A DNA stretch of 64,000 nucleotides from an uncultured Chloroflexia bacterium. Lineage in GTDB: Bacteria; Chloroflexota; Limnocylindria; Limnocylindrales; CSP1-4. How positions within the stretch are numbered: position 1 is the first letter of the stretch; every line of letters begins with the position of its first letter. The notes under the pieces were generated by a model. That model was not told where the DNA came from, did no database searches, and saw only the letters and a program-made list of their open reading frames with translations. The position numbers and the translations under genes are program-made. Positions 1-64,000 of this stretch are shown in pieces. Where the stretch lies: the NCBI GenBank assembly GCA_963734535.1, contig CAVTHS010000007.1, positions 160,001 through 224,000 on the forward strand. Reading direction: 5' to 3'.

Positions 1-1
1 T

Positions 2-313
2 GTGCTGATCTGCCCGCTGCGCTACGGCACGGGGCTCAAGAACAAGGTGCTCGAGGCCGGGGCGATGGAGTGCGCGATCGTCGCATCGAGCATTGCCGTC
101 GAAGGCATCGCCTTCGAGGATCGCACCCATTACCTGCGAGCCTCGACGACGGCGGACTACGTGGCCAGGATTGGGGAGGCGGTTGCTCGGGACAAGGCCT
201 TTGGGTCGCTGTTGGGGCGAAACGCCAGGCAGGCAGTGCAGAGGAACTACAGCTGGGCGAACGAGGCGGCGAAGCTCGAGTCCATCCTTGCGCGGGTGGC
301 TTCGCGCACGTAG
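2..313 (+). CDS. Glycosyltransferase family 4 (GT-B), C-terminal fragment; 5' end outside window
   Basis: Motif 'PLRYGTGLKNKVLEAGAM..IVAS' and the ending 'NARQAVQRNYSW' are typical of GT4 C-termini. Confidence 0.85.
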   Translation: MLICPLRYGTGLKNKVLEAGAMECAIVASSIAVEGIAFEDRTHYLRASTTADYVARIGEAVARDKAFGSLLGRNARQAVQRNYSWANEAAKLESILARVASRT

Positions 314-341
314 TGCGCCGTCGCTCCCGTCCATCGGCTCC

Positions 342-1646
342 TCAGGCGGGCACTGACGGATCGGGGACTTCCACCAGCAGACCATGCTCGGCGAGCCGCT
401 CGGCCAAGGGGTGCAGGTCCGCCACGGGGACCCCGATGATGTCGCTGATGCCGATCAGGTCGTTCGAGCCGTCCGCGTAGGCAAGGAGATCCATCATCGC
501 CCGGACGATGTGGAATGTCTCTCGTGTGCCAAGCGTCGGATAGAGGCCCCGGCGGCCCAGCTGGGGTTCCCCGAGGCACGTGGTGCGATAGACCTTGTTG
601 CGCTCGAGGAGCTCGAGGCAGTCGCGCAGGATGGAGAAGCCGCCCTCGAGCCCGGCAGGCGTGACGAGGTCCAGGTCGTCCAGCGACGTGTGGTACTCGG
701 GGTACTCCTGGTACTTGGAGCGCATCACGGAGACCACGGGCAGATCGATCCCGGGACTGCAGTACTGGCGCTCGTCACTGCCGCGATCCAGGTAGGAGTA
801 GCGGGCAAAGCCGGGGTGCCTGGCGGTCAAGGCGTGGACCGCGACCCGGTCGGCAAGCGTCCCCCCGGTTCGCGACGGCAGGAAGGAGAACGCCCGCTCG
901 TCGCCGATGCAGGTCAGGTTGAAGCCCGCGACCGTGTTGGCCTTCATCTCCCCCAGGTGCGCCTGCAGGTACGTGAGCGATCCGATCGTCTCGGGAATGA
1001 AGACGATCCGGTACGTGAGCCGTCGCGGCCTGCTCGCGATCCATTTCGCCAGCCAGGTGGTCACGACCGGACCCGAGAGCTCGTTGTTGGCCATGGAGGG
1101 ATGGCAGACGTAGGTGGACAGGAGCACCTCCCGGGATGTGGCACCCGGGATGATCAGCTCCCCGTAGGTGAGGGATCCTGCCTTCAGCTCGCTGTCGATG
1201 ACCGCCCGGTATCGCCCGTCCTTCAGCGTCTGCCGCTGCGCGTGGGTCAGGCAGAAGCCCCAGCGTGGCTCGTAGTACGAGGTCACGTAGGGAATCGCGT
1301 CCGGCAGGCTCTCGAGCGAGTGCAGGTGCTCCTGCAACTCGGCCAGCGAAACGGTCGTATCCACGGGCACCGAGTAGCCGACCACGTGGAGGTTGTTGGC
1401 CCGAAAGTCGACGATCCGCTCACCGCGCTCGTCGAGGATGTACGCGTCCCGGATGTTCCATTCGAGTGGCACGGTCCAGTCGAAGACCGGGGTGCCGGAC
1501 GGGACCTCGTGGATCGTCAGGGGTATCTGCTCCCCGATGATCCTGAGCGTCTCCCGCACGCCGTCGCCGGTGATGCTCCGGCAGATCGGGAACAGGCGCG
1601 TCGCCAGCTCGTGCATCGCCGGGCCGCGGTCGTCAGAACCTTCCAT
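342..1646 (-). CDS. DUF4910 family aminopeptidase-like protein associated with polysaccharide biosynthesis
   Basis: '[17 protein letters not shown]', '[15 protein letters not shown]', '[16 protein letters not shown]', '[11 protein letters not shown]', C-terminal wHTH-like '[13 protein letters not shown]'. Confidence 0.85.
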
Positions 1647-2694
1647 CGCGCAGATCTTCCTGGGCTCGACGATAGTCCTCGTGCCGGCCCACGTCCTGCC
1701 AGTACTCGATGATCGGGAAGCCGGCGACGACCTGCCCTTCCTCCAGGAGACGGTGGATGAGGTCGGTCATGTCGAAGCGGCGGCCGCCCGGGATGTAGTC
1801 GCAGGCGCTGGGCTCGAGCAGGTAGATGCCGGCGTTGATGAGGAGCGTGAGGCGAGGCTTCTCCTTCAACTCCGTGACGCGGGCGTCATCGCATTCCACG
1901 ACGCCGAACGGCACCTGCACCTCGTGCACACGGACGCCCACGGTCAGCAACGCGCCGTGCTTCTGGTGGTAGCGCAGCATCTGCGGATAGGACACCCGCG
2001 TGAGGATGTCGCCGTTGATGACCAGGAACGGCCCGCCGGGCCTCTGGATGAGCTTCAGGCCTCCGGCCGTCCCCAGCGGCTGGTCTTCGTTCGAGTAGTT
2101 CATCCTGACCCCGAAGGCCCCGCCGTCACCGAAGTGCCCGACGATGCTCTCGGGCAGGTAGTGGGTGGTGAGGTGCACCTCGCGGATGCCGGAACGCCGC
2201 AATTGCTCGATCGTGCGCTCCAGCAGCGGGCGCTCGCCCACGGGCAGCATCGGCTTGGGCACGTGTTCGGTGAGGGGCAGCAGCCGCTTCCCGTAGCCAC
2301 CGGCCATGATCACGGCCGACAGGTCAGTGCTGACCTCGGCCACGAGGTTCTTGCGGAGGAGGAGGTCGAGGAGCATCCCCGTGTCATCGACCACGGGCAG
2401 ATGGTTGATGTCGTGCTGTAGCATGACCTCGGAGCGCTTCCGCCGCGGAGATGGTGCCGTCGGCGACGACCGGGCTCAGGATGGCGATCGTCTCGCTGGG
2501 TGCGTCGAGCGGGACCTTGCGCAAGATGGCGCGCCGGATGTCGCCGTCGGTCAGGAGACCGCGCAGCTGCGCCCGGGTGCGCACAGGACCAGCGCGCCGG
2601 TCCCCGCCCGGTCGAGTTGCGAGATGGCATCCGCGATCGACAGCTCGGGTGGCGCGATGACGCTGTCGAGGTACTCCTCCTGGGTGGCCTCCAT
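1633..2694 (-). CDS. CBS-domain sugar-phosphate nucleotidyltransferase (LegX/PtmE-like); two apparent frameshifts in the CBS part
   Basis: ATG at 2694 gives [28 protein letters not shown]; CBS '[13 protein letters not shown]' in a second frame; '[22 protein letters not shown]' and 'INAGIYLL' in 1633..2424. Confidence 0.85.
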
Positions 2695-2696
2695 GG

Positions 2697-4096
2697 TCAG
2701 CGCGGGCCGACCGGCGCGGCTGCGCTGTCCGCCGGGGCATTCAGCACGCGTCGCACGGACTGACCGGTGGCCGGATCGAGGTTGACGACGGTCGCCACGC
2801 CGATGGCGTTGTTGGCGGCGACCCCGATCGCACTCAGGGCCTGGAGCGGGAATGTCTCCTCGTCGAAGACGTAGCGCCAGCGGTGGAACGGCTCGTCGAT
2901 GTCGAGATTGTCGTGGTGGTAGGTGCCGGCCACGGTCTTGAGCGCCAGCCAGGGCTGGGGGCCGAAGGTCGCGACGGTCGACCGGATGTCCAGCGTGTGG
3001 CTCGCATCGCCGGTCGCGACGAGCGATACCTCGAGCTCGCAGGCCGGGGCGAGCGGGAGGTGCAGGGCTTCACGCATCGCCTCGATGGCCTCGCAGAACT
3101 TGACCGGCACGTCGGGGAAATCCCGTCCCACGCGCTCGAGCAGCCCGCGGACCCCGTCGACGTCGGGCCGGATGTCCCGGAAGTCGTGGTCGGTGAAGGC
3201 CAGTACCACGGGCCGCTCCTCCTGGGCTTCGCGGAAGGCCTGTCGCACGTGGTCCTCGGTGAGCAACCGGTATCGAGTGCCGACGTTGAGACAACGGCGA
3301 TCCACCGCCGGCAGGCGCCCGGTACCTGGTAGTCGTCGTGTGCCGGATGGTATGGCTCCCAGGTAGCGGGGGCGCGGCGCCAGTCGCCCCAACGACCGTC
3401 CTCAAGGCCGGACTGAGCCCTGTCCTCTTCGGAGGGCGTTGTCGCCTGACTGGAGAGATCGAACGGGATGAACTGCTCGAGAAACCAGTGACTGTCGGGG
3501 CGGATGACATGAAATCCGGCTCGATGGGCGGCTGGGAACCACTGCCTGTCGATGACCCGACGGCAGAGGATCTGCTGCAGGCTGTCGGAAGACGCCCACC
3601 AGTGGGAGGCGCAGCGATGAGCCTCTCGCCGGAAGTTGTGGGGGTGATAGTGGAAGTGCACGCCATCGCGCGACGAAGCCAAGTCCCGGACCAATCCTCA
3701 GGTAGTGGTCGAAGACGTTGTGATAGCCGATGTCCCGTCGCCTGGGGTTGGCGTCGTAGTCGACATGGTCCACGCAGAACCAGTTGTAGACCCAGCCGTG
3801 ACCTTCGGAATCGAGCGTGCGATCACGAAAGCCGGTCGACATGCACTCGGCCAGCATTTCGTCGACCTTGTCCCAGGTGTCGTTGTAGGCCAGCAGGTGA
3901 GGGTCTACCACCTTCCGGACGGCCGTCTCGTTGCCGCCTAGGTCGACCTCGCCGGCCTGCAGGCGGCGAAGCAAGGCGGCGCTGGGCTCGAGGTCGAACC
4001 CGAAGATCGACTTAGACGCTCGAAGGTGGCCTCTACCGACTCGTGGAGAGGACCCTCAGTATCGATGCAGTGGACGACGTGAACGGCGCTTGCCAT
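2697..4096 (-). CDS. Conserved hypothetical protein, possibly polysaccharide-deacetylase-like; split over several frames
   Basis: Stitched reading MASAVHVVHCIDTEGPLHE...YNWFCVDHVDY...HFHYHP...FPAAHRAGFH...WGDWRRAP...LAFTDHDFRD from ORFs 3402..3974, 2834..3694 and 2697..3392. Confidence 0.6.
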
Positions 4097-4124
4097 CGCG
4101 CTCCTCGGGCCGGGGGCTCCCGGC

Positions 4125-5177
4125 CTATTCGAGATCCTCCCAGCGGATCACTTGGTCTTCTACCACATCATCGGCAAGTCTGCGCCCGACTACATAGCGA
4201 AGTTCGTCCGGGCCGATGCCGGTGCCCGGGCGCTTCGCGTCGACGTCGTGCTCGGTCAGGACGTGCCCGGCCGGCAGCGGCTCGCGGGCCACCAGGCTCC
4301 TCCTGAACTGCCTGCGCTTCTCGAACTCCGCCTCGGTCACCGTCCGCCGGGCGCTTCCCAGGGCCTGGAAGACCTCGCGCCCTTCGTCCACGATGGTGCG
4401 CATCTCCCGCGGATCGGCCGAGATGGCATGGTCCCAGCCCTCCATGTCCTTGTCGAGGGTGAAGTGCTTCTCGATGAAGCAGGCGCCCAGGGCGATGGCG
4501 GCCAGGGGGATGGAGGTCCCCAGGGTGTGGTCGCTGAAGCCCACCGGCACCTCGAAGGCTTCGCGCAGCGTGGCCATGTTGCGCAGATGGATGGTCGCCG
4601 GGTCCGGGGGGTAGATGGAGACGCAGTGGAGCAGGACGATCTGCTCGTTGCCCTGCGCCCGAACGGTCTCCACCGCCTGTTCGATCTCCCCGAGGGCGGC
4701 CATCCCCGTGGAGATCACGACGGGCCGTTGCTTCGCGGCGACGTGGGCCAGGAGCGGGAGGTTGGTGACGTCCATCGAGGCGAGCTTGATGAACGGCACG
4801 TCGAGTTCGTCCAGCAGGTCGGCCTCGCCGGGCGAGAACGCGCTCGAGCAGAAGGCGATGCCTCGGCTTTGGCAATGTTCCCAGGCTTCGCGATGCTGCT
4901 CGGGGGTGAGCTGATAGGCCCTCACCATCTCGCGCAGCGAACCGAAGTGCTTCTTCTTGTCGGAGTACTCGGGATTCCGGTCGTACTCTTCGCGCGCGAT
5001 GAGGGACGACTCACTCCACGACTGGAACTTGACCGCGTGCGCACCGGCGTCGGCGGCGGCGTCGATCAGCTGGCGGCAGAGGTCCATGTCGCCGTTGTGG
5101 TTGGAGCCCACCTCGGCAACGATGTAGGGGGGGTCGCCCTCGCCGACGGACACGTTCCCCAGGCTCACGGTCTTCAT
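4125..5177 (-). CDS. neuB: N-acetylneuraminate synthase family (NeuB/LegI/PseI) with C-terminal SAF domain
   Basis: 'YIVAEVGSNHNGD', 'AVKFQ', 'LLHCVSIYP', 'GFSDHTLG', 'IEKHFTLD', 'KRPGTGI'; ATG at 5177 preceded by aggag. Confidence 0.93.
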   Translation of the reverse strand: MKTVSLGNVSVGEGDPPYIVAEVGSNHNGDMDLCRQLIDAAADAGAHAVKFQSWSESSLIAREEYDRNPEYSDKKKHFGSLREMVRAYQLTPEQHREAWEHCQSRGIAFCSSAFSPGEADLLDELDVPFIKLASMDVTNLPLLAHVAAKQRPVVISTGMAALGEIEQAVETVRAQGNEQIVLLHCVSIYPPDPATIHLRNMATLREAFEVPVGFSDHTLGTSIPLAAIALGACFIEKHFTLDKDMEGWDHAISADPREMRTIVDEGREVFQALGSARRTVTEAEFEKRRQFRRSLVAREPLPAGHVLTEHDVDAKRPGTGIGPDELRYVVGRRLADDVVEDQVIRWEDLE

Positions 5178-6099
5178 GTTGGCTCCTTCCGGGTGGTCCA
5201 AAGATGCCGCAGGGCGGGGTAGGCAACGCACGACCACCAGAGCGGTGCCGGGGCCGCGGCATTCAGCGCCATGACGTATCGCTCGAGCTTGTCCTCGTCC
5301 AATGCGACGCGTCGGTAGAAGGCCTCGATGTCGGCCGTCACTTCGCGGACCCGGGCAAGGCGGTCGGGCAGGGCACCGGCCAGGGGGTGGTCCCGGAGGA
5401 TCTGGAAGTGTCTGCGGACCAGCTCCGTGTCGGAGCGGACCCGGTCCGGCGTGAAGGGCAGGCGGGTGCGCGCCATGTTCGCCCCGTGCTGGCGGTAGTC
5501 CATCCGCGCCACCGGGTCGAAGGCCAGCCGCGCCCCGCACAGCCAGGCCCGCGTGACGAGGTACCAGTCCACGAGGGCCGCCTCGGCCGGGATCGGCAGG
5601 CAACGCCCGAGTACGTCGGAGCGGAACGCGCTGTTCGAGAGGCCGTAGACGTTGTGGCGAGGCAGGACGTCGGCCGGTGCGGCGTCGGGCGGGAGCCCGA
5701 GCGACGAGCCGAGAGGGCGGCCGTCTTCGTCGACCAGGCGCAGGGCGCAGCCGGTGACGTCGCTGTCGCGGAGGCCCCGGCGGGCCGCCGCGACGCGGGT
5801 GGGGTGCAGCACGTCGTCGCTGTCCACGAGGACCACCGCGTCGCAGTGCTCGACGATCCGGGCCAAGGCTCCCTGGCGCACCTGGGCCGGTGTGTCGCCG
5901 GCGCAGGCCGGCACCCAGGTCGCCGGCGGACGGGTCCCCAGGGTCTCCTCGACGGCCTCGATCTCCAGCCCGTCCAGGCCGATCCACAGCTGGAAGTCCG
6001 TGTCGGTCTGGCGCTGCACCGACTCGTACCAGTCGGGCAGGAAGCGCTCGACGCCCGGGTAGACGGTCGTGTAGAGTGCCAGCGTGCCCTGGCAGTCAT
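5174..6099 (-). CDS. Glycosyltransferase family 2/A-like; probable frameshift near the start
   Basis: 'LALYTTVYPGVERFLPDWYESVQRQTD', DxD-like 'LVDSDD', 'YRQHGAN'. Confidence 0.7.
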
Positions 6100-6828
6100 C
6101 CGGCGGGATCCGGCTCCGGACCGGGCCGGCCGTCGGAGGCGAGCCCCATCAGGACGTCGGCCAGCAGCCAGTCGTCCTCGGTGTCGATGTCGAGCCCGTG
6201 CGTCCAGTGGATCTCCCAGCCCGTCCTGCCCGCCAGGTGGAAGGTCCCCTCGCGCCGCAGCGCGTCGGTCGTGGCCCACCAGACGGCGCCCGTCGGGCAG
6301 AAGAGCTCCGGCAGGTCCTGGCTGCGCTGCGTCATCGCCTCCGCGAAGAGCGGTGCGATAGTCAGGTCGGACGCGCGGCGCATCGCCCACCAGGGGTTCT
6401 GCCAGCCGTAGCGCACGACCGAGATCTGCGCCGCGGCCTGGTCTCGACGAACTGCCGATGGCTGGCGACGACGTCGTCGGCGGTGCGCAGCGGACAGTTG
6501 GGCATCAGCTGGCACACCTGCTCGTACGCCTGCCCTGCCGGGCCGAGGCGCTCGAGGACGTCGATCGTCGCCCGCGAGACGGGCGTCATGTCGTCGGCCA
6601 GGGCGGGGTCGCGCAGGAAGGGCACCTCAGCGCCGTGGCCCGGGCGATCTCGGCGATCTCGGCGCTGTCCGTCGTCACGACCACCCGGTCGAAGAGGCCG
6701 CTCTCGACGGCCGCCTCGACCGTGTAGGCGAGCAGCGGCCGGCCCTGCATGGGCCGCACGTTCTTGCGCGGGACCCGCTTCGAGCCTCCCCGGGCGGGGA
6801 TCACCGCGAGGCGCGCCGTCGCGCTCAA
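6096..6828 (-). CDS. neuA: Acylneuraminate (CMP-nonulosonate) cytidylyltransferase; frameshifted
   Basis: 'AVIPARGGSKRVPRKNVR', 'VVTTDS', 'EVPFLRDPALADD', 'LMPNCPLR', 'DIDTEDDW' spread over three frames. Confidence 0.88.
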
Positions 6829-7462
6829 CCGATCCTCCTGGCGGGACGCCCGCGTACGTGCCCGGGACGGCGATGTCGGCCGTGACCACCGCTCCGGCAC
6901 CGATGAGGCAGCCGTCCGCGATGCGCACGCCGTGGATGACCACGGCTCCCGCTCCGACGAAGGAGTGGCTCCCGATCGTGACTCCGCCGCTGACCGTGGC
7001 CCCGGGAGCGATGTGGACGTTGTCGCCGAGGCGACAGTCGTGCTCCAGGGTGGCGTTGGTGTTGACGATGCAGGCGGCGCCGGTCGTGACGCCGGTGTTG
7101 ACCACCGCCCCGTCGAAGACGACCGTGCCGGCGCCAAGCTCGACCTCGATGTTCACGACGGCGTCCGGTGAGACGATGACGGGGAACTGGTACCCCAGGG
7201 ATTCGAGCTGCCCTGGAGCGCGGCGCGCCGCGACGAGGCGTCGACCTTGCCCACGCCCATGATCGCCGCGCAGCCGGGGTGGCCGCGAGCACGTCCGGAA
7301 GCACGCGGTCGTCGCCCAGGCAGGAAGCGCCCAGGAGGACGCCGACGTCGCGGGAGTCCGTGTAGCCGGCGATGTCCAGGGAAGCTTTCGCAGGACGCTG
7401 ATGAGCACCTTGGCGTGGCCGCCCCCGCCGATGACGACGATCGTGCGTTCCTTTCGGCTCAT
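6825..7462 (-). CDS. neuD: NeuD/PglD-family hexapeptide-repeat sugar acetyltransferase; frameshifted
   Basis: 'IVVIGGGGHAKVL' and hexapeptide repeats 'IVNTNATLEHDCRLGDNVHIAPGATVSGGVTIG'. Confidence 0.85.
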
Positions 7463-8863
7463 CGCTCCACCCTCCCAGGCGCACATCGGGCCGCGGAAGC
7501 CGTCCCTGGGTCCGGCGCGCTCGCTTCGCTGTCCGCGCTGCAGGTGCACGATGAGCAGGTAGCTCACCACCATGAAGACCACGCGGCCGACCAGCATCGC
7601 CTGGGGGAAGGCGGTGAGCTGGACCGTGTCGCGGGTCAGGAGCAGAAGGCGCCACGTAGGCGGCGATCCCGAGGGCCAGGGCGGCCAGGTACATGTCCTG
7701 GCGCCGGACGACGTTGAAGACCGAGTCCAGCGGCCGGAAGCTGCTCACCAAGGGAAGCAGAAGTGCCCACTGCATGGCCGGAACCGCGTCCACGTACTGC
7801 GGGATCACGAAGTCGCACGAGCGGCTCGGCCGCGAACCAGCCGACCACGGCCACCACGGACAGGCCTGCGCATGTTGCCAACATCGGCTTGATCGCGATC
7901 CGGACGAGATGTCGGTGTTGCGCCCGGCCCCGTACTCCTGGGCCATGCGCGGGTAGAGCACCTGCGCCACCGCGGCCGGGACGACCTCCAAGGCGGAGAT
8001 GGCCACCAGTACCATGGCGTAGAGCCCCATGCCCTGGGTGTCCCGTGAAGCTGAGCACCAGAGTGGAGTTGATCACGCCCGTCCAGAGGCCGTAGACCTG
8101 CCCAACGGCGAAGATCGGTGCGCCGATCATGAACAGGTGCCTCAGGTCGGCCCAGTCCCAGCGCGGGCCTACCCGCACCGGTCGCCAGCGGAAGAGCAGC
8201 GCAGTGCTGGTCGCGCCCGCGAGCACCACGCGTAGGCAGAGTCCGTAGAAGCCCAGAAGGGCCACAAGCGCCAGCCCGACCAGGCCCGGCGGCCCCCTCG
8301 GCCACGTTCGACCCGGGCCAGCCTGACGAAGTCGTGCGAGCTGCGAAAGGTCATCTGCAGGTAGCCAGTGCCGAAGAAGATGAACATCGCCAGGATCGCG
8401 TTGGTGAACCAGCCGGCGGCCTGTCAGCAGCTCGCCATGGGCCAGCTGCCAGATCGCCACTCCCGTCAGGCCGGCGAAGACCACCGCACCCACCGCCAGC
8501 GCCCAGGCCTGGGCCGCGGAGGCGAGGCTGTGGGCCCGTTCGATGTCGCCCTTGCCCATGTAGAACGGCAGTTCGCGGTTGAGCCCGTTGAGGATGCCCA
8601 ACTGCGCGATGGACGCGTAGCCCAGCACCAGGCCGATGCCGGCGAAGAGACCCAGGGTGGAGGGCGCCACCAGCCGCCCCAGGAGGACGCCACCGGCCAG
8701 GCGCATGGCCATCGCCACGAGGTTGCCGCCGGCCAGCGAGCCGGCCAGGAAGAGGACCGACCGGCGTGGCGCCGCCCGGGGTCGTTCGAGCCTCGGCGGG
8801 AGTTCCGTGGACTCGGCCGGGTTTACCAGGCTCGAGGTAGCGACCGTCGATCAGAGGGTCCAT
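7459..8863 (-). CDS. Wzx-type polysaccharide flippase (MOP superfamily); multiple frameshifts
   Basis: Many TM segments over several frames: 'QLGILNGLNRELP', 'LFMIGAPIF', 'MGLYAM...QVLYPRMAQEYG'. Confidence 0.75.
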
Positions 8864-8872
8864 TGCGGCCGC

Positions 8873-10045
8873 CTAGTTCTCGTCTTTGGTGGCAGGATCA
8901 GCCGGCGGGGCCTGAGGCCGCGGGTCCGTCTCGTCGATGAGCGCCACCACGTCGGCGATCTGCTCGGGTGTGAGCGAGAGGGAGCACGGCAGGTTGAGCA
9001 GCGTGTCATAGAAGCGCGGGGCGTTGCTGATCTGGTAGGCCTGCATGTCCAGGTACGGCTTCTGCAGGTGGTTGGGATACCAGAGCGGGCGCACCTGGAC
9101 GTCGGCGGCCGCACAGGCTGCCAGCAGTCGGGCTTGATGTCGGCGCTGTAGCAGAGGAACCCGTAGAACCAGCGGTTCGCCTCGCTCCACGCGGGCTGCT
9201 GCACCAGGCGCGCCGGACCCAGCGCCTGCTCGTACAGGGCGAAGTTGGCGCGCTTGGTCGCGATGCGCTCGTCCAAGGTTCTCCAGCTGCGCAAGGCCGA
9301 TGGCGGCCAGGACGTTGTTCATGCGGTAGTTGTAGCCGACGCTGTTGTGGATGTACTCCACTCCGTCCTCTTTGGCCTGCGTGGTGAGGTAGCGCGCCTG
9401 CCGGGCTACCTCGTCGTCGTTGGTGAGTATCGCGCCCCCACCGCCGGTGGTGACGATCTTGTTGCCGTTGAAGCTCAGGCAGCCGATGGCCGCGAGACCG
9501 CCGCACTTCCTGCCCTTGTAGAGCGAGCCGAGCGATTCGCTGGCGTCCTCCACGACCGCCAGGCCGTATTCGGCCGCCAGTTCCAGGAGCGGGTCCATGT
9601 CGACCGAGGTGCCGAAGACATGCACCGGTACGATGGCAGCGAGTCTTCGGCCCGAACTGCGGTTGGTCGTGCGGCCGTCACGCACGGTGCATTCCTCGGC
9701 CAGGAAGCGCCGCACGGCCTCCACGTCCAGGTTGCAGTACTGGTCGCAGTCCACGAACACCGGCCAGGCGTCCACGTAGCGGACCGCATTGACCGGGGCG
9801 ATGAAGGTCACCGCGGGCACGATGACCTCGTCTCCGGGCTGCACGCCCGAGAGCATGAGCGAGATGTGTATGGCCGAGGTGCCGCAGTTGCAGGCGACCG
9901 CGTGCTTGACGCCGATGTAGTCGGCCAGTATCTCCTCCATCCGCCACACGTACTCGCCGTTCGCCGAGATCCATTTGGTGGCGATGCAGCGGGTGATGTA
10001 TTCGAGTTCGTGCTGGCCTAGGGTAGGCTCGGACAGTGGGATCAT
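8873..10045 (-). CDS. legC: LegC-like DegT/DnrJ/EryC1/StrS sugar aminotransferase; frameshifts in the C-terminal part
   Basis: 'MIPLSEP', 'GTSAIHISL', 'VVEDASESLGS', PLP-lysine motif 'SFNGNKIVTTGGGG', 'GYNYRM', 'LNLPCS'. Confidence 0.85.
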   Translation of the reverse strand: MIPLSEPTLGQHELEYITRCIATKWISANGEYVWRMEEILADYIGVKHAVACNCGTSAIHISLMLSGVQPGDEVIVPAVTFIAPVNAVRYVDAWPVFVDCDQYCNLDVEAVRRFLAEECTVRDGRTTNRSSGRRLAAIVPVHVFGTSVDMDPLLELAAEYGLAVVEDASESLGSLYKGRKCGGLAAIGCLSFNGNKIVTTGGGGAILTNDDEVARQARYLTTQAKEDGVEYIHNSVGYNYRMNNVLAAIGLAQLENLGRAHRDQARQLRPVRAGAGSGAPGAAARVERGEPLVLRVPLLQRRHQARLLAACAAADVQVRPLWYPNHLQKPYLDMQAYQISNAPRFYDTLLNLPCSLSLTPEQIADVVALIDETDPRPQAPPADPATKDEN

Positions 10046-10055
10046 GGGTCGCTCG

Positions 10056-11021
10056 CTACGAGTTGGTGTACCTCGCCGCGTAGGGGTCGGTGATGAGGCC
10101 GTCCTTGAGCGCGACGGCGATCTCCCGGATGCCGTCCGGCAGGCGCATCTTCGGGACGAACCCGAACGCGCCTATCCGATCGAAGCACACCCGGTAGTCA
10201 CGAGGGTCTTCGTCTCTCTCGACGTAGCGGAGCTTAACGGGGATCTGGGCGGCCACTTCCTCGGCGATCATGCGCTTCTGATAGTTCTCGTCGTTGGCGC
10301 CCACATTGAAGGTTCGGCGGGCCACCAGGCCGCGATCCGACTCGAGGATCAGGGCGACGGCGCCGGCGATGTCGCGCACGTGGCAGTAGGGGCGCCAGAA
10401 CTGCGGACCGAAGATCTCGAGCTCTCCCTTCAGCAGGGCATCGCGGGTGAACTCGTTGATCGTCAGGTCGAAGCGGGGGCGGAGCGAAAGCCCGTAGACG
10501 GTCGCGAAGCGCAGGATGGTGAAGTCGACGGACGTCTGGCGCTGGAGGAGATGCTCCTCGAACTGGACCTTCAGCTGGGCGTAGAGGCTGACCGGCCGGA
10601 GCGGGGCCTCCTCGTCGAGGAGCGCATCGGACTCCATCTTTCCGTAGTTGCTGCAGGTGGAGGCAAAGACGAAGCGGCCCACGCCGTGCCGCTCGCAGCG
10701 TTCAAGGAGGCTCTTCGAGCCTTCCCAGATGGTCCGGGTGGCCAGTTCGGGCTGCGCTTTGCAGGCGGGATCGCCGACGATCGAAGCCAGGTGCACCACC
10801 GCATCGAACCGTGCTCGGCGAACAGGCGTGCCAGCTCGGCAGGGACGCAGATGTCGGTCTTGCGGAACGTGAAAGCTGCCGTGCGACAGGAGGTCGAGCA
10901 GGGATTCGCCGCCGAAGAGCAGGGCGTCCGCGACGACCACTTGGTGGCCGCGCGAAAGCAGTTCGCGGGATACCATCGATCCGACATAGCCCGCACCGCC
11001 GGTGACCAGGACCGTGCTCAC
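10056..11021 (-). CDS. NAD-dependent epimerase/dehydratase (extended SDR); short compensated frameshift near 10800-10870
   Basis: 'VLVTGGAGYVGS', 'ASTCSNYG', YxxxK 'YAQLK', 'LRFATVYG', 'WRPYCHVRD'. Confidence 0.9.
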   Translation of the reverse strand: MSTVLVTGGAGYVGSMVSRELLSRGHQVVVADALLFGGESLLDLLSHGSFHVPQDRHLRPCRAGTPVRRARFDAVVHLASIVGDPACKAQPELATRTIWEGSKSLLERCERHGVGRFVFASTCSNYGKMESDALLDEEAPLRPVSLYAQLKVQFEEHLLQRQTSVDFTILRFATVYGLSLRPRFDLTINEFTRDALLKGELEIFGPQFWRPYCHVRDIAGAVALILESDRGLVARRTFNVGANDENYQKRMIAEEVAAQIPVKLRYVERDEDPRDYRVCFDRIGAFGFVPKMRLPDGIREIAVALKDGLITDPYAARYTNS

Positions 11022-11076
11022 GCTACCTCCATTGCGCACGCTGGACTACATCGACCGCGACCAGGCAGTCTAACAG

Positions 11077-12160
11077 TTAATCGGCACCGTACTCCTCTCG
11101 ACGTATGCTAGCTTCCGGGCTGCTTCGTAGCCGAGTGCTCGGAGCTCGGCTTGCGGGAGCAAGCCGCCTCCCGTCGATGATCAGTGGCCGTCGCATGGTG
11201 TCGCGGAGCGCGGCCCAGTCCAGGTCTCGATAGGCCGGCCACTCAGTCGCGATCACCGCGACATCCGCGCCCCGGAGCGCCTCCTCCACAGTCTGGCACG
11301 ATCACGAGGTCGGGGAGGACCCGTCGGGCGTTCTCGCCGGCTGCTGGATCATGGGCCCGCAGATCGGCGCCCTCAGCCAGAAGGCGAGCCGCGAGGCGCA
11401 GCGCAGGCGAGGACCGGACGTCGTCCGTGTCGGCCTTGAACGCAAGGCCGAGAAGCGCGATCACGTTTGCCCGCGACCCCACCGACGGCATCGGCGATCC
11501 GCCGAGCGAAACGTCGCTGGTGGTCCGCGTTCGCGTCGGAGATCGCGCCGGCGAGATGCATCGGAAGTCCGCGGTCAAGCCCAGCTGTGGACATGCTGCG
11601 GACCTCCTTGGGCAGGCAGCTCCCGCCGAAGCCGTAGCTCGGTCGCATGTATGTATGGCCGATCCGCGGATCGTGCCCGATCCCTTCGAGCACCGGTCCG
11701 ACGTCCACCCCCAAGTCCTCGGCGAGCCCGGCCACCTCGTTCGCGAACGTCAGGCGGAGGGCCAGAAAGACGTTCGAAGCGTTCTTCACGAGGCTCGCCT
11801 CCTCGGCCCGCATGACGAGGAGCGGCGTTCCTGGCTGCGCGAAGGGCGCCAGTCACGAGCGCGAGCGCGTCGGGGTCTGGGTGGTCGCGCGAAGGTCCCG
11901 ACGACGACCCGCGTGGGCCTGCGGATGTCCTCGAGAGCGCTTACCCTGACGCAGAAACTCGGGAGCGACGAAGAGCCGCTCTGGCGAAATCCCAGGTCGG
12001 CTCGCCAGTCGCGCCGCCGAGCCAACCGGCAAGGTGCTTCGGATCACGCAGGCAGCTCCAGCTGGCGATGGCCGGGGCAGCTTCGTCGAGGGCCCGCGCG
12101 ACCTGCGACACATCAGTTGAGCCAGTGTCGTCGATCGCGAATTGCGAGGGTACCTATGGA
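11077..12160 (-). pseudogene. ugd: UDP-glucose/GDP-mannose dehydrogenase family; 5'-truncated and multiply frameshifted
   Basis: Fragments 'VIRSTLPVG', 'PEFLRQG', 'SLVKNASNVFLA', 'GFGGSCLPKE', 'LGLAFKADTDDVRSSP', 'ATEWP', 'IIDGRR'; the N-terminal GxGxxG segment is absent. Confidence 0.8.
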
Positions 12161-13299
12161 TCGCGTCACACATGTCCGCGCGCCCGTCGGGCTCCTCGAG
12201 AAGGAGCCGGAGCTCGCCGCCCACCAGACCGGCCGCAACAGCGGCGTCATCCACTCCCCGAACACGTACGCGCCGGGCTCGCTCAAGGCGCGCCTCTGCC
12301 GCGAGGGAATGGGCGCCGCCCTCGCATTCGCCGACGCTCACGACATCCCGTACGACATCTGTGGAGAGCTGATCGTGGCGACGACGCCGGCGGAGCTCCC
12401 GCGGCTCGCGGCGATCGCGGAGAAGGCCCAGGCGAACGGGTCGGTCCTCCGCGAGCTCGGACCGAGGCGATGCGCGAGGTCGAGCCGCACGTCGTCGGGC
12501 TCCGCGGGCTCCACGTGACGTCCACTGGGATCATCGACTGGCGGCGCTTCGCGCTCACGCTCGCCGACGACCTGCGGGCGCGCGGGGCCGTGATCCGTAC
12601 TCGGGCGGAGGTGACCGCGATTCGCCAGTCGAACGGCGAGGCCTGGTCCTCGAGACGACCGCCGGCGCGTGGCTTCCCGCAACCTCGTCACGTGTGCCGG
12701 GCTCCAGTCGGACCGCCTGGCGGCCATGACCGGCCATGCCTCGGACATCCGGATCATTCCGTTCCGGGGCGACTACGCGGTCCTCCGGCCTGGAGGCCCG
12801 ACACTATTGCAGGACGCTGATCTACCCGGTCCCAGACCCGCGCTTCCCGTTTCTCGGCGTCCACCTGACCAGGCGGATCGACGGCGCCGTGTGGGCCGGC
12901 CCGAACGCCGTCCTCGCCTTCGGGCGCGAGGCCTACCGGCGCCGTGACCTCGACATGCGCGAGCTCGTATCTGTGCTCGGCTTTCCCGGCTTTCGCCGCC
13001 TGGCGCTCCGCTACTGGCGAATGGGTGGCGCCGAGATGGTTCGCGACTGGAGTCGACGGCTCTTCGTCCGGGCACTGCAGGCCTACACGCCCGCGATCAG
13101 CCTCGGGGATATCGCCTGGGGGCCGTCCGGGATCCGGGCCCAGGCGCTGCGCCGCGATGGATCACTCGTCGAGGACTTCGCGATCGGCGGCGGCGAGCAC
13201 GTGCTCCACGTCCAGAACGCGCCCTCGCCGGCGGCTACCGCGTCACTGGCGATCGGCCGTGAGTTGGCCGAGATGGCAATCACGCGCTTCGGGATCTGA
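12157..13299 (+). pseudogene. lhgO: L-2-hydroxyglutarate oxidase-like FAD oxidoreductase; 5'-truncated and frameshifted
   Basis: 'LLEKEPELAAHQTGRNSGVIHS', 'GSLKARLC', 'CAGLQSDRLA', 'IYPVPDPRFPFLGVH', 'NAPSPAATASLAIG'; the FAD-binding GxGxxG start is missing. Confidence 0.82.
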
Positions 13300-13368
13300 G
13301 GCCGAGCGGGTCGAACAGTAGATGCCGAAGTGCGCACGGGGTCTGTCCGAGAGCCATCCAGGCACCAC

Positions 13369-15343
13369 TCACGGTCCGTATTGCACGCCGACCACGATGT
13401 CGCGATCGAAGGTGACCGTCATGGTCGCCGTCGCGCCGCTGACGGCGAGCTCCCGGCTGGCCGCCGTGATCCGGTAGCCGTCCGGCGCCCGGATCGTGAG
13501 CGTGAGCGGCTCCGGGAGCATGCCCGGCTGTGCCTGGATGGTGAGCCGGTAGGTCCCGCCGGTCGCGTCGACAGCTCGCCGCATACGGGCTGGTCCACGA
13601 GTACTCGAGGCTCGTCTGGCCCGGCGGGATCTTCAGGTACGTTCCGATCGCCATGCCGTCCAGCCTCGTCCTCCACGACGGCCGGGTCGGTCACGGGCGT
13701 CAGGCCGCCCCCGGAGACCGACTCGACGCGGCTCCGCTCGGGGACCAGCGACCCGGAAGTACATCCCGAGGATGCGGCCACCGACATTCGTCATCGCAAG
13801 GTAGGGGGCACCGTCGGGGGTGTCGACCCGGTTCTCCCACGTCGTCGTGAGCGTGTTCCGGGCGTTGCCGACCGCGTCGATCTGCACCGCGAGATCCATC
13901 GTCCGCGTCGTCCACGCCGTTCAGCTTCGACGCCGGCGCCACGTTCGAGTCGACCGGGTAGACGTAGTCGCCCTGGATCCTGCCGGATCGCCGCCGCCGA
14001 AGCCGCCGTCAGCGGCGAACGCCTCGTCGGTCGCATCGCGGAACCAGGCGAGCAGCAGGTGCTCCTGTCCGATACGTCCCCGTCGCCCCGATGACGTCGC
14101 CCCAGCGACCGAGGCGGCAGCGCGAGGAGGACGCCGAGGAGCTGATCCGCGAACACCGACAGAAACGCCTTCGCGTCCTCGCCGGGCTTCCGGGGCGGCC
14201 CGGGTCAGCTGGAGGACCTTCAGCGTCGTCTCGCCGGACGCGATCGTCACGTCGTAGTCCGGGACGGTGATCGGCCCGGTGACCTTCAGGAGCTCGTCGA
14301 TCGTGTAGGTGGTGATCGCGAGGACCCCGTCGATGCGGCGTCACCCGATTCGTTCGTGTAGAGCCGGAGCGGCGTCCTGCGCGCTCGTCGGGAAGTCCGG
14401 CGACCAGCCGGCGTCCGCGAGCTGCCAGGATTGCGTCGGGCCGAGCAGGTAGTCGGCCAGCTCCTGCGGCGGCTTGACGAACGGGTAGTCGTTCGTCACA
14501 GTCCAGCGGCGAGACGTTCTGGAAGCGGCGCTCGGTGATGCGGCCCTTGTCGAACGCGATGATCCCGTAGCTCCCGATGAATCCGCCGCTGGGACGCAGC
14601 TCCGCGGGGTCCTGCGTCAGGACCAGGTAGCGGCGCGGCCCGTCCCAGCCCAGGATCGCCGGCAGCCGCGCGCTGACCCGCACGTACGCGTCGAGAAGCG
14701 GGCCGTACTTGTCGATCCGCGTCCGCATCGCGTCGCGGACGCTCTCGACCTGCCCGATCAGGCCGTCCGGGACGCTCGCCAGCGCCTGGCGCGCGCTCTC
14801 GACCGAGGCGGCCGCCGACACGGCGCGGTCGCGCGACGTGGCCATCAGCTCCACGAGCTGCGAGAGTGCCGAGGCGTTCTTCGGATCGGCGGCCTGGGCC
14901 TCGCGGATGTCGACGAAGCGACGGCCGAGGGTCAGGCCCTGGTCGACAGCGTCGAGAAGGTCCCCGGCGGCTGCGACGACGCTGTCCGCGCCGCGAACGT
15001 TGGACGCGGTCAGCGGCAGCGCCCGGGCGAGGGCGATCAGCGGGTCGCCGGCCAGCAGGCCGTGCAGCCGGTCGAGGCGCGCTCGGGCGGCGGCCGCGTC
15101 GGCATCCAGCGAGTCGATCGTGGCCCGGTCGATCCCGAGGCCCGCCTCCTGCACACGTCCGACCATCGTCTCGAGGTCTGTCCGCAGCACGCGCCCCTCG
15201 TCCAGTGCGGGCAGGTAGCGGAAGAGCGCGAGCGCACCGACGACCAGGAGGAGGATGACGCCACCGCCGGCCACGATGACTCGGCGGCGCGGGCGCGGCC
15301 GCCTGGCTGCTCCCCGGTCGGCGTGGACTGGGTCGCCCGTCAC
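13369..15343 (-). CDS. DUF4012 domain membrane-anchored extracellular protein; frameshifted in its 3' half
   Basis: N-terminal TM, helical stalk, 'YLVLTQDPAELRPSGGFIGSYG', 'DAGWSPDFPTSA', 'IDGVLAITTYTIDELLKVTGPITVP', C-terminal 'YRLTIQAQPG'. Confidence 0.8.
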
Positions 15344-16005
15344 GTCTTGGGAACGGTGATGACCACGAATCGCGGCGCCGTGGCGTAGTACGACGTCGAC
15401 GTCTGGAGGGTCAGCTGTTCCGTTGGTGTCGGCTGGAGGTACTTCACGGCGTCGAACGGGACCTTTGGCAGGATCTCCGTCACGACGTACGTTCGCGCCG
15501 TCCCGTCGACGAGGTCAAGCTCCACCGTGTCGCCGACCCGGATCTGCCAGAGCGGGAGGAACATCCCGACACGCGCATGCCCATAGATGTAGATGTTCGA
15601 GCCGCCGCCCGGCCACCCGGAGCTCGGGTAGTGGGCCGCCTTCCCGATCGGGGCGTCGATTCCGTCGCCCTCGATGATCGCGAGGTCGATGCCGAGCCGT
15701 GCGATCCGGATGCGGTTCGCCCGGATCCCCGCCCCGAGCGCCGGGCTTGGCGATGGCGGAGCTGCGCTTGGCCCGGCGTCTGGCCCGGAGGCCGTCGGGG
15801 CCACGGTAACGAGCGGCAGATCGCCGAGCGCGGGCGACTCGCTGGCCCCGATCCCGGGTGTCGCGGAAGGCGTCGCGCTGCCGGCGGACCCACCACCGAG
15901 CGCGATCGCGAGACCAATCGCCAAGGCGACGACCGCGAGGGCCACGCCGAAGATGGTCCGGCGCCGGGAACCTTCCCGGCTGGGACGCGGTTCCGATTCG
16001 GTCAT
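15340..16005 (-). CDS. Sortase family protein with Ser at the catalytic Cys position
   Basis: N-terminal TM anchor, 'IRIARLGIDLAIIEG', 'HYPSSGWPGGGSNIYIYGHAR', 'LTLQTSTSY...PRFVV'. Confidence 0.85.
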   Translation of the reverse strand: MTESEPRPSREGSRRRTIFGVALAVVALAIGLAIALGGGSAGSATPSATPGIGASESPALGDLPLVTVAPTASGPDAGPSAAPPSPSPALGAGIRANRIRIARLGIDLAIIEGDGIDAPIGKAAHYPSSGWPGGGSNIYIYGHARVGMFLPLWQIRVGDTVELDLVDGTARTYVVTEILPKVPFDAVKYLQPTPTEQLTLQTSTSYYATAPRFVVITVPKT

Positions 16006-16066
16006 GGCAGCGACTCGCCGGGTCCGGTCACGCCCTCATTCGCGATTGCCCGGCGAACCGCCGCGT

Positions 16067-16591
16067 TCAGCGGTGCGCGGAGGCGAGGCGACGGATGCCG
16101 AGGCCACCGACGAACACGAGGGCGAGGGCTGCGACAGCGAGGGTCCCGAGCGGCGCGTCCTGGGACGGGACGTCTCCCGGCAGCGTCGACGTGTTCGGAA
16201 GCACGCCGCCGGTCGGGCCGCACGATGCATTCAGGACCGCAGAGGCGCTGACGGTTCCAGCAGTCGCCTGCACGTTCCGGGCGACGCTCACGGGCCCGAG
16301 TGTCACCGTCGTGGTGGCCACGCCATCCGCATTGGTGATCGTCGGCGTCTTGTTGACCTTGTCGCCCGTATCTCCAGCGAGGAACGACCACTCGACCGAC
16401 TGTCCGGCGACCGGCGCGCCGTTCGCATCGACGAACGTCGCTGTCAGCGTGAATGGCGTTCCGCAGGCGATGACGCCGGATACCGTCACGGATCCCTTGA
16501 CTTGATCCTGATATCCAAGGGCGGTCATGGACGTCACCAATAGGACGGCCGCGGCCGCGAGACTGGCAACCCACCAAGTCCGGCGCTTCAT
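16067..16591 (-). CDS. Secreted Ig-like (Big_1-type) protein with C-terminal LPNTS + TM + basic-tail sorting signal
   Basis: Signal peptide MKRRTWWVASLAAAAVLL; 'LTATFVDANGAPVAGQSVEW', 'TNADGVATTTVTL'; tail 'LPNTS...LAVAALALVFVGGLGIRR'. Confidence 0.8.
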   Translation of the reverse strand: MKRRTWWVASLAAAAVLLVTSMTALGYQDQVKGSVTVSGVIACGTPFTLTATFVDANGAPVAGQSVEWSFLAGDTGDKVNKTPTITNADGVATTTVTLGPVSVARNVQATAGTVSASAVLNASCGPTGGVLPNTSTLPGDVPSQDAPLGTLAVAALALVFVGGLGIRRLASAHR

Positions 16592-16811
16592 CGTTCGGTC
16601 TCCCTCATTGCGGGGCGGCCCGCCCCACTGCCCCCGGGAGCCCGCAGACAACTTCTGCGGGGCCCGACTCGCGCACAGGCATTAGTACCGTGCCGCGACC
16701 GAATTCATCCTACACGCAGGCGCAATACTGTGCGTACTTCTTGGCCATCGCGAGCGCGGACACGGTGCGTCGCGGCAACGCCGTGCTGGGACAGTGCCGG
16801 ATCCAGGTGTG

Positions 16812-17573
16812 TCAGGTGGACCCGAGGTCACCCAGCCGGCGGAGCAGCTCGGTGGCAACCGCCCGGTAATCGTCAGCGGCGCGGCTCGTCGGGGCATACC
16901 GGGTGATCGGCAGGCGCGAGGCCGGTGCCTCGGCGAGGCGGATCGCCTCGCGCACCGACTGTTCCAGGACAACCGGGCCGAACTGCGCCCGAAGCTGGCC
17001 GATCACCCCCCGGACGTGACCGGTCCCGTTCACGCGGCACGCGACGATGCCGAGGAGCTCCAGTCGTGGGTTGACGTGCCGGCGGGCTCGCTCGATCGAC
17101 GCGATCACGCTCGCCACGCCCGAGAGCCCGAGCGCGTGGGCCTCGATGGGGATGACGACTCGATCGCTGGACACGAGCGGCGCTAGCGACAGGTACCCGA
17201 GCGTGGGTGGCGTATCCACGAGGATCAGGTCCCAGTAGTCGGGCAACCGTGCGAAGCCGCGAACGATTGCGAGCCCGGTGTCGTTCCGACCCTTCTCGCC
17301 GGACGGGACCAGGCTGGGGCTGGTTGGGATGAGGTCGACCCCGGGCGCCGTCGAGGCGACCACGAGCTCGGAGGTCCGGATGCCGCCCGCCGAGAACTCG
17401 ACGAGCCCGATCGGCGATTCGCGACCCCCGAGCCAGTCGGTTGCCGAACCCTGGGGATCGAGGTCCACGACGAGCACCTTGAGGCCGCGCTCGGCAAAGG
17501 CGGCCGCGAGGCTCACGGTCGTCGTGGTCTTGCCACTCCCACCCTTGTTGTTCGAGACGGCGATCGTTCGCAC
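16812..17573 (-). CDS. parA: ParA/Soj family ATPase (orphan)
   Basis: Deviant Walker A 'NNKGGSGKTTT', 'VDLDPQG', 'LVDTPP', 'IRLAEAP'; GTG start at 17573. Confidence 0.88.
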   Translation of the reverse strand: MRTIAVSNNKGGSGKTTTTVSLAAAFAERGLKVLVVDLDPQGSATDWLGGRESPIGLVEFSAGGIRTSELVVASTAPGVDLIPTSPSLVPSGEKGRNDTGLAIVRGFARLPDYWDLILVDTPPTLGYLSLAPLVSSDRVVIPIEAHALGLSGVASVIASIERARRHVNPRLELLGIVACRVNGTGHVRGVIGQLRAQFGPVVLEQSVREAIRLAEAPASRLPITRYAPTSRAADDYRAVATELLRRLGDLGST

Positions 17574-17574
17574 C

Positions 17575-18024
17575 TCAGCGATCGCCTTCGATGCGTCGGA
17601 CGACGCTCTCGAAGAAGTCGTCCGCGACGGAGTCGACGCTCGATGGCGTCCGCAGCAGGGGATCCGGCGATGTGTCACTCGGTTGCCGCTGGCTCGCCGT
17701 CGAGGGATCCTGTCCCGGGAGCTCTCCTGCCGAGATGATGGGCAGCTCCAGCGGCAGGCTCGGAGGGGTTGGCAGCACCGGCGCACCGGCCGGGGCCGCA
17801 GGTTCCGGCACCATCGTCGGCGAGGCGGCCGGAAGCGGGGACGACGCGGTCGGAGGAGCCAGCGATACATTCCAGAGCGCCAGCGCGGCCTCGTACGCCC
17901 GCCGCTCGGCGGTGTCGAATGCCGCCGCCTTCGTCGTCCCTCGACCGCGCCTCAGGCGCGCGACGAGTCGGCGGGCAACGGCGCGCCAGCCCGTCGGCTC
18001 ACGTGGGGCTGGCGGGATCGTCAC
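17575..18024 (-). CDS. Hypothetical Pro-rich protein directly upstream of parA
   Basis: Abuts the parA start; helical C-terminus 'VADDFFESVVRRIEGDR'. Confidence 0.55.
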   Translation of the reverse strand: MTIPPAPREPTGWRAVARRLVARLRRGRGTTKAAAFDTAERRAYEAALALWNVSLAPPTASSPLPAASPTMVPEPAAPAGAPVLPTPPSLPLELPIISAGELPGQDPSTASQRQPSDTSPDPLLRTPSSVDSVADDFFESVVRRIEGDR

Positions 18025-18093
18025 GTCGGCAACTGTACGGGTTCCGTGGATCCGGTCGGTCGGCCGCCCAACGACGCCCTCCGATCCTTGCGC

Positions 18094-18828
18094 TCAGCCG
18101 CGCAGGCTCTCCCCCGGTTCCCAGCCGTACAGGTCGACGGGCCCGAGGCCGCGAGCGTCGAGCTCCGCGCGGAGCTGCTCAGGAGTTCCCGCGAGCAGCG
18201 GGAAGGTGCCGTAGTGGATCGGCGCGACCGCGTCGACACCGAGAAGCTCCACGGCCAGGGCCGCCTCGCGGGGCCCCATCGTGTAGTGGCCGCCGATGGG
18301 CAGGAGCGCCAGGTTCGGGCGGTAGAGCTCGCCGATCAGGCGCATGTCGCTGGTCACGTTCGTGTCACCGGCGTGGTAGATCGTGTAGCCGTTCTCGAGC
18401 CGGATGACGAAGCCGGCCGGCTCGCCCAGGTAGAGCGTCGTCTCGCCGCCGGGGTTCCAGTCGCCAGCGGAGTGGTCCGCACCCGTCATGGTGACCGCGA
18501 TCTCGCCGAACGCGAACGTGCCGCCCTTGTTCATGCCGGTCGTCGCGTCCGCCCCACCCGGCAGCCGTCGTGCCAGCCAGAGGCTCATCTCGTGGATGCA
18601 CGGCCAGGTCGGCCGGAGGCGGCTCGCGAGAGCGACCGCGTCGCCCATGTGGTCGCCGTGGCCGTGGGTCACGAGAAGGAGGTCGCAGGCCGTGACGGCA
18701 TCGGCCGCCTTTGGGCTCTTCGGGTTCCCGAACCACGGGTCGATCAGGATCGTCTTCCCGCCAGGCGTACGGACCTCGACGCAGGCGTGGCCGTACCAGG
18801 TGATCGTCGTCGCAGCGTCGAGGCCCAT
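18094..18828 (-). CDS. Metal-dependent hydrolase, MBL fold (UPF0173-like)
   Basis: 'ITWYGHA', 'IDPWF', 'THGHGDH', 'YHAGDT', 'PIGGHYTMGP', 'PIHYGTFP'. Confidence 0.9.
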   Translation of the reverse strand: MGLDAATTITWYGHACVEVRTPGGKTILIDPWFGNPKSPKAADAVTACDLLLVTHGHGDHMGDAVALASRLRPTWPCIHEMSLWLARRLPGGADATTGMNKGGTFAFGEIAVTMTGADHSAGDWNPGGETTLYLGEPAGFVIRLENGYTIYHAGDTNVTSDMRLIGELYRPNLALLPIGGHYTMGPREAALAVELLGVDAVAPIHYGTFPLLAGTPEQLRAELDARGLGPVDLYGWEPGESLRG

Positions 18829-19077
18829 CGCTTCGCTCCTCGTCAGAGGTTGATCACGTAAGAAGACACGGCCGGATCCGGGGGACCGGGCGGCCCGGGA
18901 CCGACGACCGTTGGCGGAGTGTGCACGCGGCCGGCAGGGCGAGGCAAGAGGGTTCTGCTCTCCGGGCCGAGCGCCCCGGAGCGACCTCGTCACCGCCCAC
19001 GACGGACACCCGGGACGCCGCCGCATTCGACACCGCCGCATCCGCCCCGTGCCGCGGGCCGACTACACTCCGTTGCG

Positions 19078-19914
19078 ATGCCCGCCGAGCAGATCGCCCG
19101 GAACCTCGCCTTCGTGAACTGGACGGTCCTTGCCGGCCTGGCCGTGGGGGCCTTCGCCTCGGTCGTCCTCCTTCGCCTGCGGACGGACGCCACGAAGGGC
19201 TACCTGGGATTCACGGGGTTGTGCGCCGCCGCGTTCGGCGGGCTGGCCTGGCTCGCCGACGGCGCGCTCCCCGCCGTCGCCGCGGCGGGCTCGCCGGTCA
19301 CGGTGGACGCCACGTGGGACCTCCTTCGTCGCGTGCTGCTGGCGATCCTGGCGCTCGGCGCGCTGGGTTACTCGATCGGCCTCTTCCGCGGTGCGCGCGC
19401 GCCGCTCCTCGGGCTCGGCACCCTCGCGGCGGGGCTCGGCACGCTCGTGGCCGGCGCGCTCACGTGGGGCGGTGGCGTGGTCGGTGCCGTTCCGCTGGCG
19501 CTGCAGCTCATCGCACTGGCGTGCGCGATCGGCGGCTCCTTCGCGGGGATGATCCTGGGCCACTGGTACCTGGTGACCCCGAAGCTCTCCACGGGGCCGG
19601 CGCTCGCCCTCACCCGGGGGCTGTTCTGGGTGGTCGCGCTGCAGGTCACGCTCTTCGCGGCGTGGGTCGGATTCGGAGGCGGCCAGAACCTGGCGCCCTT
19701 CGGGCCGCTCACCGGGCCGTGGGCGCTCTTCGTCTGGCTGCGCCTGCTGGTCGGCCTCATCTTCCCGCTCATCATCACCTGGGCGGCCGGGCAGACAATC
19801 CGGACCCGATCGATGGAGTCCGCGACCGGCCTCCTGTACATCGATGTCGGGGCGATCGCGTCGGGGACGATCCTCGCCGCGGGCCTCTACTTCGGCGCCG
19901 GCCTGCTGGTCTGA
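19078..19914 (+). CDS. Uncharacterised polytopic membrane protein (MILGHWYL motif)
   Basis: About 8 TM segments; 'GMILGHWYLVTPKLS' and 'SMESATGLLY'. Confidence 0.75.
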   Translation: MPAEQIARNLAFVNWTVLAGLAVGAFASVVLLRLRTDATKGYLGFTGLCAAAFGGLAWLADGALPAVAAAGSPVTVDATWDLLRRVLLAILALGALGYSIGLFRGARAPLLGLGTLAAGLGTLVAGALTWGGGVVGAVPLALQLIALACAIGGSFAGMILGHWYLVTPKLSTGPALALTRGLFWVVALQVTLFAAWVGFGGGQNLAPFGPLTGPWALFVWLRLLVGLIFPLIITWAAGQTIRTRSMESATGLLYIDVGAIASGTILAAGLYFGAGLLV

Positions 19915-19931
19915 GAGGGGGTAGAGGTCCG

Positions 19932-20600
19932 ATGACAACGCGTGGCGGGTTCGTCCCCTCGGTCGTCGACCGGTCCTGGATCGAGTCGGCGGCCGCTCCC
20001 CTCCATCCCGTCCTCGAGATGATCGAAGCGGCAGCTGGGCCGGACGGCATCCCGATCCTCGACCGCGAGGCGGGGCGAGTCCTGGCCGCGCTTGCCGCGG
20101 GGCGCCGCAGGGTCGTGGAGGTCGGCACGGCCTTCGGCTACTCCACCCTCTGCATGGCCCTCGGCCAGCCGACCGACGGCACGATCGCGACGATCGACCC
20201 GGATCGATCACGGACGGACCGCGCGCGAGGCTGGTGGCGGCAGGCCGGGATCCCGGAGGAGAGGATCGTCGTCGTGAACCGCCCTGCCCTCGACGCGTTC
20301 GCGGCCGGTGCCGGTGAGCCGGCGCTCGCGGGACCCTTCGACCTCGCCTTCATCGATGCGCTCAAGCACGAGTACACGGCATACGTGACGGCGATCGTCC
20401 CGCGGCTGGCCCCGGGCGCGCTGTTGATCGCGGACAATGTCCTGTGGGCCGGCCGCGTCTCGGGTGAGCGGCCCAGCAACCCGGGGGATGCCACCGATGT
20501 GCTCCGAGCCTTCGACACGGCCATGCTGCGCGACCCGCGCTTCACGGCCACCATCCTGCCGATCGGGGATGGCCTGCTCCTCGCCGGCTTCCGCGGGTGA
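19932..20600 (+). CDS. O-methyltransferase (caffeoyl-CoA/YrrM-like)
   Basis: 'VEVGTAFGYST', 'FDLAFIDALK', 'ADNVLWAG', 'LPIGDGL'. Confidence 0.88.
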   Translation: MTTRGGFVPSVVDRSWIESAAAPLHPVLEMIEAAAGPDGIPILDREAGRVLAALAAGRRRVVEVGTAFGYSTLCMALGQPTDGTIATIDPDRSRTDRARGWWRQAGIPEERIVVVNRPALDAFAAGAGEPALAGPFDLAFIDALKHEYTAYVTAIVPRLAPGALLIADNVLWAGRVSGERPSNPGDATDVLRAFDTAMLRDPRFTATILPIGDGLLLAGFRG

Positions 20601-20657
20601 GCCCGCGAACGGAGCGACCATGACGAGCCCGCGGTCATGACGGCCGACGATCGACTG

Positions 20658-21423
20658 ATGCACGTGCGGGTCCGCCTGTTCGCCCGCCAGCGGGAGCTGG
20701 CCGGGACGCGCGAGGTGACCCTCGACCTCGCCGAGGGGGCGACGATCGAGGACGCCTGGAAGCGGCGTAGCAGCCCGGGTTCCCGCGATTGCGTCGGGGC
20801 GGCCGTTCGTGCGGTTCGCGCGAAACGGCGACTACGCGGACGCCGAGACGTCCCTGGCCGATGGCGACGAGGTGGCCTGCATCCCGCCGATCAGCGGCGG
20901 CGCGGGCACGGAGGACGCGGCAGGCGACGACCCGGTGATCCGCCGCTTCGAGCTTCGCGCGGAGCCGTTCCCGACTTCCCTCGCCCGCGAGCTTGCCGAT
21001 GCGGTTGCGACCCCGGTCGACGGCGCCGTCGTGATCTTCGAGGGTCGAACGCGGTCGACGCCGGGCACCCCGGCGCCGGGCGAGGAGGACGAGGCTGCGC
21101 GCCACGCGGGTCACGCAGTTGCGTCGCTCGAATACGAGGCCCTGGAGCCGCTGGTTCGTCGGGTCTGGGGTGAGATCGCGGATGACGTGGAGGCCCGCTT
21201 CGGGGTCCGCCGGCTGGCGATCGCGCACCGAACCGGCGACGTGCCGTTGGGCGAGGCGAGTGTCATCATCGCCGCTGCGGCGCCGCACCGGGACGCCGCG
21301 TTCGCCGCCGCGCGCCATGCGATGGACGAGACGAAGGCGCGCGCGCCGATCTGGAAGGCCGAGCATTTCGTCGACGGCCACGTCTGGATCGGTGAGCCGG
21401 CACGCACGGATAGCGTGAAGTGA
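20658..21423 (+). CDS. Molybdopterin synthase MoaD-MoaE fusion; apparent frameshift near 20760-20810
   Basis: MoaD 'VRVRLFARQRE...DEVACIPPISGG' runs in frame into MoaE 'GAVVIFEGRTR','LEYEA','HRTG','APHR','KARAPIWKAE'. Confidence 0.85.
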
Positions 21424-21501
21424 CAGGAGGGGTGATGGCCGCGTCGTCCTCACCGCCCGAGTCTCCAGCTCTGCCCGCGTCGCTTCCGGAGAGGTCGCCT
21501 G

Positions 21502-23091
21502 GTGACCGATCCGCTTGCAGTCGCGCTTGAGCGGGTCATCCGGCTCGCCTCGGACCTGGCAGGCGCCTGGAGCACCCGGGCGCGCGCGTCCACGACGGTG
21601 GCCCGCGAACGTGCGATCCTCCGCCTCTTCGGCGTGGCGGGGCTCGACCACTCGGGCGTGCCGCTCGCGTCGGCGGTCGTGGAGCGCGCGATGGGCGAGG
21701 ATCCGGCCCGCCTCGGCAGCGGGATCGCCCTCCCGTTCGCGATGGCGCTGCTCGAATACGACATCGCCCCGCAGCAGCTTGCGCTCGACGTCGCGAACGG
21801 GGCGATCGACCTCGCGTTCGAGGCACAGCTCCTGGCCGACCCCGAGCGACGTTCCGCCGCCGAGGCGGAGGTCCGGCGCATGGCGGCGCTCGCGGTGGAG
21901 CGCATCGACGCGAACCGCACCGCGCGCCGGGAGACCCTGGCGGTCGTCGGCGAGACCCCCCGCCCGTGGATCGGCGCGACGCTGGCAGCGCCGGGCCTTG
22001 ACACGGCACCGGACGAGGCCGAGGAGCTGATCGACGCGGGAGCCGACCTCCTGCGCATCCGCGTCCCGGCGATCCGCGAGCTCGCAATGCGGCTCCACGA
22101 TCGCGGGATCGATTCGCACGACTGGCGTCCCCGCCCATCGGGCACCCATGACCCGGAGGAGGATCCCGCGGACGTCCCGACGGGCAGCCAGCGCGCGCTT
22201 GCCACGCTGCGGGCGCGCGTCGATGAGGCCGCCGCGGAGGCGCGCCGCTACGTCCGGCTCTCGAGCGTGGCCTCGGCCCTCGCCGCACCGGAGCAGGCGC
22301 TGGTCGCCGCCCTCGAGCGGATCGACGTCGTGGAGGCAGATCCGATCGCCGAGATCGTCGCCGACGGGGTGGACCCGGACCGGGCGCTCGCCGACCATTC
22401 GTTCGGCCATCGGCTCCTGCGTCGCGCGGGCACGCTTGTCATGATCGGGCCGGGGCCGCTCGTCGTGGCCCCCGACCTCGCCACGGGCGTGCCCGCCAAC
22501 GCCGCGACCCGGGCGGGCCGCGCCTTCGCGATGCAGGCGTTGTCGGTCGCCTTCGCGCTCGCAGACGGCGTCCCGGAGGAGCAGCTGATCGCGGGCGCGC
22601 TGACGCCCTGGCTGGCCGGCGAGCCGAACCCGGCGACACAGGCGCTCGCGACCGTAGCGCTTCAGCGCAGCGCCTGGCCGTCCACCTGGCTCGCGTTCGA
22701 GGAGCCGGCCGCATCGGGCGCGATCGCTGCGCGATGGCCGTTGCTGCTCGCGCTCGGGCTCGCGATCTCCGGCCCGTCCGCCATCGTGGTGCGAACTGCT
22801 CGTCGGGCGGAGCTCCCTTCGATCGTCACGTCGACGCGCGCGACGGCCGCCCTCGCGACGGAGCTGGTGGCGACGCCGGCGGAGTCGCTGACCCGGCCGG
22901 CCGTGGCGGCCCACGCCGCGGCGCTGCTCGCGGCCGCCGCGACCACGCTCGAGCGACTGGGCGACGAGGGTTGGAGCGCCCTGCTGGGCGAGCCGCTGGG
23001 CGGGGTCGGGCGACCCCGCCTGGGTGCGACCGCCGTGACGGAGCAGACCGAGCCGTTCGACACGCTGACCGACGCGCTCGGCGGGGGCTGA
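21502..23091 (+). CDS. Divergent homologue of D-lysine 5,6-aminomutase alpha subunit (KamD-like TIM barrel)
   Basis: 'STTVARERAILRLFGVAGLD..GVPL', 'YVRL', 'PEQA..AALERID' resemble KamD; no beta subunit nearby. Confidence 0.65.
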   Translation: MTDPLAVALERVIRLASDLAGAWSTRARASTTVARERAILRLFGVAGLDHSGVPLASAVVERAMGEDPARLGSGIALPFAMALLEYDIAPQQLALDVANGAIDLAFEAQLLADPERRSAAEAEVRRMAALAVERIDANRTARRETLAVVGETPRPWIGATLAAPGLDTAPDEAEELIDAGADLLRIRVPAIRELAMRLHDRGIDSHDWRPRPSGTHDPEEDPADVPTGSQRALATLRARVDEAAAEARRYVRLSSVASALAAPEQALVAALERIDVVEADPIAEIVADGVDPDRALADHSFGHRLLRRAGTLVMIGPGPLVVAPDLATGVPANAATRAGRAFAMQALSVAFALADGVPEEQLIAGALTPWLAGEPNPATQALATVALQRSAWPSTWLAFEEPAASGAIAARWPLLLALGLAISGPSAIVVRTARRAELPSIVTSTRATAALATELVATPAESLTRPAVAAHAAALLAAAATTLERLGDEGWSALLGEPLGGVGRPRLGATAVTEQTEPFDTLTDALGGG

Positions 23092-23144
23092 TCCGCGCCG
23101 CCGGTTGGGCGACCTCGCGGCGAATCCCGCGCTCGCGGTCGCGC

Positions 23145-23183
23145 CAGGCGCTCGCGGCCAGGCGCTCGCGGTCAGGCGCTCGC
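23145..23183. repeat. 14-bp tandem repeat (caggcgctcgcggY, about 2.8 copies)
   Basis: Copies start at 23145, 23159 and 23173, between convergent genes and overlapping a stop codon. Confidence 0.7.
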
Positions 23184-23696
23184 TGGGCCGCCCTTCCGGG
23201 CCTCTTCGACCGCGCCCAGCGCGTCGCGCAGGCGCCCGATCCATTCGCTCTCGTGCTCGCCGACGAGCTTGACGCACCAGGCGAGCGCGTCGCTCCGGCT
23301 GCGGGCCACGCCGGCCTCGACGAGCGTGTCGAGCACCATCCGCTCCGGTTGGCGGAGGCGCGTCATCGCCGGGATTCCTGCCGTCGTGAAGAGCGTCCGC
23401 TCTCCGCCGAGGACGACGCCCCAGGAGACGATCTTGCGGAATCGATGCTGGGCATCCTCCGCGATGGCCATCCGGGTGCCGCGGCTCTCGTCGCGGAATC
23501 GCTCGATGCGCGACGCCCGTGCAGCCGCGCGCGCCGCATCACTGGCGTCGGCGGGCAGCTCGATGTCGGCGAGTGTGCCGACCACCAGGATCTCCTCGCG
23601 GTCGACCGTGATCTCCGGGGCTCCGGTGAACCAGCCGTCGGTGAGGCGCCCGGCGAACCAGCCGGTGATCTCGTCATGGGTTGCGTGCTGTGACAT
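23172..23696 (-). CDS. Conserved hypothetical protein
   Basis: 'GWFAGRL..GWF','VDREEILVVG','PAMTRLRQPERMVLDTLVEAGVARSRSDALAWCV'; aggag upstream of the ATG. Confidence 0.75.
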   Translation of the reverse strand: MSQHATHDEITGWFAGRLTDGWFTGAPEITVDREEILVVGTLADIELPADASDAARAAARASRIERFRDESRGTRMAIAEDAQHRFRKIVSWGVVLGGERTLFTTAGIPAMTRLRQPERMVLDTLVEAGVARSRSDALAWCVKLVGEHESEWIGRLRDALGAVEEARKGGPASA

Positions 23697-23955
23697 TGGG
23701 ATAACGCTCCTGCGTGAACGGTAGTGGCCCCGTCGGGCGTGGGCCAGTAGGGCGTGGCAGATTACATCATTACTCGAAATCCGTGCAACGAGCCGGGTCG
23801 CCATGCCGGTGATCGCCGCGGGCCGTCCTCGGCGCGGCCCTCGGCGCGGCCCGCGGCGTGTCCGGTGGCCGCGGCCGATGGGTGCCGGCGCGCGTCGTGT
23901 ACTAGGCTGAGTCCCGGAAGCCGGGACGGATGTGCGCCCCGCCAAAGGAGGCGAT

Positions 23956-24876
23956 GTGACCAGGTCCGTTCTGCTCTGGATGGCCCGCAACCCCTGGCTG
24001 CGCGGGCGCCTGCCGCGCCTCGGGTTCGTGCGCCGGGCGGTTCGACGCTTCATGCCAGGCGAGGACGCGGAGTCGGCCTTCATCGCGGCCGCGGGGCTGG
24101 CTGCCAGCGGGCAGGGGATCCTCTTCACCCGGCTGGGCGAGAACCTGGCCGAGCTCGCGGAGGCGGACGAGGTCGCGGCCCACTACCGCTCGCTGCTCGA
24201 TCGCGAGGCGTTGCTGCCGCACCCGCCAGAGCTCTCCGTGAAGCCCACCCAGCTCGGGCTCGACATCGATGCCGAGGCCTGCTTCCGGCACCTGGACGCC
24301 CTCGCTGCGCGGGCGGGCGAGGCCGGCACCTGGCTCTGGCTCGACATGGAGGGCTCGACCTACGTCGACGCGACGCTGGACCTCTACGAACGCCTCCGGG
24401 CGGCCCATCCCAACGTGGGGATCTGCCTCCAGGCGTACCTGAAGCGGACGCCGGCGGACCTGCGCCGCCTCCTGCCGCTCCGGCCGGCCGTGCGGCTCGT
24501 GAAGGGCGCCTACGACGAGCCCGCGGAGATCGCCTTCCGCCGTCGGCCCGAGGTGGACGCGGCGTACCAGGCGCTCGCCCTCGTGCTGGCGGAGGCAGCC
24601 CGGGATGGTCGCGCCCGTTGCGCGCTGGGAACGCACGACAGCGGCCTCGTCGAGCGGATCGCGGCATTCGCCGATTCGACGGGGGTGGCACGCGGGTCGC
24701 TGGAGGTGCACATGCTGTACGGCATCCGCGCGCGCGAGCTGGCAAGGCTCAACGCGGCAGGCTTCCCCGCGTCCACGCTGATCGCCTACGGCGCCTTCTG
24801 GTACCCGTGGTACATGCGCCGGCTCGCCGAGCGGCCCGCAAACGTCCTCTTCGCGCTCCGGCAGCTTCTGCCGTAG
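23956..24876 (+). CDS. Proline dehydrogenase (monofunctional)
   Basis: 'RRFMPGE','LSVKPTQLG','LDMEG','LQAYLKRT','RLVKGAY','GTHD','MLYG','YMRRLAERPAN'. Confidence 0.92.
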   Translation: MTRSVLLWMARNPWLRGRLPRLGFVRRAVRRFMPGEDAESAFIAAAGLAASGQGILFTRLGENLAELAEADEVAAHYRSLLDREALLPHPPELSVKPTQLGLDIDAEACFRHLDALAARAGEAGTWLWLDMEGSTYVDATLDLYERLRAAHPNVGICLQAYLKRTPADLRRLLPLRPAVRLVKGAYDEPAEIAFRRRPEVDAAYQALALVLAEAARDGRARCALGTHDSGLVERIAAFADSTGVARGSLEVHMLYGIRARELARLNAAGFPASTLIAYGAFWYPWYMRRLAERPANVLFALRQLLP

Positions 24877-24960
24877 GGCGTCGTCGCCTCCGACGCCCCT
24901 CAGACCGTTTGCGTCTGCGCCGTCGCGCCGGCGCCGTCGCGCCAGGCCGGCTCGCTGGGC

Positions 24961-26548
24961 CTAGTGGACGCGCGACTCCAGGCCCGTCCAGAACGGTTCG
25001 CGCAGCTCCGTCTTCAGGATCTTCCCGGTCCCGCCCTTGGGAAGGGCGTCGCGGAAGTGGATCTCACGCGGCACCTTGAAGCGTGCGAGCCGCCCGCGGC
25101 AGAAGAGCTTCAGCTCCTTCGCGCTCGCCTCCATCCCGGGCTTGAGCACGACGAGCGCCACGGGTGCCTCGCCGAACGTGCCGTCCGGCGCGGCGACGAC
25201 GGCGCACTCGAGGACCGAGGGATGGGCGGCCAGCGCGTTCTCCACCTCGACGGACGAGATGTTCTCGCCCCCACGGATGATCACGTCCTTGGAGCGGTCC
25301 TTGATCAGGACATAGCCGGCCTCGTCGAGCGTGGCCATGTCGCCCGTGCGAAGCCAGCCGTCGCGCATGGCCGCCGCCGTTGCATCCGGATCGCGGTAGT
25401 AGCCGGCCATGACGCTGTTGCCGCGCACCACGATCTCGCCGATGCGCTCGCCGTCCGGCCGGACGTCGCGCCCCTCGCTGTCCACGACGCGGAGCTGGAC
25501 GCCCGGGATCGGCCAGCCGGTGAGCGCCTGGCGCTCGTGGCGGCGCTCGGGCGGCTCGGCGTCCGTGAGGACCTGGCGTGGCAGCGCCAGCGTGAGGATC
25601 GGAGCCGTCTCGGTGAGGCCATACCCCACGATCGCCTGCACGCCCAGCTGCTCCTCGAGCGCGTGCACCAGGGCCGGTGAGGCCGGCGAGCCGCCGATGA
25701 TCACCTGGCGAAGGCTGGAGAGGTCGAAGCTCGGACGCTCGTGGTGATGGACGAGCGCGTTGAAGATCGCCGGCACCGCGAGCAGGCGCGTCACGTGATG
25801 GCGCTGGACGAGCTCCATGAGCGCCGTCGGATCGAAGCGCCGCAGCATGACGTGGCGGCCGCCGACCATCGTGAGGAAGTGCGGGACGCCCCAGCCGTTC
25901 ACGTGGAAGAGCGGCACCACGTGGAGGATCACGTCCTCCTCGCCGAACCCGAGGGAGATCTGGGCGTGGACGGAGTGGAGGTACAGCTCCCGGTGGGTGA
26001 GGGCGACTCCCTTCGGCAGGCCCGTCGTGCCGCTCGTGTAGAAGAGCTCGGCGGTGGCGTTCTCGTCGACCTGCGGGCGGCGCGGCTCCGGGGAGCCGCC
26101 CGAGAGGAGCGCTTCATACTCGTCGCTCGCGATGCCGCCCGGCTCGTCCTTCCAGGATCACGAAGCGCGGTCGCGTCGTGAGCTCGGGGACGATCGCCTC
26201 CACGAGGGGCAGGAAGTCCCGGTGGAATGCCACCAGCTTCGAGCCGGCGTGGTCGAGGATGTAGGCGATCTCGCGCGGGGTGAGCCTGATGTTGATCGGG
26301 TTCAGCACTGCGCCCGCCTCCAGGACGCCGTAGTAGGCCTCCAGGAGGTGGTGCGTGTTGTAGGTGATGAACGAGACGCGATCCCCAGCCCCGATCCCCA
26401 GCCCCAGGAGCGCGTTCGCGAGCCGATGCGTGCGCTCGGCGTATGCGCGGTAGGTGAACTGCTGCTCGCCATCGATGATGCCGACCTTGTCGCCGAAATA
26501 GGTCGCGGCTCTGTCACGGAACTCGAGGACCGAGAGCGGCACGAACAC
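24961..26548 (-). CDS. Long-chain acyl-CoA synthetase (AMP-forming); one frameshift near 26120-26150
   Basis: 'LFYTSGTTGLPKG', 'GYGLTE', 'TGD', 'RGGENISSVEVE', 'GKILK'. Confidence 0.9.
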
Positions 26549-26684
26549 CGGGAACCTCCATGCTCGACGGGCGCCGTCGCAGGCCGCAAGTGTCGCGCAC
26601 CCGGCCCGCTCCGTCACGCGCCATCGCACCCCACGGGCATGCGGCGCGATGGGAACGCCCGGCCGCGGGCGTATCGCCTCCCAG

Positions 26685-26708
26685 GTTAGTTGTCATATGA
26701 CAAGTAAC
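26685..26708. promoter_or_regulatory. Palindromic operator, probably bound by the adjacent MarR
   Basis: GTTAG-TTGTCATATGACAA-GTAAC: perfect 14-bp core, AT-rich, 13 bp upstream of the MarR start. Confidence 0.7.
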
Positions 26709-26721
26709 GTGGTAGTCTCCG

Positions 26722-27200
26722 GTGATGAGCGACGACGCCGCAACAATCGAAGCCGTCGACGTGCTCGAGCTCATGGCACGGGCAACGATCGACGTGACAA
26801 CGCGGGTCCTCGCGGATGCCACCCCCGGTCTCGACCTGAGCCTGCTCCAATGGCGCGCGCTCGTGGTCATCGGGGACGATGCGACCGGTGCCCGGGTCGG
26901 CCGGGTCGGCGAACGGGTCGGCGTCCCGCTTCCGGCCGCCAGTCGCCTCGTGCAGCGCCTCCGGCGGCGTGGGCTGGTCCACCTCGAACGGGATTCCGAC
27001 GACGGGCGCGCCACGCGCGTCCGGCTGACGCACGTCGGCCACCAGACCCGTTCGAGCGTTCTGGCCCGCCGCCGCCACCTCATCTCCGAGGCTCTCGGCC
27101 AGACGCTCCTGCCCGCCGAGGCGGTCCAGGGGCTCCGCGTCGTGGCCGAACGCTTCGATCGACTGGGCCGGGAGACCCCGGCTCCGCGCACTGGGCCCAC
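26722..27200 (+). CDS. MarR family regulator; as sequenced it reads in frame into the downstream peptide
   Basis: 'LSLLQWRALVVI','SRLVQRLRRRGLV','DDGRATRVRLT'; 3' end approximate. Confidence 0.8.
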
Positions 27201-27222
27201 CGGGGGCCCGGAAAGGGGAACC

Positions 27223-27486
27223 ATGAACGAGTCCGATACGCACCAGACGATCAAGACCGGCACCTTCGCCGAGGGCGAAGAGACGACTCCCGAGAAGGAC
27301 GCCGAGGATCGCGTTCTGCATCGCGGCAGCTTCGCGTCCGGCGAGGAGACCAAGCCCGAGGAGAATGCCGAGCGACGCATCCATGGGCGCGGCGGGTTCG
27401 CCGTGGGCCAGGAGGAGGATCCGAAGGACGACGCCGAGAAGCGCGCGCATCCCGGCACCTTCGGCGACACGAAGCCAACGGCCTGA
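27223..27486 (+). CDS. Small acidic protein of 22-aa GxFAxGxE repeats
   Basis: Own RBS (aagggg) and ATG; repeats GTFAEGEE, GSFASGEE, GGFAVGQE, GTFGD. Confidence 0.7.
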   Translation: MNESDTHQTIKTGTFAEGEETTPEKDAEDRVLHRGSFASGEETKPEENAERRIHGRGGFAVGQEEDPKDDAEKRAHPGTFGDTKPTA

Positions 27487-27655
27487 TCTGCTGCGTGTCC
27501 GGCTCGGGGGCCGGACGCTCGAACCCTGGCCCCACGGCGGCCCGCCGGGACCGACGTGGGGCCCCTGTCCGGAGGAGCAACCCCTGCGCAACGCCCGACA
27601 GGGGACGCTGGGCCCTGCGGCTCGTCGCGCCCCGCTCCCGGCAGGATCTCGGTGG

Positions 27656-28030
27656 TCAGGACACCTGCTGGACGAGCCGGTGGGGACGCCGCGCCCGGCT
27701 CGGGACGTCGATCCATCCGAGGAGCAGGAGAGCGTGGGGGATCGAGACGGCGCCGAGTCGCTGGTAGAGCGACGAGAGGTTGTTCTTCGCGGTCGAGTAG
27801 CTGATCCTCAGGCAGTACGCGGCCTGCTGGACGCCCCCGTGCTGGCAGACCTCCGCGAGCACCTCGAGCTCACGACTGCGGGGTGGCGTCCCGAACTCGG
27901 ATCGGGGTCCGAAGCCACCGTGACCGTCGACGACGTCGTGGAGGACGACCGCAGCGAGCTGCCGGCGGAGGCGACGCGCCCTGGCCTGGGCCGCATCACG
28001 GGCTCGCTGCTCGTCGTTGCGGCGGCTCAT
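27656..28030 (-). CDS. Small LuxR-type HTH protein
   Basis: 'RELEVLAEV','AAYCLRISYSTAKNNLSSLYQRLG'. Confidence 0.65.
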   Translation of the reverse strand: MSRRNDEQRARDAAQARARRLRRQLAAVVLHDVVDGHGGFGPRSEFGTPPRSRELEVLAEVCQHGGVQQAAYCLRISYSTAKNNLSSLYQRLGAVSIPHALLLLGWIDVPSRARRPHRLVQQVS

Positions 28031-28260
28031 TGGCTGAGCGCCTCGCCGCGCAGGTCGCGGATCGTCGTGTTGCTGACGTCGTGGGTCCGGCTCCGTTCGC
28101 CCGGCTGCCAGTTCGGGCACCGCCATGCGAAATTCGGGCCGAACTCGCCGGTGTCGCGATCGTAGCCGTCGCCGGCGTGGTACCAGCGCATGCCGGCGCC
28201 GCACCGGCCGCAGAACCGCCACGGGAGACCGTTTCGCGTGGGGGTCGTCGTGGCGACGGG
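28027..28260 (-). CDS. Small putative Zn-ribbon protein (start uncertain)
   Basis: 'FCGRCGAGM...WRCPNW...TH'; its stop overlaps the LuxR ATG (ATGA coupling). Confidence 0.45.
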   Translation of the reverse strand, partial: PVATTTPTRNGLPWRFCGRCGAGMRWYHAGDGYDRDTGEFGPNFAWRCPNWQPGERSRTHDVSNTTIRDLRGEALSQ

Positions 28261-28652
28261 GGTTCGAAGGGGGATTGGTCGGCCTGACGCCCTCTGGGCG
28301 CCGCTGTCGAGTGCTGACAACCGTCGTGCCTCCTCCCTACCGGGGCGTCGCGAGACGATCGCGACGAGCGGTGGAACGGGGACGGCAATCGAGATCGACC
28401 CGACTTCGAAGCGCTGGGGTTTGGGTCTGGGCAAGTTCCGGGCAAGCCTGACGCCGTCCTGGTATTGCGGGCCCTGGCACATCGCCACGCTGGACCTGAT
28501 GCCCCCTCGCGGGGGTCGTCACCCGAAGGGGGCGATCGACGTCGCGGAGTATGCCACCACTTGTCCCGCGGCGCCCTCGAGGTCGCGGACATCTCGACCG
28601 CGGCCCAGCGGCGACGCGCCCGCCGATCGTCGCTCACGCGGCCAATTCTGTG

Positions 28653-28671
28653 ACTTGCGCAAGTACGCAAG
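28653..28671. promoter_or_regulatory. Palindromic site upstream of ArsR (likely operator)
   Basis: ACTTGCGCAAGT perfect palindrome at 28653-28664, overlapping CTTGCG-N6-CGCAAG. Confidence 0.55.
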
Positions 28672-28732
28672 AACCTGCTAGGATGACGCCGTCGCCGCGC
28701 GGCGCATGACCAGTCGAGGAACCGCCAGGACC

Positions 28733-29098
28733 ATGCAACCGACCCAACCGACGCTCGAGCACTACCGGCTGCACGCTGACGTCTGCCGGGTCCTGACGGA
28801 CCCGAAGCGCCTGATGCTGATCGCCGCCCTTCGGGCGGGCGAACGGTCAGTCGGTGAGCTTGCGCTGGAGATCGGGGCGGCTCTTCCGAACGCGAGTCAG
28901 CACCTCGCGGTCCTGCGGACGGCCGGGCTCGTCGAAGGCCGGCGGGTCGGAACCACGGTGGTCTATCGGCTGGCGGAGCCCGCCATCACCGACGCCTGCG
29001 ACATCATCTCCGCGATCGTTGCCCGCCGGGTCGGGCGCTCGGTGATCCCATCTGCCGGGCACGCGCCCGACGCCTCCCTTCCTGGCATCCAGAGGTGA
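28733..29098 (+). CDS. ArsR/SmtB family regulator with two Cys
   Basis: '[13 protein letters not shown]','SVGEL','SQHLAVLR','YRLA...ACD'. Confidence 0.9.
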
Positions 29099-29102
29099 CC
29101 GC

Positions 29103-29510
29103 ATGACCGTTCTGACCAGCTTCACGTTCGGAACCCGGCTTCCGGGGACGATCGCCAGCGTGCGACCGAGCGTCGAGGCCGCGCTCAAGGCCGAGGGCTT
29201 CGGCATCCTCACCGAGATCGACGTGCAGGCGACGATGAAGGCGAAGCTCGGCGTCGACCGGGCGCCCTATCTCATCCTCGGCGCGTGCAACCCGCCGCTC
29301 GCCCACCGGGCGCTCGAGGCCGATCCATCGACGGGCGCGCTCCTGCCGTGCAACGTCGTCCTCCGCGAGGATGCCGGCGAGATCGTGGTGGAGGCGATGG
29401 ACCCCATGGCCGCCCTCGGAATCGTCGACGCCCCGGGCGTCCGCGCGGTCGCGGAAGAGGCGAAGGCACGCCTGGTCCGGGCGATCGACGCGCTCGCGGC
29501 GGGCGCCTGA
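29103..29510 (+). CDS. DUF302 domain protein
   Basis: '[13 protein letters not shown]','YLILGACNP','LLPCNVV'. Confidence 0.9.
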
Positions 29511-29583
29511 CGCACCCCATTCCGGAGGCCGCCGCGCCCGACGCGACGACCGCCCAAAGGAACCCTGGACGGAGATCCACCTC

Positions 29584-30102
29584 ATGGCTGTCAAGACGGC
29601 ATCCGTCACGCTGGACGGGTTCGACCTCCGCTTCGTCGCCACGTCCGGCAGCGGGCACACGTTCGTCCTGGACGACGGCAAGGGAGATGCCGGGCCGCGC
29701 CCAGCTGAGCTGATCCCGATGGCGCTGGCCGGCTGCACGGCGATGGACGTGATCTCGATCCTTCGCAAGAAGCGCCAGGACGTGACGCGGTACGAGGTGC
29801 GCGCCGAGGGTGTGCAGATGGACGAGCACCCGAACGCGTTCACCCGCATCGACGTCCTCCACGTGGTTGAGGGGTCCGGGGTCGACGTGGACGCGCTGCG
29901 CCGCGCGATCGAGCTCTCCGCGACGAAGTACTGCAGCGTCGGCGCGACACTGGCGGCCGGCATCACCGAGATCCACCACGCATATCTCCTGCGCGGCGAC
30001 GACGGCTCCGAGCGGACGGCCGAGGTCCTTGTCCTCGGTCCTGGTGCCGATCCGGTCGGGACCGTAGCCCGGGTGCCTGCCGCGGCCGCCGCGGCAGGCT
30101 GA
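29584..30102 (+). CDS. OsmC family protein (YhfA-like)
   Basis: 'GPRPAEL','LAGCTAMDV','SATKYCSV'. Confidence 0.88.
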   Translation: MAVKTASVTLDGFDLRFVATSGSGHTFVLDDGKGDAGPRPAELIPMALAGCTAMDVISILRKKRQDVTRYEVRAEGVQMDEHPNAFTRIDVLHVVEGSGVDVDALRRAIELSATKYCSVGATLAAGITEIHHAYLLRGDDGSERTAEVLVLGPGADPVGTVARVPAAAAAAG

Positions 30103-30145
30103 ACGTCCGACCCCGCTTCCCACCTACTCGAGGGAGACAATCACG

Positions 30146-30727
30146 ATGTCCAGCAAGCGCAAGAGCCGCCAGGCAACCGCGACCGCGCCGCGCCCGGGCG
30201 GCTCCACCGGGCGGTCGGGTTCCGCGAACCGCAATTCGGCCGGGTCGGGCACCACCCGTCGGTGGGTGCTGCTCGGGTCGGCGCTCGCGGTGGCGCTCAT
30301 CGCGGCGGTCGCCGGCTGGGCGGTCCTCTCCGGTCAACCCGGCACAGGCAGCACAGGGTCAACCGGGGAACGGCAGGGGACCGTGATCCAGGCGAACGGT
30401 GGCCACTGGACCAACATCACCCCGGACACGCTCGCCTCGATGCTCGTGAAGAAGGACTTCACGCTCCTCAACGTGAAGACGCCGTACATCGGCGAGATCG
30501 CCGGGACCGATCTCTACGTCCCGTACACGGACCTCGCCGCCCGCGCCACGGAGCTGCCCGCAGACAAGGGCGCCAGGATCGTCGTCTACTGCCGGAGCGG
30601 CAACGAGAGCGCGATCGCGTCGCAGACCCTGATCGATCTCGGCTACACGAACATCGACAACCTCGATGGCGGGATGAACGCCTGGACCGCGACCGGCCGC
30701 CAGCTCGTGCAGCTCAACCGCGGGTGA
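30146..30727 (+). CDS. Membrane-anchored single-domain rhodanese
   Basis: N-terminal TM; active loop 'YCRSGNES'; 'NLDGGMNAW'. Confidence 0.88.
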   Translation: MSSKRKSRQATATAPRPGGSTGRSGSANRNSAGSGTTRRWVLLGSALAVALIAAVAGWAVLSGQPGTGSTGSTGERQGTVIQANGGHWTNITPDTLASMLVKKDFTLLNVKTPYIGEIAGTDLYVPYTDLAARATELPADKGARIVVYCRSGNESAIASQTLIDLGYTNIDNLDGGMNAWTATGRQLVQLNRG

Positions 30728-31233
30728 TCGGCTGCTTTGCCGCCCTGCGGCTCGATCGGCGCTTCTTCGCCTGGGCCGGCGCATGGGCGCTCGGTTCGCT
30801 GGTCGCCTTCGGGTTGGTTGCCGCGATCATCCCGAACCCGGTCTTCGGGCGGCAGATCCCGCCCGAGCCGTTCGCGATCGCCGTGTGGCTCCTCTCGGCA
30901 CCGTTGATGGGTCTCCTCGGCGCCACCTATACGGCGGGCGCGTTGCCCGCGCCCGCCGCCGAGAACGCGCTGCCGCTCGTGCTCAGCGCAGCCGGTGACG
31001 TGGACGGCCGGCAGGGGACCACGATCGGGACCGCGGCGAGCCTTGGTGCCTTCCTTGCCATCGGCTGCCCGGTCTGCAACAAGATCGCGCTTGTCCTGCT
31101 GGGCACGAGTGGGGCGATGACGGTCTTCGCGCCGATCCAGCCGATCCTCGGGGCGGCGTCGCTCGTGCTCCTGGCGGGCACGCTCGCCTGGCGCTTCCGG
31201 CTCCGGGCGCGCGGAGGAGCCTGCCCGGTCTGA
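30724..31233 (+). CDS. Small membrane protein with CxxC
   Basis: GTG overlaps the rhodanese stop; 'IPNPVFGRQIP','AIGCPVCNKI', C-terminal 'ACPV'. Confidence 0.75.
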   Translation: MIGCFAALRLDRRFFAWAGAWALGSLVAFGLVAAIIPNPVFGRQIPPEPFAIAVWLLSAPLMGLLGATYTAGALPAPAAENALPLVLSAAGDVDGRQGTTIGTAASLGAFLAIGCPVCNKIALVLLGTSGAMTVFAPIQPILGAASLVLLAGTLAWRFRLRARGGACPV

Positions 31234-31339
31234 TCCGCTGCCGGCGAGACAGTGAGCGGCGGCGGACGTCGGCCCTGCGGTCTCGCGAGCACGCGCGATC
31301 CACACACGCGAGGCCCAACGCCCACTCGGGCCCGCCCAT

Positions 31340-32668
31340 ATGATCGGGACGCGTCCCCGGTCCAGCTACGAGAGCAATGCGCGCGAGGTGATCGTGACAC
31401 CCGGGAACCTGGGCATGCGCGGCGGTTCGGCGGGGGCGTTCCTGCGCCGGCAGCAGCGCGACTGGGGAGTGACCGTCGTGCGGACGTCGCTCGACCGGCT
31501 CGCCTACCAGATGGTCTTCCCGTACCTCTCGGTGTACATCGTGGCGCTTGGGGCCACGGCGACCCAGCTGGGTCTCGTGAGCAGCGTCGGGATGGCGGTT
31601 GCCGGGCTGGCAGGGCCGTTCACCGGCTGGCTCATCGATCGCCACGGACCCCGAACCTTCTACCTCGTGGGCATCGGGTTCCTGGCCGTCTCCTACCTCA
31701 CCTACGCGCTGGCGAACAGCTGGCCGGTCACGATCCTGGCCATGATGGCCTACTGGCTCGGGTACTCCATCAGCGGCCACAGCTGCGCCACGATCTGCGG
31801 CAACTGCCTGGCCAACCGGGACCGGGCGACCGCCATGATGATCTGCGAGACCGTCGGCGCGGGAATGCTCGGGATCATCGGACCCATCCTCGGCGCATTC
31901 GTCGTCCTCTCGTCGGGAGGTATCGACCCCCGCGCCATCCGTCCGCTGTTCGTGCTCGCCGCCGGAATCAGCATCCTCACGTTCGTGATCGTGTACACGC
32001 AGCTCTCACCCCAGCGGTGGGGGATTGGCCGCAGCGTGGGCAACCCTTCCGCCGTGCTGCGCGACCTCCGCGAGGTGATGCAGGGGTCCTACCTGAAGCG
32101 GTGGCTGGTCATTGCCGCGATCGGGCAGCTCCCGGTCGGCATGGTGCTCGCGTTCTCGCAGGTGTATGCCCACGAAGTCAAGGGCGCCGATGCCCTGGTC
32201 CTTGGTGCCATGGCCGCCAGCAGTGCGGTGGTGTCGATCGTGCTCGCCGTCCCGCTGGGGAGGCTCGCGGACAGGATCGGCCGGAAGCGGGTCCTGTTCA
32301 TGACGATCCCGCTGTTCATGGTGTCCAACCTGGTGCTCATCTGGGCCCCGGGTCCTGCCTTCCTGGTCGTGGCGGGAGGGCTCCAGTCGTTCTTCTTCCT
32401 CGGTGGTCCGATCTCGGCGGCGATGGAGCGCGAGCTCGTGCCCGCCGCCCACATGGGCCGCTGGATCGGCATCGCCCGCGTTGTCCGGATGCTTCTCAGC
32501 GCGGCCCTCGTCCTCGTTGCCGGGTTCATCTGGGACACCGCCGGACCCGCGTTCGTGTTCTTGGCGTTCGTTGCCATCGATCTTGCCGTCAGAGTGCCGC
32601 TTCTCGCGACGATGCCGGACACCCTCGGCATGAGCTTCGCGGCCACGCCGGCCCCGGCCGCGGACTGA
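31340..32668 (+). CDS. MFS transporter
   Basis: Motif A 'GWLIDRHGPR' and 'GRLADRIGRK'; about 12 TM. Confidence 0.88.
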   Translation: MIGTRPRSSYESNAREVIVTPGNLGMRGGSAGAFLRRQQRDWGVTVVRTSLDRLAYQMVFPYLSVYIVALGATATQLGLVSSVGMAVAGLAGPFTGWLIDRHGPRTFYLVGIGFLAVSYLTYALANSWPVTILAMMAYWLGYSISGHSCATICGNCLANRDRATAMMICETVGAGMLGIIGPILGAFVVLSSGGIDPRAIRPLFVLAAGISILTFVIVYTQLSPQRWGIGRSVGNPSAVLRDLREVMQGSYLKRWLVIAAIGQLPVGMVLAFSQVYAHEVKGADALVLGAMAASSAVVSIVLAVPLGRLADRIGRKRVLFMTIPLFMVSNLVLIWAPGPAFLVVAGGLQSFFFLGGPISAAMERELVPAAHMGRWIGIARVVRMLLSAALVLVAGFIWDTAGPAFVFLAFVAIDLAVRVPLLATMPDTLGMSFAATPAPAAD

Positions 32669-32737
32669 CGGGTCGTCGCCGGATCGGGCACTCGCGCGAA
32701 CTCATGACCTTCGACCCTTGCCATCCCGCGAGGTCGA

Positions 32738-32756
32738 CATATGCTCTTGGCATATG
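32738..32756. promoter_or_regulatory. Inverted repeat overlapping the PadR start (probable autoregulatory operator)
   Basis: CATATGC-TCTTG-GCATATG, perfect 7-bp arms. Confidence 0.6.
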
Positions 32757-33152
32757 AGTGCCGAACGTCACCATGACCACCACCACGACGTGCAAGGCTG
32801 GGTGCGCCCGGGTGGGCGCCGTGGGCGCTGGCTGGAGCCGTTCCTCCTGCTTCTCGTGGCCGAGGGCGAGGCGCACGGCTATGCGCTCATCGGGCGCCTG
32901 AATGAAAGCGGCGTCGCGCCGGAAGGTGTCGATGTCGGGATGGCCTACCGGACGCTGCGCGAGTTGGAGACCGAAGGCCTGGTGCTTTCGGGATGGGTTG
33001 CCGAGGGTGGTGTCCCGCGGCGCGAGTACCGGCTGACCACCAAGGGCCGGACCGCCCTCAGCGAGTGGGCCTCGCTCATGTGCGAGCGCGGGCGCCTGAT
33101 CGACGATTTCCTGGCACGCGAGGCACGCCTGGAGCGAGGCGAAGGAGGCTGA
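32754..33152 (+). CDS. PadR family regulator with His-rich N-terminus
   Basis: 'HHDHHHD','WLEPFLL','HGYAL','YRTLRELE','RREYRLT'. Confidence 0.88.
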   Translation: MSAERHHDHHHDVQGWVRPGGRRGRWLEPFLLLLVAEGEAHGYALIGRLNESGVAPEGVDVGMAYRTLRELETEGLVLSGWVAEGGVPRREYRLTTKGRTALSEWASLMCERGRLIDDFLAREARLERGEGG

Positions 33153-33153
33153 C

Positions 33154-33384
33154 ATGGGGTGCTGGCACGGCGGTTTCGTCCATTGCGGGCCCGCGGCGCC
33201 GTGCTGCTACGACCCGGCCGGCGTGGATGACCGGTATCCGGCCGTGACCTGGCCGCGGCGCCGCCGCGCGCGGCCCGAGGACCGCGAAATGCGGGCAGCG
33301 TCGCTCGAAGAGAGATTGGACCAGCTGCACGAGGAGCTCCGGCGCGTCGAGGCTGCCCTCGCCGAACTCGGTACGCAGGACTGA
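33154..33384 (+). CDS. Small Cys-rich coiled-coil protein (DUF5320-like)
   Basis: 'GCWHGG..HC...CC' followed by the coiled coil 'LEERLDQLHEELRRVE'. Confidence 0.65.
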   Translation: MGCWHGGFVHCGPAAPCCYDPAGVDDRYPAVTWPRRRRARPEDREMRAASLEERLDQLHEELRRVEAALAELGTQD

Positions 33385-33421
33385 CAGTGGAACAGGCGGG
33401 AGCCCGACAGGAGCGTTGACG

Positions 33422-33925
33422 ATGCAGGCCTTGCCCAAGGTGTCTCACGAGCACCACGACCGACTGTGGCATTACGTCGACCAGCTCAACACCCTGGCCG
33501 ACTGCATGAACACGGATTGCCTGGACACGGCCAGGCTCAGCGAGCGCCTGCCTGAGCTGCGGGACTTGCAGCTCGGGCTGACGAGCATGCTGATCCCCCA
33601 CATGGAAGCAGTCGAAGCGGCCGTCTACCCCACGCTCGAGCGTCTCTTGGCGGATCGCCACACGACGGCCCCAATGGCGCTCGAGCACGGCGAGATCCGT
33701 CGACTTGTCGGGGCGATCGGCGAGTTCGCCGAGCACCCGCAGGCCCACGCGGACCGGGGCGCCGTCCTGGCGCTGCGCCGTGTCCTGCTGCGGCTCCACG
33801 CTCTCCTCAGCGCGCACCTCTCGGAGGAGGAGCTCTACATCCCGATCCTCGAGGACAGGCTGACGCCACCGGAGGAGGCGGCGCTCGCGAGGGCCCTCGA
33901 CCACGTGGCAGCGGAGCGGTTGTAG
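33422..33925 (+). CDS. Hemerythrin-like (HHE) domain protein
   Basis: 'HEHH','PHMEAVE..VYP','LEHGEI','HLSEEE'. Confidence 0.82.
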   Translation: MQALPKVSHEHHDRLWHYVDQLNTLADCMNTDCLDTARLSERLPELRDLQLGLTSMLIPHMEAVEAAVYPTLERLLADRHTTAPMALEHGEIRRLVGAIGEFAEHPQAHADRGAVLALRRVLLRLHALLSAHLSEEELYIPILEDRLTPPEEAALARALDHVAAERL

Positions 33926-34080
33926 GCGGGAGTGACAGCATGCGTGCAGCACGTCCAGGCTTCGAGGTCTGAACCTGGGCCGGGCCGACCGAGTGGTCGG
34001 CGATCGAAGCAGTCACCGGTGCGTGGCCGGCCGGTGCGAGGGCCACTTCCGGCCAATCGACATCGAGATGCAGGGAGAAC

Positions 34081-34488
34081 ATGACCAGGATTGCTGCCGT
34101 CTCTGAAGACGGCGTGACGATCAGCCAGCACTTTGGCCGCGCCCCGTTCTACGTCGTGGTCCGCGTGGAGGAAGGCAGGGTCGTCTCACGCGAGACACGG
34201 GACAAGCTGGGTCACGCGCAGTTCGCGGCGGAAGGCCACGAGGCGCCGCCCGACGCGGACCCCCGTGGGCACGGCTTCGATCCCGTTGCCCAGGACCGGC
34301 ATGGGAGGATGGTCGCCGTCATCGCTGATTGCCAGGTCGTGCTGGCCCGGGGAATGGGCGCAGGTGCCTTCGCGAGCATGCAGCACGCGGGCATCGAGCC
34401 GGTCGTGACGGACGTCGAGAACATCGATGCAGCCGTCGAAGCGTACGTTGCGGGCGCGCTCCGCAACCACGTCGAGAAGCTCCACTAG
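34081..34488 (+). CDS. NifB/NifX family (FeMo-cofactor-binding domain) protein
   Basis: 'ISQHFGRAPFY','DCQVVLARGMGAGA'. Confidence 0.85.
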   Translation: MTRIAAVSEDGVTISQHFGRAPFYVVVRVEEGRVVSRETRDKLGHAQFAAEGHEAPPDADPRGHGFDPVAQDRHGRMVAVIADCQVVLARGMGAGAFASMQHAGIEPVVTDVENIDAAVEAYVAGALRNHVEKLH

Positions 34489-34524
34489 ACGCGCCCGTAT
34501 CGGCTCGCCGCAGCCGCCGGCTGC

Positions 34525-35148
34525 TCAGCTCTCCGACCGAACCGCCCGAACGATCGCGTCGATCGGCCGGCGGCCAGCCGCGTCGCCACGCTGGACCGTC
34601 TCGGCCCGGTCGATCCTGAATCCCGTGAGGTCGGCCGCGACCTCGCTCGGCGTGATCAGCAGGTCGGGGTCCTGGGGGCCGCCGACCCCATCCGCGATGT
34701 TGGTCCGGTCGTGCCCGACGACCAGCAGCGTGCCACCGGGTGCCACGGCCGCGGCCGCCCGCGCGTACACCCCGCGTCGTTCCTCGCGCGGGAGGTGGAT
34801 GAAGAACAGCGTCACCAGGTCGTAGGACCGGGCGCCTGGCGTCCATTCGAGGAGGTCGGCCAGCTCCCACTCCACCTGAACCCCGGAAGCTGCGGCGCGT
34901 GCGCGCCCGCGGTCGAGGGCGACCTGCGAAAAGTCGACCGCCGTGACGTCCCACCCGCGGCTGGCCAGCCAGACGGCGTTCCGCCCGTCGCCGGCCCCCA
35001 GGTCAATGGCGCGCCCCGGCGCGAGAGCACCGACCTCACCGAGAAGGGTCGGATCGGGCTCGGACGACTCGATCGGTTCCTGCCCGGCATGGCGCTCGTC
35101 CCAGCGCTCCCGACGGCTCGGACCCGGCGGCTGCTCGGGATCACGCAT
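34525..35148 (-). CDS. Class I SAM-dependent methyltransferase
   Basis: 'WDERH','AIDLGAGDGRNAVWLA','VDFS','APGGTLLVVGH'. Confidence 0.88.
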   Translation of the reverse strand: MRDPEQPPGPSRRERWDERHAGQEPIESSEPDPTLLGEVGALAPGRAIDLGAGDGRNAVWLASRGWDVTAVDFSQVALDRGRARAAASGVQVEWELADLLEWTPGARSYDLVTLFFIHLPREERRGVYARAAAAVAPGGTLLVVGHDRTNIADGVGGPQDPDLLITPSEVAADLTGFRIDRAETVQRGDAAGRRPIDAIVRAVRSES

Positions 35149-35959
35149 GGCCGGACACGCTGCGTCGCCGGCCCGTGCGGCCGACCTGCTCGTCCAGCTG
35201 CTCGCGGATCCGAATCGCCATGGCATCCTCGATCACGGTGTCGGGGTCGCGCAGGCCACCCAGCGTTGCCCTGACCCCCACCAGGCTGGCATACAGCGGC
35301 GGACATGTCGGGCAGGCCTCGAGATGCGCCTCGACGGCCGTCCGCGTGGCGAGGTCGAGCTCGCCGTCGAGGTACGCGGAGACGTGCCGCCGGGCGCGCC
35401 AGCAGCGCAGGGGCTGGGCGAGGCTCGCCCGACGTCGCTCGTCATCCTCCGCAAGCGCGCTCACGAGGAGCATCCGTCCCCTCCGGAGGCGCTGCTTCGT
35501 CGCCGGAAGCCCCGTCGACATCGCTCGAGCGATCTCGATGCCTGTCCATCCAAGGACGTCGTGGAGCACGACGGTGACGCGGTAGATGACCGGGAGCCGC
35601 GCCAGCGCGTCCTCGAGCTCGTCCCTGAGCTCGGCGCGATCGAGGACGCGTTCGGGCGCCACGGAGTACCGATCATCCCGCCAGTCTGCCTCGACGGCGT
35701 CGATGTCCAGCTCGTCATGGTGGACCCGGGAGCGGTCGATGATCCGGTTCACAAGGCTGCGGCGGAGCCATGCGCCGAGCGACGCCGGGTCCCGAAGCTG
35801 GTCCCGGCGCCGCCAGGCGCCCACGATGGTCTCCTGGGCGCAGTCCTCGGCCTGGTCCGCGTCCCGGACGAGCCGTGTCGCCAGGTGCACGAGCCGTGGG
35901 AGCTCACCCGCGAGCGCAGTGGCGAACTCGTTCCCGTCCTCCGTGGCGTTGTTCGGCAA
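35141..35959 (-). CDS. ECF sigma factor with fused C-terminal zinc anti-sigma (zf-HC2) domain
   Basis: Sigma2 'AEDCAQET','AWLRR'; sigma4 'EIARAM...TKQRLRRGR'; 'CWRARRHVSAYLDGEL...HLEACPTC'; start uncertain. Confidence 0.85.
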   Translation of the reverse strand: MPNNATEDGNEFATALAGELPRLVHLATRLVRDADQAEDCAQETIVGAWRRRDQLRDPASLGAWLRRSLVNRIIDRSRVHHDELDIDAVEADWRDDRYSVAPERVLDRAELRDELEDALARLPVIYRVTVVLHDVLGWTGIEIARAMSTGLPATKQRLRRGRMLLVSALAEDDERRRASLAQPLRCWRARRHVSAYLDGELDLATRTAVEAHLEACPTCPPLYASLVGVRATLGGLRDPDTVIEDAMAIRIREQLDEQVGRTGRRRSVSGHA

Positions 35960-35979
35960 CTCGACCCTCGCTGGGTGGT

Positions 35980-36192
35980 TCAGCGCGCCTTCGACTTCGT
36001 GCTGACCCGCAGAAGCGCGTACAGCGGGCAGAAGCCAACGATACCCGTCACGAGCGCGATCGCCGCGACGAGCCACACGGCGTAGAGCAGCGGTGCCGTG
36101 ACGGCTCCGCCGAGAGCGACCGCGGCCAGGGCGATGCCCAGGACGATGCGGATGACGCGATCGATGGGCGCTTCGTTGATCTCGAGCTTCAT
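35980..36192 (-). CDS. DUF2892 / YgaP-like membrane protein
   Basis: 'NEAPIDRVIRIVLG','TGIVGFCPLYALL'. Confidence 0.88.
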   Translation of the reverse strand: MKLEINEAPIDRVIRIVLGIALAAVALGGAVTAPLLYAVWLVAAIALVTGIVGFCPLYALLRVSTKSKAR

Positions 36193-36416
36193 CTCGGTGT
36201 TCCTCTCGGCTTCGACGGGTCCATGACCCGTTCCTGCTCGAATGACGAGACCCGGTCCGGAATGGATACATCGGCGAAGACAAACGCCGCGAGACCTCCA
36301 CCGGATCTCCACACGGTCTCCGTCGCGATTCCACGCGGTCGGTCCAGCCTGACCTGTGTCACGCGGCTGCCACGTCACTCGCGGCAGTCAGGCCAGATCA
36401 GAACGGGAGACATCGC

Positions 36417-36935
36417 ATGTTCAAGCAGATCCTCGGGGCAGCGGGCGCCGGCCTTGCCAGCCTCGTCTTCGCCGCGACCGTCGTGGCAGCCGGCCCGACG
36501 CCCTCGCCATCGACGGCAACGACCCAGACCCGCGACACGGTCCCGGCCGTCCTCGGGCTGACCCAGGCCCAGGTCCAGGCGCTTCGCCACGACGGCCAGT
36601 CGCTCGCCCAGATCGCCGCGAAGCAGAAGGTCGATCCGCAGCGCCTCATCGACGCCCTGGTGGCCCGCTGGACCAGCCGGATCGATGTTCGCATCGCGAA
36701 CGGGGCGCTGACCGCCGACGAGGCGACCAGGCTCAAGGCCGAGGTGCAGACCCAGGCGAAGAGCATGGTCAACCAGGTCACGCTCGGCGGGATGCAGGGT
36801 GCCGCCGTGGGCGCAGGCCCGCGGAACGGGGCAGGTCGTGGCGCTGGGATGGCGAATGGCACGGGCGCTCGCGGCGTGGGAACCGGGACCGGGACCTGCG
36901 ACGGGACCGGCCCGAACGGAGCCGGCCGGCCGTAG
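36417..36935 (+). CDS. Secreted helical protein with Gly-rich tail
   Basis: Signal peptide; 'LGLT...GQSLAQIA','GALTADEA'; tail 'GTGTCDGTGP'. Confidence 0.75.
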   Translation: MFKQILGAAGAGLASLVFAATVVAAGPTPSPSTATTQTRDTVPAVLGLTQAQVQALRHDGQSLAQIAAKQKVDPQRLIDALVARWTSRIDVRIANGALTADEATRLKAEVQTQAKSMVNQVTLGGMQGAAVGAGPRNGAGRGAGMANGTGARGVGTGTGTCDGTGPNGAGRP

Positions 36936-36947
36936 CCACGAGGTTGT

Positions 36948-36985
36948 GCAGGACGGCCGAACCTTCGCAGGTTCGGCCGTCCTGC
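36948..36985. terminator. Perfect 17-bp inverted repeat (hairpin or operator) upstream of the response regulator
   Basis: gcaggacggccgaacct-tcgc-aggttcggccgtcctgc; no U-tract. Confidence 0.6.
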
Positions 36986-36997
36986 CATGCTGAGACC

Positions 36998-37681
36998 ATG
37001 CCACGCATCCTGGTCGTCGACGACGAGCCTCACATCGTGGACGTGATCCGGGCCTACCTGGTCCGCGAGGGCCACGTGGTCGATGTCGCCCGCGACGGCG
37101 ATGCCGCCCTGGCCAGCGCACGAGCGAACAAGCCGGACCTGCTGATCCTCGACGTCATGCTTCCCCGGCGTTCGGGCTTCGAGGTGCTCCGCGAGCTCCG
37201 GGCGACCGGCTCCGCTGCGGCCGTGATCATGCTCACCGCCCGCGACGACGTCATCGATCGAGTGGCCGGGCTCGAGCTCGGGGCCGACGACTACGTGACG
37301 AAGCCATTCGAGCCGCGCGAGCTCGTCGCGCGCGTTGGCGCGGTGCTGCGGCGCGTCGGGCGGCCGAACCCCGGCACGACGGCCGAGGCGTTCTTCGACC
37401 TTCGCGTCGATTCCGGTGCACGGGAGGTGACGCGTGATGGATCGGGGCTCGATCTCACGCGGACCGAGTTCGACCTGCTCGAGGCGCTCGTGGCCGACCG
37501 CGGCGTGGTGATGACGCGGGAGCATCTCGGTTCGGCAGTGTTCGGAGAAGCCTTCGACGCCTCCGACCGGGCGGTCGACAGCCACGTGAAGAACCTGCGC
37601 CGCAAGCTGGGACCCCGGCCGGACGGTGGCCAGTACGTGGAGACGCTCCGCGGGGTCGGATACCGGGCCGGCCGGCCGTGA
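36998..37681 (+). CDS. OmpR-family response regulator
   Basis: 'ILVVDDE','LDVMLP','MLTAR','GADDYVTKPF','LTRTEFDLL','TLRGVGY'. Confidence 0.93.
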   Translation: MPRILVVDDEPHIVDVIRAYLVREGHVVDVARDGDAALASARANKPDLLILDVMLPRRSGFEVLRELRATGSAAAVIMLTARDDVIDRVAGLELGADDYVTKPFEPRELVARVGAVLRRVGRPNPGTTAEAFFDLRVDSGAREVTRDGSGLDLTRTEFDLLEALVADRGVVMTREHLGSAVFGEAFDASDRAVDSHVKNLRRKLGPRPDGGQYVETLRGVGYRAGRP

Positions 37682-38782
37682 GCCTGCGCCTGCGGCTCAC
37701 TGCGGCCTTCGCCCTCGTCGCGTTGCTCACTGCCGGTGCCGTGGCGCTCGCCACGCCCTCGATCGTGGGGCGCGGCTTCGCCCTCGTGGAGGGGCCGGAC
37801 GCGACCGGGGGTCCACAGGGTGGCGGGCGCGGTGCCGGCCCCATGGCCGGCGCGCACGCCCAGCAGGTCCAGCAGGACACGGTGATCGCGCTGATCGGCG
37901 TGGCGCTCGTCGCCGCGGCAGGCGCGTCGCTGCTGGGCTTCGCCCTCGCGCGGAGCATCGCTCGACCCCTCGGGACGCTCGAAGGAGCCGCTGCGGCGAT
38001 CGCCCGTGGCGATCTCGCCCGACGATCGGGACTCGCCGAACGGACCGATGAGGTCGGCTCGCTCGGCCGATCCTTCGATACCCTCGCCGCGAGTCTCGAG
38101 GGTGCCGACGAGGCTCGCCGGCGGTTCCTCCAGGACGTCGTCCACGAGCTCAAGACGCCGCTGGCGGTGATCGACGCGACCACCAGCGCAGTGCTCGATG
38201 GGGTCTACGATCACGACGACCGCCACCTCGAGACGATTCGCGGCCAGGCCCGGCAGCTCTCGAGGATCGTCGACGACCTGCGCACGATCGGCCTCGCGGA
38301 ATCGGGCGGCCTGACGCTCCGAATGGCGCCGACGCCGCTCGCCCCGATCCTTTCCGGCGATCGCGTCCGCGTTCGGCGCGGCCGCCGCCGCGGTGGGTGG
38401 TTCGATCGCGGTGAGCGTCCCGGGTGACCTCACGGTCCGGGCGGACGCGGACCGCCTGCGCCAGGCGATCGCGGCCCTGGTCGACAACGCGATCCGGCAC
38501 GCTCCCGCGTCGCCGATCGCGGTCGAGGCGACGCCGCGCGCGGGCGGCACCCGGATCGAGGTCCGGGACGGGGGACCGGGGATCCCGGCTGCTGACCTCC
38601 CGCACGTCTTCGAGCGCTTCTACCAGGCCGACGAATCGCGCGACAGGACCGCCGGGACGAGTGGCCTCGGGCTGGCAATCGTCAAGGCCATCGCCGATGC
38701 CCACGGAGCTTCGGTGGGGGCCGCCAATGTCACGACCGGTGGGGCCCGTTTCTGGATCGACCTTCCCGGTTCGCCGGGCTGA
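37678..38782 (+). CDS. HAMP sensor histidine kinase; frameshift near 38350
   Basis: Two TMs, HAMP, 'HELKTPL'; second frame 'LVDNAIRH','DGGPGI','FERFY','GLGLAIV'. Confidence 0.88.
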
Positions 38783-38808
38783 GGGGCGCCGCGGCCGGCC
38801 TCGTGCGG

Positions 38809-39195
38809 CTAGTGGACCAGGAAGATGCTGCCGAGGAGAATCACGAGTACCCCGAGCGTGATCGCGACGTAGAGGCCGTCGGCCTCGAGCCAGAAGCCGA
38901 CGACGCTCGTCGCGACGCGCAGGACCGGCGTGGCGAGCAGGACGACCAGCCCGGCCTGGGCGAACGCGACGGGGCGCAGCGCCAGCAGCCCGGAGACCAG
39001 GTACGAGAAGTCGGTCGGGGCCGCGGCCGTGGGCGGTGCCCCGAGGAGCGAGCCGTTCCAGCCAACCAGGAGTGACATGGCAAAGCCCACGGTCGTGAGC
39101 GTGGCGGCCGTGACCACGCCGGTGCGCAGGACCGCGCTCACGACGGCGCGAAACTGGTCGGGAGTCAGGCGCTCTCGCCGGGCGTCCCCGCTCAC
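38809..39195 (-). CDS. DUF1634 membrane protein
   Basis: 'VLRTGV','GLVVLLATPVLRV'; the usual TauE partner. Confidence 0.85.
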   Translation of the reverse strand: MSGDARRERLTPDQFRAVVSAVLRTGVVTAATLTTVGFAMSLLVGWNGSLLGAPPTAAAPTDFSYLVSGLLALRPVAFAQAGLVVLLATPVLRVATSVVGFWLEADGLYVAITLGVLVILLGSIFLVH

Positions 39196-40034
39196 GCGCC
39201 CACCCCGAACCCGCGCAGCAGCGTCTGGATCCCGATCACCACGAGCACGGGGAGGAAGATCCACCGGACATGCCGGTTCGCCAGTCGCGGCAGGAGCCGC
39301 GCACCGAGCATCGCGCCGGCCAGCACCCCGAGCGCGACCGGGGCGACCAGGGTCGGATCCACGTCGCCGCGCCCCAGGTAGATCCCGGCCGACGCGGCCG
39401 CCGTGACGCCGATCATGAAGTTGCTGGTCGCCGAGGAGACCTTCATCGGCAGGCGCATCGCGCCGTCCATCGCGACGACCTTCAGGGCGCCCGAGCCGAT
39501 GCCGAGGAGCCCGGACACGAGGCCGGCGCCCCACATGAGGGCGAATCCCAGGGGCACGCGCCGCGCGGCGTAGGAGACCTCGCGGCCGAGCCGGGCGTCC
39601 GGGTAGCTCGACGCGAGGCGGAGACGGGCGGCCAGCCCGCTCGGCTCGACCTCCGGCGGCATCTCCTCGCCGAGGCGCAGAACCTGCATGAGGGCAGAGC
39701 CAAGCAGGACGAGGCCCAGGAGGATGTAGAGGAAGGCTGGAGCGACGATTGCCGCGAGGAGCGCACCGACCACCGCCCCGGTCGTGGTCGCCAGCTCCAG
39801 GAACATCCCGATCCGCATGTCGGTCATGCGATCGCGCACGTAGGCGGCGGCCGCCCCGGAGCTCGTGGCGATGACGCTGACGATGCTCGCCCCGATCGCG
39901 AGGCGAATGTCGATTCCGAAGAGCAGCGTGAGTGTGGGCACGATCAGGATCCCGCCGCCGACACCGGCGAGCGCTCCGACCAGGCCGGCCAGGATGCTGA
40001 TCGCGAAGATGGCGCCGTCGGCTCCCAGGGTCAC
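39192..40034 (-). CDS. TauE/SafE family sulfite/sulfur-compound exporter
   Basis: 'GVGGGILIVP','SVIATSSGAA','SGLLGIGSG','SATSNFMIGVTA'. Confidence 0.9.
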   Translation of the reverse strand: MTLGADGAIFAISILAGLVGALAGVGGGILIVPTLTLLFGIDIRLAIGASIVSVIATSSGAAAAYVRDRMTDMRIGMFLELATTTGAVVGALLAAIVAPAFLYILLGLVLLGSALMQVLRLGEEMPPEVEPSGLAARLRLASSYPDARLGREVSYAARRVPLGFALMWGAGLVSGLLGIGSGALKVVAMDGAMRLPMKVSSATSNFMIGVTAAASAGIYLGRGDVDPTLVAPVALGVLAGAMLGARLLPRLANRHVRWIFLPVLVVIGIQTLLRGFGVGA

Positions 40035-40885
40035 GTGCCCGCCCCCTCGGGCGCGGGCGGGTCGAGCCCGACGGGCGGTCGACCTCGGTGGCGGAGGACC
40101 AGGACACCCAGCGCACCCGCCACCACCACCGCCGAGATGAGCATGGCCGTCGGGATCCCAAAGAAGGTCCAGTTGTCGGCCTTGAGCGTCTCGACGGCGA
40201 AGCGGACGGAGCCGTACCAGATGAAGAAGACGAGGAGCAGGTCGCCGGTCCGGAGCCGGCCGGCGAAGCGCCGGGCGATCCAGATCAGGACGATCGCCCC
40301 GATGAGCCCGGACAGCGACTCGTAGAGGAACATCGGGTGGAAGTGCTGCCCGAGGGTTGCCAACGGGTCCGAGCCCGGCGGGCACTCGTAGCCCTGGGTC
40401 CGGTACTGGCACTGGATGGCGATTCCCCACGGCAGGTTCGTCGGCGAGCCGTAGAGCTCCTGGTTGAAGAAGTTCCCCCAGCGCGCGATGGCCTGCATCA
40501 CGAAGAGCCCGGGTGCGACCGCGTCCGCCCAGGCCAGGAACGGCTGGCGCTTCCAGCGCGCGTAGCCGTAGGCGACCGCAACGCCGGCGATGATCCCGCC
40601 GTAGACCCCGAGCCCCGAGTACGGTGGCAGGACGATCCGGAGAAGGTCGTCCCTGTAGAGCTGCCACTGGTCGATGACGTGGTAGAGCCGGCCACCGATG
40701 AGGGCCGCGATCGCGACGACGATCATCCCGTTCGGGAGCAGCCCGACGTCCAGCCCTCGCCAACGGGCCTCGCGGCTGATCACGAGGTAGACGGCCGCGA
40801 GCCCGACCGCGTAGGCGATCCCGTACCAGTGAACGGCCAGCGGCCCGATCGAGAAGGCGATCGGGGACGGCGTGATGTCGATCAC
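40031..40885 (-). CDS. lgt: Prolipoprotein diacylglyceryl transferase
   Basis: 'VHWYG','GGRLYHV','ARWGNFFNQELYG','HPMFLYE','RFAVE'. Confidence 0.9.
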   Translation of the reverse strand: MIDITPSPIAFSIGPLAVHWYGIAYAVGLAAVYLVISREARWRGLDVGLLPNGMIVVAIAALIGGRLYHVIDQWQLYRDDLLRIVLPPYSGLGVYGGIIAGVAVAYGYARWKRQPFLAWADAVAPGLFVMQAIARWGNFFNQELYGSPTNLPWGIAIQCQYRTQGYECPPGSDPLATLGQHFHPMFLYESLSGLIGAIVLIWIARRFAGRLRTGDLLLVFFIWYGSVRFAVETLKADNWTFFGIPTAMLISAVVVAGALGVLVLRHRGRPPVGLDPPAPEGAGT

Positions 40886-41198
40886 GGGTGGAATGGCAGG
40901 CGGAGCCGGCGTGCCTCGGTGGCTGCGGTCAGGGAAGGGCTCCGGGCGGGAAGGTCATGGGCCCTGTCGGTCCTCGTCGGTGGCCACGATCATAACCGAC
41001 GAGGGCGTTGGAGAACCCTGACCGGGCCAACGGTCCGGACGGCCCGCCTTCTCGTGACTAGTGGCCCGGCATGTATATAGGCTGTCCGCATATATTCAGG
41101 CTACACAGATATGCCGTTACAGCGGCTATCTACCCCGCGCAGATATGCATCGAGAGCACTCCCCGGATCTGCTCGAACCAGGAGGCCCACGCGGCACG

Positions 41199-41579
41199 AT
41201 GGAACGCCAGAGCGCAACGCATGACATCGACGAGCTCCAGGCTTCGATGCTGCGGTCGTTGGCCAGTGCCCACCGCCTTCGGATCCTGCACCTGATCGGC
41301 GCCCAGCCGTGCGAGGTCAACGAGATCGCGCGTGAGCTGGGCCTGAACCAGGCAGCGGCATCGCAGCACCTGGCTGCCATGCGGTCCGTCGGCCTCGTGG
41401 AAGCCATCCGTGACGGGCGGACCGTCCGATATCGCCTCGCCGATCCGCAGATCCTCGCGGCCTGCGAGCTGATGCGCGCGGTCCTCGTGCGCCGGCTCTC
41501 GAGGCTGGGCGACCTGGCCGCGGCGGCCCACGAACCAGCCATCCACATCCTCACAGCCACCGAGGTACCCCACCCGTGA
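41199..41579 (+). CDS. ArsR/SmtB family regulator heading the Hdr/Qmo-like operon
   Basis: 'LASAHRLRIL','SQHLAAMR','YRLAD...ACELMR'. Confidence 0.88.
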   Translation: MERQSATHDIDELQASMLRSLASAHRLRILHLIGAQPCEVNEIARELGLNQAAASQHLAAMRSVGLVEAIRDGRTVRYRLADPQILAACELMRAVLVRRLSRLGDLAAAAHEPAIHILTATEVPHP

Positions 41580-41983
41580 GCGATTCGCTGTCACTCGTCC
41601 TCTTCTCCGGCACGGATGACAAGCTCATGGCGGCGGCCACGCTCGCTGCCGGCGCTGCCGCGATGGGGGAGACGGTCAACGTGCTCCTGATGTTCTGGGC
41701 GCTCGACGCGTTCCGAACGGACCGCGTCTCGACCAAGCACGGCCTGGCCTACGACGCGGCACGCCCGCGACCGACCGAGCCGGTCGAGAAGGTCGGCGCA
41801 TTGCCCTGGCTGGAGACGTTCCGCCAGGCCAAGGAGATCGGCGAGATGAACGTCCGGGCCTGCTCCGGCTCGCTCGACACGCTGGGCCTGGACGTGACGG
41901 CGCTGGACCCGATCGTCGACAGCGCCGGCGGGATCGCGTCGTTCCTCATGGCGTCCGAAGGCAGCCAGATCCTCTTCATCTGA
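41576..41983 (+). CDS. DsrE/DsrF/DrsH-like protein (soluble DsrE2-type)
   Basis: 'LVLFSGTDDKL','GAAAMG','FWAL','RACS','ILFI'. Confidence 0.85.
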   Translation: MSDSLSLVLFSGTDDKLMAAATLAAGAAAMGETVNVLLMFWALDAFRTDRVSTKHGLAYDAARPRPTEPVEKVGALPWLETFRQAKEIGEMNVRACSGSLDTLGLDVTALDPIVDSAGGIASFLMASEGSQILFI

Positions 41984-42047
41984 TCGCCGCGGGCGACGAA
42001 CCGCCACCGGCGGACGGATCGCCCCGCGCGACGACAAGGAGCAGCAC

Positions 42048-42431
42048 ATGGCGGACACACAGCAGGCGGACACCCAGAAGCTGGTGTTCATGGTCCTGCA
42101 CGGCCCGGACCATCCCGAGCACGCGACGATCCCGTTCGTGATGGGCTGTGCGGCCCTGGCCTCCGATGTGGAGGTTGTCCTGGGCTTCCAGGCCGAGGGC
42201 GTCGAGCTGGTGCACGCGGGCGTTGCGGACGGCATCCACGCCGCCGGGTTCCCGCCTCTCGCGAAGCTGATGCACGACTACCGGGAGCTCGGTGGGTCAA
42301 TGCTGGTCTGCGGACCGTGCATCAACAGCCGCGGGATCACCGCCGCGGACCTCATCGAGGGCGCCGAGATCGTCGCCGCCGGTCGCTTCGTCGCCGAGAT
42401 CACGTCGGCCACCAACAGCCTCGTCTACTAG
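42048..42431 (+). CDS. DsrE family sulfurtransferase-like protein
   Basis: 'HGPDHPEHATIPF','EGV','VCGPC..RGI'. Confidence 0.85.
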   Translation: MADTQQADTQKLVFMVLHGPDHPEHATIPFVMGCAALASDVEVVLGFQAEGVELVHAGVADGIHAAGFPPLAKLMHDYRELGGSMLVCGPCINSRGITAADLIEGAEIVAAGRFVAEITSATNSLVY

Positions 42432-42444
42432 GGAGTACGGAACC

Positions 42445-42711
42445 ATGTCTGCCATCGCCACCGAGACCGAGCTCGAAGCCATCACCGCCGACAAGATCGT
42501 CGACGCCCGCGGCGCCGCCTGTCCGGGACCGCTCCTCGAGGCCAAGAAGGGCATCGGCACGGTGCCCGTCGGCGCCGTCATCGAGATCTGGTCCAGCGAC
42601 CCGGTCACCAAGAGCGACATCGGGGCGTGGTCCGGGAAGGTCGGCCACGGCTTCCTCGGCGTGCTCGTCGCCGACGGGTACGAGCGGGTCTTCGTGCGTC
42701 GCCAGAAGTAG
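42445..42711 (+). CDS. tusA: TusA family sulfur carrier
   Basis: 'VDARGAACPGP','SSDP..KSDIGAW'. Confidence 0.9.
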   Translation: MSAIATETELEAITADKIVDARGAACPGPLLEAKKGIGTVPVGAVIEIWSSDPVTKSDIGAWSGKVGHGFLGVLVADGYERVFVRRQK

Positions 42712-42781
42712 CCAGCCAAGGACGGCCCGGCGGGCGCAAGCGCATCCGCCGGGCTGATCGGAGCCAGGAGCGACCGTCCCA

Positions 42782-43226
42782 ATGACCGCGTCCGCCGCCG
42801 GAGGAGCCCTGCTGGAGGCACCGGCCTTCGTTCCACGGATCCTCGTCTTCTCGACGAACAACATCTCGGACCCGGGCATCGACCTGGCCGGCAGCTCGCA
42901 CATGCACTACACGCCGGGCGTGCATGGTCATGCCGATGCCCTGCACCAGCGGCATCAAGCCCGCCTGGATCGCCCATGCGATCGCGACGGGCTTCGACGG
43001 CGTCTTCGTGGCGTCGGACGGCGACGAATGCGCCTACCTGCCCGACTGCGCTGAGCGCGCCTCGCGAATCATGGCGGAAGCGCAGGCGCTCCTCAAGGCG
43101 GCCGGCCAGTCGCCGCAGCGGCTGAAGATGGCGGCAATCTGCTCGGTCTGCGCCGAGCCGTTCACCCGGCAGGTGACGCAGTTCGCCCAGGCGCTCGCCG
43201 CCCTCGGGCCCTCGGGGGTGCGCTGA
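42782..43226 (+). CDS. mvhD: MvhD/FlpD-like Fe-S subunit with non-canonical Cys pattern; 1-nt frameshift near 42922
   Basis: 'PRILVFSTNNISDPGIDLAGSSHMHY' plus 'PCTSG...GFDGVFV...ECAY...ICSVC'. Confidence 0.75.
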
Positions 43227-43229
43227 GCC

Positions 43230-45950
43230 ATGGACTATGACGTTCTCGTCGTCGGCAGCGGCATCGGGGGCATGGAATCCGCCCTGAAGCTCGGCGACAT
43301 GGGGTTCAAGGTTCTCGTCGTGGAACGCGAAGCGAGCGTGGGCGGGAAGATGATCCTGCTCAGCAAGGTGTTCCCCACGCTCGACTGCGCCAGCTGCATC
43401 TCGACGCCGAAGATGGCGGCCACGATCCACCACCCGAACATCACGACGTACACGTACAGCGAGATCGACGGGATCGAGCCCCACGGCGACGGTCGCTTCC
43501 GGGCCCGCATCACGCGCAAGGCGCGCTTCGTGGACGAGTCGGCCTGCACCGGCTGCCAGAAGTGCGAGATGGCCTGCACGGTTGCCGTGCCGGACCAGTT
43601 CAACGCCGACCTGGTGGCGCGCCGCGCCGCCTACATCGCGTTCCCCCAGGCCGTCCCGAAGAAGGCGGTCATCGACCGCGCCGGCAGCTCGCCCTGCTCG
43701 TATGCATGCCCCGCCGGGATCCAGGCGCACGGCTACGTCTCCCTCGTCCGCAGCGGGGAGTACGAGAAGGCGTACCGGCTGGTGCTCGAGGCGACCCCCC
43801 TGGTCGGGACCCTCGGTCGCGCCTGCTATGCGCCCTGCGAGACCGAGTGCACCCGCGGCTCCCTCGAGGGAACGCTCCCGATCCGCCTCCTGAAGCGGTT
43901 CGCCTCCGACCGCCACGACGAGACGGCGGACGGCCCCGGCATCGAGGTCGCCGAACCGAACGGCCGGAAGGTCGCGGTCGTGGGCTCCGGCCCCGCGGGC
44001 CTCACCGCGGCCTGGCAGCTTGCTCGCCGCGGCTACGCCGTGAAGATCTTCGAGGCCGCCCCGGAGCCGGGCGGGTTCCTTCGCCTCGCAATCCCGTCCT
44101 ACCGCCTCCCGATCGAGGTGGTCGAGCGCGACATCGACAACGTCCGGGCCATCGGCGTGGAGATCGCCACGAACAGCCCGGTCCGGGACGTGGCCGCCCT
44201 CAAGGAGGCCGGCTTCGACGCGGTCCTCCTGGCGACGGGCACCCCGCGCTCGACCGGCATCGGGGTTCCCGGCGAGGATCGCCTCGGCGTCTTCGGCGGC
44301 ACCGACTTCCTGCGCAAGGTGAAGCTCGGCCAGCCGATGGACCTTACCGGCAAGCGGGTGGTCGTGATCGGCGGCGGCAATGTCGCGATGGACACCGCCC
44401 GGACGGCTCGCCGCCTTGGTGCCGCGTCCGTGACCGTGGCGTACCGGCGCGGCCGCGCGGAGATGCCGGCCCACCACGTCGAGGCCGACGACGCCGAGCG
44501 GGAGGGCGTGGCCTTCAGCTTCCAGGTCGCCCCGGCCGAGGTCCTCGGCGACGAGCACGGCGCGGTGAGCGGCCTGCGCTGCATCCGCATGACGCTCGGC
44601 GCCCCGGACGCGTCCGGCCGGCGCCGCCCCGAGCCGGTCCCGGGCAGCGAGTTCGTGCTTCCCTGCGAGATCGTCGTCGGGGCCATCGGCATGACCGCCG
44701 ACACCGGCGCGTTCGCGAACCACATCGCGACGAAGGCGAATGGCACGCTCGAGGCCGACGCGACGTCCCGCCAGACCGGCCTGCCGTACGTCTTCGCCGC
44801 CGGCGACGTGGTCAACGGGGCGACCGACATCACGCGCGCCGTCGGTGAGGGTCGCCGCGCCGCCCACATGATCGATCGCTGGTTGACCGGCGGGACGCTC
44901 GACGGGTTCGACGACCGGCTGCCGGTGGTCGACAAGGCGCAGGTCGTCGCCCGTCAGAAGGCCTACTCGCTCCGGGCCGCGCTGCCCAACGGGACGACCC
45001 TGGTTTCGAACCCGGCCGACTTCTCCGAGGTGGAGGCCCCGCTGACGGAGGCGGAGGCGCGCGGGGCCGCGGGCCGCTGTCTCGACTGCGCGGTGTGCAG
45101 CGAGTGCGGGGAGTGCGTCGATGCCTGCCCGGTCGACGGGTGCATCGATCTCCATGCCCGCGACGAGAAGCTCGAGGTCGAGGTCGGCGCCGTGGTGGTC
45201 GCCACGGGGTTCAAGCTCTTCGCGGCCGACCTGAAGCCCCAGTACGGCTTCGGGACATACAAGAACGTCATCACGGGCATGCAGATGGACCGCCTGCTGG
45301 CGCCGACGCGGCCCTTCAACACGATCCTGCGCCCCGGCGACGGCAAGGTCCCCGAGCGGATCGCCTACGTGCTGTGCACGGGCTCCCGCGACGAGACGGT
45401 GAACAACCCGCTCTGCTCGCGGTTCTGCTGCATGTACTCGATCAAGCAGAACCAGCTGCTGATGGGCGCGCTCCCGCTCGCGGACGTGACGGTCCACTAC
45501 ATGGACATCCGGGCCGCGGGCAAGCGCTACAACGAGTTCTACGAGCAGGCGAAGTCCATGGGCGCCACCTACGTCAAGGGGAGGGTGGCGAAGATCACCG
45601 AGAAGGACGACGGCAACCTGGTCCTGCGTTACGAGGACATCGAGAATGGCGGGAAGCTCGTCGAGGCGGAGTACGACCTGGTCGTGCTCGCGGTCGGCGT
45701 GCAGCCCAACAGCGACGCGGAGGGCCTCTTCCCGGCCGGCGACCTTGCCGTGGACGAGTTCCGCTATGTCGCGGAACCGAACGAGGACCTCGATCCGGGT
45801 GCGACCAGCATCCCCGGGGTCTACGTGGCCGGCGCCGCCTCCGGTGCCAAGGACATCGCCGACTCGATCCTCCACGCGGGATCCACGGCGGCCCAGGTGG
45901 CGGCGCATCTCGAGCGCGCCCGCCTCGAGAAGGCAGGGGTGCCGGCATGA
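43230..45950 (+). CDS. hdrA: HdrA-like flavoprotein with inserted GltD/NfnB-type NAD(P)H module (HdrL-like)
   Basis: 'GSGIGG','KVFPTLDCASC', ferredoxin motifs, insert 'GSGPAG','GGGNVAMD','YRR','AAGD', then 'CTGSRD','CSRFCCMYSIK','GAKDIADS'. Confidence 0.88.
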   Translation: MDYDVLVVGSGIGGMESALKLGDMGFKVLVVEREASVGGKMILLSKVFPTLDCASCISTPKMAATIHHPNITTYTYSEIDGIEPHGDGRFRARITRKARFVDESACTGCQKCEMACTVAVPDQFNADLVARRAAYIAFPQAVPKKAVIDRAGSSPCSYACPAGIQAHGYVSLVRSGEYEKAYRLVLEATPLVGTLGRACYAPCETECTRGSLEGTLPIRLLKRFASDRHDETADGPGIEVAEPNGRKVAVVGSGPAGLTAAWQLARRGYAVKIFEAAPEPGGFLRLAIPSYRLPIEVVERDIDNVRAIGVEIATNSPVRDVAALKEAGFDAVLLATGTPRSTGIGVPGEDRLGVFGGTDFLRKVKLGQPMDLTGKRVVVIGGGNVAMDTARTARRLGAASVTVAYRRGRAEMPAHHVEADDAEREGVAFSFQVAPAEVLGDEHGAVSGLRCIRMTLGAPDASGRRRPEPVPGSEFVLPCEIVVGAIGMTADTGAFANHIATKANGTLEADATSRQTGLPYVFAAGDVVNGATDITRAVGEGRRAAHMIDRWLTGGTLDGFDDRLPVVDKAQVVARQKAYSLRAALPNGTTLVSNPADFSEVEAPLTEAEARGAAGRCLDCAVCSECGECVDACPVDGCIDLHARDEKLEVEVGAVVVATGFKLFAADLKPQYGFGTYKNVITGMQMDRLLAPTRPFNTILRPGDGKVPERIAYVLCTGSRDETVNNPLCSRFCCMYSIKQNQLLMGALPLADVTVHYMDIRAAGKRYNEFYEQAKSMGATYVKGRVAKITEKDDGNLVLRYEDIENGGKLVEAEYDLVVLAVGVQPNSDAEGLFPAGDLAVDEFRYVAEPNEDLDPGATSIPGVYVAGAASGAKDIADSILHAGSTAAQVAAHLERARLEKAGVPA

Positions 45951-47747
45951 GCCAGCCGGAGCTCGATGGCGCGGTCCCCGGCGCAGCCCCCGTCCCCGGT
46001 GAGGCTGTCCCCGGGGCGCGTCGGATCGGCGTCTACGTCTGCCATTGCGGCGGAAACATCTCCGACTACGTTGACGTCGCGAAGGTCGTCGAGTCCGTCC
46101 AGGGAGATGGCGACGTCGCCATCGCGCGGACGGCCATGTTCGCCTGCTCCGATGCCTCCCAGCAGGACATGATCGACGACATCCAGCAGAACAACCTCGA
46201 CGGCCTGGTCGTGGCCTCGTGCTCGCCCAAGCTCCACACGTTCACGTTCCGGGCGGTCGCCACGCGCGCCGGGCTCAACCCCTACGAGTACTCGCAGGTC
46301 AACATCCGCGAGCAGTGCTCCTGGATCCACAGCGACGACCGACCGGGCGCGACCACGAAGGCCATCGGTCTCGTGGAGGCGGGGATCGCCCGAACGCGCC
46401 TGACCGAGCCCCTGGTGCCGATCGTGGTGGAGACCACGCCGAAGACCCTCGTCATCGGTGGCGGGATCGCGGGGCTCCGGGCGGCCGTCGGGCTCGCCGA
46501 CATCGGTCTCGAGGTCGTGGTGGTCGAACGCGAGCTGACACTGGGCGGCTGGGTGGGCCGCTTCGGCGAGATGTACCCGCACGGCAAGGACGGTCGCACC
46601 CTCATTGCCGGCCTCGTAGCCGAGGTCAAGAAGCGGCCGGCCATCACCGTGCTGACGGGTGCCGACGTCGTCGGGAAATCGGGGAGCTTCGGTAACTACG
46701 ACGTCGAGGTGCGCGTCGGCGGCCCCGGCGCGGGAAGCATCTCCGTTCGCGTCGGCTCGATCATCGTCGCCACGGGCTTCGACTCCTACCAGCCCGACGC
46801 CGGCGAGTTCGGCTACGGCATCGACGGCGTCCTGACGCTGCCCGAGTTCACGGACCTGCTCGATCGCTCGACCGGCCCGCTCGTCCACAACGGGAAGACG
46901 GTCCGCAGCGTCGTCTACGTCTACTGCGTGGGCAGTCGCCAGCCGTCCGACGGTGAGGGTGCCAACGAGTACTGCTCGCGCTTCTGCTGCACGGCCGCGG
47001 TCCACGCGTCCGTCCGGGCCGCCGGCCTCGACGCGACCGCCCGCCAGTACCACCTCTACCGCGACATCCGCACGTACGGCAAGTACGAGACCATCTACAC
47101 GGAGTCGCGCGAGCTGGGCTCGGTCTACCTGAAGTTCCCCGACGACGAGCCCCCCGCCGTGGCCCTGGGCGAGGATGGCCGGCTGGTCGTCACGGCTCGC
47201 GACCTCCTCACCGGGGGCGAGGAGCTGGCGATCCCGGCAGACCTCGTGGTCCTCGTGACGGGCATGGTCCCCCGGAAGAACGACGATCTGGTGGGCGTTC
47301 TCAAGCTCCCGCTGGGATCGGACGGCTTCTTCAACGAGATCCATCCCAAGCTGCGGCCGGTCGAGACCGTCGTGGGCGGGGTCCTGATCGCCGGTGCGTG
47401 CCAGGGACCGAAGTCCTCGTCCGAGAGCGTCGCCTCCGGCCTGGCAGCGGTCACCCAGAGCGCGGCGATCCTGCGCAAGGGCTTCGCAGAGCTCGATCCG
47501 CTCGTCGCGACCGTGACACACGGATGCCTGCACGGCCTGCGGGAAGTGCCTCGAGGCGTGTCCGTACGGCGCGATCGGGATGACCGGCCTGGATGGCCGC
47601 GAGGTCGCCGCGATCAGCCAGACGGGCTGCAAGGGCTGCGGCGGATGCGTCCCGGTCTGCCCGGAGGATGCGATCGACCTGCGCGGCTACACGGACGCCC
47701 AGATCCGGGACCAGATCGACCGCATGCTGGAGGTTCCGGTCGCATGA
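45947..47747 (+). CDS. hdrA: Second HdrA-like subunit with C-terminal ferredoxin; frameshift near 47515
   Basis: 'GVYVCHCGGNI','ASCSP','NIREQCSW','GGGIAG','CVGSR','CSRFCC','HPKLRPVE','GACQGPK'; CxxCxxC motifs after the shift. Confidence 0.88.
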
Positions 47748-47986
47748 GCACGCAGAGCAGGGAGGTCCGCGAGGTCGTCCGCGACGAGCCCGTCATGCGG
47801 GCACGCATCCTGGCGGCCGTTGCGGATGGGCCGCGAACCGTGCCCGAGATCGCGCGTGCGATCGGGAGCCCGACCCACGAGGTTGTGTTCTGGGTGATGG
47901 GGATGCGCCGCTACGGCTGGCTGCGCGAGGTCAAGGCACCCGCCGAAGACGGCTATTTCCGATACCAGGCGGAGGAGCGAGCATGA
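47744..47986 (+). CDS. Small winged-helix-like protein inside the hdr operon
   Basis: 'ILAAVADGPRTVPEIARAIG...FWVMGMRRYG...DGYFRY'; coupled by ATGA overlaps on both sides. Confidence 0.75.
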   Translation: MSTQSREVREVVRDEPVMRARILAAVADGPRTVPEIARAIGSPTHEVVFWVMGMRRYGWLREVKAPAEDGYFRYQAEERA

Positions 47987-49173
47987 CCGCGCAGGTTGAC
48001 CTGGGGCTCTACGGCGCGCTCCAGAAGTTCGGCGCGGCCGATGTCTCGGCCTGCTTCTCCTGCGGGACGTGCACGGCGACGTGTCCGCTGGTCACCGACG
48101 ACGCCACGTTCCCGCGGCGGATGATCCGCTACGCCCAGGTGGGCCTGCGCGACAAGCTGTTGTCGAGCAAGGAGCTCTGGACGTGCTACGCCTGCGGCGA
48201 GTGCTCCGAGACCTGCCCCACGCAGGCCGAGCCCAGCGAGTTCATGGCCGCCGCCCGGCGCTACGCCATCGGCAGCTACGACCGGACCGGCCTGGCACGG
48301 ACGATGTACACGCGGCCGGTGCTCGGGACCGTCATCGCGGTCTTCCTCGCGGCATTCTTCGCACTATTCATGGCATCGGGCAACGGGGTCCAGGCCACCG
48401 GATCGCTCGATCTCTTCGCGTTCGTGCCAGAGGACCTGATCCATACCACCGGCATCATCGTGATGGCGATCGTCGGGCTGGCCGGTCTCGCCGGCATCGT
48501 CACGATGGCACGCCAGGTCGGCCGTGCCGAAGGCATCGGCTGGCGCACGGTCGCCGGCAGCCGGGCGGCAATCGGACGCTCCCTGGGTGCGGCCTGGGAG
48601 GCGATCGGGATCGAGTCGCTGGGCCAGCGCCGATACCGCGCCGACTGCGACGCGGACAAGGCGGTGGTCCCCCTCTACCGCCGCCGCTGGCTCCTGCACG
48701 CGGTCACGATGTGGGGCTTCCTGGGGCTCTTTGCCGCGACGATCCTCGACTACGGCCTCGCGCTGGCGGGGATCAAGGCGACCGGGACGCCGGTCCCGAT
48801 CTGGTACCCCGTGCGCCTGCTGGGCACGATCGCCGGGCTGATGCTCGTGTACGGCACCAGCGTGCTCATCATCGACCGGGTCCGGCGCGTCAGCAGGTCG
48901 GTCGCCCACTCGAGCCCGGCCGACTGGACGCTGCTCGCACTCCTCTGGATCACGGGCGTGACGGGGTTCGCCCTTGAGCTGGCGCTCTATCTCCCGGCGG
49001 CGCCCGCGTGGGGCTACTGGGTCTTCCTCTTCCACGTGGCGGTGGCAATGGAGCTCGTGCTGCTCGCCCCGTTCATGAAGCTCGCGCACGTGCTCTACCG
49101 GCCCGTGGCGCTCTTCTTCTTCGCCCTCGCTCGGACGCCCGAGCACCTCGATCGTCAAGGAGGCACGAGATGA
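47983..49173 (+). CDS. QmoC-like subunit: HdrC-type 2x[4Fe-4S] domain plus membrane domain (putative heme b)
   Basis: 'CFSCGTCTATCP','WTCYACGECSETCP'; TM domain with 'LLHAVTMWGF','FHVAV','KLAHVLYRP'. Confidence 0.82.
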   Translation: MTAQVDLGLYGALQKFGAADVSACFSCGTCTATCPLVTDDATFPRRMIRYAQVGLRDKLLSSKELWTCYACGECSETCPTQAEPSEFMAAARRYAIGSYDRTGLARTMYTRPVLGTVIAVFLAAFFALFMASGNGVQATGSLDLFAFVPEDLIHTTGIIVMAIVGLAGLAGIVTMARQVGRAEGIGWRTVAGSRAAIGRSLGAAWEAIGIESLGQRRYRADCDADKAVVPLYRRRWLLHAVTMWGFLGLFAATILDYGLALAGIKATGTPVPIWYPVRLLGTIAGLMLVYGTSVLIIDRVRRVSRSVAHSSPADWTLLALLWITGVTGFALELALYLPAAPAWGYWVFLFHVAVAMELVLLAPFMKLAHVLYRPVALFFFALARTPEHLDRQGGTR

Positions 49174-49664
49174 CCGCCAGCCTGGAAACCATGGCCCACG
49201 TGCACAGCGAGCACCTGCTGCACGAGATCGACCGCCTGCCCGAGACCGGCGACATGGTGGCGACCGCGTCGCCGGCGGACCTCCGTGCGCGCCTCGACGA
49301 GACGCACGCCTTCCTGGCGGAGGTCCTGATCCCGCACATGGAGGCCGCCGAGCGCGCCCTTTACCCGGAGCTCGAGCGGATGTTCCAGAACGTCCACTCG
49401 ATGGCGCCCCTGCGCCGCGAGCACGGCGTGATCCGCCAGTCGACCGCCGAGCTGGCGAAGGTGCGCGAGCATCTCGGCGAGAGCCGGATCTCGATCGGCC
49501 AGTCGATCGCCCTGCGGCGGGTGATCTTCCGCCTCTACGCGCTCCTCAAGGTGCATCTCGCCGAGGAGCAGGTCTACCTCGACATCCTCGACCGGCGCGA
49601 GGCGCCGGAGATGGCCGAGGCGCTCGCGGCGGCCATGGCGCACCCGGGAAGCCCGCAGGCCTGA
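49170..49664 (+). CDS. Hemerythrin-like (HHE) domain protein, paralogue of 33422..33925
   Basis: 'PHMEAAE..LYP','REHGVI','HLAEEQ'. Confidence 0.82.
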   Translation: MTASLETMAHVHSEHLLHEIDRLPETGDMVATASPADLRARLDETHAFLAEVLIPHMEAAERALYPELERMFQNVHSMAPLRREHGVIRQSTAELAKVREHLGESRISIGQSIALRRVIFRLYALLKVHLAEEQVYLDILDRREAPEMAEALAAAMAHPGSPQA

Positions 49665-49755
49665 AACCGGGCGCCACGGGAGGCGCCGCTCATCGGGGGG
49701 ACGCGGGCCGGCCTCGCTTCGACGATACCGGCGTCCCGCCCGGAGAGGGCGTGTG

Positions 49756-50187
49756 CTACGCGACGGCTGCCCGTTCGCGGGAGGGCATGAGGCCGAGCTG
49801 GAGCATCATCCCCAGCTGGTCCGCGATGCCCCAGTGCTCGACGACGCGGCCGTCCTCGAAACGGACGATGTCGATGACGTCGATCTCCACGGGCCTGCCG
49901 CTTGGCGGGTTGCCCATCACGGACCCGGTGTTGACGCCCCGCGCGCGGTTGCGCGCCCACACGAAGTCGCCGGCGACGGCGAGATCCTCGATCGTGAGGC
50001 TGAAATCCGACATCCAGCGATGGAGCGTGCGGATGACCTCCTTTGTGCCGTCCACGCCCGAGCGGTTGCCACGCTGGTGCTCCACGCATTCCGGGGAGAC
50101 AAGCTCGTCGACCACGTCCAGGTTCCCGCCCGTGAATCCCTCCTCGATCAGCCTGCGGAATCGCTCCACGTTGCTGCTGCCGGACAT
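49756..50187 (-). CDS. SnoaL-like ester cyclase family
   Basis: 'IEDLAVAGDFVWAR','PSGRPVEI','FEDGRVVEHW'. Confidence 0.88.
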   Translation of the reverse strand: MSGSSNVERFRRLIEEGFTGGNLDVVDELVSPECVEHQRGNRSGVDGTKEVIRTLHRWMSDFSLTIEDLAVAGDFVWARNRARGVNTGSVMGNPPSGRPVEIDVIDIVRFEDGRVVEHWGIADQLGMMLQLGLMPSRERAAVA

Positions 50188-50226
50188 CTCGTCCCCCCAT
50201 CTTCTCGCCTGCGTCCTGATCGTTAG

Positions 50227-50264
50227 ATAGAGTCACACTCTATTGAGATGGAGTGATACTCTAT
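50227..50264. promoter_or_regulatory. Two tandem TetR-type operators between the divergent genes
   Basis: ATAGAGT-cac-ACTCTAT (50227-50243) and ATGGAGT-gat-ACTCTAT (50248-50264). Confidence 0.75.
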
Positions 50265-50268
50265 CGAC

Positions 50269-50895
50269 ATGGATCCTGTCAAGCCCGAGCGGCCGCAGCC
50301 CCGGCTGACTCTGCGTGCCGAGCGCGCCGAGGTAACCCGCAGCCGGATCGCGACGGCGGCGCGCCATCTCTTCGCGCGCGACGGGTACGGCGCCACGACG
50401 CTCCGGGATGTTGCCGCCGAGGCCGGCGTCGCCGTCCAGACGGTGTATGCGGTCTACGGGTCGAAGGCCGGGATCCTGAGGGCGCTCCGGGAGGGCGCGG
50501 TACGCCAGCCCGAGGCCGAGGCCGCACTGCGCGAGGCGATGCGCCAGGAATCCGCCGCGGCGAGGCTGGATCTCTTCGCTCGCTCCATCCGCCATCGCTG
50601 GGAGCTCGCGGGCGACATCGTCGCGATCAACCACGACGCATCGATGTCGGATCCGTCGATCCGGCCCGAGGTCGAGGCGGTGATGGCCATCCGTCGGAAT
50701 GGGATCGCCGCCCTGGCGCGCTCGCTCGAGGCGCACTACCGACCGCCGATGGACGTGGCCCGCGCTGGCGCGATCCTCGACACCCTGACGCTCCCGGAGG
50801 TCTACGCGGAGCTCGTCGGCGCCCAGGGCTGGACACCGGACCAGTTCGAGGCCTGGCTCGCCGCGACGCTGCGCCACCAGCTCCTGGGAGGCTGA
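50269..50895 (+). CDS. TetR/AcrR family regulator
   Basis: 'LFARDGYGATTLRDVAAEAGVAVQTVYAVYGSK'. Confidence 0.92.
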   Translation: MDPVKPERPQPRLTLRAERAEVTRSRIATAARHLFARDGYGATTLRDVAAEAGVAVQTVYAVYGSKAGILRALREGAVRQPEAEAALREAMRQESAAARLDLFARSIRHRWELAGDIVAINHDASMSDPSIRPEVEAVMAIRRNGIAALARSLEAHYRPPMDVARAGAILDTLTLPEVYAELVGAQGWTPDQFEAWLAATLRHQLLGG

Positions 50896-50971
50896 GCCTT
50901 CCGGTCCGGGTCGCGACGACATCCTCTCCCGGAGCGCCCGGGCCGGATCGCGACGCTATCCTTGCCGTACC

Positions 50972-51490
50972 ATGCCCGCCGATCCAGCTCGACGACACCG
51001 GACAGCATCCCCGACCGCTCCCAGCACGGACGCCGACATCGCGCCGGACGAGGTGGAGGCTGCCGACCACGAGTCCGGGCCGATCGCCTCGGGACTCGAC
51101 GAGTCGGGCCAGCCGGTCCACCGCGGTTGGGCGCCGATGGGCGGACACCGACGCTGGATGGAACCGTTCGTGCTCGCCATGGTCGGGGCCACCGGCGGGC
51201 ACGGCTACGCGCTCCAGGCCCAGCTCGACGAGATCGGCCTCGCGAACGGCAAGGTGGATGTCGGCCAGGTCTACCGGACGCTGCGCGACCTGGAGCGGGC
51301 GGGGCAGGTCGTCTCGACGTGGTCCTCGGACCGGGCTGGGCCACAGCGCCGTGACTACGTCCTGACGGACGCGGGCTTCGCTGCGCTCCACGAGTGGGCG
51401 GCCGTGATGCGGGAGCGGACGCGGCTGATCGCCGAGTTCGACGATCTCCACGGCATCGTGCACCTCCCGTGGAGAGAGCATCCAGGGTAG
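50972..51490 (+). CDS. PadR family regulator, paralogue of 32754..33152 (start uncertain)
   Basis: 'WMEPFVL','HGYAL','VDVGQVYRTLRDLE','RRDYVLT'. Confidence 0.8.
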   Translation: MPADPARRHRTASPTAPSTDADIAPDEVEAADHESGPIASGLDESGQPVHRGWAPMGGHRRWMEPFVLAMVGATGGHGYALQAQLDEIGLANGKVDVGQVYRTLRDLERAGQVVSTWSSDRAGPQRRDYVLTDAGFAALHEWAAVMRERTRLIAEFDDLHGIVHLPWREHPG

Positions 51491-51507
51491 GGAGGCGGGT
51501 TTCCCGG

Positions 51508-54150
51508 CTACGCGGGTGCATGCGCGGTCAGCCAGCTCTCGCTGAACCGCTTGACCGTCTCGACGAGCGCGAGGTACGCCACCACGATCCCGACGAGCAG
51601 GATCCAGTAGAGCGGCGGCAGCCCGGCGAACGCGAGGAGCGTGCCGAGCGGGCTGGCGGGAATCAGGACAGCAGCGGCGAGGGCAAGGACGATCGCGACG
51701 ACCAGCTCGCGGCTGGGCCGGCTGCGCCAGAACGGGCTTCGCCGCGTCCGGATCACGAGAACCACGAGGATCTGGGTGAAGAGCGACTCGATGAACCAGC
51801 CCGTGTGGAACGCCCGCTCGTCGGATCCGAGGACCAGCAGCAGGAGGCCGAACGTCAGGAAGTCGAAGAGCGACGAGATCGGGCCGAACACGAGCATGAA
51901 GCGCTCCACGCCGCGGATATCCCAGCGCGCCGGCTTCGCCTCCACCTCCGGGTCGACGGCGTCGGTGGGGAGCGCCGTCTGCGAGGCGTCGTAGATCAGG
52001 TTGTTGAGCAGGATCTGGCCGGGCGTCATGGGCAGGAACGGGAGCACGAGTGCCGCGCCGGCCATGCTCAGCATGTTGCCGAAGTTGGAGCTGGTCCCCA
52101 TCCGGATGTACTTGAGCGTGTTCGCGAACGTCCGGCGCCCTTCCGTGACACCCTGGCCGATCGCGGCGAGGCTCGGCTCCAGCAGGATGATGTCCGCGGC
52201 GGAGCGGGCCACGTCGGTGGCGTTGTCGACGCTGATCCCGACGTCGGCGACGTGGAGCGCGGGCGCGTCGTTGATCCCGTCGCCGAGGTAGCCGACCACG
52301 GCACCGGACTCGCGCAGCGCCCGGATCACCTGGAGCTTCTGGTCGGGATCGACCCGGGCGAAGATCGTCGTGCCCGGCACGCGGGCGACCAGCGCGGGGT
52401 GCGTCAGCGTCCGCATCTCGTCGCCCGTCAGGACGCCGGCAACGTCCAGCCCGACTTCGCGGGCGGTATGGCGGGCAACCAGCTCGTTGTCGCCGGTGAC
52501 GACCTTCAGGGCGACGCCCTGGCGGGCGAGGTCGGCGATGGTCGACGCGACACCCTCCTTGGGCGGATCGCTGAACAGGATCACGCCCTCGAACACGAGG
52601 TCGCGTTCCAGCGTGTCGGCGGCCGCCAGCCCGACCGTGCTCCCCGGCGCCGCGAGTGACGCGAGCTCGTCGGGCGAGGCGATGCGCGACGCGACGGCGA
52701 CCAGGCGGAAGCCGTCCGCCGACGCCTCATCGACCAGCGCCGCCAGGCGGGCATGCTCCGTCGCATCGATGGGCCGTGCCGCGTGATCCTCGCGGACGCC
52801 GGTGCAGCGCGTGACGACCGACTCGGGCGCCCCTTTCGTGACGACGAGCGGCGCGTCGTCCGCCCGCTGGACGACCACGCTGAGCAACCGACGATTGAAG
52901 TCGTAGGGAAGCTCGGCGAGCTTCCGATAGCTCGCAAGATCGGATGGTGCGGCCGCCTGGGCGAGGACCGCGGTGTCGAGCGGGTTGGCGAAGCCGGCCT
53001 GGAAGTGGCTGTTGAGGTAGGCGAGCGCCAGGGCCGCAGCGGCCTCTGTCGCGTCGTCGCGGTCGATCCCGGCCGATCGAACGAGTCGCAGCTTGCCTTC
53101 GGTGAGCGTACCGGTCTTGTCCGTGCAGAGGACGGTCACGCCGCCCAGGTTCTGGATAGCCGGCAGGCGCTTCACGAGCACGCCGTGGGCGGCGAGCGCG
53201 CGGGCGCCGCGCGTGAGGTTGAGCGTCACGATGGCTGGCAGCAGCTCGGGCGTCAGCCCGACCGCGAGCGCGACGGCGAAGAGGAGCGAGTCGAAGAGCG
53301 GGCGCTGGAGCGCCACGTTGATCGCGAAGACGCCCACCACGAGCAGCAGCGTGACTCTCGCCACCAGCAGGCCGAACGCCCGGATGCCCACCTGGAAGTC
53401 GGTCTGGGGCGCCCGCTCGGCAAGGCGTCGCGCGATCGCCCCGTAGCTCGTGCGCGTCCCGGTCGCCGTGATCATCGCGCGGCCGGTGCCGCTGACCACG
53501 CTCGTGCCGAGGAAGACGAACGCGTCCCGGTCGGCGTCGTTCGCGGGACCGGCGTCTCCGACGCGGGCTGCGCCCGGCGCGCCCGCTGGTGCGCCGTCCG
53601 GGGCCTGCTCGCGCGGGAACTTGAGGGCGGCCGCCGACTCCCCGGTGAGCGACGACTCGTCGACGTACAGGTGGTTCGCCGCCAGGATCCGGCCGTCGGC
53701 CGGCACGATGTTGCCGGCGGCCAGCTCGACCACGTCGCCGCGCACGACGTCGTGGACCGGAACCTCCTGTGCACGGCCATCGCGGATCACCGTGGCTCGC
53801 AGCGTCAGGCGCGCCTGGAGGGCGGCGACCGATGCCTCGGCACGGGCCTCCTGGACGAAGCCGAGCCCGGCGCTGAGGCCGACGATCGCAAGGATGATCC
53901 CGGCCTCGACCGGATCGCCCACGGCGATGCTGACGAGGCTGGCGGCGACGAGGATGAGCACGAGCGGGCTCGCGAACTGGCCGGCGAGGATCCGGGCGCG
54001 CGACCGCCGCCCTTCGCCGCCCAGCGCGTTCGGCCCATCGGTCCGCAGCCGCGCGGCGGCCTCGCCCGCGGTCAGGCCCGTCGACGGGCCAACCGGCGGC
54101 GTCCGCTGCGCGGTCACGCGAGCCGCCCCCAGGCTGCCCACCTGCGTCAT
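51508..54150 (-). CDS. mgtA: Magnesium-translocating P-type ATPase
   Basis: 'LTGES','AVGLTPELLP','DKTGTLT','GDGINDAPAL','SSNFGN','NNLIYD','TGWFIES'. Confidence 0.92.
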   Translation of the reverse strand: MTQVGSLGAARVTAQRTPPVGPSTGLTAGEAAARLRTDGPNALGGEGRRSRARILAGQFASPLVLILVAASLVSIAVGDPVEAGIILAIVGLSAGLGFVQEARAEASVAALQARLTLRATVIRDGRAQEVPVHDVVRGDVVELAAGNIVPADGRILAANHLYVDESSLTGESAAALKFPREQAPDGAPAGAPGAARVGDAGPANDADRDAFVFLGTSVVSGTGRAMITATGTRTSYGAIARRLAERAPQTDFQVGIRAFGLLVARVTLLLVVGVFAINVALQRPLFDSLLFAVALAVGLTPELLPAIVTLNLTRGARALAAHGVLVKRLPAIQNLGGVTVLCTDKTGTLTEGKLRLVRSAGIDRDDATEAAAALALAYLNSHFQAGFANPLDTAVLAQAAAPSDLASYRKLAELPYDFNRRLLSVVVQRADDAPLVVTKGAPESVVTRCTGVREDHAARPIDATEHARLAALVDEASADGFRLVAVASRIASPDELASLAAPGSTVGLAAADTLERDLVFEGVILFSDPPKEGVASTIADLARQGVALKVVTGDNELVARHTAREVGLDVAGVLTGDEMRTLTHPALVARVPGTTIFARVDPDQKLQVIRALRESGAVVGYLGDGINDAPALHVADVGISVDNATDVARSAADIILLEPSLAAIGQGVTEGRRTFANTLKYIRMGTSSNFGNMLSMAGAALVLPFLPMTPGQILLNNLIYDASQTALPTDAVDPEVEAKPARWDIRGVERFMLVFGPISSLFDFLTFGLLLLVLGSDERAFHTGWFIESLFTQILVVLVIRTRRSPFWRSRPSRELVVAIVLALAAAVLIPASPLGTLLAFAGLPPLYWILLVGIVVAYLALVETVKRFSESWLTAHAPA

Positions 54151-54344
54151 CTACGACCCTCGATCACGACCCCGAGGCATTGTGACCCGGAGCGGGACCT
54201 CGCCTCGCGCGCGGTCCCTCGCGCGCGGTCTCTCGGGCCTGTGCCCGATCCGTCTCATCCCCGCCCCCCGGGGAAATGAGGGAGGCGGGCTCACCCAGCC
54301 AGCCTCCCTCGAAGCTTGCCACCCGCCGAGCGCGGCGGCCATCG

Positions 54345-54659
54345 TCACATCGCTTCGAACGTCTCGCAGACCTCGATCGTCGCGCCGCTCGAGAGCACGG
54401 GGCAGGCCTTTGCCATGGCGATCGCCGCGTCCAGGCTGTCCGCGCTGATGATGCTGTAGCCGCTCAGCGAGCTGTGCCCGTCGCCGGCCACGGAGCCGTC
54501 GGCGTTGATCGTATTCGCCTTGCCGATCGGGTTTCCGGGGTCCGCGACCGCTGCGCCGAGCTGGCCGAACCAGGCGCCCCAGGCGGCCATCACCCTGGCT
54601 CCCTCCTCAGGGCTCTCGGGCATCCCGCCGCCACGGTACGCAAGCAGGTACTTCGCCAT
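54345..54659 (-). CDS. YciI family protein
   Basis: 'AWGAWF','SGYSIISADSLDAA','IEV'. Confidence 0.8.
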   Translation of the reverse strand: MAKYLLAYRGGGMPESPEEGARVMAAWGAWFGQLGAAVADPGNPIGKANTINADGSVAGDGHSSLSGYSIISADSLDAAIAMAKACPVLSSGATIEVCETFEAM

Positions 54660-54728
54660 CGCCAGGCTCCTCTCAGGGGGACAACATCGGAGCAGCGGCT
54701 GCTGCCCTCGTGATGGCGACGAAGCGGG

Positions 54729-57173
54729 TCAGGCGGAATCGACACCGTCCGAGACCGAGACGCTGAAGTCACGGCCCTCCCAGTGCCCGGCCTCCGGCCA
54801 CCAGACCGTGAACACGACAGCGTCGCCGCGCCGAAGCCGGTCCGATCCCGGCACGTCGGCCACCCAGATCCCGACACCGGTGTCGCGCGCGTCGATGTCG
54901 ACCCAGGTCCGCCAGCCGTCGAGGGAGCAGTGCACGCGGGCGGGCTCGAGCAGCTCCACGCGAAGGAGTCGCCCCGCAACCATCGTCGGGCGTGGCGCTT
55001 CGAATCGCCAGGTCGCGCGCGTGGCCCTTGGTGCGACGCCGTGGTAGCGGTGCCAGGCCGCCGCGGGACGGTCGATCGCGTGCCCGAGGGCGATGGACCG
55101 GACGAGCTTGACGTACTCCGCATGGGCCCACGCGAGCGGCATGGCGGAGCCGCTCGGGCGACCCGGGGCCAGGCCGCGGGCGGGGATGGCCTCGGCGTCC
55201 CAGACCTGCTCGGGCAGCATCCCGCCCGAGGACCCCATCCGCCGCATCGCCTCCAGGTACGGGCGCGCGTCGCGCCCGGCCTCCAGCTCGTAGTGACCAC
55301 GCTCGCCGACGAGGAGCGGCCAGCCCCGGCCGATCCCTGTGCCATCGAAGGCGCTGCCATCCTCGTGCTCGCCGTAGCCGTCGCCGCTGTAGCGATGCCA
55401 GACGGGCCCGCTCGGCGTCTCGGTTCGCAGCTCCGCGTCGGCCACCGCGACGGTCGCGAGGATGCGCGGGTCGCCGGCCATCCGCAGGCCGAAACGCACG
55501 AGCGCCAGGAAGTCCGTGCCGACCATCTCGTCCGCCGGGACCAGGGATGCGTCCGGCGGCCGGTTCCGGACCGGGACGGGAGTCGAGATGGGGGCACCGG
55601 CGAGCACGTCGGGCGACGCGATCCGCACGTAGTGGCCGTCGACGCCATGCTCCCGGGCGAGCCGCGTCCCGCGAGCGTAGGTCCACTCCTCGATCGAGGC
55701 GTTCCAGTCGTCCGCGAGCTCGCGCAGGTAGGTCGCGGCGGGCTCCGGGTGGTGATCCGCTGCCACGACCAGCGCGGCCACGACCGGGGCCAGGGTCGAG
55801 GGCGTCAGGCCCGCGTCCTCTTCCCAGCGATCCTGCTGCGTCGCGGGCCCGGTCCGGGCGATGAAGCGCGCGGCCGACGCGATCATGCGCTCGAGCGCGT
55901 CTTCCGTGAGCAGGTGCGCGAACCCTGCCGCGGCGGGCCCCGACATGCCGTGCAGCTCGACGCCCCCGCCCCTCCGGAGGGCGCCGGCCAGGAGGATCGG
56001 GTAGGCGGCCTCGTCGAGCTGGACGCCCGACCAGTACGCGACCCCGTCCACCCACTGGTTCTGCACCCACGATCCATCGGGCTCCTGGGTTGCCACGAGG
56101 TATGCCAGCGTGCGACGCGCCGTGCGCTGCGCGCCAAGGGCGACGAGCGCGCCAGCGGACTCGACGAGATCCCGCGACCAGACCAGGTGGTAGCCCCCGA
56201 GGTCGTTGCGCGTGTTGCCCCACGGGATCGAGAGGCTGGCCACGATGGCCCCGGGGACCGTCCGGTCGGCGTGCGTTCGCAGCACGGCCGCCGACGCCAG
56301 GTAGAGCGCGCGATCCTCCGCCGGAAGATCCTCCGATGGGCTGCTGACCGTCCGCAGGAACCCGTGCCAGTTCCCGACGTACTCGTCCCAGGCGTTCTCG
56401 AAGTGGCCGGCAAGCGCGGCGCACGCCTCGAGGCCCGCCTCCTCCGGCCGCGTGCCGAAGCCGAGGGCGAGCCGCGCGATGCCGTCCACGAGGATCAGCT
56501 CCGTCATGCCCGCGACGTTGCCGGCGTCGGTGGTCCCGTACGTCCACGTCATCCGTCCGTTCGCCGCGAAGTCCTGCCAGCCGTCCGACGTGCCCACGTA
56601 CCCCACGCTCTGCCGGGCCGGGCCAGGATCCGAGGCGAGCGCCAGGGCCGACGGACCCGCCTGGGCGAACAGCATCGCGCGGCCCTTGTAGGTGCCGGTC
56701 CACGCGCGGTTGTGGAGCCCGCTGAATCCGAGGTGCGGGGCAAGCAGCGGGTAGAGGCGCAGCGGGTGGGCCAGGCGCTCCGGGTCCGCGGGATCCCGCG
56801 GGTCGTCGAGGCGCGCCTCGATATGGACCACGTCGGCGTGGTCATCCGCGCAGATCCGCAGCGTCAGCATGTAGCGCGGATGACGGTGCGTCGCGATGAT
56901 CGCGGGGATGCCGGGCTCGAGGGCGCGCACGTCCCGGCTGGCATCGCGTTTCACCTCGCTCCAGAACCCGTTGTCGTCCGCGACGATGAAGCCGAGGTCG
57001 CGGACCTGGGGCCGGTCCACGCGGGGCCAGTAGATCTCGTTCAGGATCCCGTGGCCGATCGTGAACCAGATCCGGCTGGAGAAGTGCGAGGTCCCGACCG
57101 CGTCCTTCTCGCTGCTCGACCACGTTGGCGGAGCACCGGGCGCGCCCGGCGCATGGCTCGGGTCGAGCGTCAT
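54729..57173 (-). CDS. GH15 glucoamylase / glucan 1,4-alpha-glucosidase with glucodextranase-type N-domain
   Basis: 'APGAPG..PTW','ASLSIPWG','GYHLVWSRD','QLDE','DRWEE','PEQVW','PLAWAHAEY'. Confidence 0.9.
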   Translation of the reverse strand: MTLDPSHAPGAPGAPPTWSSSEKDAVGTSHFSSRIWFTIGHGILNEIYWPRVDRPQVRDLGFIVADDNGFWSEVKRDASRDVRALEPGIPAIIATHRHPRYMLTLRICADDHADVVHIEARLDDPRDPADPERLAHPLRLYPLLAPHLGFSGLHNRAWTGTYKGRAMLFAQAGPSALALASDPGPARQSVGYVGTSDGWQDFAANGRMTWTYGTTDAGNVAGMTELILVDGIARLALGFGTRPEEAGLEACAALAGHFENAWDEYVGNWHGFLRTVSSPSEDLPAEDRALYLASAAVLRTHADRTVPGAIVASLSIPWGNTRNDLGGYHLVWSRDLVESAGALVALGAQRTARRTLAYLVATQEPDGSWVQNQWVDGVAYWSGVQLDEAAYPILLAGALRRGGGVELHGMSGPAAAGFAHLLTEDALERMIASAARFIARTGPATQQDRWEEDAGLTPSTLAPVVAALVVAADHHPEPAATYLRELADDWNASIEEWTYARGTRLAREHGVDGHYVRIASPDVLAGAPISTPVPVRNRPPDASLVPADEMVGTDFLALVRFGLRMAGDPRILATVAVADAELRTETPSGPVWHRYSGDGYGEHEDGSAFDGTGIGRGWPLLVGERGHYELEAGRDARPYLEAMRRMGSSGGMLPEQVWDAEAIPARGLAPGRPSGSAMPLAWAHAEYVKLVRSIALGHAIDRPAAAWHRYHGVAPRATRATWRFEAPRPTMVAGRLLRVELLEPARVHCSLDGWRTWVDIDARDTGVGIWVADVPGSDRLRRGDAVVFTVWWPEAGHWEGRDFSVSVSDGVDSA

Positions 57174-58693
57174 GGCACCGGCTGCTCGGCGGCTGACGGC
57201 TGCGCTGCCGTCGTCGGCCGTGCCGCCACGATCGGGACGGCAGCTGGGACGGCGGTGACAACCGGGTCGTGCCAGCGATCGCCCCGCGCGAGGATGCCGG
57301 ACGCGGCGTCCGGGCCCCAGGTGCCGGGCTCGTACTCGTGCAGTGGTGTCCGGTCGTCCAGGATCCCGTCGACCACCCGCCAGGCGGCTTCCACCGCATC
57401 CTCGCGCGCGAAGAGCGACTGGTCACCCTGCGTGGCGTCGCCGATGAGGCGCTGGTATGGCGGGCGCTCGGTCCCGCTCTCGTGGGAGGCGTAGAGCTCC
57501 ACGGCCTCGCCGACCATCGCCTCGCCGGGCTTCTTGGCGCGGCCGCCCAGCGAGATGGACATGTCGGGCGCCAGCCGGAACCGGAAGTAGTCCGCGTCGG
57601 GCGGCTGGGCCTCGCCGAAGACCGACAGTGGCGGGCGCTTCATCTCGACGAGGACCTCGGTGGCGGTCACGGGCAGGCACTTTCCGGTCCGGATGTAGAA
57701 CGGCACGCCGCCCCAGCGCCAGGTATCGACGCGCAGGCGTAGCGCCGCGAACGTCTCGACCGTGGAGACCGGCGCCACGCCCGTGACGGAGCGGTAGCCA
57801 CGGTACTGGCCCCTGACAACGTCCTTCGGCGAGATCGCCCGGATCGAGTCGAGCACCTTGAACTGCTCGTTCCGGACGGCCTCCGGCGTGTTCCCGGAGG
57901 GCGGCTCCATCGCGAGCAGGCTCACGACCTGGAGGAGGTGGTTCTGGACCACGTCGCGGATCGCACCGGCCCGGTCGTAGAACGCGCCCCGCGTCGCGAC
58001 GTCGAACGCCTCTGGCATGTTGACCTGGACACTCGCGACGTGCGCCCGATTCCAGAGTGGCTCGAGGAACGAGTTGGCGAAGCGGAAGTAGAGCAGGTTC
58101 TGCACCGGCTCCTTGCCCAGGTAGTGGTCGATGCGGAAGATCGCCGACTCGGCCAGGACCTCGTGGACGGTGGCGTTCAGGGCGCGCGCGCTCGCCAGGT
58201 CGCGTCCGAACGGCTTCTCGAGGATGACCCGTGCCCCGTCCGCGCAGCCCGATGCGCCGAGGTTGGTGATCACCTCGGTGAAGAGCGCCGGCGGGATCGC
58301 GAGGTAGTGGAGCGGATGCCCGGCCCCTCCGAGCTCGCGGCGGAGCGCGTGGAAGGTCTCGACGTCGTCGTCGGAGCCCTTCACGTAGCGCAACCGCGCA
58401 GCGAGCGCATCGATCGCAGCGCCGTCGACGATACCGGCCGCCGCGAGGCTCTGGCGCGCCCGCTCCCGGAGGCTGTCCAGGTCGCCCGAGCGCGCGACAC
58501 CGATGATCGGCATGTCGAACCCCTCGTCGCGGATCAGCCCGAGGAGCGCGGGGAAGATCTGCTTGAAGGCGAGGTCGCCGGTCGCGCCGAAGAACACGAA
58601 CGCGTCGGATCGCTCGGCGGCCACTCGGTCGCCTGCGTTCCCACGGGATGAGCGCGTCGTCGGCCGGGCGGCCGGTGCAGCTTCGAGCGGCAT
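57170..58693 (-). CDS. zwf: Glucose-6-phosphate 1-dehydrogenase
   Basis: 'FGATGDLA','EKPFG','RIDHYLGKE','RDVVQNH','RWGGVPFYIRTGK'. Confidence 0.95.
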   Translation of the reverse strand: MPLEAAPAARPTTRSSRGNAGDRVAAERSDAFVFFGATGDLAFKQIFPALLGLIRDEGFDMPIIGVARSGDLDSLRERARQSLAAAGIVDGAAIDALAARLRYVKGSDDDVETFHALRRELGGAGHPLHYLAIPPALFTEVITNLGASGCADGARVILEKPFGRDLASARALNATVHEVLAESAIFRIDHYLGKEPVQNLLYFRFANSFLEPLWNRAHVASVQVNMPEAFDVATRGAFYDRAGAIRDVVQNHLLQVVSLLAMEPPSGNTPEAVRNEQFKVLDSIRAISPKDVVRGQYRGYRSVTGVAPVSTVETFAALRLRVDTWRWGGVPFYIRTGKCLPVTATEVLVEMKRPPLSVFGEAQPPDADYFRFRLAPDMSISLGGRAKKPGEAMVGEAVELYASHESGTERPPYQRLIGDATQGDQSLFAREDAVEAAWRVVDGILDDRTPLHEYEPGTWGPDAASGILARGDRWHDPVVTAVPAAVPIVAARPTTAAQPSAAEQPVP

Positions 58694-58978
58694 GTGACCC
58701 CCGATCAGGCGTGCGTAGCGGTGCGACGATCGAGCACGATCGCGGGGCCCGCCGCCGCTAGCCTAGCGCGATCCGCGTCGATGGGCGCCCGCGCTGGATC
58801 GCCGACTCGCGGGTTCGCCGTGACCTTGGGGAGCCAGCCGGCATGTCTCCCCGGCCGCGCAGGGATCGCGTCCCCGGGCCGCTTCTCGTAGTCCTTCTGG
58901 CGGGGTCCGGTGCTGGGCCCTTTGGGTCGCTGGGCAGCGCCCTCACGGCCAGCCACGCTTGGAGGTACTGTGAACACC

Positions 58979-61582
58979 ATGACGTTCGTTCCCGAATCGG
59001 GCCGGACGCGCCTCGGGACCAGTGCCCGCCCGGTGGCGATCGTCCTCGCCGCGCTGCTTCTCGGCGCGTTCGCATTCGCACCGGCCTCGGTCCAGGCGGC
59101 CTCTGCGACGATGGCGCCCGCATGCAGTGGCGCGAACGTGCGGTCCGGCCCCTCGACGACGGCCGCGGTCAAGGCCAGGCTCTCGACGGGCACGAAGGTC
59201 ACGACCGTTGCGCTCGTCGCCGGCGGCGCCTGGAAGGCGGTCTGTGCCGGCGCGAAGTCGGGCTCGAAGTGGTACCGGATCAGCGCCGTCAACGGGAGGG
59301 CAGTCCGGTCGCTGTACGGCGTCGCGTACCTCTACGCGGCGAGCGGCGTCCTCAAGGGCGTGCCGCCTACCTCCACCGTGCCGCCAACATCGACCGTGCC
59401 GCCACCGCAGACCGACGCGGCGGCCGATACCAACGGCGCCGAGCTCATGCGCCTGATCAATCTCGACCGCACGGCGCTTGGTCTGCCCGCGTACCCGATC
59501 GATGCGGGGCTGGCCGCCATCGCCCGGGATGCGCCGTTCACCTGCCCGACCGACCCGACCCTGGTCCTCCGCGGCCGGGCCGCGGACATGGCCGGCCGCT
59601 CGTATTTCGGGCACACGGTCGCGGGGTGCTTCCTGGCGGGAACCGCCACGCCGTACCCATCCCTGGCGATCGTCCAGACCGTCTTCGGCTACTCGCTGGC
59701 GCGGAGCGAGATCCTGCACTGGAACCAGGTCGGATCCGCGGCCACCACCTACACCCTCGGCTGCGACATCAACGGGACCGGCTGCACGGGTGGCACCACG
59801 ATGGCACCCGCCTCCGTCGTGATCGCCCAGCGCAATTTCATGGGCTCCTCGTCACATCGGACCTCGGAGCTGGGCGCATTTGGGCGGTTCGGGTGCGGCT
59901 CCGCGACGGTGCCCGGCACGACGGCCACCTACTACGCTTGCCTCTTCTCCGACAGCGGGTCCAGCTGGACGCCCGGATCTCCACCTGCCGCGCCACCGAC
60001 CGCCCCGCCGGCGCCCAGCCCGGTCCCGCCCGGCACGACGCCGTCTTCCGCCGGCCAGCAGATGGTGCCGGCGTGCGGCGGCGTCAACATCCGGACCGGC
60101 GCCTCGACGGGTTCCCCGGTCGCGACGACGCTCGGCACCACCGACGCGCTCACCGTCGTGGCGACCGTCCCCGGGTCCGGCTGGAGCACCAGCTGCCCGG
60201 GCGCGACGTCCGGCTCGACCTGGTACCAGGTCAGCCAGGTCAACGGGCAACCCGTCTCGACGATCTACGGGGTCGCCGCCCTGTATGCCGCGACCGGCGT
60301 CCTCGCACCGGCGCCGACCGCCGTTCCGCCCGTCCCGGCGCCCGCGACTGGCCCCGCGCCCGTGGGCGCGCCAGCCGCCGGTCCGACGGTGCTCGGCGCG
60401 AGCGTGACGTTCTACGGCCGCGGCTCGGGTCACGGCGTCGGGCTCTCCCAGTACGGTGCCCGCGGCCGAGCGCTCGCCGGCCAGGACGCCGCGACGATCC
60501 TCGCCCACTACTACGCCGGGACCACGATCGGGGCCATCGATCCCGCGACCCCCATCCGGGTCCTGCTCCTCGCCGGCGGCGCGTTCACGGCCGACAGCCC
60601 GCTGATCGTGTTCGGCAGGGGCGGTTCGTGGACCGTGGACGGCATCGCAGCCGTCTTCCCGGCGGACGCCCGCCTCCGCCTGGTCCCGGTGACCTCCGGG
60701 ATCGCGACCGCGTGGCGCGTGGTTGTCGACGACGCCGCCGGGGCCGTCCTCTTCGACGGTGCCGCGCCGGCCGACCTTCGAATCCGCGGGGCGACCCCGG
60801 ACACGACCCTCCAGCTTCCGGCACGCGCCGCGTCCTACAACCTCTACCGTGGCAACCTCCACGTGATCACGACAGGCGCGAAGGCTGACGTCGTGAACGA
60901 GGTGCGCGTCGAGGATTACCTGCGTGGCGTGGTCCCGGCCGAGATGCCGTCGACCTGGCCCGCCGCGGCGCTCACAGCCCAGGCGATCGCGGCCCGATCC
61001 TACGCGGCCTATCAGCTCCGTCCCGGCGTCTCGACGTTCGACGTCTATGACGACACCCGGTCCCAGGTCTACCTCGGCGTCCGCACGGAGGCGCCGGCGA
61101 TCGACGCCGTCGTTGCCGCGACGGCAGGCCAGGTGCTCTTCAGCGGCACGCGGATCGCGAACGCGCTGTTCCACTCGGCCGACGGCGGCGCCACGGAGAA
61201 CAACGAGAACGTCTATGTGAGCGCAACCGGGGCGAAGGTCGGGACGCCGGTGGCTGCCCTCCGCGGGTCGCCCGACCGGGATCCGAACGGCATTCCCTAC
61301 GACGCCACGTCCCCGTATGCGACCTGGCAGACGCGGACGTACACGCCGGCCCAGCTCTCGGCGATCTTCGCCGTCGACGCCCGCACCAACGTGGGAACCC
61401 TGTCCGCGCTCGACCTCCACGACCGCGGGGTCTCGGGCCGCCTCGTCAGCGTCACGCTGGTCGGCTCGGCCGGCACGAGGACGGTCTCGGGAACGGTCTT
61501 CATCGCGGCCTTCAACGCGGGGCGGCCCGCGGGGGACCCGATGGCCAGGAGCACGCTGCTCGACCTCGTCCCGATCCCCTGA
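58979..61582 (+). CDS. Secreted SH3-like / CAP-like / SH3-like / SpoIID-LytB multidomain cell-wall protein
   Basis: Signal peptide; duplicated SH3-like unit; CAP-like 'LINLDR..LGLP','DMAGRSYFGH','FMGSSSHR'; SpoIID 'GHGVGLSQYGA','DYLRGVVPAEM','AQAIAARSY','SQVY'. Confidence 0.82.
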   Translation: MTFVPESGRTRLGTSARPVAIVLAALLLGAFAFAPASVQAASATMAPACSGANVRSGPSTTAAVKARLSTGTKVTTVALVAGGAWKAVCAGAKSGSKWYRISAVNGRAVRSLYGVAYLYAASGVLKGVPPTSTVPPTSTVPPPQTDAAADTNGAELMRLINLDRTALGLPAYPIDAGLAAIARDAPFTCPTDPTLVLRGRAADMAGRSYFGHTVAGCFLAGTATPYPSLAIVQTVFGYSLARSEILHWNQVGSAATTYTLGCDINGTGCTGGTTMAPASVVIAQRNFMGSSSHRTSELGAFGRFGCGSATVPGTTATYYACLFSDSGSSWTPGSPPAAPPTAPPAPSPVPPGTTPSSAGQQMVPACGGVNIRTGASTGSPVATTLGTTDALTVVATVPGSGWSTSCPGATSGSTWYQVSQVNGQPVSTIYGVAALYAATGVLAPAPTAVPPVPAPATGPAPVGAPAAGPTVLGASVTFYGRGSGHGVGLSQYGARGRALAGQDAATILAHYYAGTTIGAIDPATPIRVLLLAGGAFTADSPLIVFGRGGSWTVDGIAAVFPADARLRLVPVTSGIATAWRVVVDDAAGAVLFDGAAPADLRIRGATPDTTLQLPARAASYNLYRGNLHVITTGAKADVVNEVRVEDYLRGVVPAEMPSTWPAAALTAQAIAARSYAAYQLRPGVSTFDVYDDTRSQVYLGVRTEAPAIDAVVAATAGQVLFSGTRIANALFHSADGGATENNENVYVSATGAKVGTPVAALRGSPDRDPNGIPYDATSPYATWQTRTYTPAQLSAIFAVDARTNVGTLSALDLHDRGVSGRLVSVTLVGSAGTRTVSGTVFIAAFNAGRPAGDPMARSTLLDLVPIP

Positions 61583-61597
61583 GGCGCGGGCGGCGCG

Positions 61598-62605
61598 TCA
61601 GCGATCCGGCGCGGGACCTCCAGCCCGATCGTCCGGGGCGGGATCGGGCGCGCCCGACAGTCGGACCACTGCCTCCCACAGGCGGCGGCGATCGGCCGCG
61701 CCGAGACGGGTTCCGGGGATGCGGTCGAACGGACGCGGCCGGCGATCCAGGTAGAGCGCCCCGCTCGTCGCAGCCCCGGCCGGGTCCGCGGCGAGCCAGA
61801 CGATGGTGTCGGCCCCTTGCGCGGGCGTTCGGAGCAGCGGCCGCATCGCGCGGTGGAAGCCCGGCAGCGTCTCCGCCAGGCCCGGCGTGTCGGCCCAGCC
61901 CGGGTGCATGGCGCTGAACGTGATGCCGGTCCCGCGCAGGCGGCGAGCCCACTCGCGGACGAGGGCCGTCTGGGCGCGCTTCGCCCGAGCGTAGGCCCGG
62001 GAGCCGGAGAACGGCCCGCCCGACGATTGCAGGTCGTCGAGGTCCAGCTTCTGGCTGTACATGCCGCCGGACGTCACGGAGATCACCCTCGCGGCCGGCG
62101 TGCGTCGAAGCAGGGGCAGGAGCCCCGAGACCAGGACGAACGGGCCCACGACGAGGACGGCCAGGGTCGCCTCGATCCCGTCCGGCCCGAGGCGCCGCTC
62201 GGGGAAGATCGCCCCCGCGTTGTCGATCAGCACGTCGAGCCTGGCCTCGGTCGCGTCGACGCGGCGCACGGCGTCGCGAATGGAGTCGAGGGATCCCATG
62301 TCGGCCACGACGATCGGGAAGCGGTCCTCGCCGTGCCGTGTGACCAGGGCATCGCGGACGGCCGCGAGACGCTCCTCGCTCCGGCCGACGAGGACGATCC
62401 TCGCGCCGAGCGCCGCGAGCGCATCGGTCGCCGCTCGCCCCAGCCCCGACGTGGGCCCGGTCACGAGGACCGTCCTGCCCTCGAGCGCGCCATCCGGCGG
62501 CGGCTCCCATCCGAATAGCTGTCGACGGAGCGCGATTCCCACCCGGGAGAAGCTGCCGGCGATCGAAATCTCGAGGCAATCGTCGACCAGCGACGCGACA
62601 TCCAT
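61598..62605 (-). CDS. SDR family oxidoreductase (DHRS12-like)
   Basis: 'TGPTSGLG','NAG','SGGMY','YARAK','HPGWADTPG'. Confidence 0.9.
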   Translation of the reverse strand: MDVASLVDDCLEISIAGSFSRVGIALRRQLFGWEPPPDGALEGRTVLVTGPTSGLGRAATDALAALGARIVLVGRSEERLAAVRDALVTRHGEDRFPIVVADMGSLDSIRDAVRRVDATEARLDVLIDNAGAIFPERRLGPDGIEATLAVLVVGPFVLVSGLLPLLRRTPAARVISVTSGGMYSQKLDLDDLQSSGGPFSGSRAYARAKRAQTALVREWARRLRGTGITFSAMHPGWADTPGLAETLPGFHRAMRPLLRTPAQGADTIVWLAADPAGAATSGALYLDRRPRPFDRIPGTRLGAADRRRLWEAVVRLSGAPDPAPDDRAGGPAPDR

Positions 62606-62699
62606 GAAGCACCCTCCAGGTTGGTGGCTGCGGTCCGGGCGGCGGATGCCCGCCCCGGGTTCCAGGCGCCGACCTGGCCTCCCCGCATCGGAGCCGAAG

Positions 62700-63182
62700 A
62701 TGACCAGGTTGCACCAACAGATCGAAACTCGACTGCCGCTGGATGCCGCGTTTGCGTTCGTCGCCGATTTCGCGAACGCCATGCACTGGGATCCCGGAGT
62801 CGCCACGTCCGAGTCCATCGACGCGGCGCCGACCGGGCTCGGCGCCCGGTACCGGCTCGGCGTTCGGATGCGCGGACGGGTCACCCCGATGGAGTACCGG
62901 ATCACGACGTTCGAAGCGCCCCGCCGGGTGGTGCTCACGGGCACGGGTCCCGGGATCTCCGCGATCGACGAGATCCGTTTCGAGGCTGTCGGGACCGTCA
63001 CCCGGATCGACTATACGGCCGACATCCGGCTCGGTGGCTTGCCGCGGCTCGCGCAGCCCTTCCTGGGCGGGGCCTTCGCGAGGCTTGCGCACGAGGCGAT
63101 CGACGGGATGCGGCGGGCGCTGGACGCGCGCGCGGTCGAGCGTGATGCTGCGCACGCCAGCGCGGCCACGTCGCCTCGATGA
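62700..63182 (+). CDS. SRPBCC family protein
   Basis: '[14 protein letters not shown]','TRIDYTAD'. Confidence 0.85.
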
Positions 63183-64000
63183 AGGTCGCCGTGGTCGGGT
63201 CCGGGGTCAGCGGGCTGACCGCCGCCTATGCGCTCCACCGGGACGGGCACCAGGTCCACCTCTTCGAGCGTGAGCCGGCGGTCGGCGGCCACGTCCGGAC
63301 GGTCGTGGTTCCAACGGACCGCGGTCCGGTCCCTGTCGACACCGGGTTCATCGTCTACAACGAGCGGACGTACCCCCAATTCGTCGGCCTCCTCGCCGAG
63401 CTGGGCGTGGAGACACAGCCAAGCGACATGTCGCTTGGCTCGGCCTGTCGCGACTGCGGCGTCGAGTTCAGCTCGCGCGGCGCGCGCGGCCTGTTCGCCA
63501 TCCCGGCGTCGGTGGCCCGCCCGGGGCACTGGCGGATGCTCGTGGACGTGGTCCGCTTCTACGCGGACGCACGACGGATCCTCGACACGAACCCGCCGTC
63601 CGGCCTGACGCTGGGCGAGTACCTCGACGCGGGTGGTTACGGGACGGGCTTCCGCAACCATTTCCTCGTCCCGATCACCGCGGCGGTCTGGTCCACTGCC
63701 CCGCAACGGGCGCTCGAGTTCCCGTTGGACTACCTGCTCCACTTCCTCGACAACCATGGGCTGATCGGCCTGGGCCGCGCGCCCCAATGGCGGACGATCC
63801 GAGGCGGCTCCCACGAATACGTGGCGCGGATCATCGCGTCCCTCCCCGCGGGTGCCGTGAGCACCGACGATCCGGTGCTCGGCGTCAGCCGGGACCAGGC
63901 AGGCGTCACGATCCGGACCGCGCGCCGGCCGCCGCAGCGCTTCGACGCGGTCGTGCTCGCCTCGCACGCGGACGATGCCCTGCGCACGCTCGGGGATGCG
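63179..64000 (+). CDS. FAD-dependent oxidoreductase (amine-oxidase-like, of the type often linked to DUF1365/cfa); 3' end outside window
   Basis: Read directly: [16 protein letters not shown]...GGHVRT...[14 protein letters not shown]...FLDNHGL. Confidence 0.88.

Follow-up and report, generated by a model that had tools for sequence, protein, structure and literature searches.

Here, we describe a sortase-type surface-protein enzyme from the genome of a soil Chloroflexota bacterium in which a Ser residue takes the place of the essential Cys. This Ser is conserved across a large family whose members have repeatedly exchanged Ser and Cys, which on comparative sequence grounds suggests that a serine version of the sortase exists that has not been described before. 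We suggest that the protein is a membrane-anchored, extracytoplasmic sortase-fold enzyme that is dedicated to the Big_1 protein encoded directly upstream, and in which Ser203 would replace Cys as the nucleophile; we give this reading a probability of about one half. The features discussed here lie in the window, i.e., the whole 64,000-nucleotide stretch of DNA that was analysed, and are listed in Table 1.

Table 1. Positions in the window of the sortase-fold gene, its active-site codons and the neighbouring genes.
Feature	Coordinates	Strand	Basis or remark
Big_1 substrate gene, small secreted Ig-like protein	16067..16591	(-)	Pfam Big_1, 37.8 bits
LPNTS sorting motif of the substrate (CTT CCG AAC ACG TCG)	16187..16201	(-)	Sequence reading
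LPNTS signal stretch of the Big_1 substrate, candidate enzyme target: GVLPNTSTLPGD			
Sortase-fold gene	15340..16005	(-)	Intact ORF, ATG start, 221 aa
Predicted transmembrane signal-anchor helix, residues 15-37 (RRRTIFGVALAVVALAIGLAIALGG region)	15895..15963	(-)	Model helix H15-37
His143 codon (YIYGHAR), catalytic His position	15577..15579	(-)	Alignment to solved sortases
Ser203 codon TCG, sortase nucleophile Cys column (TLQTS for TLxTC)	15397..15399	(-)	Sequence and family-profile alignment
Arg212 codon (APRF), conserved sortase Arg position	15370..15372	(-)	Alignment to solved sortases
DUF4012 gene, third cassette member	13369..15343	(-)	Start overlaps sortase stop by 4 nt

Results

A sortase fold with Ser at the nucleophile position

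Residues 99-217 of the protein match positions 1-122 of the 125-position Pfam Sortase model PF04203 with 55.3 bits (cut-off 26.6). A predicted membrane anchor at the N-terminus is followed by ~55 linker residues modelled with low confidence and by the catalytic domain (residues ~95-221), which in the AlphaFold2 model has a pLDDT >94 and the eight-stranded beta-barrel sortase fold. In a Foldseek search against the PDB, 115 matches were obtained at E <= 0.001 and the top matches were all sortases; a search of the ESM Atlas returned sortase clusters only. The N-terminus contains basic residues followed by a hydrophobic helix (residues 15-37 in the model), and the enzyme would probably face outward. 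All NCBIfam class models scored below their cut-offs (sortase_fam, 26.3 vs 39.35; class E, 26 vs 160; class D, 23.2 vs 165; class F, 17.6 vs 166; GN, 15.7 vs 158), and the sortase class was resolved neither by these models nor by sequence and fold comparison with the PDB. A search of genome contigs with this single protein identified related loci in MAGs labelled Chloroflexota, uncultured Chloroflexia or Ca. Limnocylindrales, and in one labelled Isosphaeraceae.

The nucleophilic Cys of the TLxTC motif, the mechanistic hallmark of cysteine transpeptidases, is absent and the protein has TLQTS instead; the coding strand reads GAA CAG CTG ACC CTC CAG ACG TCG ACG TCG TAC (EQLTLQTSTSY). In the family-profile alignment, Ser203 falls in the same column as the LTLVTC Cys of the solved class C sortase 8t28 and class A sortase 3rcc, and His143 and Arg212 align with the catalytic His and Arg of the same two structures. 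The family motif is Y-x-Y-[GA]-H-A-R ... L-T-L-Q-T-[S/C]. Thus, the PF04203 match and the profile alignment bear out the initial annotation, which had described a sortase with intact His and Arg residues and Ser at the nucleophile site. It had also read the codon correctly as TCG, while its position for this codon, ~15396-15398, is one base off.

Ser and Cys alternate at one constrained site

Among the best 120 clusters at 90% identity, 103 have Ser and 17 have Cys at the nucleophile position, and among the best 150 representatives at 50% identity the column contains Ser in 54, Cys in 79, another residue in 11 and a gap in 6. Across 248 near-complete domains, Ser is present in 148, Cys in 91 and something else in 9, i.e., the site is Cys or Ser in 239 of 248. 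This restriction argues for an active role because a dispensable site would drift to Ala, Gly, Thr or Asn. The catalytic His is kept in 146 of the 148 Ser forms and in all 91 Cys forms. At the Arg position, Ser forms have Arg (124), Lys (17) or another residue (7), giving Arg or Lys in 141 of 148, while Cys forms have Arg in 90 of 91; Lys replaces Arg in 10 of the 120 closest clusters. The Ser forms are under purifying selection (median dN/dS = 0.225; 607 Ser-Ser pairs). Together, the retention of His and of Arg or Lys and the low dN/dS in Ser forms support the idea that the remaining active site is under constraint.

A FastTree phylogeny of 239 sequences, for which the alignment was built without the nucleophile column, requires a minimum of 15 Cys/Ser changes, compared to 69-77 with shuffled labels, and an IQ-TREE phylogeny of 83 closer sequences requires at least seven. 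A Cys clade is nested within the Ser clade with support values of 92 and 97, and the nearest Ser/Cys pairs share 92% protein identity and 89.8% DNA identity. Across 11 Ser/Cys sister pairs, no compensating substitution or third triad residue went along consistently with the switch, and the columns that differ between all Ser and all Cys forms track phylogeny rather than the switch. More tentatively, and at slightly less than even odds, we propose from these sequence comparisons that Chloroflexota and related soil bacteria hold a large natural serine-sortase lineage that would use an oxyester acyl-enzyme, in which Cys and Ser would be functionally interchangeable, with a minimum of 7-15 switches that went both ways, and whose members would be the sole sortases in some genomes.

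A neighbouring substrate with a sorting signal common to Ser and Cys forms

The Big_1 gene lies directly upstream of the sortase gene in the window as well as in related loci. Its start is likely the ATG of MKRRTWW based on an alignment of 46 such proteins, and the mechanical ORF runs to 16651. The C-terminal sorting signal consists of LPNTS, a 10-residue spacer, a hydrophobic stretch and RRLASAHR, and the Big_1 protein is the only ORF with an LPxT motif, a TM segment and a basic tail across its whole own genome. The same alignment of 46 proteins revealed no acceptor or pilin-type Lys motif. RNA-library contigs of run X16 fall on the substrate gene (~16016-16364) and none on the sortase gene, which is not proof of transcription.

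Of 58 loci, 43 encode a recognisable LPxT[S/D] signal, the remainder being mostly cut contigs or missed by the filter, and the combination of LPxT[S/D], TM segment and basic tail is kept beside Ser sortases in 38 loci. The initial annotation had proposed that the Ser nucleophile is matched to the non-canonical LPNTS signal. We reject this idea, as well as a match to the Ser residue of LPNTS, because Cys-form loci carry LPNTS (3), LPATS (1) and LPITS (1), with GLPNTSADSP in the Cys locus L043, and Cys orthologues thus adjoin identical LPNTS/LPATS/LPITS-TLP signals. Since Cys and Ser forms share the signal, LPxT[S/D] is a property of the family and not of Ser.

The two genes belong to a cassette with the conserved order Big_1 protein with LPxT[S/D], TM and RR signal, sortase and DUF4012. 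Intact DUF4012 orthologues of 655-726 aa adjoin the sortase in five of five loci checked. In the window, the DUF4012 gene is broken in the assembly: the frame shifts near 14483-14490, several stretches are out of frame and there are in-frame stops, as determined by tblastn with four intact orthologues and by translation showing the stops; within the ORF at 14009-15343, only positions 1-47 of the 144-position Pfam DUF4012 model are matched. This sole DUF4012 of the genome is split and has an internal TGA. Given the broken DUF4012, the cassette could be decaying in this genome.

The genome has two sortase matches, both with Ser. A Cys sortase is absent from it and from three of five relatives checked (G024, G090, G095 (single contig)), and these four genomes therefore have none to perform the cleavage instead. 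In the same genomes, a second sortase paralogue carries Ser but no longer the Arg, indicating that these lineages tolerate degenerate sortases. The genome also has four PBP transpeptidase matches, which makes a peptidoglycan acceptor plausible.

Discussion

Proposed mechanism and alternative readings

We suggest that, after export, the hydrophobic segment and RR tail at the C-terminus of the substrate would keep it in the membrane, and that the sortase would then bind the LPNTS motif of the substrate. His143 would act as general base and acid, and Arg212 would hold the substrate and the oxyanion. Ser203 would attack the Thr-Ser bond, and the resulting acyl-enzyme would be an oxyester rather than a thioester. 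Subsequently, this ester could be resolved either by an amine of a peptidoglycan precursor or another surface protein, resulting in anchoring, or by water, resulting in release. Within this scheme, we infer catalysis by Ser203, the identity of the acceptor and the outcome of anchoring or release. The initial annotation had set a serine nucleophile beside a dead chaperone; these two remain the live readings, and the comparative evidence leans to an active enzyme.

The dead-chaperone reading, which is the main rival and which we consider less likely, holds that the Ser forms are inert pseudo-sortases. They would bind LPxTS to chaperone, retain or scaffold the Big_1 protein, possibly with DUF4012 as a partner; no covalent intermediate would form, and the Big_1 protein would be held by its own C-terminal helix. 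The reported near inactivity of SrtA C184S (PMC4827206), the lack of a compensating substitution accompanying the switch and the replacement of Arg by Lys in some of the closest clusters count against an active Ser and fit an inert protein. The degenerate Ser paralogue family without Arg in the same genomes and the broken DUF4012 also count against an active Ser, and purifying selection fits binding as well as catalysis. However, a site used for binding alone is not expected to be restricted to Cys and Ser in 239 of 248 domains, nor would entire clades be expected to return to Cys. Moreover, the near-complete retention of His in Ser forms, and the conservation of the LPxT[S/D] motif, spacer, TM segment and RR tail even in genomes without a Cys sortase, argue for an enzyme that acts on its substrate.

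If Ser203 is indeed a nucleophile, a sub-case is that the enzyme is a serine protease rather than a transpeptidase, cutting LPNT/S, with water resolving the ester and the Ig-like domain being shed. Oxyesters partition more to hydrolysis than thioesters, a difference that underlies thiolsubtilisin and subtiligase, and even an active Ser form may therefore release rather than anchor its substrate; the failure to find an acceptor or pilin-type Lys motif in the substrate alignment is consistent with this outcome. By contrast, the serine acyl-enzymes of PBPs transpeptidate efficiently, and the substrate and cassette are common to Cys and Ser forms, suggesting the same end product. We regard hydrolysis as the sole function as improbable.

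Finally, the idea that the Ser codon is a sequencing or assembly artefact for a true TGC (Cys) is rejected as having next to no chance of being correct, because Ser occurs in the large majority of the closest clusters, from many sources, because three synonymous Ser codons are used across 49 loci, and because an X1 contig rules out Cys at this codon. Specifically, Ser is encoded by TCG (30), TCC (17) or TCA (2), and Cys by TGC (6) or TGT (3), in a set of 58 DNA loci; thus, TLQTS is kept with other Ser codons, as the initial annotation had proposed to check. For run X1, a Logan contig of 1164 nt at depth 9 spans 14900-15717 and has 10 differences, none of which is in the codon among the nine listed. 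As a change from TCG to TGY needs two substitutions, this contig is unable to encode Cys at Ser203; run X1 is possibly the source sample and is not necessarily independent of the assembly. The codon evidence excludes runs X2, X3 and X16, which represent relatives at 90-99% identity; all four runs are Logan contigs. Neither TGC in the reads nor Cys in all close homologues, which the initial annotation had named as arguments against a genuine Ser, was found in the X1 contig and the 120 closest clusters. Its warning that this part of the assembly is error-rich holds for the adjoining DUF4012 gene, in which frame changes and stops indicate poor local assembly quality or gene integrity, but not for the Ser codon, as the nearby errors are indels and not two-base swaps.

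Implications

The sortase Cys is a target for inhibitor design, and its sensitivity to oxidation and alkylation is a weak point of sortase-based protein ligation. If Ser203 is the nucleophile, sortases are not obligate cysteine transpeptidases, and an oxidation-proof, thiol-free sortase already exists in nature. The reviews found in our literature search define sortases as cysteine transpeptidases, and this search, with most subscription journals outside its reach, found no description of a natural sortase with a Ser nucleophile. The natural Ser family would serve as a test of hydroxyl activation by the sortase fold, and matched natural Ser/Cys pairs that are up to 92% identical would allow a comparison of thioester and oxyester transpeptidation. 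Ser sortases are possibly also a source of thiol-free ligases. If the Ser forms are inert, no pseudo-sortases with a conserved client would have been well documented before them. In addition, the Big_1-sortase-DUF4012 cassette provides a first functional context for DUF4012.

Comparison with known sortases and analogues

Class A sortases (S. aureus SrtA; solved structures 3rcc, 7s56 and 3fn5) have the beta-barrel fold in common with the Ser sortase (Foldseek E ~1e-8, target TM-score 0.67-0.76), and share with it the order of His, TLxT-nucleophile and Arg; they also have an N-terminal membrane anchor, as predicted for the Ser sortase. In their substrates, as in the Big_1 protein, an LPxT-type motif precedes a hydrophobic segment and a basic tail. 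The Ser sortase differs from class A in having Ser rather than Cys, one dedicated substrate encoded by a neighbouring gene rather than many, and LPxT[S/D]-TLP rather than LPxTG, and it scores far below the cut-offs of the NCBIfam class models (best 26 bits vs 140-166).

Class C pilus sortases include the top PDB sequence match, SrtC2 of Actinomyces oris (8t28; E 2.7e-21), as well as 2xwg and 6bwe, and are the best-scoring solved relatives by profile and fold, although classes A, D and E score almost as well. Class C genes cluster with their substrate gene, as does the Ser sortase gene. However, neither a lid segment, a pilin motif nor a second pilin gene was identified for the Ser sortase, and its nucleophile position is Ser.

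Class E sortases of Actinobacteria (SrtE1, 5cuw; T. fusca SrtE, 9m4u) have a similar fold, high-GC monoderm hosts and a non-LPxTG signal, as is the case here. The class E sorting signal is LAxTG and differs from that of the Big_1 protein; the Ser sortase also differs in its Ser nucleophile and in scoring 26 bits against the class_E cut-off of 160.

Outside the sortases, PBPs (serine D,D-transpeptidases) use a Ser oxyester, while L,D-transpeptidases use a Cys thioester acyl-enzyme. These enzymes provide a precedent for cell-wall transpeptidation by either nucleophile, as a mechanistic analogy between unrelated folds. There, each nucleophile is found in a family of its own; in the sortases described here, by contrast, Cys and Ser alternate inside one family at up to 92% identity.

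A further counterpart is the engineered C184S variant of S. aureus SrtA, which has the identical substitution at the identical position. According to PMC4827206, this variant is nearly inactive, its activity having "decreased dramatically" (reference 26 cited therein), and PMC5578623 uses it as a "cys-less" SrtA background. By contrast, purifying selection acts on the natural Ser forms, which are conserved and, in some genomes, the only sortases.

Results

The window encodes a 221-residue protein that matches the Pfam Sortase model (PF04203) at 55.3 bits, against a cut-off of 26.6, over almost the whole model; none of the NCBIfam class models (A to F, GN) comes near its cut-off. The nucleophile motif reads EQLTLQTSTSYY. 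In a profile built from 111 family members (A1), the columns of His143, Ser203 and Arg212 fall on the catalytic His, the LTLVTC Cys and the conserved Arg of solved sortases, both of class C (8t28, E 2.7e-21) and of class A (3rcc). An AlphaFold2 model built on A1 predicts a membrane-anchoring helix (residues 15 to 37) joined by a linker of low confidence to a beta-barrel domain, for which pLDDT exceeds 94. Its top Foldseek PDB matches are all sortases (E about 1e-8) and come from classes A, C, D and E without clearly favoring any one of them. By sequence and predicted fold, the protein is thus a member of the sortase superfamily. The initial annotation had correctly reported Ser in place of the nucleophile Cys, although its position (about 15396-15398) was off by one base.

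Positions of the sortase, its catalytic codons and associated genes
Feature	Position	Strand	Basis
Sortase ORF, ATG start, intact, 221 aa	15340-16005	-	ORF call in window
Ser203 codon TCG	15397-15399	-	direct sequence read
His143 codon (YIYGHAR)	15577-15579	-	direct sequence read
Arg212 codon (APRF)	15370-15372	-	direct sequence read
Big_1 Ig-like domain protein, small, secreted (substrate gene), upstream of sortase	16067-16591	-	Pfam, 37.8 bits
LPNTS sorting motif of Big_1 protein	16187-16201	-	sequence read
DUF4012 gene, broken	13369-15343	-	alignment of intact orthologues, translation
ParA/MinD-type P-loop ATPase (AAA_31, CbiA), upstream of cassette	16812-17870	-	
Second sortase paralogue, 238 aa, VVLQTSEGP	L002 1243-1959 = contig C14 about 80195-80911, outside window	+ (L002)	PF04203

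Among the best 120 clusters at 90% identity, 103 carry Ser and 17 carry Cys as the nucleophile residue, the His position is invariant (120/120), and the Arg position holds Arg in 109, Lys in 10 and a gap in 1. Lys (APKF) occurs in clusters P0007, P0009, P0012, P0013 and others, including proteins 87-92% identical to the window sortase. At 50% identity, the best 150 representatives carry Cys (79), Ser (54), other residues (11) or a gap (6). Close matches lie on other contigs (P0002-P0010, 89-95% identity; identical or near-identical), and related loci are recorded as MAGs of Chloroflexota, uncultured Chloroflexia or Candidatus Limnocylindrales.

In 248 near-complete catalytic domains, the nucleophile residue is Ser in 148, Cys in 91 and anything else in 9. 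His is retained in 146/148 Ser forms and 91/91 Cys forms; the Arg column of the Ser forms holds Arg (124), Lys (17) or other residues (7), and that of the Cys forms holds Arg in 90 of 91. A FastTree tree of 239 sequences, inferred with the nucleophile column left out, requires no fewer than 15 C/S changes, compared with 69-77 in five label shuffles, and an IQ-TREE "quick" tree (LG+G4) of 83 closer sequences needs 7, the exact count being soft because several nodes are weakly supported. The latter set comprised every second of the 120 clusters plus P0121-P0146, after removal of any row that had at least 12 gaps or whose nucleophile was not C or S. In both trees, Cys forms make up the basal clades with Ser clades nested inside, and one Cys clade lies deep within a Ser clade (support 92 in FastTree, SH-aLRT 97 in IQ-TREE); therefore, the switches appear to have occurred in both directions. 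The nearest S/C pairs share 92% protein identity over 208 residues and 89.8% DNA identity over the catalytic domain. Ser forms compared with one another give a median dN/dS of 0.225 (Nei-Gojobori script; 607 pairs with 0.1 < dS < 1.5).

The sortase stands between the other two genes of a three-gene cassette, all on one strand; the downstream DUF4012 gene overlaps the sortase stop by 4 nt. The order Big_1-sortase-DUF4012, with DUF4012 proteins of 655-726 aa and an N-terminal TM segment, recurs in 5/5 Pfam-annotated related loci (L033, L034, L038, L041, L043). The Big_1 protein ends in LPNTS, a 10-residue spacer, a hydrophobic stretch and RRLASAHR. In a set of 58 DNA loci, made up of the window, 43 metagenome contigs and 14 orthologous loci of related genomes, the sortase is immediately preceded by an LPxT[S/D] signal (LPNTS, LPSTS, LPRTS, LPRTD, LPITS, LPATS) in 43 cases, and the remaining 15 are mostly shortened contigs or filter misses (L033, L039 and L043 do carry the signal). 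Signals beside Cys sortases are LPNTS (3), LPATS (1) and LPITS (1), with GLPNTSADSP in L043. Because Cys-bearing sortases adjoin identical signals, the signal is a trait of the family and is not tuned to Ser, contrary to the match between Ser and LPNTS proposed initially. When every ORF of the own genome (3.2 Mb, 89.9% complete) was scanned for motif, hydrophobic segment and basic tail, 66 loose matches came up, and the Big_1 neighbor of the sortase carries the sole convincing LPxT signal.

The Big_1 protein has two Cys residues (VIACGTP, NASCGPTGG); because an alignment of 46 orthologues partly retains their positions, they may form a disulfide outside the cytoplasm. The one Lys that is well conserved in these proteins lies within a conserved D-K-[IV]-N segment; no pilin motif was recognized in the 46 orthologues. 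Metatranscriptomic contigs of run X16 (90-99% alike) map to 16016-16364, on the substrate gene and none on the sortase, which does not by itself demonstrate transcription. The mechanical ORF of the upstream ATPase begins with about 100 residues, rich in Arg, that look non-coding, so the true start probably lies further in.

The window DUF4012 gene is the only copy in the genome. Intact orthologues align to it in one frame up to about 14483 and in another from 14490, and its translation is interrupted by stops in frame and, over several stretches rich in Arg, runs out of frame. Either decay to a pseudogene or long-read indel errors could account for this; the adjacent sortase and substrate ORFs are intact. 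Passages of PMC6744442 report enrichment of DUF4012 in Gram-positives, Cyanobacteria and Chloroflexi and place a DUF4012 gene within a Bifidobacterium exopolysaccharide cluster. The conserved cassette ties DUF4012 to a sortase by gene context. In some loci the genes nearby serve the cell envelope, encoding glycosyltransferases, a polysaccharide deacetylase, and LysM and VanW proteins.

By PF04203, the own genome has two sortases, the second being the 238-aa paralogue on another contig, and both carry Ser. In this paralogue, the usual Arg place lacks Arg. Its "LWLQTSEGP/QGP" family was found at 12 related loci (Ser codons TCG 11, AGT 1), and the Arg column of eight "QTS[EQ]G"-type sequences holds Lys (4), Arg (2) or Glu (2). 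No sorting-signal protein was seen adjoining the paralogue, whose neighbors are a thioredoxin-like CxxC protein and a CorA-like transporter. Of five related genomes, three (G024, G090 and the single-contig G095) encode Ser sortases only; G098 and G123 each encode one Cys sortase in addition. Relatives (E <= 1e-10) occur in 70/151 genomes of the order, own genome included: 69/108 in the same family and 0/42 in the other family.

Discussion

We put the probability that the protein is an active enzyme with Ser203 as its nucleophile at roughly 0.5. A site almost confined to Cys and Ser, switches between them that recur in either direction, a conserved His and Arg or Lys, and a dedicated sorting signal conserved in genomes without any Cys sortase together fit a Ser nucleophile, and each is hard to square with a dead enzyme. 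An inert protein that only binds is, on these grounds, the less likely reading, but several observations speak for it. First, PMC4827206 describes, in a passage that refers to its reference 26, a dramatically lower activity of the laboratory mutant SrtA C184S, which counts against an active Ser form; the same mutant serves as a cys-less background in work excerpted from PMC5578623. Second, across 11 S/C sister pairs, neither a column co-changing consistently with the switch nor a compensating change for Ser was found. Third, Arg is replaced by Lys in some close relatives. Fourth, a Ser-bearing paralogue family without Arg is found in the same lineages; thus, degenerate sortases persist there.

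If Ser203 acts as the nucleophile of an active sortase, the outcome would be either anchoring or release of the substrate. A further point against an active Ser sortase is that an oxyester intermediate would favor hydrolysis more than a thioester does, as in thiolsubtilisin and subtiligase, although Ser acyl-enzymes of PBPs are able to transpeptidate. Four PBP-type transpeptidase matches in the own genome make peptidoglycan a plausible acceptor.

That the Ser203 codon is a sequencing or assembly error is extremely improbable: several Ser codons occur in the 58 loci (TCG 30, TCC 17, TCA 2; Cys codons TGC 6, TGT 3), and a Logan contig of sequencing run X1, possibly the source sample of the assembly, spans 14900-15717 with 10 differences, 9 itemized and none of those 9 in the codon, and so also encodes Ser, because a Cys codon needs two changes and one difference is left unlisted.

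The literature searched, which leaves out most subscription journals and so may miss an earlier mention, yielded no account of a sortase that naturally bears Ser. The sortase abstracts retrieved uniformly speak of cysteine transpeptidases; the window sortase shares the superfamily fold but has Ser in place of the Cys that defines this name, and it fits none of the curated NCBIfam classes (A to F, GN). Whereas the substitution in SrtA C184S was engineered, the Ser of the window family is natural.

Follow-up and report, generated by a model that had tools for sequence, protein, structure and literature searches.

The window, a stretch of 64,000 nucleotides from a member of the Limnocylindria (Chloroflexota), carries a ten-gene operon at positions 41199-49664. 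The original prediction of a compact operon was borne out, with all ten genes found on the + strand at the expected positions. By their coordinates, five junctions are 4-base overlaps (arsR/dsrE2, hdrL/hdrA2, hdrA2/wHTH, wHTH/qmoC, and qmoC/hemerythrin), and the remaining four intergenic gaps are 3, 13, 64, and 70 bases. The first gene (41199..41579) encodes an ArsR/SmtB-family regulator of 126 aa (PF01022, E 2.4e-12). It scores 76 bits against NF033788, above the cut-off, and only 34.9 bits against the BigR model (cut-off 155). Cys89 is present in 31/31 orthologues and Cys38 in 14/31; this weak retention of the second cysteine and the low BigR score were counted against the explanation that we favor below. 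An AT-rich imperfect palindrome read from the sequence, TATATAG-N7-CATATA (41074..41094, without strand), sits about 105 bases 5' of arsR. It is a candidate ArsR operator that would overlap the promoter. Of 40 related loci, 23 have a similar motif no more than 170 bases 5' of arsR, compared with 8 of 2000 random pieces, each 173 bases long, drawn from these loci.

Three sulfur carriers are encoded next. The DsrE2B-like protein (41576..41983, 135 aa; PF13686) matches PDB 2QS7 over its full length (E 9.6e-20) and keeps Cys96 in 63/63 orthologues. The DsrE-family protein (42048..42431, 127 aa; PF02635, E 2e-14) is weakly DsrE3A-like and matches PDB 3MC3 with E 1.3e-4; its CxxC is formed by Cys88 (52/52) and Cys91 (51/52). 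TusA (42445..42711, 88 aa; PF01206, E 1.4e-15) has the CPGP active-site cysteine, Cys26, in 70/70 sequences. In every arrangement found, including that of the Actinomycetota, tusA stands immediately 5' of mvhD.

The MvhD/FlpD-like subunit (42782..43226; PF02662) is 147 aa long in relatives. It contains a CxxC motif, C120 and C123, in 73/73 orthologues, and the motif is present in all 30 rows of alignment A2, the distant loci L091 and L092 included. No CxxC of this type was observed in PDB MvhD chains or in the MvhD domains of Apr-linked QmoB (0/2). The best 150 representatives of 1.84 billion proteins include 103 that span the position: 36 with both cysteines, which are the highest-scoring, and 62 with the canonical form. 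The AF2 model (pLDDT 82) places the CxxC between a strand (114-118) and a helix (124-141). The motif is a newly described, family-specific feature found only in the carrier-linked MvhD type. It could instead be just a swapped Fe-S ligand pair; C54, C83, and C89 are also conserved beside it in the window's lineage.

HdrL (43230..45950, 906 aa), assigned from Pfam, NCBIfam, and PDB matches, is an HdrA flavoprotein without its N- and C-terminal domains. Its ferredoxin domain is interrupted by an NfnB/GltD-like NAD(P)H-FAD-2x[4Fe-4S] module. Residues 143-651 match NCBIfam PRK12771 with 470.8 bits, and both ends are covered by the HdrA2 model. Residues 623-900 match the HdrA chain 5odc_A, and residues ~152-629 match 9bov_A, 8oh5_C, 9n5u_A, and 4ylf_B. 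In total, 21 cysteine columns are conserved, each in no fewer than 68 of 69 orthologues. The second HdrA-type subunit, HdrA2 (45947..47747, from a three-frame reading; 600 aa in relatives), has an N-terminal four-cysteine domain, an FAD domain, and a C-terminal 2x[4Fe-4S] ferredoxin domain, with conserved cysteines. Its orthologue at locus L008 matches 5odc_A with E 1.4e-110. A redox-active cysteine pair was found beside neither HdrA flavin (HdrL or HdrA2), leaving the sulfur chemistry without a proven site.

The 80 aa winged-helix (wHTH) protein (47744..47986) stands alone and has no cysteines. No Pfam or NCBIfam family was matched, and nearly all of its 712 homologues are without a Pfam domain. 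Its AF2 model (pLDDT 87) has the topology H-H-H-E-E, and Foldseek retrieved only generic ArsR/MarR winged helices (TM 0.65-0.70). The gene lies between hdrA2 and qmoC in all 61 loci. The QmoC-like membrane subunit (47983..49173, 396 aa) joins an HdrC-like 2x[4Fe-4S] domain to a NarI/HdrE-like membrane domain with four conserved histidines. It aligns with the NF038018 qmoC model over its full length (residues 6-379 to positions 2-360 of 360); the score, 196.8 bits, falls short of the cut-off (300). It also matches PDB HdrC chains, and PF02665 weakly. Eight cysteines are kept in 58-59 of 60 sequences, and H154, H239, H351, and H369 in 59-60 of 60. The last gene (49170..49664), whose start overlaps the qmoC stop, encodes a hemerythrin-like protein with the conserved histidine columns (PF01814, E 3.2e-5; 24.8 bits, cut-off 25.3) and is present in 49/61 loci.

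In the window assembly, mvhD and hdrA2 are each broken by a +1 frameshift, on which the original prediction did not remark; PF02662 profile positions 1-29 and 30-123 fall in two frames. Relative to locus L008 (89% identical), there is one extra base at ~42923 in mvhD and one at ~47516 in hdrA2. The two halves share one frame in 74/75 related loci for MvhD and in 69/71 for HdrA2. We compared the window with Logan (short-read) contigs of run X1, which contains 0.84 of the sampled words. At ~47515-47516, the contigs are without the extra base (16.6 of 16.6 depth, 2 contigs), and one of them, 257 bases long, is otherwise identical to the window. At ~42922-42923, contigs making up 14.1 of 17.2 depth are without it; comparison with contigs of four runs likewise shows the mvhD base to be extra. 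Because both bases are absent from relatives and from short-read contigs, they are treated as assembly errors. Two genuine frameshifts would mean that the operon was recently inactivated in the window strain. Both are present in the assembly, the sole X1 contig without the base over the mvhD site has 10 further differences and so represents a close strain rather than the window's own, and neither of the genus's two other genomes yielded the operon (0/2). Against this stand the otherwise identical hdrA2 contig, the intactness of every other gene, the 95-96% identity of HdrL to relatives with a third-position G+C of 0.95, and stray frame changes in other long-contig MAG loci (L056, L061, L067). 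Recent inactivation is very improbable.

The operon is real and conserved in soil and freshwater Chloroflexota. Among 61 related loci with enough flank, TusA, MvhD, HdrL, HdrA2, the wHTH protein, and QmoC are each present in 61, and DsrE2 in 57; the predicted distinct unit is therefore upheld as a conserved core, tusA-mvhD-hdrL-hdrA2-wHTH-qmoC. Linkage between dsrE/tusA and the hdrA pair, set beforehand as a test, is kept in other genomes, and no AprA or HdrB co-occurs with it in the genomes searched. The operon is found in Limnocylindria, Dormibacteria, and Actinomycetota, the last with the order tusA-mvhD-dsrE2-hdrL-hdrA2-wHTH-qmoC; the carriers accompany the core in the different phyla and through its rearrangements. 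Several variants are new. The NAD(P)H module was confirmed in the window's HdrL, but the more distant Chloroflexota loci L091 and L092 have the same operon without the NfnB insert, which shows that the family can do without NAD(P)H. Likewise, the absence of HdrB holds for the window's lineage only: the Dormibacteria locus L080, which carries dsrE2, tusA, dsrE, mvhD, and hdrL as the window does, has a 434-aa Fe-S/CCG protein directly 3' of the wHTH gene, in the place of QmoC.

The partners that the original prediction named as missing from the window (HdrB, AprAB, and lipoate-binding proteins) are indeed missing there and, as far as searched, from the genome. A genome-wide search for hdrB, aprA, sat, dsrA, and lbpA in this 89.9% complete genome found none. 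The full-length alignment of the QmoC model and the Qmo-resembling subunit layout would suit a conventional QmoABC that works with APS reductase, or a system of the sHdr or HdrABC kind, with its partners encoded elsewhere. The searches speak against it. The best AprA scores are 24.7 bits in the window's own genome and 26.4 bits in five relatives, including two complete chromosomes (cut-off 641.75), and DsrA and Sat are absent from the window's genome. The best HdrB score in five genomes is 31 bits (cut-off 345), and each of five genomes has a single GcvH and no extra GcvH/LbpA. Three CCG-domain proteins are encoded elsewhere in the window's genome, namely GlpC, an ars-operon protein, and a membrane HdrD/E-like protein; they lie in glp, ars, and stand-alone contexts, none of them in an hdr context. 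We consider such a system with partners elsewhere extremely improbable.

The architecture is similar to that of canonical ("type I") QmoABC, which has two HdrA-like flavoproteins, an MvhD-like module, and a QmoC made of an HdrC-like 2x[4Fe-4S] domain and a membrane di-heme-type domain. In sulfate reducers and some sulfur oxidizers, the genes of canonical Qmo accompany sat-aprBA, whereas the window operon is without AprBA and Sat, and its QmoC falls below the canonical cut-off, as given above. Here MvhD has its own upstream gene and a CxxC; there it is the C-terminal domain of QmoB. The window operon further has the winged-helix gene, an NfnB-like insert in the A-type subunit, and tusA/dsrE always attached. 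In two sat-aprBA-qmoABC clusters from this phylum, tusA, other carriers, and the wHTH gene are all missing. In a quick tree, the HdrA-like subunits of the operon branch apart from the Apr-linked QmoA and QmoB found in the phylum, which form a clade of their own. The window proteins fit the description of "type II" QmoAB(C), to which they may belong and which stands nearer to typical HdrA than to bacterial QmoAB, in the available part of Neukirchen et al. 2023 (PMC10504309). That part of the account does not mention TusA/DsrE linkage, a winged-helix gene, the CxxC, or an NfnB insert.

In HdrL of Desulfobacterium autotrophicum and HdrA9-11 of ANME-1, too, the ferredoxin domain is split by an NfnB-like NAD(P)H/FAD module, and mvhD adjoins their genes in the parts of those reports available (PMC2702500, PMC9012536). 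Those systems are soluble, occur in strict anaerobes, and lie beside fdh, dsr, or hdrBC genes, whereas the window type has a QmoC-type membrane anchor and sulfur carriers and occurs in aerobes. With sHdr, the operon shares an ArsR-type regulator gene and an HdrA-type flavoprotein encoded with dsrE2B/dsrE3/tusA carriers, as described in the sections available (PMC11094781, PMC4175335). It lacks the sHdrB1/B2 CCG subunits, the sHdrC pair, and an extra lipoate-binding protein, and has in their place two HdrA paralogues, QmoC, and the NAD(P)H module. In QmoAB-HdrCB and QmoAB-HdrD variants, a soluble Fe-S/CCG protein can replace the membrane subunit, as at L080; according to the portions available, they serve AprBA (PMC10504309, PMC6397845), whereas L080 carries dsrE2, tusA, dsrE, mvhD, and hdrL.

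Gene content, cofactor motifs, conserved linkage, and the absence of Apr/Dsr/HdrB are directly established, and the interpretation given in the original prediction is partly supported. We tentatively favor an intact, ArsR-controlled operon encoding a sulfur-carrier-linked, Qmo-like membrane complex that would reduce carrier-bound sulfur with NAD(P)H. Electrons probably pass between NAD(P)H, quinone, and carrier-bound sulfur; the suggested complex, its electron path, substrate, and direction are deduced from the genes. HdrL and HdrA2 would form a heterodimer, with the NfnB-like NAD(P)H/FAD module on HdrL and the N-terminal and ferredoxin domains on HdrA2. The MvhD-like protein, the winged-helix protein, and the QmoC-like anchor would be further members, the anchor leading through two [4Fe-4S] clusters and probably two hemes b to the quinone pool. 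Sulfane sulfur in persulfide or thiosulfonate form may reach this core on TusA and on one or two carriers of the DsrE family, and the MvhD CxxC is the favored docking or reaction site, substituting for the missing CCG (HdrB) site. In the favored reductive direction, NAD(P)H would enter at the NfnB-like flavin; a downhill branch would run via QmoC to quinone, and a second branch would reduce the carrier-bound sulfur and release sulfide. Flavin bifurcation and NAD(P)H:quinone activity are putative, as is the role of persulfide as substrate. It counts against the favored reading that persulfide can be reduced without a bifurcating membrane complex, by NAD(P)H-dependent persulfide reductases acting alone.

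The complex may run in the opposite direction, taking electrons from carrier-bound sulfane sulfur or from sulfide and passing them to quinone, and also to NAD(P)+ where HdrL is present. It would then be comparable to sulfide:quinone oxidoreductase, but would work with carriers and yield NAD(P)H as well. Electron transfer from sulfide to menaquinone is downhill and that from menaquinol to persulfide is uphill, which counts for this direction, as do the NfnB-less versions, where only quinone and carriers are visible as redox partners. The organisms that carry the operon are aerobes (COX1 in 5/5), and canonical Qmo is said, in the part of the source available, to run both ways, in sulfate reducers and in sulfur oxidizers (PMC10504309). 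However, the proteins show no place where S-S bonds could be formed or sulfur oxygenated, there is neither an sHdr-type CCG subunit nor an extra lipoate-binding protein, and a carrier persulfide product would need a sink, with no sulfite-forming enzyme linked to the operon; we regard this direction as rather unlikely. It is also unlikely that the core is a general NAD(P)H:quinone enzyme, possibly ferredoxin-reducing or bifurcating, with TusA/DsrE serving not as substrates but in regulation, Fe-S sulfur supply, or a separate sulfane-sulfur stress response on the same ArsR-controlled transcript. The C-terminal 2x[4Fe-4S] ferredoxin domain of HdrA is the usual exit to ferredoxin, and HdrA2 retains it in full. 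Stress-type neighbors in Limnocylindria (a second hemerythrin at 47 loci, PadR at 26, and ArsP, OsmC, and an ECF sigma factor at fewer) and the lack of a proven catalytic sulfur site also favor such an enzyme. Against it, tusA is never missing from the 61 loci and directly precedes mvhD even where dsrE2 lies between mvhD and hdrL, Apr-linked Qmo clusters have no carriers, and the CxxC is confined to the carrier-linked MvhD type.

If sulfur reduction by the complex is correct, the operon would dispose of reactive sulfane sulfur and could supply sulfide in a class without sulfite reductase. Siroheme sulfite reductase is missing across the Limnocylindria (NIR_SIR in 1 of 101 sampled genomes), a class-wide lack that is likewise new. 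The operon is present in only 17 of these 101 genomes and was found in neither of the two others from the window's genus, and thus is not the general route to sulfide in this class. YeeE/TsuA was not found in the window's genome or in four relatives, which also counts against the favored reading. Other new variants adjoin sulfur-related genes, which counts for it: at L092, the gene string contains a TsuA/YeeE-like thiosulfate transporter, a second TusA, and two DsrE genes, and the flanks of L015 carry CoA-disulfide-reductase-rhodanese genes, a CoADR-rhodanese-TusA-DsrE2 fusion, and two CsoR-family regulators.

The window, with a G+C content of 70%, belongs to a 3.2-Mb metagenome-assembled genome (MAG) of 14 contigs (completeness 89.9%, contamination 7.1%). 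Its relatives lie in the Limnocylindria/Limnocylindrales group of the Chloroflexota. Third-position G+C together with Pfam and NCBIfam matches placed ten co-directional genes at 41199-49664 on the forward strand, in agreement with the compact ten-gene operon of the original prediction. Five junctions have a four-base overlap, and the remaining gaps are 3-70 bases long. The gene order is arsR, DsrE2B-like, dsrE, tusA, mvhD, hdrL, hdrA2, wHTH (an 80-aa winged-helix protein), qmoC-like and hemerythrin. HdrL is an HdrA of 906 aa that carries an NfnB/GltD-like insert. The DsrE2B-like product, second in the operon, matches PDB 2QS7 (E 9.6e-20), and the DsrE product, third in the operon, matches PDB 3MC3 (E 1.3e-4).

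Two of the reading frames are broken in the assembly. The FlpD/MvhD profile is divided between two frames near 42925, and the C-terminal ferredoxin domain of HdrA2 shifts frame after approximately 47512. Each frameshift has one surplus base relative to the related locus L008 (89% DNA identity), and single frames are found in 74/75 (MvhD) and 69/71 (HdrA2) of the related loci. Sequencing run X1 contains 0.84 of the sampled words. The extra base at 47515 is missing from the X1 contigs at 16.6 of 16.6 depth, and one such contig, of 257 bases, is otherwise free of differences. The extra base at 42922 is missing at 14.1 of 17.2 depth; the X1 contig without it carries 10 further differences and thus represents a close strain. 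Runs X2, X3 and X7 (approximately 0.28-0.30 of the sampled words) were used only as relatives at both sites. We take both frameshifts to be assembly indels, a real mutation in the window's strain staying conceivable at 42923. Several long-contig MAG loci (L056, L061 and L067, as well as L016, L069 and L085) likewise show shifted frames or divided matches in these genes, which suggests that indel errors are common in such assemblies.

Close relatives of HdrL are numerous and approximately 900-944 aa long, and the best 120 are all at least 78% identical. A relative is encoded in 565 of 597 candidate stretches from species-representative genomes. We retained 80 loci for comparison, many of which are truncated at contig ends; tblastn found HdrL in 80, HdrA2 in 79, TusA and MvhD in 75 each, wHTH and QmoC in 70 each, DsrE2 in 66, hemerythrin in 58, ArsR in 56 and DsrE in 53. 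When the count was restricted to loci whose flanks reach at least 2.3 kb upstream and 4 kb downstream (61 loci), TusA, MvhD, HdrL, HdrA2, wHTH and QmoC were present in 61/61 each, DsrE2 in 57, hemerythrin in 49, ArsR in 48 and DsrE in 43. The predicted linkage of tusA to the pair of hdrA genes therefore holds at every well-flanked locus.

The gene string varies between lineages. The order in Actinomycetota is tusA-mvhD-dsrE2-hdrL-hdrA2-wHTH-qmoC. Two distant Chloroflexota loci, L091 and L092, have the same string with an A-type subunit that lacks the NfnB insert. At L091:13401-15137 (reverse strand), the MvhD-like part and this insert-less HdrA share one open frame and are apparently fused, and a divergent gene set for CCG, Fer4_11 and NrfD-multihaem cytochrome c proteins stands alongside the operon. 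At L092, the string runs on into dsrE, dsrE2, another tusA copy and a gene for a transporter, whose score on the model for the thiosulfate transporter TsuA is 318 bits (cut-off 400). The Dormibacteria locus L080 encodes after wHTH, at 8605-9909, an HdrD-like Fe-S/CCG protein of 434 aa, in the position taken by QmoC at all other loci; the contig stops 64 bases past this gene. The flanks of the Actinomycetota locus L015 (2200-7611 and 14984-20495) contain a CoA-disulfide-reductase (CoADR)-rhodanese gene, a cysteine desulfurase, two CsoR-family regulators, an 835-aa CoADR-rhodanese-TusA-DsrE2 fusion and a weakly SQR-like gene, and look like a reactive-sulfur island. HdrL proteins 79-95% identical to the Limnocylindria protein also occur on contigs assigned to Cellulomonas, Nanopelagicales, Acidobacteriota and Steroidobacteraceae (L065, L050, L017 and L036). 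These contigs are all short (3.8-10.6 kb), and mis-binning is likelier than recent transfer.

The N-terminus of HdrL is directly the FAD fold of HdrA. In contrast to methanogen HdrA, HdrL has neither the N-terminal nor the C-terminal domain. CxxCxxCxxxC motifs at residues 106-116 and 623-633, which belong to the inserted ferredoxin domain, flank an NfnB-like module of approximately 480 residues, which has dinucleotide folds and cluster cysteines of its own. The model PRK12771 covers residues 143-651 (470.8 bits), and the insert matches NfnB/Stn-type PDB chains. As in HdrL-type HdrA-NfnB fusions, the insert separates the two cluster motifs of that ferredoxin domain and mvhD is adjacent, here directly upstream of hdrL. 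Three domains make up HdrA2 (600 aa in L008): an N-terminal one with four cysteines, an FAD domain bearing the CxGxRx...CSxxCC cysteines and, at the C-terminus, a 2x[4Fe-4S] domain; the inserted ferredoxin domain is absent. The cluster motif of HdrA is CxGxRD...CSxxCC. Its cysteines are kept in 69/69 orthologues of HdrL (C716, C729, C733 and C734) and in 68/68 orthologues of HdrA2 (C328, C344, C348 and C349). Both proteins match PDB 5odc_A (E 1e-98 for HdrL and 1.4e-110 for HdrA2), and both combine the FAD domain and cluster motif by which HdrA is recognized in HdrABC. The accessible text of PMC9012536 reports HdrA with an NfnB-like insert from ANME-1, and that of PMC2702500 and PMC12142623 describes the HdrL of Desulfobacterium autotrophicum as such a protein.

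The QmoC-like protein has eight cluster cysteines and, in its membrane part, four near-invariant histidines. Its match to the NCBIfam qmoC equivalog model NF038018 is full-length (6-379 to 2-360 of 360) at 196.8 bits, below the cut-off of 300. The wHTH protein has no assigned family and no cysteine, its homologues number 712, and its predicted structure is a plain winged helix. We considered a DsrD-like identity for it. The PDB profile matches are weak and ArsR-type (best NmtR, E 0.0057), and Foldseek returns generic ArsR/MarR folds, from which a specific assignment does not follow.

Hdr- and Qmo-type complexes serve methanogenesis, sulfate reduction and sulfur oxidation. To our knowledge, each of these roles needs a known catalytic partner, namely HdrB, AprAB, or sHdrB with LbpA. 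We compared the operon with each of these systems. The Chloroflexota loci L093 and L094 carry plain sat-aprB-aprA-qmoA-qmoB-qmoC clusters; unlike the operon, they have no tusA and no wHTH gene. At both loci, QmoC is approximately 30% identical, and the MvhD domain is fused C-terminally to the Apr-linked QmoB, whereas in the operon MvhD is encoded separately, upstream of hdrL. In a quick maximum-likelihood (ML) tree of HdrA-type proteins (16 rows, without a methanogen HdrA outgroup), the Apr-linked QmoA and QmoB fall into one clade (SH-aLRT 98), HdrL with the insert-less QmoA' into another (99) and HdrA2 into a third (99), and HdrL and HdrA2 thus group apart from QmoA/QmoB. The tblastn scores had suggested one-to-one orthology between HdrA2 and QmoB, which this tree does not support. 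The operon also differs from type I QmoABC in having no association with aprBA or sat and in a QmoC that scores under the equivalog cut-off. A second kind, type II Qmo (PMC10504309), is recognized by clustering with the QmoABC of Vulcanisaeta moutnovskia and Ammonifex degensii.

The original prediction described the complex as one without HdrB or AprAB, and genome-wide searches agree with this. The best AprA match is 24.7 bits in the MAG itself and 26.4 bits in five operon-bearing relatives, two of them complete chromosomes (cut-off 641.75). For HdrB (TIGR03288, cut-off 345), the MAG and four relatives give no match above 31 bits. DsrA and Sat were not found in the 89.9%-complete MAG. Three CCG proteins are encoded in it: GlpC, whose gene belongs to a set for glycerol 3-phosphate, a protein from an ars operon, and an HdrD/E-like membrane protein that stands alone. 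At G000:C8:240918-242339 (locus L089), a 474-aa CCG protein is encoded within an arsR, arsD, CCG, arsA string, and such an arsenic-resistance string is an unusual setting for this kind of protein. The operon thus differs from HdrABC and MvhAGD-HdrABC, in which HdrB with its CCG domains is the catalytic subunit, and from sHdr, as neither sHdrB1/B2 CCG subunits nor a dedicated LbpA were found. Exactly one GcvH-family gene is present per genome in five genomes.

Other partners were also considered. Full-length large subunits of a NiFe hydrogenase are present in 2/5 carrier genomes and the rest have partial matches, so a hydrogenase is not a consistent partner of MvhD. DsrC/TusE, as a hidden 'heterodisulfide', occurs in 2/5 carrier genomes at a distance from the operon and is absent from the MAG. 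YeeE was found in 0/5 and a haem-copper oxidase in 5/5 carrier genomes. DsrE/TusA sets are described as accompanying sHdr in the accessible parts of PMC11094781 and PMC4175335. Our literature searches found no publication on the operon. It goes unmentioned in the accessible part of a Chloroflexi-supergroup preprint that names Limnocylindria, and the available portions of PMC10839748, PMC13490349 and PMC6397845 add nothing on it.

The MvhD-like subunit exceeds the PF02662 threshold with its C-terminal part alone (68.6 bits), and the intact L008 orthologue matches 5odc_D (E 9.3e-11). Solved MvhD chains have CCxxC in the first strand loop, where this subunit instead reads FSTNNIS. Residues C54, C83, C89, C120 and C123 are each kept in 72-73 of 73 sequences from Limnocylindria and Actinomycetota. 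C120 and C123 form a CxxC pair, and these are the sole cysteines kept in every version, including two distant ones; the L092 subunit has no cysteine besides them. In contrast, canonical MvhD and the MvhD domain of the two Apr-linked QmoB have S-A-S/A or T-x-x-W at this position. The predicted model (pLDDT 82) places the CxxC between a strand and a helix N-terminus. The site is covered in 103 of the 150 best representatives of 1.84 billion proteins: both cysteines are present in 36, the canonical form in 62 and other patterns in five. The 36 are the highest-scoring of the 103. TusA exceeds the PF01206 threshold (57.3 bits); its C26-P27-G28-P29 is invariant in 31 rows, and C26 is kept in 70/70. 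Co-folding of MvhD with TusA (alignments A2 and A1) gave an ipSAE of 0.00 in two runs, which says nothing either way.

The conserved unit consists of sulfur carriers plus a Qmo-shaped core, whereas canonical Qmo clusters have no carriers. Here, the Hdr/Qmo redox machinery is tied to TusA/DsrE in the absence of HdrB, AprAB and sHdrB/LbpA. The hosts are aerobic bacteria of soil and freshwater, and a relative of HdrL is encoded in no fewer than 565 stretches of species-representative genomes. The most parsimonious interpretation makes carrier-bound sulfane sulfur one redox partner of the complex, quinone the second and, in the window's lineage, NAD(P)H the third. We favor a scheme in which carrier-bound sulfur would be reduced at or near the CxxC of MvhD, with NAD(P)H driving the reduction and quinone serving as the downhill branch. 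If the carriers are indeed the substrate, the operon would connect the handling of sulfane sulfur in the cytoplasm with NAD(P)H and the respiratory quinone pool, a link so far unrecognized, and would represent an Hdr-type chemistry without a CCG site. The conservation of the MvhD-like CxxC opens this question to mutagenesis.

Two alternatives are live rivals to this scheme. Electrons may flow in the opposite direction through the same partners, or the complex may be an NAD(P)H:quinone enzyme that operates independently of the carriers. Carrier-bound sulfur reduction driven by NAD(P)H remains the favored reading. One more specific form of it strikes us as rather improbable: an HdrB-independent, flavin-based electron bifurcation in which NAD(P)H electrons would pass to quinone via QmoC and, through a low-potential branch, to the CxxC of MvhD, cleaving a TusA-bound thiosulfonate or persulfide to sulfide. 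If this were true, the complex would be an energy-coupled 'assimilatory thiosulfate/sulfane reductase', by which aerobes without sulfite reductase could use oxidized or sulfane sulfur. QmoC (to quinone) and the CCG protein of Dormibacteria would then be exchangeable high-potential exits.

The QmoC-like protein is found in 18/401 sampled genomes of the phylum. In the class it occurs in 17/101, with 12/29 in family f1, 4/33 in f3 and 0/33 in f4. It was found in neither of two other genomes of the same genus. The operon is therefore an accessory unit, shared across phyla. NIR_SIR, the haemoprotein domain of siroheme sulfite and nitrite reductases, is present in one of the 101 class genomes, a MAG of 79% completeness in which the match lies at a contig end. 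None was detected in two complete chromosomes or in four Limnocylindria genomes searched. The class seems incapable of sulfate or sulfite assimilation and would have to depend on reduced sulfur. Its general lack of sulfite reductase provides a physiological setting for the question of the carriers. The idea that the operon complements sulfite reductase across genomes was rejected, because NIR_SIR is missing in 100/101 genomes whether or not they have the operon.

Comparison of the loci revealed an AT-rich imperfect palindrome at 41074-41094, upstream of arsR. A similar palindrome precedes arsR in 23/40 loci, compared with 8/2000 random pieces. An inverted-repeat search upstream of arsR gave two short pairs without clear meaning, and a promoter and terminator consensus scan of 40800-50300 returned 0 and 0 sites, which is uninformative in DNA of 70% G+C. 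ArsR exceeds the cut-off of the general ArsR/SmtB model (NF033788, 76.1 bits versus 55). BigR/SqrR-type persulfide sensors are recognized by the BigR model and two conserved sensing cysteines; ArsR, however, scores 34.9 bits on NF040642 (cut-off 155), and while Cys89 is kept in 31/31 sequences, the second cysteine, Cys38, is kept in 14/31.

At 38809-40030 on the reverse strand, approximately 1-2 kb upstream of arsR, a TauE/SafE anion (sulfite) exporter (PF01925, E 3.9e-47) and a DUF1634 protein are encoded, with lgt (40031-40954) in between. We considered this block as part of the operon and rejected it, as it is absent from that position in L008. A second hemerythrin gene (33248-33925) and a NifX/Nitro_FeMo-Co-family gene (33973-34488), both on the forward strand, are also found upstream of the operon. 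In 47 related loci, the opposite strand encodes another hemerythrin approximately 600 bases downstream; aerobes have hemerythrins grouped around this Fe-S-rich operon. The surroundings of the operon are of a stress or metalloid type. Recurrent flanking genes encode PadR (26 loci), a further ArsR (16), a TehB-like methyltransferase (12) and an ArsP permease (11), as well as an ECF sigma/anti-sigma pair, OsmC, and MerR with a low-molecular-weight phosphatase.
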